In this document: positions 1 to 64,000 of the stretch, piece by piece | How the letters are laid out: each line of letters starts with the position of its first letter | Position numbering within the stretch: position 1 is the first letter of the stretch | From: Syncephalis fuscata S228 | Taxonomy: Eukaryota > Fungi > Zoopagomycota | Reading direction: 5' to 3' | Assembly (NCBI GenBank): GCA_025786725.1 | Contig: JAHLTZ010000021.1 | Coordinates: 410,528-474,527 of the forward strand | DNA: 64,000 nt | Notes under the pieces: model-generated | The model's input: only the letters and a program-made list of their open reading frames with translations | What the model was told of the DNA's origin: nothing | Database searches by the model: none | Translations under genes and position numbers: made by a program

Positions 1-2404
1 TAGTTATCATGTGTTTCTATCCATCATATAATTAGTAAACAATCGTAAATGTTAAATAGTAACTTACCACGTTCATAGAATCGAGCAAATAATCTTGAAA
101 CCCGTTCAGACATAACAGCTTTTCTGAATTCTTCTGGATCATTTAATGATTTGGCACTCATAGGCACAGCATAAGGATCAATGGCTGCCTCCAACGCTAT
201 TAATCATTCATATATATATATATGAATATATATAAATATAAATATTACGTTAATTAAATGATCATTCATTGATCGTATCTTCATTTTATTACCTTGATTC
301 CAAGAAAGACGTCGATCAGCAGACATAAACTGCAATCGAGGAAAGTTAGGTGCTTGTCGATCCGATAACGCTTTCCGTGCCACTTGAGCCAGTGTGGATT
401 CAACAACATCACGTGTATCGACCTAAATGAATAAGTACGTGTATTTATTAATGAAATTTAAATAACTTACTAGTGATTTAGGTGAAGGTTTAACCGGTGG
501 TTCAAGCAGTTCATTAGATGATAATTTATGTTTATTAAGTTGCGATATTGACTTGTGTTTTGTTGCTATGGTATGATTACTATGGTTGCTGTTATTGGTA
601 TTAGTGGTGGATCGTTCAGGTACAGTAGACAAATCACACTCTGATGCTGAATCAACATTGGATGTAGTAGCATTAGAGGCATGTTCTGTACTCGATTCAA
701 TATCGCCACCAATACTTGTCTAGTGTACCATTAGTATTTAATTATTATGATTACTATTACCCTAGCATTACAAATACTTACTCGTTTTTTACGGGAAATG
801 GCTTTGCGTAATGGATTCTTTAAACGGGCCTGAGTCCATACATTTTTAATTTCTTTGGCAATAGTCCGTCCACGTCTCAACAAATGTGAATCAGATGTTA
901 CTGAGCGTGTATCGTCATGATCGTTATCCTCATAGTGTATTTGCGGTATGGCTTCTCTATGGTAATCCGTATGGCGCTGTCTCACTGTACTGTTATGCTG
1001 TGCAGCAAATGGTAGACTTGTATCCACTTGATGTCCTGTTCTTTCAATAGGTGGTGTCATTTGCTGACTACCATCATGACTATCAAATGGTGATGGAATA
1101 GTTGGTAGTCTAGGCGATAATGGTCGACTTGAGTCAGGAAATTGGTCAGAACGCGGTGAACCTGTCCATGATGCAGCACGGGCATGCATCATTCGTTCTC
1201 CTTGTTGTTCACGTATTCGATTCAGTGGATTATAATTACTATCGGCCATTTGGGCATACATGTTTTCATATCGTCCTTTTAGATCTGCTTTACATCTTTC
1301 ACTTCGATCCCATGTGGCATCTGATATGTGCATATCTTGTTTATCCTCTGTAGATACTAAATAACCACAATAGGTTATTAATATTGCCATATTATTATTA
1401 TTGCAGTATTTAATCAGTATAATACGATTAACCTACCAGTATAAGGGGATACAGGACGGGCTCTTCGTATTGTCTCGCTTAAAGATCGACCTTCAAGTAG
1501 AGATGCATCAGGTAGACGTAGAAATGAGGCATCGCCTTGAGATCCATTCACCATACCATTGGCACGCCGTTGTTCTGCATGTCCACGTGTCATACGTGAT
1601 AGCTCCAATACATCTTCATCTTTTACTGATGACAACAGTGACTGTAACTGATCTTCATCGTTATCATCTCCTCCATCTTCTAGATCTTGTTGGTTATTAT
1701 CAACTAGACTGGTGCTTTGCACATTGAATATGCTTTGGGTGTTTGGTCGAATATTAGGCTTTTGTTCTTTAGCTGTGTGATAGCGTGGTACATTGCCTGC
1801 TGATAGTTGTTTACGATCTAAAGGGGCCGATGATAATGGCACTGCCGAAAGACTTGACGTTGATCGATGAAACATAGCATCTGAAATAGCTAATAAATAC
1901 ATAGGATTAATTAGTCATTTACAAACTAATATATATATATATATATATAAATAGAGGCTTACCAGGTCTATTTTGAGAAGGTGCTACCGGCGTTGTATCC
2001 TCTTCAGTTAAGCCATATCCATGTGACACGCGATTTATCCAGTCTGCATTCATAACGCGCCGTGTTTCTGCCACCCAAGCCGCTACTTGTGAGTGCCGCT
2101 TACCTGGTGTTTCGGACCGCATTTCTCCCGCTGCTGCTGGCGGCAAGGCCGTAGGTGTGGCCAATGGGCTTTTGGGCCCAGAACGTGTGCGATCATGCAT
2201 AGTACGACGAGCAACTGAAGAACCAAGTATACCGGGAGAGCCGGGTGCTTCTGGTACTGTTGGAACACGACTCGTATTTAGCGGTAGATAGAGTCGCGGT
2301 TGTTGACGTCTAGTTGCTAGGCCGCCAATGGGTTCGTCTGGTGAATCGTGACGATGGCGACCATCGGTCATCATTAACTTGTTTTGTCCTGTATCACGCT
2401 CCAT
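1..2404 (-). CDS. Multi-exon hypothetical protein, low-complexity S/P/R-rich; runs off the left edge
   Basis: Consecutive minus-strand ORFs (1919-2404, 1414-1902, 731-1390, 423-632) joined by short GT-AG introns. No domain recognised. Confidence 0.6.
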
Positions 2405-3015
2405 TAATAAACAATAAGCTGCTAGTACTGGTTAGTTGATAGGACCGGCAGCAACACTGCCGTAACAGTGGCCCAGATAGGAAATAGCAGCTGTAGTTAT
2501 TAAGAGGAGAGAATGTTGTAGCGATGAAGCCAATCGCAGTAAATTTGAAATAGAGGCTGGTCAATAATAAACCGTTGACAAAGAATAGTTTGACAAGAGT
2601 ACAAATAGAATTGAAATGCAAAGAACGAAAAGCGCATATACTCACAAGAATGGATCTAATAGCTGTTGGAACAAATAGATAGGAACAAAAAGTGAAACGA
2701 GTATTGTGTAATAAACAAACTATATATATATTTATAGATAGAGATAAAGATAGAGATAGATAGATAGATACATATCTCGAGCCACCTTGTCCTGTTCACA
2801 CTGTTATTTGCTCTTCCACGTGCGTAAATAAGACTGCACGTGTCAAGTAGCGCTAATAAATACAGAATGTAAAAGTAGAAATGAATAAAAAGATAACATT
2901 ATTAATGTTTTTCATTGCTTGGCATAGTAATTAATATAAGCCATTTTAGTCAAATCGGACTATAAAATAAAACACTTTTTATTTATTTATTTAATTGACT
3001 GCTTATTTATTCAGC

Positions 3016-6000
3016 TTATTGTTCACCACGACGGCGTTTACGTTTAAGGACTTTTGCATCATGAATAGCCGACGTTTTATCAATAGTGGGTAATGCATCT
3101 TTTTCTATCATATTATACTATATTAATGCATAGTTAATTAATAAAGATGATTATAACTTACGGTCAGCGTTTAGTAATCGTTCGGCCAAATCTCTAACAA
3201 CACCGCTAGTTAAATAGCGGCCAGATGAACCGCGCGGTACTAATGACTGTGATAGCATTTGGTCAAGTTGTTGTTTCAATTTCTGAACCTTGGCCTTTTG
3301 GCGTGCTTGTTGTTCAATGCTTTCTTCGTTATCATCATCGGCAATATGGCTAGCTCCACCTTTTCGTTTAGTATGGCTATTTATATTAAGTAATATCAAT
3401 CAGTATTATTACCCTATGAATCCATTATGACTACTTACATTGTATCGTCCAATTCAATATCCATCATTTCAGCATGTTTAATTAGCCATTCATCATCGTG
3501 TCGACGCTAAATAGCCACCACAATTGATTATTAACTAAACTCTTCGTTTATATAAATAATTACCTTTTGTACTGAATGTTCTTGTTTATCAATTTGTTTA
3601 GCTAATTGGATTCGCTTTTTTAATTCAGCTACAATAATTTGATCGACAGGAAATTCTGGAATACCATTGTCTATATTGAATAATAGCAATATTAGATTCT
3701 ACACAGTAAATAAATCTAATAGCCTACGCTTCTTTAATACTTGACATAATTTACGATAACTCGTTAATTCATCGGGACTACATAACATGGCACTAATGCC
3801 TTCTCGACCAGCACGTGCTGTACGTCCACTGCGATGTACATAAATCTAATAAATATGTAAAGTTAGAGATGCAACGATGATCATTTTGCATCTTACCTCT
3901 CCTGAACGTGGTAGCTGATAATGAATAACATGTTCTACAAATGGAATATCTAAACCACGTGCGGCTACATCACTAGCAATTAAAACGGCTCGTTCATCAG
4001 ACTTGAATCTATTATTGTTCAGTGAAGTACATGATTAATATCTATATATATATATATTATATTTATACAATATAACGATAGCTTACCGATCTACATTCTT
4101 TAAACGCTGTCTTTGTTGCATCTGGGCATGTAATCCATAGACATTAATACGTAGTAGTTTGAATAATGGCAATATACGGCGGATGCAGTCAATACTATTA
4201 GTAAAGATTAAAGTTCGGCCTGGATATCGGCATAAAAAGTAGTACAAATAAAGATCCTAATAAAAACAATAATGACAATGCTTAATTACACTATACTATA
4301 TTACATTACATTATATTATCTATTTTATTTACCTTATCTTCTTTTAAGCAGTCAATGCGTACTTCAACAAGACTTTCAGCTACTGCTTCGGCACGAGTAA
4401 CATCAACAACTTTTGGTTCTGCACTACTAAATTCAATTCGATCCAATAGATTTTCTAATAAATAAAGTATTAGATAATTAAGTTATAGTTAATAAGCCAC
4501 TTACGTAGATTTGCTTCACTGGCTTTAGCAGAACTTTCCGCCTTTTTCTGATTCTTTGCACCACGTTTATGTAACTGTAAGTTATGATTTAAAGTAGCTG
4601 AAAAGATAAACGTTTGTCGACGAGATGGTCGTTTATCTAAATAGGCCCATAAGCTACTAGTCAATCTATTTATTGCATTTCGACTTACGTTTAGTTTCAG
4701 CATCACTGGATGCCACTTTATCAGAAGCATGCCATTCACTTGTTCTATTATTTTAATTAGAATGATTAGTCAAAAGCATTACATTGTTAATTACATACTT
4801 TTCTTTAAGAGAAATAGCAGATAAAATAAATTCTAATTCTTTAAAATGACCTGATTCAAGCATACGATCTGCTTCATCCAATACTAGGAAACGTAAGCGA
4901 CGAATATGGGCTCTATAATCATCGTTCTAATTTTGTTATTATTAGTAGTAGTATAAGTATTAATAAAATACATATACATATATATATATATATATATGTA
5001 TGTTATTACACTACTTACTTCTGACATAATTTCCCATAATCGACCAGGAGTAGCTACCAAAATATCTGGATGTTGCTTAAGCATTCTTTCCTGCTTCTGT
5101 ACTGACATGCCACCAACAATCACTGCCACCTAATCCAGCATTACTATTATCTATACTATGCAGCTATAGTATCCAAATACTTACTTTGACAGACAACTGT
5201 TGAGATACAGCAACTAAATGATCTTTTACTTGAATGGCCAACTCGCGTGTTGGTGCTAGAATCAATGCACTCAAACCACGACTTCCTCTTGCTTCCAAGT
5301 CAGGTAATTTGGCCAAATACTGAAGAATTGGCAATCCAAATGCCAATGTTTTACCCGATCCCTATAATTAATCAATTAATTAAGATATAAATAACTCCTA
5401 ATCTATTTATATAAATTACAAACCGTTTCAGCTGCTCCAATAATATCCTGTTTCTTGAGCGAGAATGGCAAAGTTTCTGCTTGAATTCTTGTAGGCTGTG
5501 TATAACCGAGAGTTTTCAACGTTTCAACTAGTGGCTGTACTAATCCCAAATTGTCCCATGCTGAACCATCTTCTAATTATATTAACATTAACCGCTTAGA
5601 TATCTATACTATTAATTACCTGCAGTAGTCTTTGCTGAGCTATTATTGGCTTCCTTTGCTGTTTCGTATTCGTTGGTAGCTTTCTTCGTTTTAGTTTTAT
5701 TCTTCGTTGTATCTGGTTTCTCCGTATTTTGTTCATGATTTGCAACCACCAATGGCTTAGTCTTTGGTTTCTTGGAAGGCACTGGCTCAGCCTCTTCAAC
5801 AAAATCATCAATGTGTATAAATCCTTGCATCTCTTCCTCAGTCAATGGTGTTTCATGCTGTGCCATTAATGATACATTATTTTTGGTGTCACTTTTGGTG
5901 GATCGTGCCTAATAAAAGTATTAATATTTATATCTCTATTATTCTATACACCACTTACTTTGAATCGACAAACTCTTCCCGTATTGTCATCGCCTTCCCA

Positions 6001-6273
6001 TAAACATTCAACGTCATCTACTTCTTCTAAACATAAGAAACCTCCTAGATTGTCATCTCCGTGAATAATACCACTGGGGGCAGTTACTTGTTTCCAAGAC
6101 AAATGGCTGCCTCCAATGAATTCACTAGACGTTGTCTGTTGTTCATTACTGGCTGCTTGTTGTTCGTTATTGGCCATTTGTTCGCGAGCACGTTTTCCAG
6201 GCCCACGCTTTTTACGTGAACGCTTACGTTCCGCCTGCATTGTATCATTCTGCGTGTTCAAAACAGCTACCAT
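3016..6273 (-). CDS. MAK5: DEAD-box RNA helicase MAK5/DDX24 (60S biogenesis), multi-exon
   Basis: Spliced motifs [57 protein letters not shown], plus DDX24-like KDLYLYYFL and QRLKNVDRF. Confidence 0.9.
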
Positions 6274-6883
6274 TATAATAGATGATAATAAAGTTAAAAG
6301 AACCAAGGTTAAAAAAAAGAAAAATTAAAACAAATATCAAACTGATTTGGCCCTCGTTAATGGTATTATTTCGAGTCATTTTCACTCTCCACTCTACAAC
6401 AGCAAAGTTGAGTGCTTCATGATTTGCACTTAGCAATGGATGAGACACACACACGCACATAGTAACTCGCGTTGCATCTAGCATCACTTTGGTAGGGGTA
6501 AGCCGTTTACTTGCTAGTGATAGGTTCCTTTTTTACTCCTTGTGCACTCTCTCCTCTCCTTTCAGCGCGTTCGAGGTTTAACATTGGTGTTACTAAACAG
6601 TTTTCGGTCAAATCAACTCACAAAGGATGCATCCCGGGTAGACAACTCCGCCCCGAAACTATTTTAATAACTCACTCTCCGCCACTCTTTTAACTGTTGT
6701 TCTCCTATTGTTCCCCACTTACACCACTGCTACTTGCTTACCACTGACTCATCTGGCCTCCCTGCCCACCTATTATCGCTGCCACTTACACTGCTTAACA
6801 CTGCTTGCATAGCAACCTTTTCTTTTTTCTATTCGTTGGTTGAAACCCGTTTGCGCAAACTACATTGATTTACAGTTGCCAAA

Positions 6884-8349
6884 ATGTTGATGAAAGAGTA
6901 TCGCGTCGTAATGAACTGTACTGAAGAGGAGTACCAGGTTGGCCAGCTATATGCTGTGGCCGAACAGAGCAAGGAAGAGACTGGCGATGATGGCGATGGT
7001 GTCAAGGTCGAAAAGAACGAGCCTTATGACAATCCCGAGCAAGGCAAAGGTCAATACACATACAAGATTTACTACTTGACCAAGTAAGTCACTGGGCCGG
7101 TAATGGCGGTAACGGCAACAGATGACCACTTGACGCGAAAAGTGACACGAAAGGCCATCATATCATTTATGAATAGCCCCATTAGGTCATGTGGCGACAG
7201 TCTTGCATCGGACATCGGTTATAGATGTCTGTATGCGTGTGCAACGTGCTGGTGTGCATAGCATCTGTTTGCTCCTATCTATGCACCATTAGTCACATGT
7301 CTACGACAAGGCATAGATGCATTCTGGATAGTATGTGGACAGACAAATACTAACGATATATGTGTGTACACATAATAGTAAAGTACCTGGATGGGTTCGT
7401 AAATTGGCACCGGCTGGTGCTTTGGAACTGTACGAAGAGGCCTGGAATGGTTATCCCTACTGCAAAACTAGTAAGTGGCGTGTGTTTCTACATTATAGAC
7501 AAATGTTAATTATAGATGATTAACACGCTTATTCACCGGTTAATAGTTCTTACAGTAAGTCATTCAATGCTTTAATAGATTGTATATTTATTATGCTTTA
7601 TAAATAGAACGGTTACATGAAGGATAACTTTAAATTAATCATTGAGACCCAGCATGTTGGCAATAGTCGTGGTGAAATTGAAAATGTAAGTAATTGTAGT
7701 ATATACACACATATATTATAGCACAATCTAATAAATGTTATTATTATAGGCACTTAATCTTACGCCAGAACAGCTAAAGACACGTCAAGTAGAGATATTA
7801 GATATTGCCAATGAAAAGGTATCCAAAAAGGATTACCGTGAGGATCAAGATCCAACCAAATTCAAGAGTGAAAAGACCGGACGTGGTCCACTTACCGGTG
7901 ACTGGATTGTAAGTTAATGAATGCTTTATTCCAATATATATATATATATAACCAACTATTAAATAGGCTACAGTTGATCCAGTCATGACATGTTACAAAC
8001 TGGTTACAATTGAATTCAAATGGTTTGGACTTCAAGGCAAGGTGGAAAGTTTTATTGCTGAAGTACGTAACTAGCTTTATTTAATAATGCAAAACACTAA
8101 TAATTTTATTTATTAAACTATATTATAGTCTGTTCGCACACTGTTCGTCAACTTTGGGCGTAAACTCTTCTGCTGGACCGATAAATGGTACGGCATGACT
8201 ATGGACGACATTCGTGCACTTGAAGAAAAGACAAAACATGATTTGGATGAAGTAAGTATATGTATTAAGATATATATATTGTACAATAATCTAACTGTAT
8301 TGATCTATAGAAACGCAAGGCAAAGGATGCTGCTGCCTCCTCCTCTTAA
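6884..8349 (+). CDS. Class I (START-like, animal-type) phosphatidylinositol transfer protein
   Basis: [83 protein letters not shown] are PITPalpha/beta signatures. Includes an 8-nt exon at 7547-7554. Confidence 0.93.
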
Positions 8350-8663
8350 TGACCAGTTATAATACATTTATCTCATGATAATACGTTGTGTGTAATGACT
8401 TTATAGACGTGTAAAGCAGTGACACATTTCTCTTGGACCATTATAGTGGGCGGACCAATTCATTATTATCATCATTAACACATCAACATCTATTGATTTT
8501 TTTCAAATACATCTTTACTTCCGAATATTTGATTTTATTATTGCAATTTATGCAATTAATTACGACTGTTATAGTCATCCATGTAACCGTGTAATGCAAT
8601 GATTGTTAAACCAGACTAATAGCATTGTAATATATGCGGTTTAGTTATCTATTTATTTATAAG

Positions 8664-10236
8664 TTAATAGGACAGATCAATGACGGTATGGCCATCATCT
8701 TGGTGTAAAAGCAATGCAATCATTGTATTATATACAAATCCTATTTCTGTGGATTGAGTTGTATCGTTTATACCCAGTGGCTTACTACGCTTTAGATTGA
8801 TTAAATCAAGCATTACATATGAGTGCCATTTGTTTGATTTGCATAGCATAATACCTAGGATGTGACAGCTATTTTTGTTTAAATAGTTTTGTGTATTTGG
8901 CAAAAAGTGGCGTAGTAAGATGGGCTTTAATGTTTTGTTTGTAATATGTGACTTGATCGTGCCATCTATTAGACTGTAAATGGTCCAGTCATTATTTACC
9001 ATAATCAATACTTAACTTTAGAAAAGAGCAACTAATCGTTTAGTATCAATTGATTGTGCCCGAAGCGGCTTGTGGCCAGCGATAGAAGTTGCTGAATCAG
9101 TCTGTGTGGGCTGTGTTGAAATTAAGACTGGATTTAATGATTGACCATCAGTTACTTAATTTTTGGTTGAGAAAAAGACTTCATGCGCATACTGAAAACG
9201 AGTACAGGATTGTTGTCGAGTCGTCGAATTAAACTATAGGCTTTCACGCCACAAGCAATTGTGTACTCTCCTCGTAATAGGCACCGAGGACTATCATTAA
9301 GCTGGGTGACGGAGAATTGCCAAACACTCCAGCGTAGGCGGTCTGTTTCGCCAATAATTTTATTTGCACTTTAAAAAACAGTAGCTGTAGTCTCGGTGAC
9401 GCGCTGTATGAAGAATGTCTTTTGGATACTTTCGACATTTCCTAAGCACATACGACGTGTAACGGCATTGAATACCCGCACTGTTTTAGTGCTTCGTAGC
9501 AATCGTCGATCTTCCTTCGTTCTAAATAACAAATAAGAATCCAACGGCCACGAATAGAGATACTTTTACTAAAGTAACTACTAAGCTGACACGGTGGCAC
9601 AAATGCCATTTGACGTATTGGCCAAATAAAATATTTGACTTGCATTGCTTGTATATTCTTCTGTGGCAACTGCAAATCTATCTGATACGTCAAGTGTTTG
9701 TATTCTAGTTTTTGGGTCAATATTACTGTAGCATACTTTACGTAAACGCCAAAAGCGATGTTTGCTTGATTTTCCTATGGATCGGCATTGTTCAATAACG
9801 CCACAATCACTTATTGTATCTGTGGTATAGGGCATCCATTGAAGTACTGCTACACGCGCGTTGTTAAATGTGCTAGTTATCACTTTATGTAGCAAATTCA
9901 GTCTATCCTTGAACCAATTTGCTTCAGTGCCACTTCGATGGCAAAACGCACGAAATCAATTAATATTATCATCATTCAATCGTGTAATGTTAATGGTTTG
10001 CTTAATTGACAATATTAGTTGTCCAGATAGCTGTAATGTACGGATATATCATACCAGCCATTGCACTTTTATATCGTTTTTCAGCAAGTAGCGTTTGTGA
10101 TATCTTTGTCACCAAAAATACTGCTGCAAACTAATACAGCTCCACAGCCAGGGACAAGACGAAGCAAATAAAACAAGTAACTTTTTGTCAACAAATACTA
10201 TAAGGCGCCCAACAACAAGTACAAAATATACTTTAT
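8664..10236 (-). pseudogene. Decayed intronless F-box-like family member (paralog of the 33-37 kb pair)
   Basis: Shares GVIEQC, HRFWRLRKV, SIRGRW, WSVWQFSV with 35549-37116. ATG changed to ATA, in-frame TGA at 9956, 10049 and 10109, a further TAA, and frameshifts. Confidence 0.8.
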
Positions 10237-10655
10237 ACTCAATAAAAATACTAATTAAATGGCCAAAAGCCAGTGCGCGTCATCATCTTTAGTGCACTTA
10301 TACGATGTGTGACAGTAATTAGATTTCGGCCAACTCAACATCTTCATTTTTGTGACCAATATAGCTATAGTGGATGCTAGATTGACTTGGATTTGCCGCG
10401 ATATGTTATAATTACAATAATGTGTAAATTGGTATATTTACTAACATATGCCATGTACCTTGATGTTTAGCAACTATACATCAATAGAAAATAAGCATAA
10501 TTATATAATCTTAACTTATACATTAATTCTACGACTTGTGTTATTTATATTTTATATATTTGTATCTATTCAATTATACAAACTTTTATTATTAAACATA
10601 TGGTTTTATTTATATAATCAATTCATCACAAAAACAAACTATAAATAATAGTCTT

Positions 10656-11813
10656 TTATTGATAATAAAACTGCCATCGCCATAAAGCAATGACCAATGA
10701 TTGAGTTTCCTCATTACAAAGTAATGCAAGTCTAAGTGTTGTCTTATTTGTTTTCCGCAATCCTAATGCGCCACGGATCATTTCCAACTCTTTAACTGTT
10801 AATATTTCGCCAAAATCAAATATTGGTGAATTTCCTGCCTCAAATCGCTTATTGGTTATTGGTCTAACTGTTGATGTCGCAGGAATGATTAAATAGCCAT
10901 TGTAATGACGCGTTACCGGTAATTTCGATTCCGTAGTAAACACTTCATTTACACTGTCGAATACTGCAGTCGGTGCTGGATAGAAAAGACACGGATTCGG
11001 CTGGTTGACCACTTGCTTGCCAATCGTTATAGCTGAATTAGCATCTTTATCGTCTTTGATGGCTTGTGTCGATTTACGTAAACGCATTTGGTGAATAATA
11101 CATGCTTGTACAAGACGCCGCATTTCAAGCGCAACATCTCGAGCAAGTAACGAGCCAACAAACTCGGCCATATCTGAACGAATAAAAGCATCAACATTAA
11201 TACGCCCCTGTACACCTATAGATATCCACTTTAATTAATATATAGTATTTCTACTGCAGTCCACATTATAATTACTTTTCTCTTTTAACATATCAATGGC
11301 GGCATGACGACCGGTGAGCCAGTAGCCAACACCGCGACGACGTGCCTGACCACCTAGCCCATCGGGTACAAACCATACATGCTCAGTTTCTGGATCAATT
11401 ACTTTGACAAATCGTATCATTAATTCTATTTGCGTATATCGGTGTCTTGATTAAGCTGCCATAAACATTATTTATTCTTTACTTACTGTACGGCTGCATT
11501 CGTCGCGAGAACAAGCATAAACGCAATGGAGATTTAAGTATACTTACTATTATTGATAATTACTATTATAGTACTACATTGTGCCTACTAACGTGTACTT
11601 ACCAAGTGGATTCAAAGCCATGTCTTGTTCAACTGCCGTCAAAGCTTCTGGTGATTTAGTTGACAGTAATGGCGGATGCCTATTCTTATAGCCCTGTTTA
11701 CGATAGTAGTGAATGCCTGACCCATAACGACATTGTACGCCGCCACTCCTTGGAAATAATTGCCAAGGACGTGTTATCGTTGCAGCTATTCTACACGCCC
11801 AGTTTAACGTCAT
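10656..11813 (-). CDS. Putative mitochondrial protein, RRG8-like (tentative)
   Basis: Arg-rich presequence-like N-terminus. Spliced NPL..KSPLRLCLFSRRMQP.KLMIRFVKVIDPETEHVWFVPDGL resembles a fungal RRG8-type motif (from memory). Confidence 0.5.
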
Positions 11814-11861
11814 GAATTGCAATACAATAAAACAAAATAAAAAGAAGAGAAAATGTATTTA

Positions 11862-13930
11862 TTACGCCTTAACACGTGCGATCCATTCTTCACTGCGCAC
11901 CAAAGCATCGATAATCACTTGAGAGCGATGTCCAGTAATAGGATGTAGTTCGCGTGAACGTTCCTCGGCCAACACCATGGCAATCTAGTTAGATTTGATT
12001 AGCATATCCTAATCAATCAATATATATATATATATACGCATATTACCTCTTGTGATGTTGCCTTTGTCGTGTCAGCTTGACGCAATACAGATTGTGCCAG
12101 ATTATAGATTGCATTATCCCACTCGGTGCCCAAGTGTTTCTCAAGATTTGGATCTGGTGTAGCATAGCCAGCTGCTTCATCAGCACAATGAACAATGCCC
12201 TGAATATAGAGTTTAGATAAACTATATACACTATTATAGTATTATATATATCTTACCATACGATTGACCAAGAAATCTAATAATAACAATGGATTAATTA
12301 CATGCTATATTACAAACAACACAACAACTACTTACCAGGGACATAACAAATACCGTACTTTTGCATCAATGGCGCATCTTCTTCCAAATGAGCCAACTGA
12401 TTATTGGCCGCACCACATACAATTGAAGCACGTATTTTAGGAATTGTGACAGCAGATAGAATACCACCAGTAGCACATGGACAAACAGCATCGCATTCTG
12501 TAGATCGATATAAACATTACTACTCAGTAGGACTATTATAACGAATGGCTTACCCATAAATAGAATATCCATATTACCACGTTCTACATGCTGGTAAGCG
12601 ACTCGATCGCCATTAGGTAGTTGGCGTGTATGCTGGGCAGCAATCTCAAGTCTCACAGCATCAACATCAGCCACGGTAATTTTACTGACATTCTTGGCTA
12701 GTAGAAACTCAACGAGCGGTAGACCAACATGACCAGCACCCTAATAGCATTGCATTAGTAACTATATATCATTAAATATAGTCCTTTCATTTACCTGAAT
12801 GGCAATAGAACTTCCTGCTAATGATTTACCCAAATGATCAAAAGCTGCTTCCAATCCACGCACAACACCACGTGCCTATAACAGTTATTCTATTAGCACC
12901 ATTTACTCTATAACAATTATAACAGCAACTTGCCGTGGGTACACTTGGATTGCCACTACCGCCTAATTCAGTTGGAATACACGTGGTAAATCGTGTTTTG
13001 GAGAAAATGGCTGCCATATCTTGCACTGTACAATCCTACGATTAATACACAGTACTAAATAGTATTATACCAAATAATATTACCATTGGTGCCAACATCT
13101 TCAGCTGTAACATAGCAGCCCTTTAATGCACTAATAAACATACTAAGTTTAATACTTGATATCAATCAATTCAACTACCTCATAAATGTGCCATATTCCT
13201 CATAAACTAAACGACGGGCTTCCGATGATGCTCCGTATTCTCTATAAATTTCTGTATTAGATAGCAGCTCATTCATTAGTTATCTTGCTTACAGGCCATG
13301 CCCAGTATTGCGTGCCATGACACCTTTACCGCCACCCCACCATATTTGGGCCAATGCATTCTATATCATAACTTTAGTACCAATGATATCATTGTAGTTT
13401 AACTGTATAAATACCTTGTGGGTCATGCCTTTAGCCAAGCGAAGTCCATCCCGGAACCAGTCTTCAACCGTATCATACGACCAGTTACGTACCTAATTGT
13501 AACATATTTGTATAACCATATATTTATTAAATAATAAGTCAGTTTGACTACTGTTACTTACACCACCTGCGGCCGGCCCACGACACGTACGATGAACGAA
13601 CGCACCCTAGTAACTATTAATATTGCTGCAGTCATAACGGCAACCATCATAGTTGGTTGGTTACTTGGCCACGAGTCCACTTACTTGGAGTACACCACTT
13701 TTTGGGCCAATTTGCGCAAAGACACCTTCATGTCCATTAAAATCAGTTGATTCTTGCGCGAAAAAGTCGGCCAATGGCTGTAGAAATGGATGCGAGGCGA
13801 CAAAGCGACGACGCTCGTCCTTCTCGCTCGCTTCAAGTACGCAATGGAACGTGCTGATATTAAAGCTGCGTAGCTGCGCAATAAAGTCTTCAAGCGACAA
13901 AAGAAGCACGTTGGGCTTTGGAATAGTCAT
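11862..13930 (-). CDS. Glu/Leu/Phe/Val dehydrogenase (leucine-dehydrogenase-like), multi-exon
   Basis: GPAAGGVR, LRLAKGMTHKNALA, GGGKGVM, YVTAEDVGT, GGSGNPSVPTARGV, Rossmann IQGAGHVG, CGAANNQL, YVPDFLVNRMG. Confidence 0.9.
12876..12933 (-). other. GC-AG intron in the dehydrogenase gene
   Basis: ACG|GCAAGT...ATAG|GCA restores GNPSVPTARGV. The nearby GT gives a frameshift. Confidence 0.8.
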
Positions 13931-14202
13931 AGTGAGCTATTAAATGGTACAAGTTTACCGTACTTGAAAGGCGAGACGAACGAAAGAAAGGCGACAAACG
14001 CCAACGTCGACACTTGTGTATCTACTCGTCTATATATCCAATTACACTCTCTTTGAGAATGTGGGGCAATAATGCCATGGTGACAAATACGATCATTCGT
14101 GTAACCAACAGATTGGTATTTACAGCAATTTTATTATTAAAAGTTTACTCAATTTCAATTAATTAATTAACTAATATGTTAGCTTATTGCTTAAGTAGCT
14201 AA

Positions 14203-17200
14203 TTAGAATTGAGGTGCTGGCGTGGGAATACGTTCACTAATATCAATCGATGATATATCTTGTACATCTATGGGTGGCCATGTGTCTGTAGACTTGCTTA
14301 ATGGTGGCTGTGGAAATAGTACTGAATTAAGTGCAGATAGCGGTTCAGTCGGCATTGTATCCAAGGATAGCATGCGTTCGAGCCATTGTTCATAGTTGGC
14401 CAGTTGATCAGGATGCTCAAGTAAAAGTGCGTCATCTTCTTCAAGCCATAATTCCTCATCGAATGCGGCAATTAGTGCATCGATATCTGCTAGATCCACA
14501 GCTGTATCGGCGGATTTTGTTTTTGTTTTAATAGATGAAATAAATGTGTGTTCATTGTAGAAACTGGACAGTGTACGTAGTGCATGTTCTTGATTCTAAT
14601 GGTTTAATAAAATTATTATCATGTTATTATATTAGTGCCATCTAGCAATTAACCACTTACTACTGCTTCTTCGTTCTCCAGCTCTTGTTCACCACCGATT
14701 AGCCAGTCATCGCGCAAATCTTGTCGGCAATGCAAATAAATACCAGTAATAACTCGCATATTGGCTATTCGGTTTAGTTAAGTGACGTATAATACTAAAT
14801 CGGTACTGATACTTACCCACGGTACATCGCCACTTTCTACCGGCATACGGTACAAATGTCTTGCATACCTTGTAAGCATAGTGCTGGATAAGTGAGTGCT
14901 GTACTTTAAGTACACGCTTTAATACAGCTGGAGCTTTATACTGTAGCATCAGTAATATACGATGGGCACGTCGTTTGGCCAATGACTGTAGAATACGTAG
15001 GAAATTCATTACCGTGAAACAATTGCGCCAACAAGCACGGCACTGACTTGCTTCAGTAGGCAACGGTGGTTCCACTGAAACAGTTGGCTTAATCTTGACC
15101 CGTCGTGTACAATGGCTCATAAAACTACCAATAAATAAATATAACTGCATTTATATAATAACAATTGATTACTTACCAGTACGAGTCAATTTCATTTTGA
15201 GCCCTGCACAATGCAACGGCGTCTTGTTGTCCAAGTAGTTTTAGAGATAATGGTAAGAAATTATGCTCCACTAATAGCTGACTAATATGCTCGTGCTGTA
15301 AAGCATCTATAAATTACATATGATGTAAGCGCTATTTCATATTTTATCTAATATATCAATAAAGGATACGTGATGCTTTGAACAGTTTAAGCATAAGAAG
15401 TAAAATAGCTGACACGGCTTTCCACATAATTTCTTTGTGTCGAGCAGCATCCAATTCTTCCGTATTAACTATATTTTACAATTAATACAGCTGTAATTAT
15501 ATAATCTATACTATTTACCTTGTCGTATTGACTCATTGTCAACGCTATTCTGCTTACTAGAAGCATTTTTACCATTAGGTAGAGTGGCAATCATTACTTT
15601 GGAAAAAAACATAATTGCTGGCTCGAATCGAGTCAATGCTAATCTCTATTCAATGGATTAATAACAGCTACAACTATACACTTATTACCTACATAAAACG
15701 TAGAAATACGGCGTTCACGTTCGGCCAAATGATCAGGCAGTGATTTCGATACATCTTCCAAGTTTAAATGAGAATTACTCGCTGATAAAGGTACAACGGC
15801 CGGTAAATTGCGTTCTACGCGATCCATAGCCGCAGCAGTCTCGGCTATTTGTAAGGCCGACAATGGCACATATAAGCATGACTTGTATACCTTTTCTGCC
15901 TCAGACAGTGCTTCCGGTAATATTGATTGTCGTAAAGTCGTTGGATCGCCGTCGTTATCCAATCCTTCCGATGTATAAGGCATAATAAGTGGCATATTAG
16001 GCTCATGGGCCGATGAAGATGGCATAGGGAATCTTTCTGATCGATCCCGTATGGGTTTCAATAGCGATGAGGCTGGACCAGTAGATGAGGCTGTCATAGC
16101 CAGTGCATATCTTGTTCTATCAGACATTGTCTCATCTTGCGCAAGTACCGGGTATTTAAGCGATAATTCCTCGTAAAAGTATTGAAGATCATAAGGATAC
16201 GCTTTGGGCTTATCTATTTGTTATAATGTTTATTTATTAGTCATCTATTATCAATATTACCAACACTACTTACATGGATCAGTAACTATTGGTAAATCAT
16301 AAAGTTGACGTTTTGCATCTCTTATTTCATGGGCAATCTCCCAATCACCTAATGTGACAAGTATTACTTTCCATAAAGTTAACAGTAACTAAACAGTATC
16401 AACTGCCTATTAATAATTTTATTGATATTATTACAACACTATAACATACCTTTTTAACTGGAAATCCTTTAACACTTCTTTCCATTAAACGAGCTACTGT
16501 ATCAACTAGAACAGCGGCTAATTCAGGTCCATTTTTGGCTAATATATATATATATCAATTAATATCATATATATCATATACATAGTTATGATTACTCACC
16601 CATAGCATCATAGATCAGTGTAGTTGAATGGGTACGTAATGATTCCACGAGCATATAAATCAATGTAAGATATAACTCAATTTCAATACAAATACGTTCT
16701 GCGCCAATAACAACCGTTGCTGTTGCCGTTGGCATTTCTCTAATTTAATATAATAAGCCATCTATACTATTAATATCAATATTCTACTCTTACCGCGCAT
16801 CTTGCAACATTTGCCGAGCATATTCAAATGCATCAATATAGATTTGTAATGCATCTCGACTAAGTAACAAACGATTGTTCTCGACTAATGCCGTCAATTG
16901 CTGGTCACTAGATCGACATTCATGCCAGGCACCCTGTGCAATATAGACAAGTTTACGGGCCGAATTCATACGTACACCTGGTGTAGAATCAGACAAAGCG
17001 GCCAACATAGTGTCTATGGTTTTGATACGCTCTTCATCAGATAATTCATTCCACTTTGCCGCTATAATAAATAGTCCGTATTAATATTAATCAATTAAAC
17101 ATATGTATTGTATTGTATTGTATTACTATCCATCTTACCTTTACGGCTCTTGGTAGATCGATTTTTACATCGCATCTCGTCTTCTTGATCCTCTGATTCT

Positions 17201-17612
17201 TCATCGCCACTTTCTCCACTACGCTCTTTATCTTTATAATCACGGGCAAATAGTTGATAATTCTCATGCCATTGACGGCTTTCAGCATAGCTGTAAAACT
17301 CGTTTAGTTCTTGGACTGTCGTATCGGCACCAGTATATGTAAAATTCAGATTAGGTGGCTAGCATTAGTATATTCATAGTATAATAGTAAATATTAGCTT
17401 CTACGTAATAACCGTACTACACTACTTATTACCTTTGGTTTGCCAGGCATTTGTCGGATGAGCTGTTGAAGTAGCTCTAGTCCAATAGGTCCACCTGCAC
17501 TAGAAGATGACGGTGGTGGTGACGACGACGACGACGAAGAGGGCAAAGAAGACGACGGCGATGACGACGCCGATGACTCTAGAGATTCCTCGCCTGAACT
17601 TTCCATCGGCAT
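14203..17612 (-). CDS. FAR11: STRIPAK component FAR11/STRIP (N1221 domain), multi-exon
   Basis: ELNEFYSYAE, RKLVYIAQG, FPVKKLLLTLWKVIL, RHKEIMWKAVSAILLLMLKLFKASH, CWRNCFTVMNFLRILQ, DDWL. Confidence 0.9.
15307..15369 (-). other. U12-type (GT-AG) intron candidate in FAR11
   Basis: 5' splice site GTATCCTTT. Removal joins C|AT to give KLFKASHALQHE. Confidence 0.75.
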
Positions 17613-17770
17613 AGTGCAATAGCAGAATAATAAAGTATTGGCGCTTGTTGTAGCGTGGTACAGAGAGTAGAAAAGATATATTTAATGAAAAGAAAGACCG
17701 TTTTTCTTTAAATTAGACTTTTTTGTAAACCAGTTCAGTTTATTATTAGCTTTGTACAGATTTGTTTCTA

Positions 17771-20181
17771 ATGAATGTTGATGTCACCACCACAACAATA
17801 TCCTCTAATGCAAGCATGGCAACAGAATCTATAGTTCAGGTAATTGAATCTATAGCAGAACGCGAGTCTATTAGAATTTCAGACGATGAGGATTGGACAC
17901 AGCCTGAGACCGATGAAGAAACGATTAGTGAATCTGTAATCTCGGACAGTACTGCGTTCATAAATACTACGACAAACAATGTATCTGACGAGGAAGCAGA
18001 GGCATTCCAGCGTTTAGATACGAATCCGGTAGAGTTGGTGAATCTACCGCGTAAACGACCTCGGTTAGAGGAAAGTGAGAATGACGACGAGACTATGCAA
18101 TGCAGCATTTGCTTTGACTCGTGGACACAATTGGGATCACATCGCGTTGTATCGCTAATTTGTGGTCATTTATTTGGTGACAGGTAAATAATAGAATAGT
18201 TGGTATTAATTAACTAATTAGTTAATTAATGACCATAATCATAGTTGTATTCGAAAGTGGCTATCGGATAAAGATCGATCAAAAGCCGCGCGTGGTAAAT
18301 GTCCCCAGTGCAAGTAAGTAATTATCAGTTCGATATATGATATATATATTTATGTATATTAGTATATCAATTTATTAATTACAATGTATTTGTTTAGTCG
18401 ACGAAATAAACGATCTGACATTCGACCCATTTGGATGCAGCGTGCTATAGCAATTGATAATGCTGAAGTGATTGAGGCGCAGAGAGAAGCAGCTGAAGAG
18501 CGAGAACTGCGCTTATACATTGAAACAGAACGAGCCCGATTACAATCAGCCTATAAAATGGCAATGGTTAGTTGAATAGTATATTGGTAATGTTGTAAAC
18601 ATTCTAAGTTTGCTATAGAGTGATTTAGAAAAAGCACAAAAAGAAATTAACGAATTGAAAGCAAAAGTGGCAACGTAAGTAAGAATAGTAGTAGTAGTAA
18701 TAATAATAATATAAATTATAATAATATATATGTATAGATTAAATGAAGGAGTATATTCAACAACTATAAGTTCATTACGAACAGATTCATTAAGACACGA
18801 TGGACTATCAAGGGAGCCATCAATTGACTCAAGTATTCGTGTACAATGTACCCATGAGCATTCTATTCCGTTATGTGAGGTATACATATATATAATAGGT
18901 GTATTGCAAGCTAAATATTATTCAGGCGGGATCATTACGGGCTCTTGCAATGCAATCCAGTTCTAATATGGCATATGTAGGATGTCAAATGGATACGACA
19001 CTTACTACTGAACAAATAAGTGCCAATTTTGGTATTGTACGTCTTCAATTGGATACAATGGCTCGAGATCAACTGGCCTGTCATAAACAGCCTATTCGTG
19101 ATCTAGCTACACATCCTATTGATAATCTAATAATGAGTATTAGTATGGATCGTACTATGAAACTATCTTCGTTTGATACGAATACTACATCAGTACAGAC
19201 GTAAGAAAAAGCATACTGGTATATATGTATGCATATATATAGTATCTAATGATAATATATTACTATTTAGATTTGATTTGGGTTTACCAGGCTGGTCATG
19301 TGGATGGCATCCATCTAATCCTATTTATGTGGCAGCTGGTCTTGCCAATGGTACCATTTTATTATTTGATCGTCGACGGGTTCAATCGCCAATAGAGCGA
19401 TTAAATGGCAAAGACTGGTTAGGTACAAAGCCAGTACATTCGCTTGCATTTCTTGAACCAACAACATCGGGTCTACAATTGGTGGCGGCTAGTTTTGATA
19501 AAGCACTTAGCTGGTCATGGGAGGCTCTACAATCTAAAACAGTTACGGAAGGGTCGCAACAATATGTATTTTATAACGCACCGCCAGGTTAGCGACTCAT
19601 ATAATGATACAGGTGATGTTAGTATTAACACTAATGGCTATATAGGTGCTTCATGCTACGATATGAGCTTATTTTGTTCAGAAACTGATGACATGCGTGG
19701 TTTATTTTCTCACCGAATTAGTCAGCCCGCCTCGTCGCTCTTCAGTATAGGTGCCATTACTGCCACAACTGCAGATACATCAACCAACAGTGAAATAACT
19801 AGGGATTTTAATTTAAAGTTTAATGAAGAGCAAAATTATACGCTTCCTTGTTTGCAGAAAACACTAACACGCAATACAATTGTATCTTTATCCGATACAA
19901 CGCAAGGGAATAGTAAAAATGTACTTATTGCATGTATGGGTAGGGATAATGATCATTCAGTAAGTTAATTATTGTATTTGTTGCGTAGTAATAACTGTAA
20001 ATCACAGATAAGATTTTTAGATCTATCCAATCGGAAATTGTTATCTCAAGCAACGCTGACATCATTAAATGGTTCATCAATTCTATCGATTCGACATCAG
20101 CACTATCAAGGACAGGATCGACTGGCAGTAATGACAAATACCCATTTGCATACATATCAAATGAATTTATCTTCCTTCTAA
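17771..20181 (+). CDS. RFWD3: RING + coiled-coil + WD40 E3 ligase, RFWD3-like
   Basis: CSICFDSW...HRVVSLICGHLFGDSCIRKW..KCPQC, then a coiled coil, then WD repeats (HKQPIRDL, GWSCGW..YVAAGLANG). Confidence 0.8.
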
Positions 20182-20552
20182 TGTAGTATAATGTAAATTG
20201 TTATCAAAGTGTTATGTTGTATTATTATTATTATTGCCATAATTGAGTATAGCGTGATCAAACAAGTTTTTTTGTCACTGACAAATTTGAATGAACCATG
20301 GTAATAAGTTGAAATTACAACTAAATCTAATACATTTCTATTAATTTAATTTAGTAATTTGTCAAAGCTACCAATGTTTGCAAGTAGAAAAAGCTGTTTT
20401 TATCTAATAAAATAAATTACCATTTCCCTATATGGTAATACCAATCAAGTGATTAAATGACGTATTATGGTGCATCTTTCCACGTATCCCACCATTGTAT
20501 CTTTTTTTATCGTTGTCTACGTCTCGTCTACCGACATTTGTTGTATTTCACA

Positions 20553-22710
20553 ATGAGTCAGGCAGTCGACCAAGTACCTTTGCTGCAAGAACGGGCTGTT
20601 CATAGTGAACAAGACATAACAACTGATATTTTCTCGCAACATACGCTTGAACTTATTCGGGCCGTGTGTCAAATTATACCAGAAAGCGAGGAGGCTACTG
20701 TTTCTGCCGCTGCTATCTCTGACCTTGCAAACAAAGCACTGCAAATTATATCATTGCGCAGTCACAGAAATAACCAAGAAAATGGCGGCGCTGTAAGCGA
20801 CACAGCTCATTCGCTTTTACGTGCGGCAGCTCGTTGCGCTACTCGGGCACGCGAAGACACGTTTCGTCGATCGATTTGGCAGGTACGCCAGCATGTTTGC
20901 GTGAAAGCCGCGCTTGAATCGCTATTTCGACTGGCAAATCAGCGCAGCGAACTTGACTATAACTCAATGGCTCAAATAAGCGGTATTGACGACGACATTA
21001 CCGATAGAATGCTAATTTATGCCAACGGCCTACTTGTGCCACATTTATCAAATGGTTATTCAGGTAGGCTAAATATAGTATAAAGTTGGATTTATTGTTC
21101 ACTAGTTAAATAGTGTTGGATTTTGCGCTAAGCACTGGATTGGATGAAGTTTTACAAAACCAGCACGTACAATGTTGCATTGAGGTAGCTATATAGCAAT
21201 GGCTAGTAAAATAACCAATTTATACAACATTGGTACTATTAGGCACTTTGGCACGGAGATATTGTCCCAATTTGGCCTTTATTCAGTAATCAGAGTAGAG
21301 AAAAGCCAGCTTTTTTTCTTGAACGTGCCAATGAAGAGCCCAAATCTCGGGTATACAGCACTAATCAAATAGTTTCTGCGGGACAGCGTGCTATTGGCTT
21401 TTTTGAAGGCTTACTTCGCCCAGAACGGGCACTTGCTCCAATGTAAGAGTTATAGAAATAACAGCCATCCAATCATTGACACATTTATTAGATATTTCGG
21501 TATGTTATCAGCATTAGGATATGTCGGTTACGCTTGTTTGTATATATATCTTTTATTTGCTACCGACTATCGTTGGGGCAATTGGTCACTGGTGGAGCTT
21601 GTCATTTATGGATGGTCGTTTTTGTATACAATCGAGATGGCAGGCAAGGTAGAATTGATATAGCTTTATTAAATAGCTAGGCATTGATATATAGCCATAC
21701 AATAGATACGACGCCAGCGACTACGCTACTTTCACCGTGTTAAGCATTGGTGCGAATTGATGACCCACGGCATGCTAATGCTATCTATGGTATTACGCTG
21801 GTGGGCCATGCACACGTCGAGTCGGGAACGTAGTTATTACTATGCTCAATGGGCTTCTTTATCATTTTCTGCTGTAGCACTACCGCTATCACTTCGTACA
21901 CTTGCCGCATTCGACTGGTCTGCCACAGGGTCTGGCGGGTTAGCCCGTGTTTTCCGTATGATTGACCGTGTGGCCCATGAAATAGCTTGGACCGTATTTA
22001 CCACGGCTATTGTTCTTGTTGGCTTGGCTATAAGCATAACTGGTATGAACGGTGACACATCTCTTTACACGACACTAGCACACGTTATTCAAGGCGCACT
22101 TTTGTAAGTATGGATATGATTAATTTTTTATAACATTATACTAATCAGTAATCAATGTAGCGATAGTTTTCAATTTCTTGAAATTGATGCACTCGATCCA
22201 GTCCTTGCTCCTTGGTTCTATCGTGCGGTGCTCATTCTAGTCTGGCTTATTCTTGGTAACCTTATTATAGCCATCAATGTGTCCGTCTACCAAATACACG
22301 CCCAACCGAGTATGCAGACCATTCCCCGTATGGAACGACTAGCTGCAGGCACTCTACGATCTCTTTGTGCACCAGCCCGGCATGCCTTCCCTGTTCCGTG
22401 GCTACTCATTGTCATTGTATTTGTTTGGCCAGTTGAAAATGCCATAAGATTATTTTATCGCATTCGTTATCGCACCGGTGCAATTGCTCTTCCCGAGACT
22501 AGCAGCAACGATAATGATGACAACGCCAATGCTACATCTGTCGTCATAGAGAATAATACAATTGCACGACGCAAGCATAATTCGTCCAATTGGCGTCTTG
22601 CCATATGGTGGATGACACTTGGTTGGCTTACTCTATTGATCGACATGCTAGTGCGTGCAGCCGAATGGCTTCATCGCGATATCTTACTGCCACCTAAGCC
22701 ACGGTGGTAA
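20553..22710 (+). CDS. Multi-pass membrane protein, divergent TRP/Yvc1-like cation channel (tentative)
   Basis: LDFAL..VLQNQHVQCCIEALWHGDI pre-S1-like segment, about 6 TM helices, S6-like WLILGNLIIAINVSVY, then FPVPWLLI. Confidence 0.5.
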
Positions 22711-24061
22711 CCGTATCGGCAATGGCTATCACACAGTAATAATAATAAACTGGTCTAATTAGCTTATTAATCTTTATTTACATTTTTCCTATAATTAAAT
22801 AACATTTTATTGTGATGTATATAGAACATAACACTTTGCTTTAATATTACATAATTTAATAAAATGCAATACTATTTACTTAAAAATTCAAAGAAATGGC
22901 GCGTGCTTAAACTGTAGACCGGTAGTTATAGCCAAAAATACCCAGTCAATTAACAGTCACGAACACAGGCACTGACTACAGTATCAACTCAGAAAAAGCT
23001 TCTTAATAATAAAGATGTCAGTGCAATACCGCTTAGTCACAATTGGCTACAGATCAAGAAAAAGTATTAATGCGTGAAATTTCCAAGTAGTGGAAGAAAG
23101 TAATAAAGGCAAATTGACGGAGAGGTAATAACATATATAACCAAAACAGTCATCGTACTGGCTGCTATGCATGTACAGTAATAACAATACTAACAGCGTA
23201 TTCTATACTGCTACGTTGTATGTGCACAACAGCCTACACGACAAATTTAGTGGCCATACACTGCCAAAACCATCATAGATTTTGGTTTGCAATGACGATC
23301 TATACTAAACAAAGCATACAATGGATTTTTCATAGCATATACTCAACATAGCATAAAAACAGCCTAGAAATGCACTTGCCGTGTCAAAGAAAGTGCCAAT
23401 ACCAATGATCGGAGTAATGAAGGTCAGATTACAAAAGAGCAATGCAAGTACATAGTGTAAATAGTATTTGTACTTGATTAGTAATTAAATAACCACTAAC
23501 ACTATCTATATAGTATATATGGAGTGTACATGTAATGGATATATGCTGTCAAGTGTGAAGAAAGAGAAAGGGAAATGTGATGACGTAGATTGTGAGCTGT
23601 GAGCCTGTCAGTCAATATTTATAAACAGTCGAGTTTAATTGATTAATAAATGGAGTGTAAATAATAAAAGTCAATCTACCCAACATGTCGGTACATCATA
23701 GAACAGATTAATAGTAAATGAATAAATGCATTGAGAATAAAAGTCATTTAGCACAAGTAGACAATATTATAAAACATATATTTAGTATAATAGCGAGTGT
23801 AATAAAAGATTAATTAAACATAATAAAGTCATTTACACCTAAAAAAACACTCATTATCATAGAATATAATTTCAGTATGATAGTGAATGTATTAAAAGAA
23901 TAAATGGCAAGCAATAAAGACAAGCACAGTCATAGAATATACCAACTATTATTGCATCATAGAATATACAAGATGGCTTACAAACAAAATAAATTATTTT
24001 ATAAACAACCACATGTTATACCAATAAAATAGTATCTTTATTCACTATTTCAAATCAACTA

Positions 24062-26652
24062 TTAAGCAGCAGTTGCCACTTTGCCCTTCTTGGCCGTCTT
24101 CTTCTTAGAGGAAGCCGGCTGCTTTGACTTAGTTGTTGTTTCAGCCTTTTCAGCTGTTGTCTCCTCTTTCGCTGCTTTGACAGTATTATCTTTAGTGTCA
24201 GCATCCGGAGTATTTAGCAATTGGCCACTTAATACTTCGTTAAGTACTTTTTCCGCTTCTGCCAACTCGGCTTCTAGTTTGGCCTCGGCAGCCTTCAAAT
24301 CGAATTCTTCGCCTGCTTCTTCAGCTTCCTTTCGTCGCTTCTCCAAATCTTTAAAGCTTTCAGCGCGTTGTTCCTTCATCGCGCTCTCCATTGCCTCCTG
24401 TATAATACTGTCCATATTAAATTTCTCGCCACCCATTAAGCCAGCTAGTTCATCGCCAAGCTCGTCTTTAGCATCTCCGGAGCCGGCTTTAGCTTTATCA
24501 GCAATATCAGCAAGTGATTCAAGCTGCTTCTTTAAATCTTTTAACTGATCAAGGTCAGGTAAAGCTGGCGTATCCTCTTGCTGCTTCTCCTCTTGCTGCT
24601 TCTTCTTTGGCTGCTTTTTATTGGCAGCAGGAGCCTTCTTGGTCTTTACCTCCTCATCCTTAGTTGGCGATTTCACCTTAGTATTTTGCTTCTTTGCAGC
24701 TTCTTTCTTTTTATCAGATTTTACTGGTGAATCTTTAGCTTTCTTGGCCTTTTTAGCGGCATTCTCCTTCTTCTTTTCCTCGTTCTTACGCTCAGCCTCT
24801 AGCTTGGCTTGACGTTCGGCTTCTTCCTTCTCTTCTTTGGCCTTTAGCTCTTCGGCCTCTTTCTTCTTGCGCGCTTCCTCCTTGCGCTTGCGCTCGGCAG
24901 CTTCTTTAGCTTTGCGCTCAGCTTCTTCCTTCTTTTTACGTTCAGCTTCTTTAGCTTTGCGTTCAGCTTCTTCCTTGGCTTTGCGTTCAGCTTCTTCCTT
25001 GGCTTTGCGTTCAGCTTCTTCTTTAGCTTTACGCTCTGCCTCTTCGCGTGCACGTTGTTTACGCAGCGCCTCTTCAACACGAGCACGAGCTTCAGCTTCT
25101 TCGCGTTCACGACGTAGCGCAAATTCGGCATCAATTTCTGCTTGTGTTGGTACAAAGCCAGCGTAGGCAATGGCATCGTAGCTTCGATCACGAACTAGCT
25201 GAACGTATGGGCCAAGTGACTCGGCAGCATGTTCATTATACAAATCTACTGTTTTTTGGCCAAGATTTTGCACATGTGGGTGCAAATGATGAACATAAAT
25301 ATGTTTTGCGCCATGCCAGGCACGCTTAGTAGCAGGTAAAGCATAATCACGCACTGCTGGGCCAACATGCTTGGTAACTACAAATGTTGTGGCTTTATAG
25401 ACGTGTTTGCCATATGGGTACGCATATTTGGTATAGACATGCGAAACTGTAGGTGCTACATGCTGATTATAAGCATGGGTGGCATCTTTAGTTATGCGAT
25501 TGACGTGGTGTGCGACGTTCTTATTGTAATAAGCATGAGCACTGTCCATCCATGGACCAAGCTGTTCATAAACACGATCGTTCAACCACTCAGCTGATTG
25601 TTGAAGGTAAGGCGCTACATACGCATTATAATTAGGCCATACATGTGCATCTAATTGAGGCTGCACATGTTCAGTAAAGGCATGCGAGACAGTGGCAGCT
25701 GTAGGAACAACATAGTCATTATAGACAACCGTCGAATAGCTGCAGACGGTTTCGTAGACTGGTCCAAGTCGTTTATACCATGTCTGGCCGGCACGCTGTA
25801 ATTTTGGTTCAATGGTCGTTTTGTAGATTGGCACGACGGTTGGAGCAACTTCTGTTTCCCATAGTTCAATTACGTGCGGCTCTACCGACTCTTTGTAGAC
25901 TTGAGTGGCATGGGTGATAGCCGGTCTAATATGTTCATTGTGGACACGTTCAATTTTTGGTCCAAGACGACTTTGATACCAAGCCTGGAATACATCAAAC
26001 TTTGGAATACGGCCAACAACTGAGCAAACCGGTGGTAGATCTGGATCATCGGCATGTGCAGCCAATTGATCAACAGGTGGACAGACAGAAGCACCGTAGA
26101 ATGAAAGTATAATAAAGGCAAGGAACAAACGACGGAAGGTAAAGAGACGGAATCCACAGCAGCAGCCTTTACGCTTGGCCGATACCGGTATCGGCTTGGA
26201 CTTACTGGCCGTTGACTTTTTTTTTGATCCCATTTGTGGCGAGGATTCGCTGCTAATGTCTTCGTAGGGAGACTTGGCAATATCTAAGATATTTAGTTTA
26301 TCTATAATAAAGTAATAATACATCTAGTTAGCTTACTAATTGTTTATTATTATTGGTAATAAAGAATAAGAAATATAGTGTATTTAATGCACATAATCAA
26401 CTATTGTGTTAATAATGTAGTCTAGGACTTTAAAACTAGATGGTGCAATGTTATCAATTTATATAACATATTCCAAGTATTATTACAATAGTTGTACAGT
26501 AATACAATACAATATATTGTATTATATTGCAAAAATAAAATAAATGTAGCTATACATCAATACGCAAACCCACCCAATGCAGGAGAAGCCGGTGGAGAAG
26601 CTTTGTCTCCTTGCCTTTTTCCTCGTTTATTACGCTTTCGCGACTCGGTCAT
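24062..26652 (-). CDS. Membrane-anchored protein with amphipathic helical repeats and a charged KAKEEAER repeat region
   Basis: Short exon 1 (MTESRKRN.., ATG at 26652) plus a 753-aa ORF. One TM (LFLAFIILSFYGA), apolipoprotein-like Y/V/P helical repeats, ERKAKEEA tandem repeats. Confidence 0.7.
24880..25045 (-). repeat. Coding tandem repeat, about 24-nt unit (ERKAKEEA)
   Basis: Repeated gctttgcgttcagcttcttc units on the plus strand. Confidence 0.8.
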
Positions 26653-28384
26653 AGCGTAAAATCAACTTAAAATGCTTTGGTGATATACAGACCGGTGGTA
26701 TGGTTAAGAGAAACACTGTATTTTCAACTGTAGTTTATAAAGAAACAATAATAGAAATATACGAGGGTAAAAGTGAAAAAAGAGAAAGAAGTATAGTAAA
26801 GGCAAGGCGGGCCATATCGACGTATGAACAGTTATGTAGGAAAACGTTACACGTGTCTCAATGTCAGTGCATTAATTTAATTAAATGCCATTGGTCCAAA
26901 TTAAAACACGTGAAAACAAAGTTGGTAGTTTCTACTTTCGTAAGTTTTCAAACAGCGACATTTGCAGCAATACATTGCTACAGTTGCCTGATTTACATAA
27001 TTGCGTCAATTTGTTAATGTAGTTGTATTTGGAACAAGAGTCAATGTTATATGGACTTTAGTATTTTTATGATTAACGTCATCTTATTTAAACCAATATG
27101 TTGCTCTATTTTTCTTCGTCTTCTTCTGTTGCTTGGTCACTGCTTAAAATATCCTATTTCTGAAGTTGTAACAAAATATGTAATTATAGCTCGGTTGATA
27201 ATTTACAATAAATATTTATACGCATAATTAAAATTACTTAATAACTTTGTATTAAAGCGTTGAGCTAATTAATAATTTGCACAAATATACGTATAATTAC
27301 AACTGGTATTAAATTTATTTAAACTATATTAAACCAATTAACAAAATCAATTATTTGATTGTTTGCTCAAATATACGAATTACTAAATAATACCTCTATT
27401 TTTAGGGGAATTTGTGAAAATACACCGTTTAAATTTATTTAAAATTGATAAATATTTATTAATAAATTATTTTTTGCTTGCCCCACACTCCATTTTTTGT
27501 AATGATGCTCACCGCAAACTAAATACTCTTTAATAATACGTTTCTTTTCTTGATGGCTATTTCATTAGTAGTTTTTTTTGTTTTCAATAAAAGTGCTTGT
27601 TTTAATATTAACTACTGTTCCAATATTATTGGTGCTAACTTTTAAGAACATATTTTTGTATTGTATTTTTAGTTGCATTTGCTACAAGTATATTGTTGAA
27701 AGCCTTTTAACAAATAAAACATGGTTGGCATTGCTGTTACTATTACTACAATTGACTAAATTACGTAAATAAATATTTAAATTAAAATTGCTGCATTTAT
27801 TGTAGTTAACTTTTTTCCCACCAGGGATTTTTAGCTTTGTAACTTTTATTATTCAACATTATTATAAATACACAATACTATTAATATAATAATAATAAAG
27901 ATGTCTTTTTATAATCCAATCTATTTTAGTTTATATCAGGACCTATACAATTACAGCTTTTGTTATAAATATGCTAATTTGAGCTATTGTTATAGGTTAA
28001 AGTCATTTAATACCAATAATACTTTTATTAAATTGATATTAAAACATTTAATTAAATTACTTCTATTTCTTTTCTTAAAATTGCAACCGTTAACAAGATT
28101 AAACTCATCAAAAGCAATTCTCAGTTTTTTAATACTGGTAAACATAGCTTCTTTAAACAATTTGGTAGACATTGTGGCAAATTTTCTTACATTGGTGTAT
28201 TTTTATTTAATTATTTATTATAATAAATTTAAATGGTTTATTTTTTTACAAATTCTCCTTATTTTTACAAATGCAGTTTAACTAATTGATATTGTGTAGC
28301 AAATAGACATATTTTGTAAATTATTCAATTGTTTGCACACACATAAATATAATTGTAATTTAATTAATTTTGATTTTACAACTA

Positions 28385-29155
28385 TCAAACTAACGGCAAT
28401 TTGCGATGAACATACATATAATGGTAGATTAAAGGGCGTGATACTGGCGTATTTGCCGCTACTGCTTCATTGCCAGACGATGGCACTTCAATCTGTCGTA
28501 TAGGGTCGCTTTGCCATCGCCATGACAAATCAGCCGATCGATCACTGCCATTGGCCACTGGCGACGAATGGAAGATTGGTCGATTAGCCGAGTAGGATAT
28601 AATAATCCAGCGACCACCTGGACGAAGTACACGTCCAGCCTCTTCAGCCATTTGTGCATGGGCAGCACCAGCAATAGAGTAGCTATTACCAGCACCGTCA
28701 CGAACGCACACAGTCGTGTCAAGATCACCACACGCAACTGCATCCATCACTGACTTGTCAAGAATCACATCGACAGAGTCATCGCAAATAGTGTCATGCA
28801 TGTCAAGTACATTTGATTGTAGCCAACTAACACGAGAGCAAAGCTCGGGACTTAATAGTGTATGTGATGCCATTTGTCCCTTTTCTATGGCCACGGCCGA
28901 TAAATCTGTATTTATGACGTGGTCACATCCAGCGCGTGCCAATTCAATACCTAACTGTGAGCTACCACATCCTACATGTAAAATACGATCACTGGATGTT
29001 ATAATACCATTTGTTGCATCCTCTTCATCTACTGCACCTAGTAGAATAGGTTTTAATTGTCTAAAATCTACTAGCCATTCAAACTGTGTTTCCTGACGAA
29101 ACCGCTCGTCCCAATAGTCGGCTGAATCATACGATACGGTGTGTAATGAGGACAT
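28385..29155 (-). CDS. Class I SAM-dependent methyltransferase, METTL13/EEF1AKMT4-like, intronless
   Basis: YWDERF..FEWL, ILHVGCGSSQL, NTDLS, DVILDKSVMDA, RVLRPGG. Confidence 0.85.
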   Translation of the reverse strand: MSSLHTVSYDSADYWDERFRQETQFEWLVDFRQLKPILLGAVDEEDATNGIITSSDRILHVGCGSSQLGIELARAGCDHVINTDLSAVAIEKGQMASHTLLSPELCSRVSWLQSNVLDMHDTICDDSVDVILDKSVMDAVACGDLDTTVCVRDGAGNSYSIAGAAHAQMAEEAGRVLRPGGRWIIISYSANRPIFHSSPVANGSDRSADLSWRWQSDPIRQIEVPSSGNEAVAANTPVSRPLIYHYMYVHRKLPLV

Positions 29156-29415
29156 AATCGTTCAAACCTTCTATTAGTCTACCCATGTTATTACAACTAC
29201 GGGGCAGATCTATATATTATTGGTAAATGATCGACCAATAGTTAGCTAAAAAAGACTAGGAAATAAAGCAATGTTTATTAGTTGTTACAATAGAAAATTG
29301 TTTATTGTTATTCTTTTTCTAACTACGTTTTTTCCTGGTTTTGAACTCGCGTCTAATAGCCAAAGTGACAGCAAATCACTCAGAATATTCAGACAAATAT
29401 TAGCCAATCGTCGCG

Positions 29416-32400
29416 ATGCCACGTCTGACGCGACAGCGAACACGCGGCCATACTGAAATAGCCAAGCAGAATGCTTCTGCCGCTAACGAAATAAATTCAT
29501 CTGCCGAGAATGACATAGCAACAACACCTCAATCTAGAAATACTCGCCAAACAACTCTTTTTTCTTTTTTAGGACGTAAAGAAACGGCACCACTCGATAG
29601 TCCCACAAGAAATGCAAACAAACAGTACATACATAGAACGAGAGTAAATAACCAAAGTAGTCAAAGCTCCTCTAAAAAGGAAGAAAAGAAAAAGAGCGAA
29701 GGTAAAGACACAGATATTATAACGACACCATCAAAAAGAAGCAGTAAACGACAAGAACAAACGAGTGTTAGCCAGTTTATGTCACTAAATGAAAAAACTC
29801 CAGTAAAATTAACAGGTTTAAAAAAAGAAAATTATCATTCAATATCAGCGGCCGATGAAGCAATTATTGCCGCGTTAGATTTGACGGCACTTGCCGAATT
29901 AGTTCTAAAAGGCGAAACACCAGAGCTACCATTTGGCGTACGATGTGTTCGACGTGGCCGTCCCCCATCGTCCCCGCTTAAAAGACGTGCGGCAGCAGCT
30001 CGTTATCGCGATCAAATGAAAAAGGATATGTATAAACACGCACATATGCTACAGGCAGGGACAGCAACACTGGTAGATGGCGAATTTGAAGAAGTGGCAC
30101 CTACAAATGAAATTCATGTAGTTTGTACACCATCACGTTTTATTAAAAGTAGAAAGCGTGTTGATAGCAATGACAGCACAGATAATAATCATGATACAGT
30201 CGAATTGTCAACTGTCCCGCCATCACCAACAACTGGTAAACGAAAACGGATGGCAAGCATTATAGGAACAAAAAAACGTCAATCTATAGCTATCGATGTA
30301 GAGGATGACGATTCTGAAGATGAATACAAACCAGACAAAAATGTAGATAATCAAGAGGAAGAAGAGTTGGCAAATGAAGAAGACGAAATAGAGGAGGAGG
30401 AGGAGGAGGAGGAAGAAGAAGAAGAAGAAGAAGATTTTAAGCCTAAAAAGAAAGCAACTACAAGCAAGAGTAAAAGAACAAAGAAAAAAGCATATTGTAC
30501 TTCGCGACAGTTTATCGGCAGAATAGAATTAAATGTCAAGCCAAAGTCTAAAGTATCCGTTCCTAAACATACAGGCATTGATTGGCGAGACTTTCCTATA
30601 CCAATGGCGCCATCACGGTATTATTCCAATAGTACATTTGTATTAAGTAAAAATGCAAAGAACAACCAACGTAAACCAACAGATCACCCAGATAAATTAA
30701 GCGAAGAAGCTATTTATTCGCGAATGTGCGAGAAATTTGGTCTTAAATACCTTATGGCCAATCGACGATATGTTAGTTTACCACATACATCGGCCATTTA
30801 TCGTAAACAATTCCAGCTGATTTAGTAGAACTTGTACGTCCTGAACCATTTATAAATGTTGTAGCATCATCTCTAGCATTAAGCTTGTCAAGCCATTAGT
30901 GTAAGTAATACTACTTATTATTATTACTGTCATATTAATTAAATGAATGAATGAGATAGTACAAGTGATTCAACGCGGAATGTGGCATTTGAACCATCTA
31001 TAGATGATGTACAAACATTGGAAGAATGTTCAAGTGTAAAAATTCGTATGTATTATATGTTTATTATTAATACTTCGGTTGATCTAAATATTAGCGGTGA
31101 ATAGCAAACATTACAGGATTTGTACTTAATACCGGAATTAACACATGGGCCATGGATTGGTGCCCCTATTCTACAATAGAAGATTGGCAATATTTAGCGG
31201 TAGCGGGTATTTCTACTACAGATACGAGTCCGCGGCCCATTGGTTTGTCTGAAGCAACACCCGTTCGTGGACAAATACAGCTATGGCAAATTCCCGTCAA
31301 TGACAGTGCCGTAGATAGCGGTGATGCCTACCCAGTACTAAATGCAGTTATAGTTCATGAATGGGGCGCTGTCTGGGATATTGCCTGGTGTCCATCATCA
31401 AGTCCAGTGATGCCTGCAACAGTATGTATAACATAGCGCTATTAGTAACAACAACTAGAGTTAATAAGGATATATAGCGTGACAAACACTACGGACGACA
31501 GGGTGTCATGGCGTTATGTACGGGCGATGGACATTTACGAGTTATTGTAGTGCCGCATTTAGAAGAATTACGTTTACGTAATAAGAAAATAACTAAAGAT
31601 GCGCCTATTTACTGTACGTAAATTGATAGCGATTAAATGGTGAAAACAAATTAATGAAACAAAATGAATACTTAGTTGAAATTGGCACGACACTTTTAGA
31701 TGTAACGCTAGTAAACACTTGTTATGTTACAACTCGGTGGGATAATAATGGCCAGTTGATTGGTGGCTGTGCAGATGGTACGTATTTAATTGAATGATTG
31801 ATTAATTTGTTGTCCGTATTATTGATACTTTTATTAGGCTCGATAGTTGTATGGGATGTAAGAACAATTGCCCAACAAATGATCAATGCTATTGGCGAAG
31901 AAGGCGATGAGGAAGTATTAGAAACAACTGGTAAGACAACCATGTATGTTATATTATTGCTGATATCTGTATAAGTAGATGTGCCACTGATAAGATTTAC
32001 TCCTCATGATTGCCTTATAAGATCGATGGAATGGCGTCGTCCAGTTTTACGTGATTTAGTAGCATGTGCCAAAGAAGCTTGCGTTAGCATGCAGAATAAC
32101 CAATCAGATAAATATTTTGACTTTGATTCTTTGCGCCATCGTATATTTACGGAAGCAAACCCAGATGTCTATCAGCAATTGATGACCATAGGTTATGATG
32201 GCCGTGTTGGCATTACTGATCGACGCTTTCCATGGCAATCATTTTGCTTGCAGCGTAATAGAGGTAAAAATAACAATAATATTTATCTATTACACTAGAT
32301 AGCTGGCTAATTTTAATTATTAGCCGTGCTTATAAGTGGTGTTTGGCTTCCCGGTACCTCAATCGTAATGTATATGGATCCAGAGTATGCAATTCGACAT

Positions 32401-33066
32401 ATGGAAATCATTGGCACACATTCATACTCGGTCATGTCACACAATGCATTTGTTTGGGTAGGATTTGTACTTACAATGCAATCCAGTCTAATAATATTTA
32501 TTTAGAGTATGAGTGCATCGGATCGACATCCCTACGTGGCTAGTGTCGGGGCAGATGGTGCATTACAGATTAACAATCCATTTAGAGATCCAAACAAAAT
32601 ACCGGTAAGTGGTATTATACTGTTCAAATAAATACTTATATTGGTATAGCGTATTGCGCAGTATACTCCCTATCGAATTCAGTACGACAATGCCAACAAA
32701 CGATTTATTTTTGATGACCGACCATGTATTGAGGTAATAAGGTGATTGAGTCATCGCACCATCTAACAGGTGATATAGGAAATAAAAAGAGAAAAGTCTA
32801 CGACATTATTAATCGATTTTCCCAAAGAGGTTGCATTACAGCGGGTATAGTTGAGATAATTTATTGTTATAATATACTAATAAGTTGCTGTATAAACAAC
32901 CATCAATTTCCAGGTGGCTTGGAATCAAAATCCCGGATCCGCAGCTCATTGGTTAGCCAGTGGTGGTGCATCTGGCTTGGTACGTGTAGATGGAATGTTA
33001 CGAGACCATTATTTGCATCAACTATATTTTGGTGCGGATAAAGCAAGAAATAGTAAACAAAAATAA
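29416..33066 (+). CDS. TFIIIC WD40 subunit (TFC6/Sfc6/GTF3C2-like) with acidic N-terminus
   Basis: FVLNTGINTWAMDWCP..QYLAVAG, WGAVWDIAWCP, C-terminal VAWNQN..WLASGGASGLVRV. Poly-Glu at 30391-30432. Confidence 0.8.
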
Positions 33067-33177
33067 CTTGATAAATTTAGCTATTGTAATAATGTTTATC
33101 TATTTTTGTCAATTGTTTGATTGTTATTGTAATTTAAAGCAGCAATAAAATAATATACTAGATAATATTTGTATTCA

Positions 33178-34736
33178 TTAACACGAAATGTCAACTATTT
33201 TATAGCCATCTTTGGAATGCATAACAAGTGCATTTGTTGTGCTTGATTCCACTGATGCGATAGCCAACAATTCAGCATCTACAATACCAAGTCGTTTGTA
33301 TTAGTCGGCTGAATCAAATCAATTATTTGAGGATGCCCTCCCATATAAGTATAAACAACGAAGTTCTGCATTCGATACTTATTATTTAGTTTATACCAAC
33401 CAGAATGCGGCAATGTAGATTCAGTACTTCTATATTAATTTGTGACAAAATGGTACCATCAGCTAAGCTGTATATAAACAATTCCTCTGTAGCTATTATT
33501 GCTATGGCATTGGAAGTAATAATTGGTATTGCACGAATAACCTCAACATAACGTGCCCAAATAGGCTTTTGATTATCCATGGATTGATTTGGGTTGTCGC
33601 AATTAGTCGAAATCACTGCAAGGCTTAATACTTCGCTGTTTAGTTCATTTGCTGATTCATCGAAACCGCACGCAACAGTTTTTACAACAAGTACACGCTC
33701 GTCATCCAATCTTTTTACAGGGCAATAAATATCAAACAAGTATGTAATAATGCATTTGCCTTGCATTAAACATTGAGGATTGTCTTCTAGCTGGCAAACA
33801 GAAAATTGCCATACACTCCAATAGACAGTTTGAAAAGTATCAATTGCATCTGTATACGCATAAAATACAGTAGCAGTGTCTTCAGTGGCTCGTTGTATAA
33901 ATGATGTTCCGTTGCTATTCTGTATACTTCCCATGCACATTTGCCGAGTAGCCATATCAAATACACGAGTTGTCGACAATGGTAGTAATTTGGGATTTAA
34001 ACTTCTTTTAGTATGATTAAATAATAACCAACGGCCACGAATAGACATTTCATTGTTACATAAATAAGGAGCAGAATATGGCTGTATCGTTGATACTCGA
34101 TGTATTGGCCAGATAAGAACATTGTATGGTGTCTCATAAAGATTGACCTCAGTTTTTGTTTGCATACTGACAATTACAACGAATTTATCCGATACTAAAA
34201 ACTGATCCACATTGACTGTTGGATCAAATCCATCACACATACTTTGCGTAGCGCCAAAATCGTTGGTGTTTTGGTTTTCCTACTGGCTGGCATTGCTCAA
34301 TGACACCACATTCTCCAATATACGACTATTATTGCTTATACGCTGCAATACTATAACCTGATCACTGTCCGATGTATCCTCGACTATGTCATATATTGGA
34401 TATGGCTTGTCTCGTAGCCAGTTGGCACTGGTGGCACGTCGATGACAGAAGCACGAACCAGTTGATATCATGGTCATTCAGCTGGGTGACATCAATCGCC
34501 GTGTTGCTTGTTGTGCCAGTGCGCCAGACACTCGCAGTGTGCGTACATACCACGACAGCCACTGTACTTCGTCGTCGTCTTTAAACGTGTAGTGTTGTAT
34601 ATATCGCTGTCGCCAACACGTGCTGTATACCAACACACTGCCACAGCCACTGAGAGCACGACGCAAACAGCACCAGCGACTTGTCGTCGGCAAACACCGC
34701 AAGTCGCTCAACAACAGGTACAGGGATATGCTGCAT
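33178..34736 (-). pseudogene. F-box-like family gene, left arm of the inverted duplication (frameshifted as assembled)
   Basis: Reverse complement of 35549-37116 with about 10 single-base deletions. Confidence 0.75.
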
Positions 34737-35548
34737 ACTAAATGACTAAATAGAACAAAAACAAACAGCAACAATGTGATCTATGCCGCGTATATATGGA
34801 TGCTGTCGTGTAACAACATGTGTGCTTATAACCAATTATATTGGTGATGTAAATATTAACAATATGTAGTTCAAAATAAATTGCAAGCATCAAATAGGTT
34901 TATTAAAGAATTGCTATATATAAAAACTGATATTATAATATCGAATATATAATAAAGACGAAAGTATTATGTTTTGACTAAATAATAATGCCTGTTAAAC
35001 TGTTATGTAAGTAATAGTATCAAACTTGGTATTTGCAATTATAAATTCAACACACTTATATTTAATAATATATTAAGTGCAGTCCTAATTTTTAGGAATA
35101 AAATTGTTATCATCATCATAGAAATTATATTAACACTATCGTTACTATTTATTAACCAAATAAATAAAATTTAAAATTGATTGCTGGTTGTTTTATTTTA
35201 AGAATAGTTTTATTATTGGCTAGCATCCCACATAATCATAGTAATTTAATAGCAATAACTATTTGAGCAATAGTATAGTTTACAGTGTATGTTTATTATG
35301 TAAATAAACCATTGTTAACTTTAGTTTACTCTGTCATTTCATTATTACAGATTCTAATGGAAAGTATCAAACATGTGTTTAACATATTTGCTATATTCAA
35401 ATACAATCTACAAGTGATTATTTATACTAGTTTCAATACAATGCTGAATATAATGTAGCAACACACGTTGTTACACGACAGCATCCATATATACGCGGCA
35501 TAGGTCACATTGATTGCTGTTTGTTTTTGTTCTATTTAGTCATTTAGT

Positions 35549-37116
35549 ATGCAGCATATCCCTGTACCTGTTGTTGAGCGACTTGCGGTGTTTGCCGACG
35601 AAAAGTCGCTGGTGCTGTTTGCGTCGTGCTCTCAGTGGCTGTGGCAGTGTGTTGGTATACAACAACGTGTTTGGCGACAGCGATATATACAGCACTACAC
35701 GTTTAAAGACGACGACGAAGTACAGTGGCTGTCGTGGTACGTACGCACACTGCGAGTGTCTGGCGCACTGGCAGCAACAAGCAACACGGCGATTGATGTC
35801 ACCCAGCTGAATGACCATGATATCAACTGGTTCCGTGCATTCTGTCATCGACGTGCCACCAGTGCCAACTGGCTACGAGACAAGCCATATCCAATATATG
35901 ACATAGTCGAGATACATCGGACAGTGATCAGGTTATAGTATTGCAGCGTATAAGCAATAATAGTCGTATATTAGGAGAATGTGGTGTCATTGAGCAATGC
36001 CAGCCAGTAGGAAAACCAAAACACCAACGATTTTGGCGACTACGCAAAGTATGCTGTGATGGATTTGATCCAACAGTCAATGTGGATCAGTTTTTAGTAT
36101 CGGATAAATTCGTTGTAATTGTCAGTATGCAAACAAAAACTGAGGTCAATCTTTATGAGACACCATACAATGTTCTTATCTGGCCAATACATCGAGTATC
36201 AACGATACAGCCATATTCTGCTCCTTATTTATGTAACAATGAAATGTCTATTCGTGGCCGTTGGTTATTATTTAATCATACTAAAAGAAGTTTAAATCCC
36301 AAATTACTACCATTGTCGACAACTCGTGTATTTGATATGGCTACTCGGCAAATGTGCATGGGAAGTATACAGAATAGCAACGGAACATCATTTATACAAC
36401 GAGCCACTGAAGACACTGCTACTGTATTTTATGCGTATACAGATGCAATTGATACTTTTCAAACTGTCTATTGGAGTGTATGGCAATTTTCTGTTTGCCA
36501 GCTAGAAGACAATCCTCAATGTTTAATGCAAGGCAAATGCATTATTACATACTTGTTTGATATTTATTGCCCTGTAAAAAGATTGGATGACGAGCGTGTA
36601 CTTGTTGTAAAAACTGTTGCGTGCGGTTTCGATGAATCAGCAAATGAACTAAACAGCGAAGTATTAAGCCTTGCAGTGATTTCGACTAATTGCGACAACC
36701 CAAATCAATCCATGGATAATCAAAAGCCTATTTGGGCACGTTATGTTGAGGTTATTCGTGCAATACCAATTATTACTTCCAATGCCATAGCAATAATAGC
36801 TACAGAGGAATTGTTTATATACAGCTTAGCTGATGGTACCATTTTGTCACAAATTAATATAGAAGTACTGGAATCTACATTGCCGCATTCTGGTTGGTAT
36901 AAACTAAATAATAAGTATCGAATGCAGAACTTCGTTGTTTATACTTATATGGGAGGGCATCCTCAAATAATTGATTTGATTCAGCCGACTAATAGCAAAC
37001 GACTTGGTATTGTAGATGCTGAATTGTTGGCTATCGCATCAGTGGAATCAAGCACAACAAATGCACTTGTTATGCATTCCAAAGATGGCTATAAAATAGT
37101 TGACATTTCGTGTTAA
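35549..37116 (+). CDS. Intronless N-terminal F-box-like protein (~520 aa); one apparent frameshift near 35911
   Basis: MQHIPVPVVERLAVFADEKSLVLFASCSQWLW..VWRQRY is F-box-like. The left copy has the G missing here (GTCGAGGAT), which restores one ORF. Confidence 0.7.
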
Positions 37117-37680
37117 TGAATACAAATATTATTCAGTATATAAATATATCTGAAATGTTTTTACTGAACTTTACCATATGTTGGATTATAAATATTAGAT
37201 CACACAGTAAGAGTAATAAAAAATGATATATTTTATTGTTTGGTTACTTGATTTGCATTACGCTACCATCATTTATGTTGTTTATTTTATTAATTAAATA
37301 GCGATAGTTTTGTTTTTTTAAATATTAATATATTACAATTAGTTGCATTTAATACAACTACAGTTACATTAAACAGTTTAATAATAATATCAATGATTAG
37401 TTTACTATTTCATTTATATACTTTATTGTTATTCCACTAATACTAAACAATTTTTTAGGTTATTTAATAAGATTTGAAAGTCAAATGATTACATTTAATA
37501 TCATTTGTACAATTAAACTAAACGCTCTATCTATTGAACTAGAATTTGTTTTATTGAAAATACTCATCATTGTATATTCATTATACAAACTTACTTAAGA
37601 ACACTACATTAATTATTAGCATTTAATTAAATACATTGAACATAATTTATTATTTGGTTGGGTAATTAATATACATTAAT

Positions 37681-39173
37681 CTAATTATCAGGCAAATGGA
37701 TAACAACATGTAGAAAATTATCTGCATAAACAAGATGCTGTACCGCCCAGATCAACGGTGTCTCCAATGGAATAACAATACCATGCAATACTGCATACAA
37801 AGATGGTAAGGATGCAATAGCTACATCACTGGCAAGTGATTTTTTCATTTGCTCATTATCTATTGGCATTATCACGGTTATTTTAACTAACAAAATATGC
37901 AAATTATATTACCTATATTTTCACTAGAATCATCGTTAGTAGAGCTATTCTCACCAGAATCGTCAGAACTATTTTCACTGCTCGCTGTCGCATCAGTGCT
38001 GCCAGATTTTTGCATCGATGCTATTGGAAAGAGTGTAGGCAATAAATCGTGTAAAGCATCACCTAAACTTCGCTCCTCGCCTATAGTACTATTATTAGCC
38101 AATACAAATACTTAGCCATCATCTCACCTTTACTTCCAATAGCTAATATTGGCTCCTGTACAATTGGACAATCGGGCAAATATACACGTAAAGGAACAAA
38201 TCTAATGGAGGATACCTCTTTACTTGATCCATCAGCCGCCTCATTCAATACTGCCGTCTCTACTGTTGATGCTGGATCACTTTCAAATGATGTCTTTATG
38301 GGTGTCGATGGTGGCTGTGATGGTCCTTTTACACTCACTAATTTTTCATTGACTTCCAGAACCGTTCAAAATCATCTAAATTATTAAACATTTTTGCATA
38401 TTATATTATTATAACATCCTAATACACATTTTGTGTTATTTACTACCTTCTGTTAAAGATTCCCACAAAGCTGCTTGTTCCTGTTTAGGTAGACGCATAA
38501 CCTTTTTTAAAGGTCCATTACGCAATACATCCGACTATAGATTTGTAATGATTATTAACCACTAATTACCATATATTATTATCAATCTACCTCTTTGAGC
38601 ATAGACATGTAAATATCCTGCATAGTTTTTAAACTAGGTATGGCCATTTTGAGGCTGTCTTTGGGATAATTTCGAGTATGGACGGTAATTCGCCATATTT
38701 CATCAGTATTTATGCCTTTTTGCTTTGCTACTAAACTGTGGTGTACTTCCAAGTCGTAAAGTAACCCAATAGGATAATGCCTATTTATTTCAAAGGTTTT
38801 ATTTATAAATATATATATATATACATATTCAGTCATGATTCTTACCATCTAAGAGGCCGATTATTGCACGAATACCAGATATCCGAATCTTCACCGATAA
38901 ATGGCAAGTTACGCTGTACCAAAAGTTCTCGGACCAATGGCGTAGTCACTGTCAAATAGTTACATCGACGTAACAACATCTAAATAGGTTTAATCAACAA
39001 TAAATATTAGGTGGCCATGGCCATAGCAATGAATACGTTACAAAACATGGCTCTGCAGTAGTGTCGACCATGCCCGCTGCATCTAGCTCGCTGGCATCCA
39101 GCTCGAATTGCGCCGGAATAACACCAGACCAAATAGAATATGGTATAGCTGATGTTTCAGCACTTGACATCAT
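37681..39173 (-). CDS. ATG5: Autophagy protein 5
   Basis: IWSGVIP, PLRWHYPIGLLYD, SMLKESDVLRNG, RFVPLRVY, VLHGIVIPLETPLIW..LVYADNFLHVV. Confidence 0.92.
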
Positions 39174-39400
39174 AAAGATAGCTGTAAACTTATAGAAAAG
39201 AACGAATAAATGAACAAAAAAGAATGTAGAGATGACACTAAGATAGAAAATAGGACACTGTGTAGTCTACTTCAACTCCTTTCTTTGTTGGTTCAAAATA
39301 CTTGCACTATTACGGCTAGGATTACTGTCACTGTTATTGTTATCACTATTGCTCCATTTTATTATAGTTGAACAGACATTCGAACATTGAGCTTACGATC

Positions 39401-40035
39401 ATGGCTTCGTCTTCTTCAGATGCCAATATAAATATGGATATTGATGCAGCGGCCACGGCTGATGCATCACTATCTCGACGTGAAGAAGAAATGCTTAGAC
39501 GTGATCGCACACTGGCCGAGACTTTACTACTTATGGACAACTGTCGGCCTATTGTAAGTAGCAATATAGACTGGCTACTGTTAAATGGCTATGCAATACA
39601 ATTGCTTATACTGTATACAAAATCGTTGATAGATTCCCGATGCTGTAACCGACTACTATTTATCGCGAGCTGGTCTCGATTGCCAGGATATACGCATGTA
39701 AGTAGAATATAATAAAGCGATCATATATATATATATAGAATAGAATAGAATAGAATATTAAACAACAGTATAGTAAACGCCTACTTGCACTAGCAGCTCA
39801 AAAATTCATATCGGATGTGGCCACTGATGCCTATCAATACTGTAAAATTCGTCAGCAAACTAACCGTGACAAGCGTAAAGCAAGTAGATTTAATTTTATT
39901 AATTTATCAACTAATAATAGCCAATTTATTTAAACTGTTAATTAGGATCGTCGAACGGTATTGACTATGGAAGACTTATCGTCGGCTCTTAACGAACATG
40001 GTATTAATGTACGCAAACCAGAATATTATATGTAA
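39401..40035 (+). CDS. TAF10: TFIID/SAGA subunit 10
   Basis: PIIPDAVTDYYL, KRLLALAAQKFISDVATDAYQYCKIR, TVLTMEDLSSAL.EHGINVRKPEYY. Confidence 0.95.
39880..39945 (+). other. GC-AG intron in TAF10
   Basis: AAA|GCAAGT...TTAG|GAT is the only nearby junction that restores the frame to DRRTVLTMEDL. Confidence 0.7.
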
Positions 40036-40129
40036 TTGCTTTATGTTTTTCTTTGTTTCTTGAAATAAAAAACATTGAGAAATATATTTATTCATTGTTG
40101 ACAAGAAGGAGGAGCATGTAGAAGGCAAT

Positions 40130-42068
<1,939 letters not shown>

Positions 42069-42824
42069 AGGTCAGTCTTAAAGACAGCAGCTACAATAAC
42101 CAAAACGTAAGAAAACGAGGAGAAGGACAGGAGAAGAAAAGAGTGGCGTGTCAGTATAAGGCGGCCTCTATATGGATTTCCAAATGATAAGACAGATAGG
42201 CCCTTAAAGACTGGTGTAACCCACTGTGGATGGTGTCGACGCAAATGTGTCTAGAACAGATCATTGAATGGACGAATAGATAGAAGGATAGATAGCTATT
42301 AGATAGTCCATACAATATAGATATTTATACTGCTGTTATCATCATTAATAAGATAAAGACAATGTCGTCATTGATTTATCTTGCTGTATAACGGAATAAC
42401 AAACTATAATTCATTGGATACATGATCTAAGGGGAGATGCTATATAGACTGGTCAATGCACGTTTTATCTAGTATGTTCTACTGGAACACGTGTTGGCAA
42501 GAATGGTTTCATTATACAGAAGAAAGAGATAGATAGATAGATAACTAGAGGATAGAGGCATAGTCACAATAAAATAACACTTATCAATCTACAACAAAGT
42601 AGAGACAAGATAGGCCATTTGTTCAAAAAATGAACGCCTTTTCTGTCAAATAAAAATATTGATTGTGTTGTTATTAAAGTGCTTTATATATATTTATTTT
42701 AACACTAGGATTTATATCGTCATTCAATTATTAAACAACTTGTAAACAAATACCACTTGACATTTGTTATTATTATTATTGCTCATTAGATTACGCGTTT
42801 GTCTATTCTTTGTTATAAGAAGCA

Positions 42825-43365
42825 ATGGTAACAACAAGAAAGCGACAGCGCGAATCTGTTTGTAAAGATGGTGACGGAGATGGCGACGACAGCCATACGG
42901 ATAAACGTTACATTTTAGACGAGGGTCCTTCGGTGCGTCCGCAGCATACTAATAATAGTACGGATATTATGGAGTCGGGGTTGGTGGAAAATCCAGCAGA
43001 ACAAAATGAAACGTCCGAGGCGACGACAGAAGATGTCATGGAAGATGTCTCAGATTTGTATTTGTCGGACGTTCATTTAGCACCAGAAAATGGATCAGTG
43101 GATGGAAAATGGCGTTGGTGGATCTTGACAACCAAAGAACTTAAGGATAGCAATAACAATGAAAATAAAAATGATAGTATGGACGGTAATGAAAACAATA
43201 CAATACAATGGACAGGTACAACACAATCAATTGCACCTTCAAAGCAAGATATTTCTGAACAAGAATCGATATCTGACGCTAATCGTCCAATAGTACTACG
43301 ATTTCGATTTGGAACAGATTTAGAAACGTTGGTAAGTAATGTATATGTTTGTAAATACACTATTC

Positions 43366-43398
<33 letters not shown>

Positions 43399-44364
43399 GG
43401 AGAACAAGTATGGGCAGGGGCATTGTTATTGGCCGATTATCTTGTAGAATATCATACGGCATTATTTACAAAAGAAAGTAAAGCTACCGTATTGGAACTG
43501 GGCGCAGGCACGGGATTGTGTAGCATTCTACTCCATCGATTAGGTGTTGATCGCGTATTTTGTACTGGTATGTTATTAGTGTAGTTTATTTACAAGAAAA
43601 GTGCTTAATTATAGCCATATAGATGCAAATCCTCAAGTATTGCGTAACTGTCAGTACAATATTGAATATAATTGTTCTACAAACGGTGATAGCAATGGTG
43701 TAGTTGTACGTAATTTGGATTGGCTACAAGCACCGGATTGGTTGACCAATAGTGAGACAAAGCCATTAAATGATCCAGGTAAAATGTTCACATTATAGTC
43801 AATGAACATTTATTAATATGTTATAACAGAAATGAGGGATTTTGAATGGACCGAACAAGATATTGCATGTGTGACTTCTGCAACTCAAGTGTTTGTAGCA
43901 GCTGATGGTTAGATAAATAGCATCGGTTTATTGATTAATTAACAAGTTAAATACTATATTTAGTTATTTACGACGATACAGCAACAGCTGCATTCTTGGA
44001 TATTGCATCTCAATTATTGCGACCATCATTGCTATTTAAATCCAGTGATCGTGTATTATACGTAGCTTCTGAGAAACGGTAAGTTAGATAATAATATTTA
44101 CACCAGAATTACTAAATACGTGTTAGTATTAATTTTTCATTGGATGAATTACGAGTTACGGCTGTTGCTCATGATCACTTTTTTCGTGAATTACGTAAAT
44201 ATCCTTGTTTGCAAGTGGACACCGACATAGATATTGAGGCTATTCCTCAGAGATTCTCATATACACGTAGTGATAATCTTGTAAGCAGTATTTTTATTTA
44301 ATTAACGCATTTACTGATTTTTTTAATTCAGGTATTATGGAAAATTACATGGAATGACAAATAG
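42825..44364 (+). CDS. Family-16 lysine methyltransferase, METTL22-like
   Basis: GEQVWAGALLLADYL, VLELGAGTGL, AADVIYDD, EKRINFSLDEL...AHDHF. Confidence 0.8.
43367..43398 (+). repeat. (AAT)n microsatellite in an intron
   Basis: About 10 AAT units directly before the acceptor AG. Confidence 0.9.
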
Positions 44365-46550
44365 TAAAGAAAAAATGTTGGTTGGCATTTACTTTGCACT
44401 CTCCTTCCCCCTACTCTAGTCCAATCAATGTTTTTACGCAATTAAGCATAATGATTTAAGTAATTGATTTGTGTTTAAATTATTATTCTCAATAAATATT
44501 AATGTAATATTATTACTTATTATCATTTCCATAAAATAGCATCAAATGTAATAGAAAATTGTATTAGTAATAATATTAAGCATTTCAATAAAGAGTGTAA
44601 CATACCATTTGATTTTATCAAAACATTTGAGACTGATCATTGTTGTTGTTGGTCATGTGTAGAAAGACTAATTGAACATTTATAGAAGCCATATGGTTAT
44701 GATCCCATGTCATTCTGCATTTGTTGTTATTGCATCTATGTACAGCATGGATTATTGCATCTGAATGGTCTGTTTCATTTTCTAATTTCTACTATTGCAT
44801 TATGGGCATATTTATGATGCAGGATTAATATTAATATAACTATTATAAATGTCGTTTATTAAACAGCCACTTTCCCTATAGCCAATCTGACTAAATAAAT
44901 GGCATTTGAGCAATTAATATCATAGTGACAATGTATATATTAAAATGATAATAATGATACCTAATTAAACAATTAGATTAATAAACCAATAAACAAACAA
45001 ACGATTAATTGACTACTTAAATAACTAAAAGTATGATTTAAAGGATTGAAATGGTGAAATGGTTAAAAGTAGGAACACAATATAAGATAGCTTGGGATAT
45101 ATAATCATACAGCATAGAATGAATAGACAAAAGGCAATAGATGAATAATAATAACAGCAAAGCTATAATATATGTGACTGAGTGAGAGCAATGAACTAAA
45201 TGAATTGAAATTCATAACAAATATAACTAGCAATAGACAGTTTTATTAGTAGTGTATGATGATCATATAATTCAGCATTAATTAGCAGTGCCATTTGAAG
45301 GAAAAGATCAATTATACTGAATGTCATTTGATCTTCGGAGCTACTCACTATTGTAGAACATGCTCAGCAATAAATAATGTATTATGAAAAATTAAAGCCA
45401 TTTAATATTAAATGTTATTATTATAGAGCAACTGCCAATAAAGTATGGAGTGTAATAGAAAAATACAATAAGTCTATTTTCTTAAGAACAAGTGTAGTTA
45501 TAAAAGGTGGCATTATTAAAATAATAAAGCATAATCATATTTTAAAAGATAGAGCAACAAGCCAGTAATTTAAATGAATGAATAAATAGTACGATGCTAA
45601 TGCCAGTAGAAACATGCACAGTGTATCCAGTACAATGGCCGGTGGTGAATCAAGGCTTTCTCATTTCTACCACCTATTACTACAAGAAATTAAATTGACG
45701 CTGTTGCATCAACATCATAATCAAACTATAGCATTTTATTGTAAGTAACCTAAAATACTATTTAGCATTGATTAACATCGAATATTAAAAAATAGTGCAG
45801 ACTGATTCATCTCCAATTAGTTCAATTAAAGTTGATGTGGCACTGCTTCAACAAATAACACTTTTCAGTATTAAAACTGATCGACGGTTACTATTCGAGC
45901 TATGAATCTTTTTGTCCTTCAGTTTGAGGCTAAGAGCCCAAAGTACAATATATTTTATATAGTAATACAAATCCTACATTTATATCAAGGCTGTTGATTT
46001 CATTTATATAATAACTATTTAGTAATTAAATAATTCCTTTATCGATTAAGTATATTTATTATGAACTAAACGAATCGCTTTAAATTTTAACACATTATAT
46101 GCCAAGACAATATTTATGATAATCATTTCATTCGATCACATATTTCGTCGCTAAACACATATAAATTCTTAAAATTAATTACTTATACCGTGCCTTTCTA
46201 CCAATCCAGTTCTTATCGTTATTAACTTGTATCTTCGGCATTACAGCATACTATTTATAGAAGAAAGTCATAGTCCCAAATAGTCCTTTATATATAAAAA
46301 ACCTGTAAAGATATCCACTTGTTTTATGAACGAATTCTGCGACAGTGTATCATTGTCAATATCCTGTTTGAATGCATAACTTTACATGAATGGAATAAGC
46401 TGGTGTAACTATACCTATCTAGAAAGAATTTCCACGATATCCGGTATTTAAATAGACTTCAGTTTTCGTCATCTTAGTGTGGTTGAAATCCCGCCTTTTT
46501 TCTACCTCAATAACCACTTTTCTATTGACCACTTTTTATCTATTGTTAAA

Positions 46551-47957
46551 ATGAGTCGAGAAACCAACCGACAAGCCACGCGTGTAGCGCGACTAGCGTC
46601 CATGTCACGCGGCCCAGACTCGCCTGGCTTTCTCGCTCTGCCGTCACCAAGCTTAATATTGGCAGACACTGATGACCAAAGCATGTTGGATCCATACTTC
46701 CATCCGACGCCTACACTAGCTTTTTCTTTCTACAATTTCTTCCTTGGCTCCTATGCTAATATACTACTTTTGGCGAGTCCTTTAGGGTTTATTGCATACT
46801 ATGCTGGTTGGAGCGGGACATGGATATTCACGCTGAATTTCCTAGCAATTATTCCGCTAGCTAGTATGTTAGGCTATGCCACGGAAGAAATTGCTTTGCG
46901 CTTTGGCGAAACCATTGGTGGATTGTTGAATGCAACATTCGGTAATGCTGTAGAATTGATCATTGCCATTGTTGCTGTCAAAGATGGTTTAATTCGTGTT
47001 GTGCAAGCATCGTTGCTTGGCTCAATTCTTTCAAATTTGTTATTGGTAAGAAGGATTGATATTATAGAAATGGATATGTAGCTAACAGCAATAATTGAAT
47101 AATTAGGTACTTGGCTTTTGCTTCTTGCTTGGCGGATGTAAATACTCTGAACAAACGTTCAGTTTAACTGCTGCTTCAAACTACGCTTCTTTATTGGCAT
47201 TGAGTTGTTTGTCGTTGCTCATTCCAGCTGCTTTCTGGATGACCTTGGCCGATCACGACAAAGCCAGTGAAGCCGTGCTTCAATTGTCGCACATTTCAGC
47301 CATCTTTTTGTTAATTATCTATTTGCTCTTCCTTTACTTCCAATTACACACGCATGCTCATCTTTATGAAACTGTTCAAGAAGAAGTAGTTGTAGACACC
47401 CGCCATCCATTGCACAACGATAACTTATCTGATGATGGCCAAAGCGCTCAACTTAAGGAACAAGATGAGGATGATGATAATGAGTATCCAACACTCACAT
47501 TGTCATTTGCTATGGCAGCACTTGTTGGCGTTACTATTCTTGTTTCCTTCCATGCTGACATGCTTGTAGCAGCTATCGAGTCCATCACTAAGGGCGGTGT
47601 ACTTACTGACACGTTTGTTGGTTTGATTCTACTTCCAATCGTCGGTAATGCCGCCGAACATATGACTGCCGTTACTACCGCCATGAAAAACAAGATGGAT
47701 TTAGCTATTGGTGTTGCACTTGGTTCTAGTATGCAGATTGCTTTGCTTGTCACTCCATTGCTGGTTATCATTGGCTGGATCATTGGCCAACCAATGACTT
47801 TGTTCTTCCATGGCTTTGAAACTGTTGTAATGTTGTTTCTGTGCTTATCACCAACTATCTTATTATGGATGGCAAGAGTAACTGGCTGGAAGGCGCTATG
47901 TTGTTGGGAACCTATGCAATTGTCGCTGTCGCTTTCTTCTACTACCCTGAGGCTTAA
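46551..47957 (+). CDS. VCX1: Vacuolar Ca2+/H+ exchanger (CAX/VCX1); one apparent 1-nt deletion near 47834
   Basis: [48 protein letters not shown] lies in the shifted frame. Intron 47046-47106. Confidence 0.9.
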
Positions 47958-47969
47958 TTACTGTTTTTA

Positions 47970-48135
47970 TGCAAATGTTTGTGTAAATTGCTATTAAATA
48001 CGCTATTAACTGCTACGGCATAAGAAAACATTTAAATTGTTATTATCAATAGACAAATATTTGTGTAAATTGCCATTAACTACATGATTAATTGTTATGG
48101 CATAAAATGCTTAGATTGTTATTATCAATATGCAA
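47970..48135 (+). repeat. Degenerate ~80-bp tandem duplication between the VCX1 and DCP2 3' ends
   Basis: caaatrtttgtgtaaattgc...ttgttattatcaata occurs twice. Confidence 0.6.
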
Positions 48136-48187
48136 AACGCGTACAATAAGAAACATAGTCACGTCAATAATGAGTATTAAATTTAAA

Positions 48188-50142
48188 CTATTTTGGCCGT
48201 AGAATGTCCAAAAGAGCCAACGCCGCCGATGATGAAGTGTTATTAATATCTACTGGTAATGCATCATGGTGTATACCATTACCAGCTGATGTTGAGACGC
48301 GAAATTCTGATAGCCATTTGCTAAAGGTCTTCTGCTGGCTTATAGACATGCGGATACTCTGCTGGTGATCCACCTGCCATAGAATAATCATATGTTGGCA
48401 TGCCATAAGTGGGACGGCCTGTATTGTTATTTACAAGCGGCTCATTTGAATTGGATAGCATATGCGATGTAATTCCTGGTGCTAGTGCTGGTGGCTGCTG
48501 TGCCTGCGGTAAAGGATAAGCTGGTAGTCCAGTTATCGGCTTACCTTGTAATGTAGCTAGTAATCGATCGCCAACATTCGTAGCATGCACATTAGAAGCA
48601 GGCTCATTTGTTGGCGCTGCCATTTGTGGCGGCCGTATCGTTCACCGCTGACCACTGGATGGGATTGGTTAGTATTTCTATTTAACATCGTTGTGCCATT
48701 ATCAGATGAAGACACTAGCTGTAACAATGCACTCATTGGATCGGTATTAGATCCAGAATTAGTCATACTATTTAAATACTCCAACAATGCTGCACTGCTA
48801 TCAACCGGATGCTGTGGGCGATGATCTGGCTGGACGGTATGCATTTGCTCACTTTGATATTTACTGCGAGTTCGACGGTGTTCCCTCTTTCCATGGCCAT
48901 TTTGACGGCCTTTAGCAGGCTGTGGCAGCTGGAGACGTTCACTTTCCGTGTCTTTGACCACATCAAGTTCCAAATGGCTGTGCGTATGCGATGTATTTGA
49001 CACTACCGTGCCAGCCAATGAACCACGTCTTGATGTTGGTGCGCTAGATCCGGCATCACCTTGACGGCGTCGTTCAATCCAACGACGTAAATCACTTTTA
49101 ATAAACATGATTATTAGATTGTTTAGCATATAGTTCTAGTAGATAAACACTTACTTTACAAAAGGAATCACCATATAGAATCGATTTCTGTTGTTGTTGT
49201 TGTTATTTGGACCATGCGATGGTGTCGCTGATCCTATTGCAACATGATGATTGCCTTCACGTTTAACACGATAGGTAGGCAAATCCAATAGTCGATACCA
49301 TGATATTTTCTATTCATCAATAAAATAAGCGACTATACACTGTTAAATAACGCCAAATACCTACACTAATCTCTTTGCGCGTCTGTGGATTAAACTGCGT
49401 CGATTCAGGAATACCTGGTATAATAAACAGTCGAATATGCTGTTCGCGAATAGTACGCTCCAGGTAGATATCTTCATCGACTAAAGGCGATAGATCAAAT
49501 CCTGTTTCTTCAAATACCTACGTGCCAATAGTGGCCATATACGATTAGAAGCCATAATGTAGCCACTTCTATAAGCATATATATATACCTCTCGTGCCGC
49601 ACAGCTCGCATACGATTCATCTTTGTTGATCTTGCCTCGTGGAAATCCCCAGCCGGCCTTAGAAGTCCAGCCTTTGACGAGAAGACATTTGTCAAGTGTT
49701 TCGTTAAGAATAATGGCCCCGCACACTGGTACGCGGAATTTATAGGTAAGAAAATCGCCATATGCCTTTTCATGCTCATCTGCCCAGTGTTGTAATAAAG
49801 GACAATGCCGAAAGAGTAGACTAGTCATGGTGTAGTTAATAGCTTATAACACCGTGTAGAACAATGATTACTGGCATTTAAAGGATATTTTTTGCAGAGA
49901 ATTGCTTTAGAGAAAAGCTTGGAAGGCTTGGATTTTGTTCGCGAATAAAATCTTCATAATACCAATGAGCCTGCTCTACTTGAAAGCATATTCGTTCCAC
50001 GGAGGCTAGCTCTTCTTCTGGTACATTAATGATAAAGCGGCTGGATTACTGTGTCAATCGCAGCACCAGCAGTTATTTTATATATTACTAACCTTGACAA
50101 ATCATCAAGTACTTCGGTAAATGTTGCCGTAGCAAACGCCAT
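48188..50142 (-). CDS. DCP2: mRNA decapping enzyme catalytic subunit
   Basis: [37 protein letters not shown], Nudix [27 protein letters not shown], Leu-rich HLM-like motifs in the C-terminus. Confidence 0.93.
49816..49888 (-). other. U12-type AT-AC intron in DCP2
   Basis: 5' ATATCCTTT, CCATGAC close to the terminal AC. Splicing gives FSAKIFRHCPLL. Confidence 0.9.
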
Positions 50143-51466
50143 TGTGCAATCCACGCCGGCCAAATAAGAAATAAACGAGACAAATAAAACAAATATTCAC
50201 AGGATGAGTTATGATGATAATAGTAGTAGTAGTAGTGGGAAGGCTTTTACGTATATCAAGTAAACAAGTACGCAATCACTCAGCAGTACAAGCTGCACGA
50301 AGCCAGTCCAAGCGCAGTCAGTTATTTATACGAAAAAGTATAGCCACAAAGCAGTACAGTAAGTAGTTTGTATTATCCTATGCTTGCATGTACAATATAA
50401 CAAAGCATCACAAAGATAGACGTAGTTAGATGACGAAAGAAGAATGTTTAAACGGTGAAGGTGCAAAATAGCTGAACAACTATGTAGTCGTATTTATTAA
50501 CCATTTACATATTATTTCTACACAATAGTGATGTGTAGCATTGGATCCACTATGTTTAAATATAATGTTGCATTTTACCAATTTATCCGTAGAATAAATA
50601 CGACATGTAACAATTAATGAAATGTATTAGTTTACATACTAGTTGTTTACTTTGATTTGATTTGATTTCTAACAGCAAGTATTTATAAAATTATCGACTT
50701 ACTGCTTACGAAATAATTACAGACTTATATGTAACTACTTACCTTGCATAATACATTATCTATAAAGTCATATTACTTTAATTTATTTTTATTTATTTAT
50801 TTCACTAAACAAGTACTAACCAAAACTATTGAATTTAAATTTAAAGAGATTATTTATTCGTGCAATTGATATATGTATTTTTTATTATTTATTGACACTA
50901 TCAAATTCGTCATTTCATACAGTCTGGTCCCTATAATTCGTAATGTCGTTAAATTCATATATTTAAGTACGATAGTGACCAAGATAATAAACTGTTTTGA
51001 AAGCAGGCTGATAATTAACAACTAGATGTGTAATAATCTTTATATGTTTAATTAGCATATTGGTTTATATAGCAATAGTTATTCCTTTAATTTAATAATA
51101 ATAATAACGCCAATATGTTAATAACGTTGACGATTACAGTTTATTTCGTCATTGTTCATATAAACAACTATATTATGAATAACTTATCACTACCAGTTAG
51201 TTGGGCAGAATCAACGTTAGTATACCACTATTACATAAAGTGGTATGTAGTATATACTAAATGTACATTGCCACATCTGCATCCATATATATATATATCT
51301 AACACATCTCATGTATTATTTACATAATAATGATGTACTGGCTATTACACTTCATTGCTGATTAAATGGGTGTAAAAGAATGCGCAAAATGTGTGCAATG
51401 TGATATTAGTGATGTGTACTAATTATTACATCATTATTGCGTAAAAAAGTACGTAAAAATATACAC

Positions 51467-52767
51467 TGTCGGACTTTGAATTTTTGCCTGACTAAATTAC
51501 ACACCACTCCACCCGGCACCAAATATTCACCATATGACTAGTCATATGAATTATCTATTCATATGATCAATCCGATGACTAGCCATATGAACTCACTCCT
51601 GACTAACCCATGATCTTATGACGATGATCGCCGACGTCATAGTATCATTATTACTATTATTATTACTATTACTATTATTATTACTATTATCACACGGCTA
51701 TACTAATTATTTTAGTATAAAAACCAACTCATTTTATTAACTAATAAACGATATCTTACATCCAATTGTTGAACTGTCTTATCTAACACACACATTCTAT
51801 TGATCAAGTCCTACGATAGTCAGAAAGTAGTGACTTTGACGACATTATTTGGCGAGCACCCGTTTACAAGACCAACTTTACATAGTTAAAGTCTCTTGTA
51901 AGGACCATGGATAAAAATCAGCAATTGCCGGAAAGTCGAGGCCAAGAGGCTACGTACGGACTTAAGGAGCAAGGGACCTCCAATCCGCTCGATTTGGTAC
52001 CGGAGCATGTAAGGTCGATACTGGAAGAACAAGCAAGGGCGTACCTGAATACGCAGAAATTACCAATAAATCAAGCAATTTATTCCCCGACATCATGGTC
52101 GGCCTGGCAAGCATATGAACCGAATTCAAGAAATCAAGATATGAAATTCGACAAATTTATTGAAACATTTACTGGCCGCGAAGACCCAGTAAACTGGCTA
52201 TTTGAACACTTTAACACTGCAGCGAGAAGGAACCGCTGGACCGATCAAGACTGCTTAGTAGCAGTAGAAACATATTTATCAGATGCCGCATTGGCATGGT
52301 GGACAGGTATTAGAACACGCATCTACCGATGGTGTTCAGGTGAAAAACACAGAGGATTTGAGCCTGGTTGTTTTGTACACGCGTTTGTGCAACGGTTTGT
52401 TACACCAGAAATGCGCGATTTGTGGAACAGACAATACAGTCAATGCCGATTACAAGGAAAAGAAGATGTGGCCAATTTTGCCGACCGTTTACGCGAATTG
52501 GTAAAAAGGATCAGCTTGTGCCGCCTGATTCAAGACGACGAGGTAAGTGAGAAATTTAAACAAGGTCTAACTACACCTTTAAAGGACGCAATAAGCGACT
52601 TTGAGGTAAACAAAGATATCGATTCTATGACATTTGAGGAACGTGTAGAAATTGCACTACGGTTTGAATACCATAGACGTCGTAATTTAGGTGATGATTA
52701 CAAGAAAAATTACTCAATGGAAACGCAGTCAACTGGACCAACGTACCGCACGCCGACAAGAACGCAG
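51467..52767 (+). mobile_element. Gypsy element A, 5' part: LTR 51467-51844, PBS-like TGGCGAGCACC, gag 51907-52767 cut by element B
   Basis: TG...CA 378-bp LTR identical to the reverse complement of 62383-62760. Retrotransposon gag (FTGREDPVNWL..YLSDAALAWW). Confidence 0.9.
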
Positions 52768-52939
52768 TGTAACGATATTATATTCGTTACGGGAAATAAT
52801 TGTATAATTTAAATATTATGCAATTATTTTCCCACAACACCTTAAATTAAGACTCCGCAAAGCTTATAAATAACACACATTTTCTGTTTAATAAAAGATA
52901 ATCTTTATTCCATTATATCCTATTTTACGGTTGTTACAT

Positions 52940-52957
52940 TGGTAGCAACGGGTAGTT
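52940..52957 (+). promoter_or_regulatory. Primer binding site of element B, initiator-tRNA-Met type
   Basis: TGGTAGCAACGGGTAGTT is complementary to ...AACUACC-CGUUGCU-ACCA (A1-U72 pair and A-rich T-loop end typical of tRNAiMet). Confidence 0.7.
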
Positions 52958-52965
52958 ACTAGTAT

Positions 52966-53302
52966 TTGCGTTTGTCGCACCGTTTATTTTGCGTTTGTCG
53001 CACCGTTTATTTTTGCGTTTGTCGCACCGTTTATTTTGCGTTTGTCGCACCGTTTATTTTTGCGTTTGTCGCACCGTTTATTTTGCGTTTGTCGCACCGT
53101 TATTTTTGCGTTTGTCGCACCGTTATTTTTGCGTTTGTCGCACCGTTTATTTTTGCGTTTGTCGCACCGTTTATTTTGCGTTTGTCGCACCGTTATTTTT
53201 GCGTTTGTCGCACCGTTATTTTTGCGTTTGTCGCACCGTTATTTTTGCGTTTGTCGCACCGTTATTTTGCGTTTGTCGCACCGTATATCGCGTTTGTCGC
53301 AT
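52966..53302 (+). repeat. 15-copy 22-24 nt tandem array (TTTTGCGTTTGTCGCACCGTT(T)A) in the leader of element B
   Basis: Counted directly. Invariant core GCGTTTGTCGCA with variable T runs. Confidence 0.95.
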
Positions 53303-53417
53303 TGTCCTCTTTTCAATTTTATTTTATTTTTGCTTATCAGTGTTTGAAAATAAGCACCGCTGTTTTAAAATTACGATTCAGTATATAGTACACGTTGAGA
53401 CTGATTTTATTCTCACC

Positions 53418-54275
53418 ATGAATTCCCGCTCACCACTCACACACACCGAAAAGTTCACCGGTGATTCCAGTTTGCCTGTGGAACATTGGTGTAACATGGT
53501 AGAAGACGCATGGGAATTGGGTACATTTACAGACGAACAAAAACGTATAATGGCGTCCCAACAACTATCGGGACCAGCGGCAGTTTGGTATCAATCGATA
53601 CGCGGCGGTAATACGCCATATAGCACGTGGGAACAACTGAGGGACGGAATTTTAGAACGTTTTGGTGGCAATCGATCAGCGGACATCGCGCGTTTGGAAC
53701 TCACACGATTGCGCTGGACAGAAGATAAAGACATTGAAGAACATATTACAAATTTCACAGCACTGCGTAGCCGAATTCCAGATGCCGCTGACATGGAATT
53801 GGTTACGGCATTTCGACTTACGTTGCCGCCGGAATACTTAACCGATTCGATACATAATAAACCCACCAATATCAACGAAGCTTATGCTTCCACACGTGCT
53901 TTCTATTACTCAAGGAAACATGGATTACAACACTTAATACCACCACCAACTAAATCTAATAACGGCCCAACACCAATGGATTTAGATACTATAGTCCAAG
54001 CTTTAAATAGTTTAGGTTTTATTAATAATCGTAGCAGCAATAATAGCAACAGCAGTAATTACAATAACCGTAACAATTACAATAACGGGCCTAAATGTTA
54101 CACATGTAACAAACGTGGTCATCTAGCCAGAAATTGTAATCGCAATAACAACCGTAATTACAATAACCGCGATAACAACAATCAACAACAATCTAACAGC
54201 TTAGATTTACAATCAACAAATGTCGACGTCCAAGCAAACAACAACGTAATTCAGGGAAACGACAACCGTCAGTAA
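53418..54275 (+). CDS. gag: Gag of element B with CCHC zinc knuckle
   Basis: ATG 53418, [21 protein letters not shown]. Confidence 0.9.
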
Positions 54276-57200
54276 TTAAGTGCGGCACACTTACTGACGG
54301 CCAGGTTGCCGCTAATACTCCGATACCACCCGGATTTGAGCAGTCTACACTCATTCAAGGTCGCGCTAGCTCCGGTTTAATTACAGTAGCACCCACAATC
54401 AATGGTGTTCCAGCCCATGTATTAATCGATTCTGGTGCATCCACCAACTTTATGGATATTGAATTTGCCAAGAGGGCTCAAGTACATGTTACGAAACAAG
54501 CAAATTCAACCAATGTAAAGTTGGGAAATGGTATGGAGTGCGGTGTATCTGGTACTGCTAATAAAGTGCCTATTATTTTCAATTATCTGAAAGAACAAAT
54601 TGATTTTACTATTATGAAATTGGGCAACTATAATGCAGTGCTAGGTATGCCATGGTTAAGAAAACATGAAGCGCAAGTAGATTGGAAGACCGGTGTTATT
54701 AATTCTAATTGTAATTCAGCACCCAAAAGTACATTAGAAATTATCGACAAAATTCAGCCTTCATTCATGTCAATAGAAGAAGTCGAGCAAACAGAAGCCA
54801 ATGATATGATTTTATTAGCGATGATAAAAGAAAACAAAGAAAAAAATGATACATCGTTAAATGGCCGTTACGCGCGATTGTTGGGTGAATTTGCCGATGT
54901 TGGACCAGAAGAATTACCACCTGGTTTACCACCAAAAAGAGACATTGATATATGTATCAATTTGGTGCCACATCAGCAGTCACCATTTCGGCCTACATAC
55001 CATCTGGCAAAGAAAGAGTTAGACGAGTTGAAGAAACAGATCGATGATTTGTTAGAAAAAGGCTTTATTAGGCCTAGTACATCACCATTTGGTGCACCTG
55101 TACTATTTGTGCGGAAGAAAGGAGGTGATTTACGTATGTGTGTGGATTACAGAATGTTAAACGCACAAACAATTCGTGATCGTTATGCGTTGCCACTGAT
55201 CGATGAATTATTCGATCAGTTACATGGGGCGAAAGTATTCTCAAAAATAGATTTGAGAAGTGGATATCATCAAATAAGAGTAAATGAAGATGATATTCAC
55301 AAAACAGCGTTTAGAACGCGCTATGGGCATTATGAGTGGACGGTGATGGGATTTGGATTGACTAATGCACCGTCAGTATTTATGCGATTAATGCATAATG
55401 TATTTCATAAATTACTAGACAAGTGTGTAGTGGTATTTTTGGATGATATTTTAATATTTAGTAAAAATCATACCGAACATGAGTGGCACTTACGGCAAGT
55501 GCTACAATTACTAAGAGAAAACAAATTATATGCCAAATTAAGCAAATGTGAATTTGGTAAAGATGAGGTGGAATTTTTGGGACATATTGTTAGTGGCGAT
55601 GGTATAAGACCACTACACGATAAAGTAATGGCTATTGCAAATTGGCCTATACCAAACAATCTGAAAGAACTGCGCTCTTTCCTCGGACTAACTGGCTATT
55701 ATAGACGGTTTATTCGTGGATATGCTGATACTGCACGGCATTTAAGTCAATTGACTAAGAATGATGAGCCATTCACATGGGGAGATAATCAAAATACAGC
55801 ATTTGACACACTACGTAATGCGATAGTTACAGCACCGGTATTGGCTATACCAAATGTTAATGCGCCATTTATCGTTACTACGGATGCATCGGATTATGCA
55901 ATTGGTGCAGTATTATCACAAATAACTGATAATAATGAACATCCTGTTGCATTTATGTCACGTATATTACAGGCAGCCGAAAAGAATTATGCTACATACG
56001 ATAAAGAAATGTTAGCTATTCTAGAAGCTACTAAGTTATGGCGCCCATATCTTAGTTATGGCCATTTCGTAATATATACTGATCATGCACCGCTTACGCG
56101 CCTGTTTAAGCAAAAGGAAATGTCATCACGCCAAACGCGTTGGATTGAGCAGTTGCATCAATATGATTTTGATATCATATATAAGCCAGGCTGTGCTAAT
56201 GTTGTAGCCGATGCATTATCACGACGTACATCGCCTAGTTATAACGCTATAAATGCTACAAACCTCTCTTTATTCCAACAGCGTGTTTTAGCTGGTTACG
56301 ATCATGATGAACACTTTACAGGTGTAAAGAATGTTCTTATGGGAGGAAGGGCTGCAGGCAATGCTGCGGCAGTTAAAATTTCGCGACATTTTCGGCTTGA
56401 TGATCATGGATTAATGTACGAGTTAAAAGACATTGAACCACGATTATGCATACCAAATTACGATAATCTATATTTGGATATACTTAATGATCATCACGAT
56501 GCAGCTGCTCACTTCGGCGAAGAAAAGACTATTGCAGCAATTAAGCGTAAATATTATTGGCCTGGATTGTCCAACATGACAAAGCGTTATATTAGGTCAT
56601 GTGAAGTGTGCCAACGCACTAAACACTCCCAGCAGTTACCTGGTGGACTATTGCAACCACTTCAAATTCCGGAAGGACGTTGGCGCGATATTGCAATGGA
56701 TTTTATAGTGCAATTGCCACGTACTAGTAGTGGTTATGATGCTATTTTTGTTGTAGTCGACCGCTTTACTAAGCGCGCTCACTTCGTACCGATGAAGACG
56801 ACAGCTACGGCTGTTGATGTTGCACAATTGTTCATGCAGAACATTGTACGTCTTCATGGCATGCCCCGCTCTATTGTATGCGACCGTGACGCCAAGTTTA
56901 CCAGTAAATTTTGGCAAGAACTACATAAAATACTTAACGTACGTATATTTATGTCAACAGCATTTCATCCCGAAACAGATGGCCAAACAGAACGCATAAA
57001 CCGCACGCTAGAACAATTATTACGTACATGCGTTAACTATCAGCAAAATGACTGGGATCAACATTTAGCATTAGTTGAATTTGCGTACAATAATGCTAAG
57101 CAATCATCAACTGGTAAATCGCCATTCTATACTGATTTGGGTAGCCACCCCTACATGCCAGACGATTTAGTACGACAACACAACTTCGGCAACAAAACTA

Positions 57201-57775
57201 ACGTGCAAAGTACTGCTGCATTCCTGCAAAAGATGAATGACATTTATTTAGAAACACGCGAAGCGTTAAAGAAAGCACAAGAACGACAAAAACAATATGC
57301 AGATCAGAAACGAAGAGAAGTAGAATTTAAAGTTGACGATATGGTGCTGTTATCAACAAAGAATTTGACACCAGAAGCGGAACGTGAACGACCAAAACGT
57401 AAATTGGCTCATCAATTTACGGGACCATTTAAGGTCATTCAACGGGTATCGACTGTAGCGTACAAACTACAATTAGCACCTAACATGAAAATACACAATG
57501 TGTTCCATGTTAGTCTGCTAAAGAAGTACGAAGAAAACCCGCCAGAGTTTGTAGATCGTTACCCGCCACCGCCACCACCGGAAATAATAGATGGCAACGA
57601 AGAATACGAAGTAGAAAGCATATTAGCTAAACGTGTCAAACGCAACAAAATAGAATATCTCGTTAAATGGAAAGGCTATGCGGAACATGATGCAACCTGG
57701 CAATCGTTACGTGACTTAGACAACGCATCAATACTAGTACAAGAGTATGAAAAGCAACACCAGAGTCGGCGTTAA
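54254..57775 (+). CDS. pol: Pol of element B (PR-RT-RNaseH-IN-chromodomain), reached by -1 frameshift
   Basis: VLIDSGAS upstream of the annotated ATG and in frame, [16 protein letters not shown], integrase core, C-terminal [16 protein letters not shown] chromodomain. Confidence 0.95.
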
Positions 57776-57960
57776 TCCAAGGGGGATGATGTAACGATAT
57801 TATATTCGTTACGGGAAATAATTGTATAATTTAAATATTATGCAATTATTTTCCCACAACACCTTAAATTAAGACTCCGCAAAGCTTATAAATAACACAC
57901 ATTTTCTGTTTAATAAAAGATAATCTTTATTCCATTATATCCTATTTTACGGTTGTTACA

Positions 57961-59131
57961 GCAACATTGATGCTGTGTAGCACCACTGTCTACAATCCAC
58001 TTATCACTAAGTGAGTTGTTTGCGGTATCGTTGACGGAGAATAGATAGGTATTCTGAGTATCAGATTTATTTGCACGTGGTTTTGAATCGTTGTTGTTGT
58101 TATTGTTCTTTCGCTTGAAACAATCGGCGATAAGGTGACCTGGCTTATGGCAGTAATTACACTTCTTGGAGGTTTTTCGCTTGTATTGTTTGTTTGGTGA
58201 CGAATATAAAGCTATTTCGTTTGATTGGGATGATTCGTTGCGTCGATTTTCTTCGGTCAGAATGCGATTAGTGACATGAGCAACGTCCAATTCTTCAAGA
58301 TGTCCTTCAATAGAAACAACAAAGTGTTCATAGTCTTTGGGAAGACTGTAAAGAATAACAGTTACGGTATCAAGTTCTGATACACCGATTCTTAGTTCAT
58401 CAAGTTGTTCAGCCATGGCAATGATATTGCCGATATGATCTTTCATAGAAGTAGAAGGATCCTTTTGGTATGTGAAGAACTTGCGTCGTAAGAATACAGC
58501 AGCAGATACACTTTTTGCTTGAAATAAATTATTGATGGCCATTAAGGTAGCTTTGGTTGTCTTGTGTGATTTTAATTGTCGTACATATTTTGCTGTCATA
58601 GCGAGGGTGATTATGGCGCGTGCACGTTTGTCGATGGCGATCCAGTCGTCATATGTGTCTTTATCATCCTTGGTAGGTGGATCTTGGTCCATGGTACTAT
58701 CAATGTCCTTTTCAATGAGCAGAGCGTGTATTTGCTCTCTCCATGATTGGTAATTATCATCGGATAATCTTTCGATAGTTGATGGTCCAAACGACATTAT
58801 GTAGAGTAACGAGGTGACGGCTTAGAAGTAAAGTTTTGGATAATGAATGTATGTACTAGAGAGAATGTGAGACTCTTAATCTGTTAGAATGAAAAGGGAC
58901 AATAGAATGGATTGAATTGAATAAAATGGATTGTTAATTATTTATTAAAATGTGTTACCGATTTTGGTTATTATATAGTTAGTGGATTCAATTTAGTCAC
59001 GCGTTATGATGAAGTGTGATTGTTAGTCATGTGTTTGCATTTAAGCATGATTAACCAAATATGGTAATTAATGTCAGGCAAATACCTGACGGTCAGGGCC
59101 TTGGACATATCGAATGAATGCGGTGTAAACA
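57961..59131 (-). mobile_element. Ty1/Copia element, 5' part: LTR about 58882-59131 (outer end uncertain), gag-protease 57961-58797 cut by element B
   Basis: IERLSDDNYQSW, ILYSLPKDYEHFV, CNYCHKPGHLIADC, WIVDSGATQH. Confidence 0.9.
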
Positions 59132-59149
59132 CACGCATTATTTCAATAG

Positions 59150-59307
59150 TTGTAATGTTCGTTTCTGTGCTTATCACCAACTATCTTATTATGGATGGCA
59201 AGAGTAACTGGCTAGAAGGTATTATGTTGCTGGGAACCTATGCAATTGTCGCTGTTGCATTCTTCTACTACCCTGATGAGGAAACCTCTAACAGTACGGG
59301 GCACTAG
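59150..59307 (+). pseudogene. Orphaned 3' segment of a second VCX1 paralog
   Basis: [42 protein letters not shown], highly similar to 47825-47950, preceded by Copia sequence. Confidence 0.85.
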
Positions 59308-60164
59308 TCATTAAAACTCAGTTGCATTTTTGAAATAGCGCAATTTACAATAACTGAAAATCAAACCAACTTTGACCGACATTTGCCATTGTCGGCTTGC
59401 TCTCCTTCATTAATTGGTTGATTTTCAAGCGTTTCTCTTTCTAGCTACCTAGATTGCTGAGATTTAATAAAGTAACAAACCATACTTTTATATCCACTCT
59501 AATTAACGCTATACATCAATACTATGTGCAGTATGCTAAACTACTCAATCCTATATCATCAAAAACATAGACTACATTAAATATATATATATGAGTGTAG
59601 TATGTTTTCTATGACTCCATAATAATTATAACTTATTACATTCAATTTTTCGGTTAAAGTAGATCCGATAAATGTTCAAATCTAATGACGCCATACAATA
59701 TGGCAATCCGAAAAAATAAACTTGTACATAACAGTCATGCGGGGCCGTGATAGTTCTTATTATAATAATAATGTACACTAATTTGATTGGAAATATAAAA
59801 CACCGAATGTTTAGTGGATGTTTATGGTATACGCAGTGTGCATCTTATACATCAATTTTTTTCGGCGTTTTAAGTAGAGCTTTTTGTTATTTATATTTAG
59901 ACACTTTCCATTGCCTAGTAAAGTAAAATAACTATGCGGTTTTAGCATAATGTTTTTATCCGTAATCTATTCGATCAAACTGAGTATCAAATCTTTTTAC
60001 TGGATAGAACATGTCATTGCCACATGTCGTGATTTTCTATTATAAATACTCGTTCTTTTGATTAGCTGTTTCTTTATTCTTTACTTCCTATCCGCCTTCC
60101 ACGACTACGACTTGAATCCAAATTACTTTCTTTTTGCATTTTGGAAAATATATTACGATAAATT

Positions 60165-61260
60165 ATGGTTGACTTCAAACTTTCTGCTATTTCTGCCGTG
60201 ATTGCTGTGGTATTACTGTCAAACGTACAGAATGCTGTTGCGCGGCCAGGCCTTTTTGATATTTTCAATAAAGGTACGCTTGACATGTTTTTTATATTAT
60301 ACTAACTTTAAATAATAGATGTGCCATTTTTGGGCTATTCAAAAAATAAGGACAGTCCATTTGCTATGCGTGGTCTTGACATTTATAAGACACACCCTTC
60401 AGACCAGCCAATTCAATTTGCAAGTGCAACAATTGGTTCAAGCCCTAAAAAAGAAGTTACAATTGCATGCTCAAGCAAGGCTTTATATAAAAGTAATCGT
60501 TTAGGCGCGGCATTTGATGTAATAATTATACAATATTAATCATACAACAACTAACAAGTTTTGCAAACAATAGCACCTTATAGCAAATTCCTATTCCGCT
60601 AATAATCCAACTAAACCAGGAGAACAGTATATTAATGGCCCAATAGGTAGACTTGATGTAAATGCGCCAGAATGTCGTCATACTTCGGAATGCTCCCCTG
60701 AGAAAAGCTATGTCTGTCACTATTTCTCGGCAGCCTGTGAAGCGCCGCTACCCGAATATCTCAAGCTTATTGATACTAATCCCAAGTTGGTTAGTGGAGA
60801 CGCTACTAATGCAGCAAAAGGAGTAATAAAACAAATTATAGAAGGTAAGCATATCCAATACTGCATTTATACCTTACTTATCATATACTAGGTTTACAGT
60901 ATATGAGAAACATTGGAGTCATATATAACATGAACCATCCATGTAAGTTACCAAAAAACTAAATAGCAAATTAATAATGCTGTGTTAGACATCTGTGTAA
61001 ACATGCCCGGCAAGGTTTCGTTCTTTTTTAGAGAAACTATATCATTTAAGGGAGCATCTTTTTGGAACGATTTTATAAGAGAAAATTCAGTTAAAACGTT
61101 AAACGATGGTTTGAAAAAAGCACTCACTCAGTACTACCAATCTGCATACCCACCCAGATTAATTACCTCTGATATAGAACCAAGAGTTACTAGTGCTACT
61201 AACGGCCTTTTATTAAATAATGACTGGTCATTCCAGCCATATCGACAAAGCTCGCAATAG
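60165..61260 (+). CDS. Secreted kinase-fold-like (pseudokinase) protein, about 5 exons
   Basis: Signal peptide MVDFKLSAISAVIAVVLLSNVQNAVA. Spliced KQIIEGLQYMRNIGVIYN resembles kinase helix E, without HRD or DFG. Confidence 0.6.
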
Positions 61261-62195
61261 TTTAAATTGCTATATTTAACTTTCTAATAATCAATAGAAA
61301 TCAGTCACTTATGGCTTTTATTTGAATTAATTTACTGATGAACATACTTGGCAATAGAAATAAATAGCGAATTAACCATAAATTAATTATATTATGCGCT
61401 AAGGATATCATGCACGTCTATCCACTATGCTTTACTATCATTTTAGCATAGTAATTTGTTGTTTGATATTAAGAATGCCAATTATTTTCATTCATCCAGT
61501 GTTGCTATTGTGTAATGGCTCAGTTTATTTAATACACAACCTTTCAATTAATTAGATTTAAATATAGTTTATTTAGGACAGAATGATATGTTTATTATTA
61601 CAAGTTGATCAGATATGTACAATAAATAAATTTAATTAGAATATAGTTAATTAGCTAGTAATATTACTTACAACCAGTTTTTATCAATTTTTAAATACAC
61701 ATAATATATAACATATAAAAGAGTATACTTAATTACTATACAGTACTGTTTACCAACTATAGGTATTAGTGTGTTTATACAATACATAATTAACGATAAA
61801 CTATTATATTCGATTGCTGATGTCACTTGAGTGGACGTAAATTAACACAAATCAGCTACATAAATTAGTTATAGAATGTTATTTAATTTACGTTGACATT
61901 AAAAAACAACTATACAATTATAAACAAAACAGCTGGCATTAAATGTACGGTATAGATTAACAAAAATAACAAACTATATGTGATCAAATTATTAATTAAT
62001 TTGATACTGTGTTGGTGTATTGTTACTTAAGTTTTGAAATAAACCAGTATTAATTTTTTACAAAGAATACACCAAGTTATTCTAAAAGTGCCTATAAGTA
62101 TAACAAATATTCTTTTTAATAAAGCTATGCGTTTTATAATTTTTTGCTTTTTTATTTTTGGAACAAATAATATTTTCTGCTATAAAATTTTGTGA

Positions 62196-62277
62196 GTCAG
62201 TGTGTCCGAGTGGTTAAGGAGTGTGACTAGAAATCACATGGGCTCTGCCCGCACAGGTTCAAATCCTGTCGCTGACG
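62196..62277 (+). tRNA. tRNA-Ser(AGA)
   Basis: Acceptor GTCAGTG/CGCTGAC, anticodon arm TGTGA-CTAGAAA-TCACA, variable arm GGGC-TCT-GCCC, GGTTCAAATCC, TTTT terminator at 62282. Confidence 0.97.
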
Positions 62278-62382
62278 ATCCTTTTGCTACGCAACAGAAT
62301 GTAGTTTTCTTGCATTATTTTTTGTAAAAATTTCAAGTTTAACATGTAGAAAAACCCGTAAGGCTGCTGTCACGATTGTGTA

Positions 62383-63084
62383 TGTCGTCAAAGTCACTAC
62401 TTTCTGACTATCGTAGGACTTGATCAATAGAATGTGTGTGTTAGATAAGACAGTTCAACAATTGGATGTAAGATATCGTTTATTAGTTAATAAAATGAGT
62501 TGGTTTTTATACTAAAATAATTAGTATAGCCGTGTGATAATAGTAATAATAATAGTAATAGTAATAATAATAGTAATAATGATACTATGACGTCGGCGAT
62601 CATCGTCATAAGATCATGGGTTAGTCAGGAGTGAGTTCATATGGCTAGTCATCGGATTGATCATATGAATAGATAATTCATATGACTAGTCATATGGTGA
62701 ATATTTGGTGCCGGGTGGAGTGGTGTGTAATTTAGTCAGGCAAAAATTCAAAGTCCGACATTACCCTTCCGTTAGATTAGCGTCCGTCCTCGGTCGCCGT
62801 AATCGACTATCTTCAGTATACCATCGTCGTAGTCGGTCTCGATGTATAACTCGATACTTCTCTTTATGTGGTTCTTTCAACTTATACGAACCATTATTCA
62901 AATCATCGTAAACAATCCAAGGTTGTTCTTCCCATTTTGGTTCAAGTTTACGTGATGTTGGTCGTAATATAGTTACCAAATGTCCAATACTAAACTCATA
63001 ATCATTATTAGATGCATGTCGTTTGCTATTAAATACATTGGCATGCGATTGTTGTGTTTGTATGATGCGTTGTCGAACAGTAGG
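62383..63084 (-). mobile_element. Gypsy element A, 3' part: integrase C-terminus 62761-63084, PPT, 3' LTR 62383-62760
   Basis: KLEPKWEEQPW..NNGSYKL..IHRDRLR. The stop codon abuts an LTR identical to 51467-51844. Confidence 0.9.
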
Positions 63085-64000
63085 TGTAACCGTAGATACA
63101 GCGAACTGTTGCGGTTACTACGAGTCACAATACAATAATGTATATAAAATAAAAATGAATATTGAAAGTGAACTAATGTCTTTATTTGTGGTCATAATCA
63201 TACGCGTATTTATATTGTTCTATTGGATATATGGAATATCTAAGTAGAACAATAAAAGAAAATAAAATAAAAATAAAAGAAAATAAAAGATAAAGATAAA
63301 ACAATACGCGGTGGCGGAGTGTTAACTTCATCGTGGACCATGTGTGATGATCGGTGTGTTTAAACACCGATCATAATGTCTAAAAATGGTAATAATAAAT
63401 GAGAGGGAGAATTTTTGTTACAATACCCCCCTCCCTCTCAGGCGCTTGTCCCAAGTGCTAATCGTATGTGTGTGGAGTGTTCGTATTGATTTAATAGTTC
63501 TTGAGCATTTTGCAAGTTTTCAATTGGCTCCCAAGAACTGTCATCTTTTGAGTATCCTTTCCATTTTACTAAGTATTCCTCCACGTCATTCATCCCCACT
63601 TTTCTTGTTCTTCTACCTATTATTCTTTCCACTTCCCACTCAGCTTGTCCTTCAATCATTTCTGGCATAGGCATAGTAATTGCCGTTGGTCGTCCTGGAA
63701 ATACGTTCGGATCTTTATACCTGGTAAGCTGAGAGATGTGTATAACTGGGTGAATGCGCATGCCTGGTGGTAGTTCGATCTTGTACGCGGTCGGACTAAT
63801 GACCTCTATGATAGTGTACGGGCCAGTTTTACGCGTACGAAGGGCGGAGTTTGACTGTTCTGCTACGTGTCGTGGCATTGTGTGTCGTGTTGACAGCATT
63901 ACTCGATCACCTATTTGGAATGTGTCATCTCGACGTCGTTGGTTAGCATATTGTGCCTGTCTATCCTGAGCGTACGATATGTTGTCTTTTACCGCCTTTT
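63085..64000 (-). mobile_element. Second chromovirus (element C) nested in the pol of element A: 3' LTR 63085-63422, integrase/chromodomain from 63438 to the window edge
   Basis: [65 protein letters not shown]...GTTACA LTR unlike that of B. Confidence 0.9.

Follow-up and report, generated by a model that had tools for sequence, protein, structure and literature searches.

Nested elements at the end of the contig

The window, a stretch of 64,000 nucleotides from Syncephalis fuscata S228, reaches the end of its contig (C124) at window base 64000. Its last part carries a single-copy block with two genes, the tail of the exchanger gene VCX1b and all or part of four LTR retrotransposons: A, B, C and a Copia element (Table 1). 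Elements A, B and C belong to Ty3/Gypsy, as judged from LTRs of the form TG..CA, a 5-bp target site duplication (TSD), gag and the domain order PR-RT-RNase H-INT. Pfam domains of A are gag and a pol in that order with an additional dUTPase, those of B are gag with RT, RNase H, integrase and a chromodomain, and that of VCX1 is the Na/Ca exchanger domain.

Table 1. Features of the right-hand part of the window (window coordinates)
Feature	Position	Strand	Remarks
TACAC, left TSD of A	51462-51466	+	Sequence reading
A 5' LTR	51467-51844	+	378 bp, TG..CA
A gag, first part	51907-52767	+	Retrotrans_gag; interrupted by B at 52767/52768
Element B, full-length chromovirus	52768-57960	+	LTRs, gag, pol, unmatched flanks
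B LTRs	52768-52938 and 57790-57960	+	171 bp, 100% identical
B 23/24-bp tandem array	52965-53300
B pol	54452-57775	+
Copia element, 5' part	57961-59148	-	Reference positions 1001-2188 (copy in L016)
Copia gag	58797 down to 57961	-	Pfam: Copia-type gag
Copia 5' LTR	58882-59148	-
VCX1b tail	59149-59307	+	Starts with GTTGT (59149-59153), one copy of the Copia TSD
Single-copy block	59308-62377	+	Gene and tRNA-Ser(AGA)
Intron-containing gene	about 60166-61260		In single-copy block
tRNA-Ser(AGA)	62196-62277		In single-copy block
GTGTA, second copy of A's TSD	62378-62382	-	TACAC on the minus strand
A 3' LTR	62383-62760	-	378/378 identity with 5' LTR
A interior, final 324 bp	62761-63084	-	End of integrase region; 100% identical to two full A copies
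Element C (chromovirus), nested in A	63085-64000	-	Contig terminates within C
C 3' LTR	63085-63422	-	Followed by polypurine tract and integrase C-terminus with chromodomain

Two split elements and the ancestral order

The first-pass annotation described A as one Gypsy element split into opposed halves with a common TSD, and this description stands. The two LTRs, 378 bp each by direct reading (TGTCGG...GACGACA), are 100% identical; 51467-51845 and 62382-62760 form an inverted repeat of 100% complementarity, and TACAC flanks both halves on their outer side. Two separate A insertions, opposed by chance, might be envisaged, since the family is very young and its copies hardly differ inside (99.9-100% identity). 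However, the TSDs at other A-family insertions (GCCTA, TATCA, ACGAG and GTAGT) are all unlike TACAC; five other A sites show no target preference, and a shared outer 5-mer would arise by chance in only about 1 of 1024 cases. In addition, the two LTRs have a microsatellite length common to them only, the remaining A LTRs differing by an indel of 6-35 bases or a substitution, and one half consists of the 5' part only and the other of the 3' part only. The split of Copia and VCX1b independently yields the same ancestral order. Chance juxtaposition is therefore vanishingly improbable and already effectively refuted, and a single insertion as the origin of both halves is confirmed by TSD, LTRs and content alike.

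The Copia element is the second split element. Its 3' half and the 5' part of VCX1b lie inside contig C35, where the second copy of the GTTGT TSD is found (C35:196597-196601). The LTRs of the two halves are identical, and VCX1b is continuous across the site, as is VCX1a. Two other copies match the Copia gag at 99.7-100% identity. Copia pol and the 5' part of VCX1b had been predicted to lie beyond the window, and both were located on C35 with the matching TSD and identical LTRs, but the Copia half there stops at position 2247 instead of 2189 and adjoins an element D. D, at C35:199,976-205,229, is a second full-length element with unlike flanks. Measured along the Copia element, it sits only 59 bp from the site of B, and its LTR has no twin elsewhere in the assembly. 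A genome-wide search for Copia positions 2189-2246 (58 bp) returned nothing.

The TSD pairs of A and Copia together fix the ancestral order, which on these markers is proven to be C35 (up to 196601), Copia (minus), window 59149..62382, A (minus) and the reverse of window 1..51466. The right end of C124 and the interior of C35 were, by the same markers, formerly contiguous. Relative to this order, the last 12.5 kb of C124 departs in its arrangement by an inversion, with the breakpoint hidden inside B. The reversal is marked independently by the A TSD (TACAC) and by the Copia TSD with VCX1b (GTTGT), and the flipped segment comprises the Copia 5' part, the VCX1b tail, the gene, tRNA-Ser and the A 3' part, including a gene block of ~3 kb. 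The 98% match over 1.5 kb between 44477-45976 and C35:190160-191657 reflects a repeat family of high copy number and gives no ground for a duplication tied to the inversion.

Assembly path or chromosomal inversion

Element B was singled out in the first-pass annotation for identical LTRs and mismatched flanks, and both features are present. Its left flank, CGCAG (52763-52767), closes the first part of A gag, and its right flank, GCAAC (57961-57965), belongs to the Copia gag on the minus strand; B is thus a repeat copy with flanks from two separate insertion sites, as at a breakpoint. An ordinary B copy used for comparison has AACAG on both sides, and ten other elements or solo LTRs each have a perfect 5-bp TSD, so that unlike flanks are rare and clustered at one nest. 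Over 4000 bases, B and the copy on C168 differ at a single position. The SNP pattern along B, compared without its putative partner copy, gives no crossover signal, and an exact-protein look-up of the chimeric Copia-gag/B-LTR open reading frame found nothing on record.

The counterpart of this junction is missing from the assembly. There is no further B on C124 or C35, and neither predicted reciprocal junction string (B followed by CGCAG and the second part of A gag, gag2; GCAAC followed by B) occurs in the whole 29.4-Mb assembly. Genome-wide searches recovered neither the remainder of the split A copy (gag2-pol) nor the junction of C with A pol; a lone string match to C followed by GTAGG, on C191, is a coincidence, C being nested there in a B variant. 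The reciprocal B copy with swapped TSDs was the annotation's own touchstone for a real inversion, and by it the proposal fails for this assembly. Nevertheless, little weight attaches to this absence, as the lacking sequence would fall within a repeat nest that was not assembled. Four public runs were found, one from an unrelated organism and three consisting of tiny sets of very short, mainly repeat contigs; none of these contigs bridges B or any junction, and loose ends matching 62382, 59148 and 63085 are other copies of the same elements.

We lean towards an origin in assembly, by cross-threading through two near-identical B copies, as the probable cause, rather than an event in the cell. 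The two B copies would lie in opposite orientation, one in A gag (TSD CGCAG) and the other about 12-17 kb away in Copia gag (TSD GCAAC), both surrounded by repeats 99.9-100% identical to copies elsewhere. An overlap assembler may have merged them, entering from A gag and leaving into Copia gag; the path would then return across the single-copy block, reach the 3' end of A and halt in element C. A and Copia would both be intact and simply nested, and no chromosome rearrangement would be required.

The position of the join suits such a path. It lies inside a long near-identical repeat amid other repeats, and the contig, 6-11 kb further on, breaks off within a nested repeat. As B, the A interior and the Copia gag are all nearly identical to copies elsewhere, a unique anchor on both sides needs reads spanning ~7.7 kb. 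The alternative-path sequences (A gag2-pol, B joined to CGCAG-gag2, GCAAC joined to B, Copia 2189-2246 and the junction of C with A pol) are all absent, which is the product expected when identical repeats collapse. D, with its unlike flanks, adjoins the partner Copia half on C35; two 5-kb repeats ~66 bp apart make a 10.5-kb stretch in which no anchor is possible. The rarity of unlike flanks elsewhere points the same way.

Contig C323, from the same repeat network, may hold a similar switch. Its element E is flanked by AGTGG and ATGAC, and the first 1.5 kb is a diverged variant, E_X, with 14 mismatches. From about D's insertion site on, it agrees without a mismatch with the E copy at C124:382563 for 4.45 kb, of which 452 bp are flank of the C124 copy, and C323 then ends. 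The genuine 3' portion of E_X, flanked by AGTGG, is on C35 behind D. This contig end appears to pass from one E copy to another at D's insertion site, but the assembly has three occurrences of the 452-bp flank, and the tail could be a real duplication. C171 and C285, which start inside E, were rejected as partners of the E fragment on C35, as they carry the flank GGTAC or duplicate the C279 locus, where AGTGG is required.

Several points weigh against an assembly origin. The source runs appear to be noisy long reads. Other elements of 5-6.6 kb were assembled with their matching flanks, so that B may well have been spanned. At least two wrong joins would be needed, one on C124 at B and another on C35 at D. 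Furthermore, two perfect 5.2-kb inverted repeats lying 12-17 kb apart would undergo appreciable recombination in vivo, as established from yeast, which gives a real flip no small prior probability.

A real inversion by homologous recombination between inverted B copies in A gag and Copia gag, with the reciprocal B beyond the contig end, is a serious possibility, although we incline against it. It was the interpretation put forward in the first-pass annotation, of which the breakpoint at B, the geometry and the single A insertion are retained, whereas the reciprocal B and its junction are missing from the assembly. The swapped flanks of B are exactly those expected from a crossover between two insertions, and the A and Copia TSDs prove that the orientation of the block changed relative to the left flank. 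One all-repeat gap of ~21 kb, holding the rest of C, A pol-gag2, B, 66 bp of Copia, D and the 5' part of E, could house every missing junction together. Other elements in the assembly are correctly threaded, and repeat-mediated inversions are well documented in fungi (PMC3102749, PMC6591007). On the other hand, a second B copy, a reciprocal junction and a spanning read were all sought and missing in the assembly and the short public contigs, and a further event or misjoin is required at D on C35. The same network of transposable elements includes a contig end that appears to switch between element copies, and all events must be later than insertions whose LTRs remain identical.

Explanations outside these two are, taken together, unlikely. 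One dispenses with a twin of B: the Copia element would have broken between 2188 and 2247 and been repaired by connection to other sites, themselves broken or invaded, with full-length B and D captured at the joins or bridging them and with loss of the 58 bp between. B and D, both with unlike flanks, do lie on either side of a single 58-bp gap in one Copia copy; the assembly has neither the 58-bp piece nor the two reciprocal junctions, and D's LTR is without a twin. However, the LTRs of B and D are complete with precise ends, D's flank in E_X and B's flank in A resemble ordinary integration sites, and three simultaneous breaks would be needed. The incompleteness of the assembly makes absence weak evidence here also. 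Moreover, cDNA captured at breaks usually consists of truncated copies. We regard this repair as very improbable.

A variant of the real-inversion reading is flip-flop of the block (VCX1b tail, a secreted-protein gene and tRNA-Ser) with the inner A and Copia halves between two perfect inverted 5.2-kb chromoviruses, both orientations being present among coenocytic nuclei. This is speculative, as is a B-D break mended on either side through ectopic homology of retrotransposons; we give such schemes little credence. The only recombinase-like genes are retrotransposon integrases, and the candidate inverted repeats, should there be two, would be entire 5.2-kb elements and not short sites, which does not match a programmed invertible segment.

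Relation to known rearrangements

The kind of event is already known under either reading, whether flip or assembly mix-up. In Ty1/Ty rearrangements of Saccharomyces cerevisiae (PMC3102749, PMC9879454), dispersed full-length LTR retrotransposons of ~5-6 kb likewise provide ectopic homology, and recombinant copies likewise have flanks from two insertion sites. Experiments in yeast show both junctions, whereas here a single junction is assembled and may be a computational join; unlike yeast, the present case concerns the draft genome of a mycoparasite that cannot be cultivated alone. The long-inverted-repeat inversions of Candida albicans (PMC6591007) share a flipped segment with breakpoints hidden in repeats, and inversions bounded by transposable elements in other taxa (PMC12368964) share the flipping of a segment between inverted repeat copies. 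In these cases both repeats and population or read support are available, whereas here the second copy is only postulated. Closest to an assembly origin is the ambiguity of plastid inverted repeats, in which a unique segment between inverted identical repeats gives two equally valid graph paths, all four repeat/flank junctions fit either orientation, and only reads exceeding the repeat decide. Both plastid isomers truly coexist, whereas the present block is read in one orientation from one assembly.

For scaffolding and synteny, order and orientation across these nests are untrustworthy without long-read checks; the suspect joins also include C35 at D and roughly the last 4.5 kb of C323. If real, the inversion would be another driven by retrotransposons, in a little-studied zoopagomycete. 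The inversion itself would disrupt no gene, VCX1b having previously been broken by Copia.

Element A and the element at its breakpoint

A repeat search of the window returned an inverted pair with 100% complementarity (51467-51845 and 62382-62760), which corresponds to two LTRs of the retrotransposon A on opposite strands. TACAC (51462-51466) directly precedes the plus-strand LTR, and GTGTA (62378-62382), which is TACAC read on the element's own strand, follows the minus-strand LTR. The plus-strand LTR is followed by a stretch resembling a primer-binding site and, from 51907, by a gag ORF (Pfam Retrotrans_gag); the minus-strand LTR adjoins the final 324 bases of the A interior (62761-63084). 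The halves are complementary in content, one having 5' parts only and the other 3' parts only. LTRs of different A copies vary chiefly by an internal microsatellite of variable length, which is the same only in the two window LTRs. The common flank, microsatellite identity and complementary content establish that the halves are one insertion, as the first-pass annotation had claimed.

A full copy of A elsewhere encodes gag-PR-RT-RNase H-dUTPase and integrase and therefore belongs to Ty3/Gypsy. In the full copy on contig C339 (L002:2798-7258, minus strand), the dUTPase domain follows RNase H (Pfam E = 7e-41) and the integrase is a separate downstream ORF. Two full copies (TSDs GCCTA and TATCA) and two solo LTRs (ACGAG and GTAGT) have perfect 5-bp TSDs, and these four other insertions show that the family generates 5-bp TSDs without site preference. 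The gag2-pol portion of the window copy, beyond the B insertion in gag, is absent; the assembly has A gag2-pol in three other copies only, two complete and one partial.

Features of the split elements and their neighbors (C35 is another contig of the assembly; other positions are those of the window)
Feature	Location	Strand	Details
A LTR	51467-51844	+	378 bp; sequence read directly
A LTR	62383-62760	-	378 bp; sequence read directly
B	52768-57960		Complete chromovirus
Tandem array in B	52965-53300		14-15 units of 23/24 bp, between primer-binding site and gag
Copia fragment	57961-59148		Positions 1001-2188 of full copy (in L016, stretch holding reference copy)
VCX1b 5' part	C35:195823-196605	+	Inside contig; search with VCX1a protein
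D	C35:199976-205229		Full-length Gypsy; LTRs 265 bp, 99.2% identical

Element B is bounded by a direct pair of 171 nt (52768-52938 and 57790-57960; 100% identical in the repeat search of the window). Its left flank, CGCAG, is formed by the final bases of A gag, and its right flank, GCAAC, lies within a minus-strand Copia-type gag. Variant copies of B elsewhere differ in the region of the tandem array (first 375 bases, 96% identical).

The split Copia and the ancestral order

The Copia fragment adjoins the tail of VCX1b, a second VCX1 copy broken by Copia, which starts GTTGT (59149-59153). The missing 5' part of VCX1b on C35 is directly followed by a minus-strand Copia LTR identical to the window Copia LTR (267/267). 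The C35 flank before Copia also ends GTTGT and the intact paralogue in the window, VCX1a, is continuous across the corresponding point, indicating one Copia insertion (TSD GTTGT) with its halves on two contigs. The C35 half extends back as far as reference position 2247, and the stretch of this copy between the two halves (2189-2246) is missing from the assembly.

Combined, these two insertions define the ancestral order: C35 (through base 196601), Copia (-), window 59149-62382, A (-) and the reverse complement of window 1-51466. In the contig holding the window (C124), the segment Copia 5'/block/A 3' is inverted relative to this order, and B occupies the exact junction; the block is a single-copy segment with an intron-containing gene and tRNA-Ser(AGA). 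The inversion geometry proposed in the first-pass annotation, with B at the junction, matches this order, which also provides an ancestral link between the end of C124 and the interior of C35.

The 222 bp of VCX1b that immediately precede Copia (C35:196380-196601) are 100% identical to VCX1a (window 47607-47828), the preceding stretch and upstream exons ~70-89% and the tail after Copia 94%, with a 1-base insertion. The 222-bp identity may represent a gene-conversion tract between once-convergent paralogues. Window 44300-46200 contains two ~550-bp arms of a very-high-copy repeat family (706 first-look candidates genome-wide, ~80% identity), of which one copy, at C35:190160-191657, is 98% identical to the window copy over its whole 1.5 kb.

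Assembly artefact versus inversion

Under both main readings, A and Copia would each carry a B copy, the two being near-identical and inverted relative to each other, and the sole difference is whether the exchange between them was a cellular event or arose in the overlap graph. Both are of a known kind: retrotransposon-mediated inversion or assembler inverted-repeat path ambiguity. Nothing suggests a dedicated inversion system, and there are no recombinases apart from the integrases that the elements themselves encode.

A reciprocal B (GCAAC...CGCAG), predicted beside the A gag remainder and Copia pol, was not found. The window is C124:410528-474527; C124 is 474,527 bases long and ends at window base 64000, leaving no sequence to the right. 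Neither C124 nor C35 has a second B, and exact-match searches of the 29.4-Mb assembly returned neither "B 3' end + CGCAG" nor "GCAAC + B 5' end". The C35 Copia half adjoins D, not B.

On balance, an assembly artefact is somewhat favored. The anomaly is located where a contig ends among nested repeats that are 99.9-100% identical, no sequence belonging to the alternative path is present, and another contig has a second cross-flanked element at a distance of 59 bp, as would be natural if a B-66 bp-D composite could not be anchored; a copy switch on contig C323, described below, points the same way. That a B x B inversion really took place, with a mixed population included, is a credible but less probable reading. 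In its favor, other 5-6.6-kb elements are correctly threaded, one 21-kb all-repeat gap would conceal all missing junctions, and long perfect inverted repeats are known to recombine readily, as in the Ty1 and Candida long-repeat work (PMC3102749, PMC6591007). Break-repair or capture involving a single B is very improbable, and the small remaining probability belongs to none of these readings.

Because the inverted and uninverted arrangements share all four B junctions, they can be told apart only by molecules that exceed B in length. The only runs with the block were three tiny collections of very short contigs (mean, <50 bases), mostly covering repeats, which we infer to derive from noisy long reads; none contained a junction-bridging record. 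A fourth run is from another organism, and the loose ends reported are flanks of other element copies.

Elements D and E and other suspect joins

D has unlike flanks: GTTGT in the Copia 3' half on the left and AAATC inside an old copy of E on the right. Its LTR has no other occurrence in the assembly, and D marks another suspect join, or a recombination, within the 669-kb contig C35. Of E, C35 has only the 3'-most 4.07 kb, from a slightly diverged copy (E_X) whose right flank is AGTGG. The matching left flank (AGTGG plus E start) occurs once, at C323:94083, where E (94088-100039) is uninterrupted and flanked by AGTGG and ATGAC, the latter being the flank of the E insertion at C124:382563. In a windowed comparison, the first 1.5 kb of the C323 E has 14 mismatches to young E copies, and from ~1430-1500 it matches the C124:382563 E without a mismatch for 4.45 kb, including 452 bp of flank, after which the contig ends. 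The switch point coincides with the D insertion site in E_X. On the simplest reading of these sequences, the C323 end is probably chimeric, extended by reads of another E copy. The tail could instead be a real duplication, as the 452-bp flank is present three times in the assembly, once as an "empty site" copy on C39. On this 23.6-kb contig, 5951-10443 is 99.5-99.6% identical to the C124:382563 E flanks (within C124:379993-389992) without E, and is either a haplotig, which would point to heterozygosity or a mixture of nuclei, or the product of a recent segmental duplication.

Perfect 5-bp TSDs were present in the ten other elements and solo LTRs checked (A, two; A solo, two; B; C, two; E, two), and unlike flanks are therefore rare. 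The three cases (B, D and the C323 E), all in one connected nest, are flagged as suspect joins.

Element C, which has many copies (99.9-100% identical), behaves as a terminator of contigs: C124, C168 and C50 each stop 480-915 bases inside a copy. Many short contigs have a nest of C in a B variant at nearly the same offset, ~4.7 kb from the contig start (C188, C189, C191, C192, C331 and C98), and C101, C13 and C10 have it near their ends; the pattern is either a repeated chromosome-end/array structure or redundant contigs.
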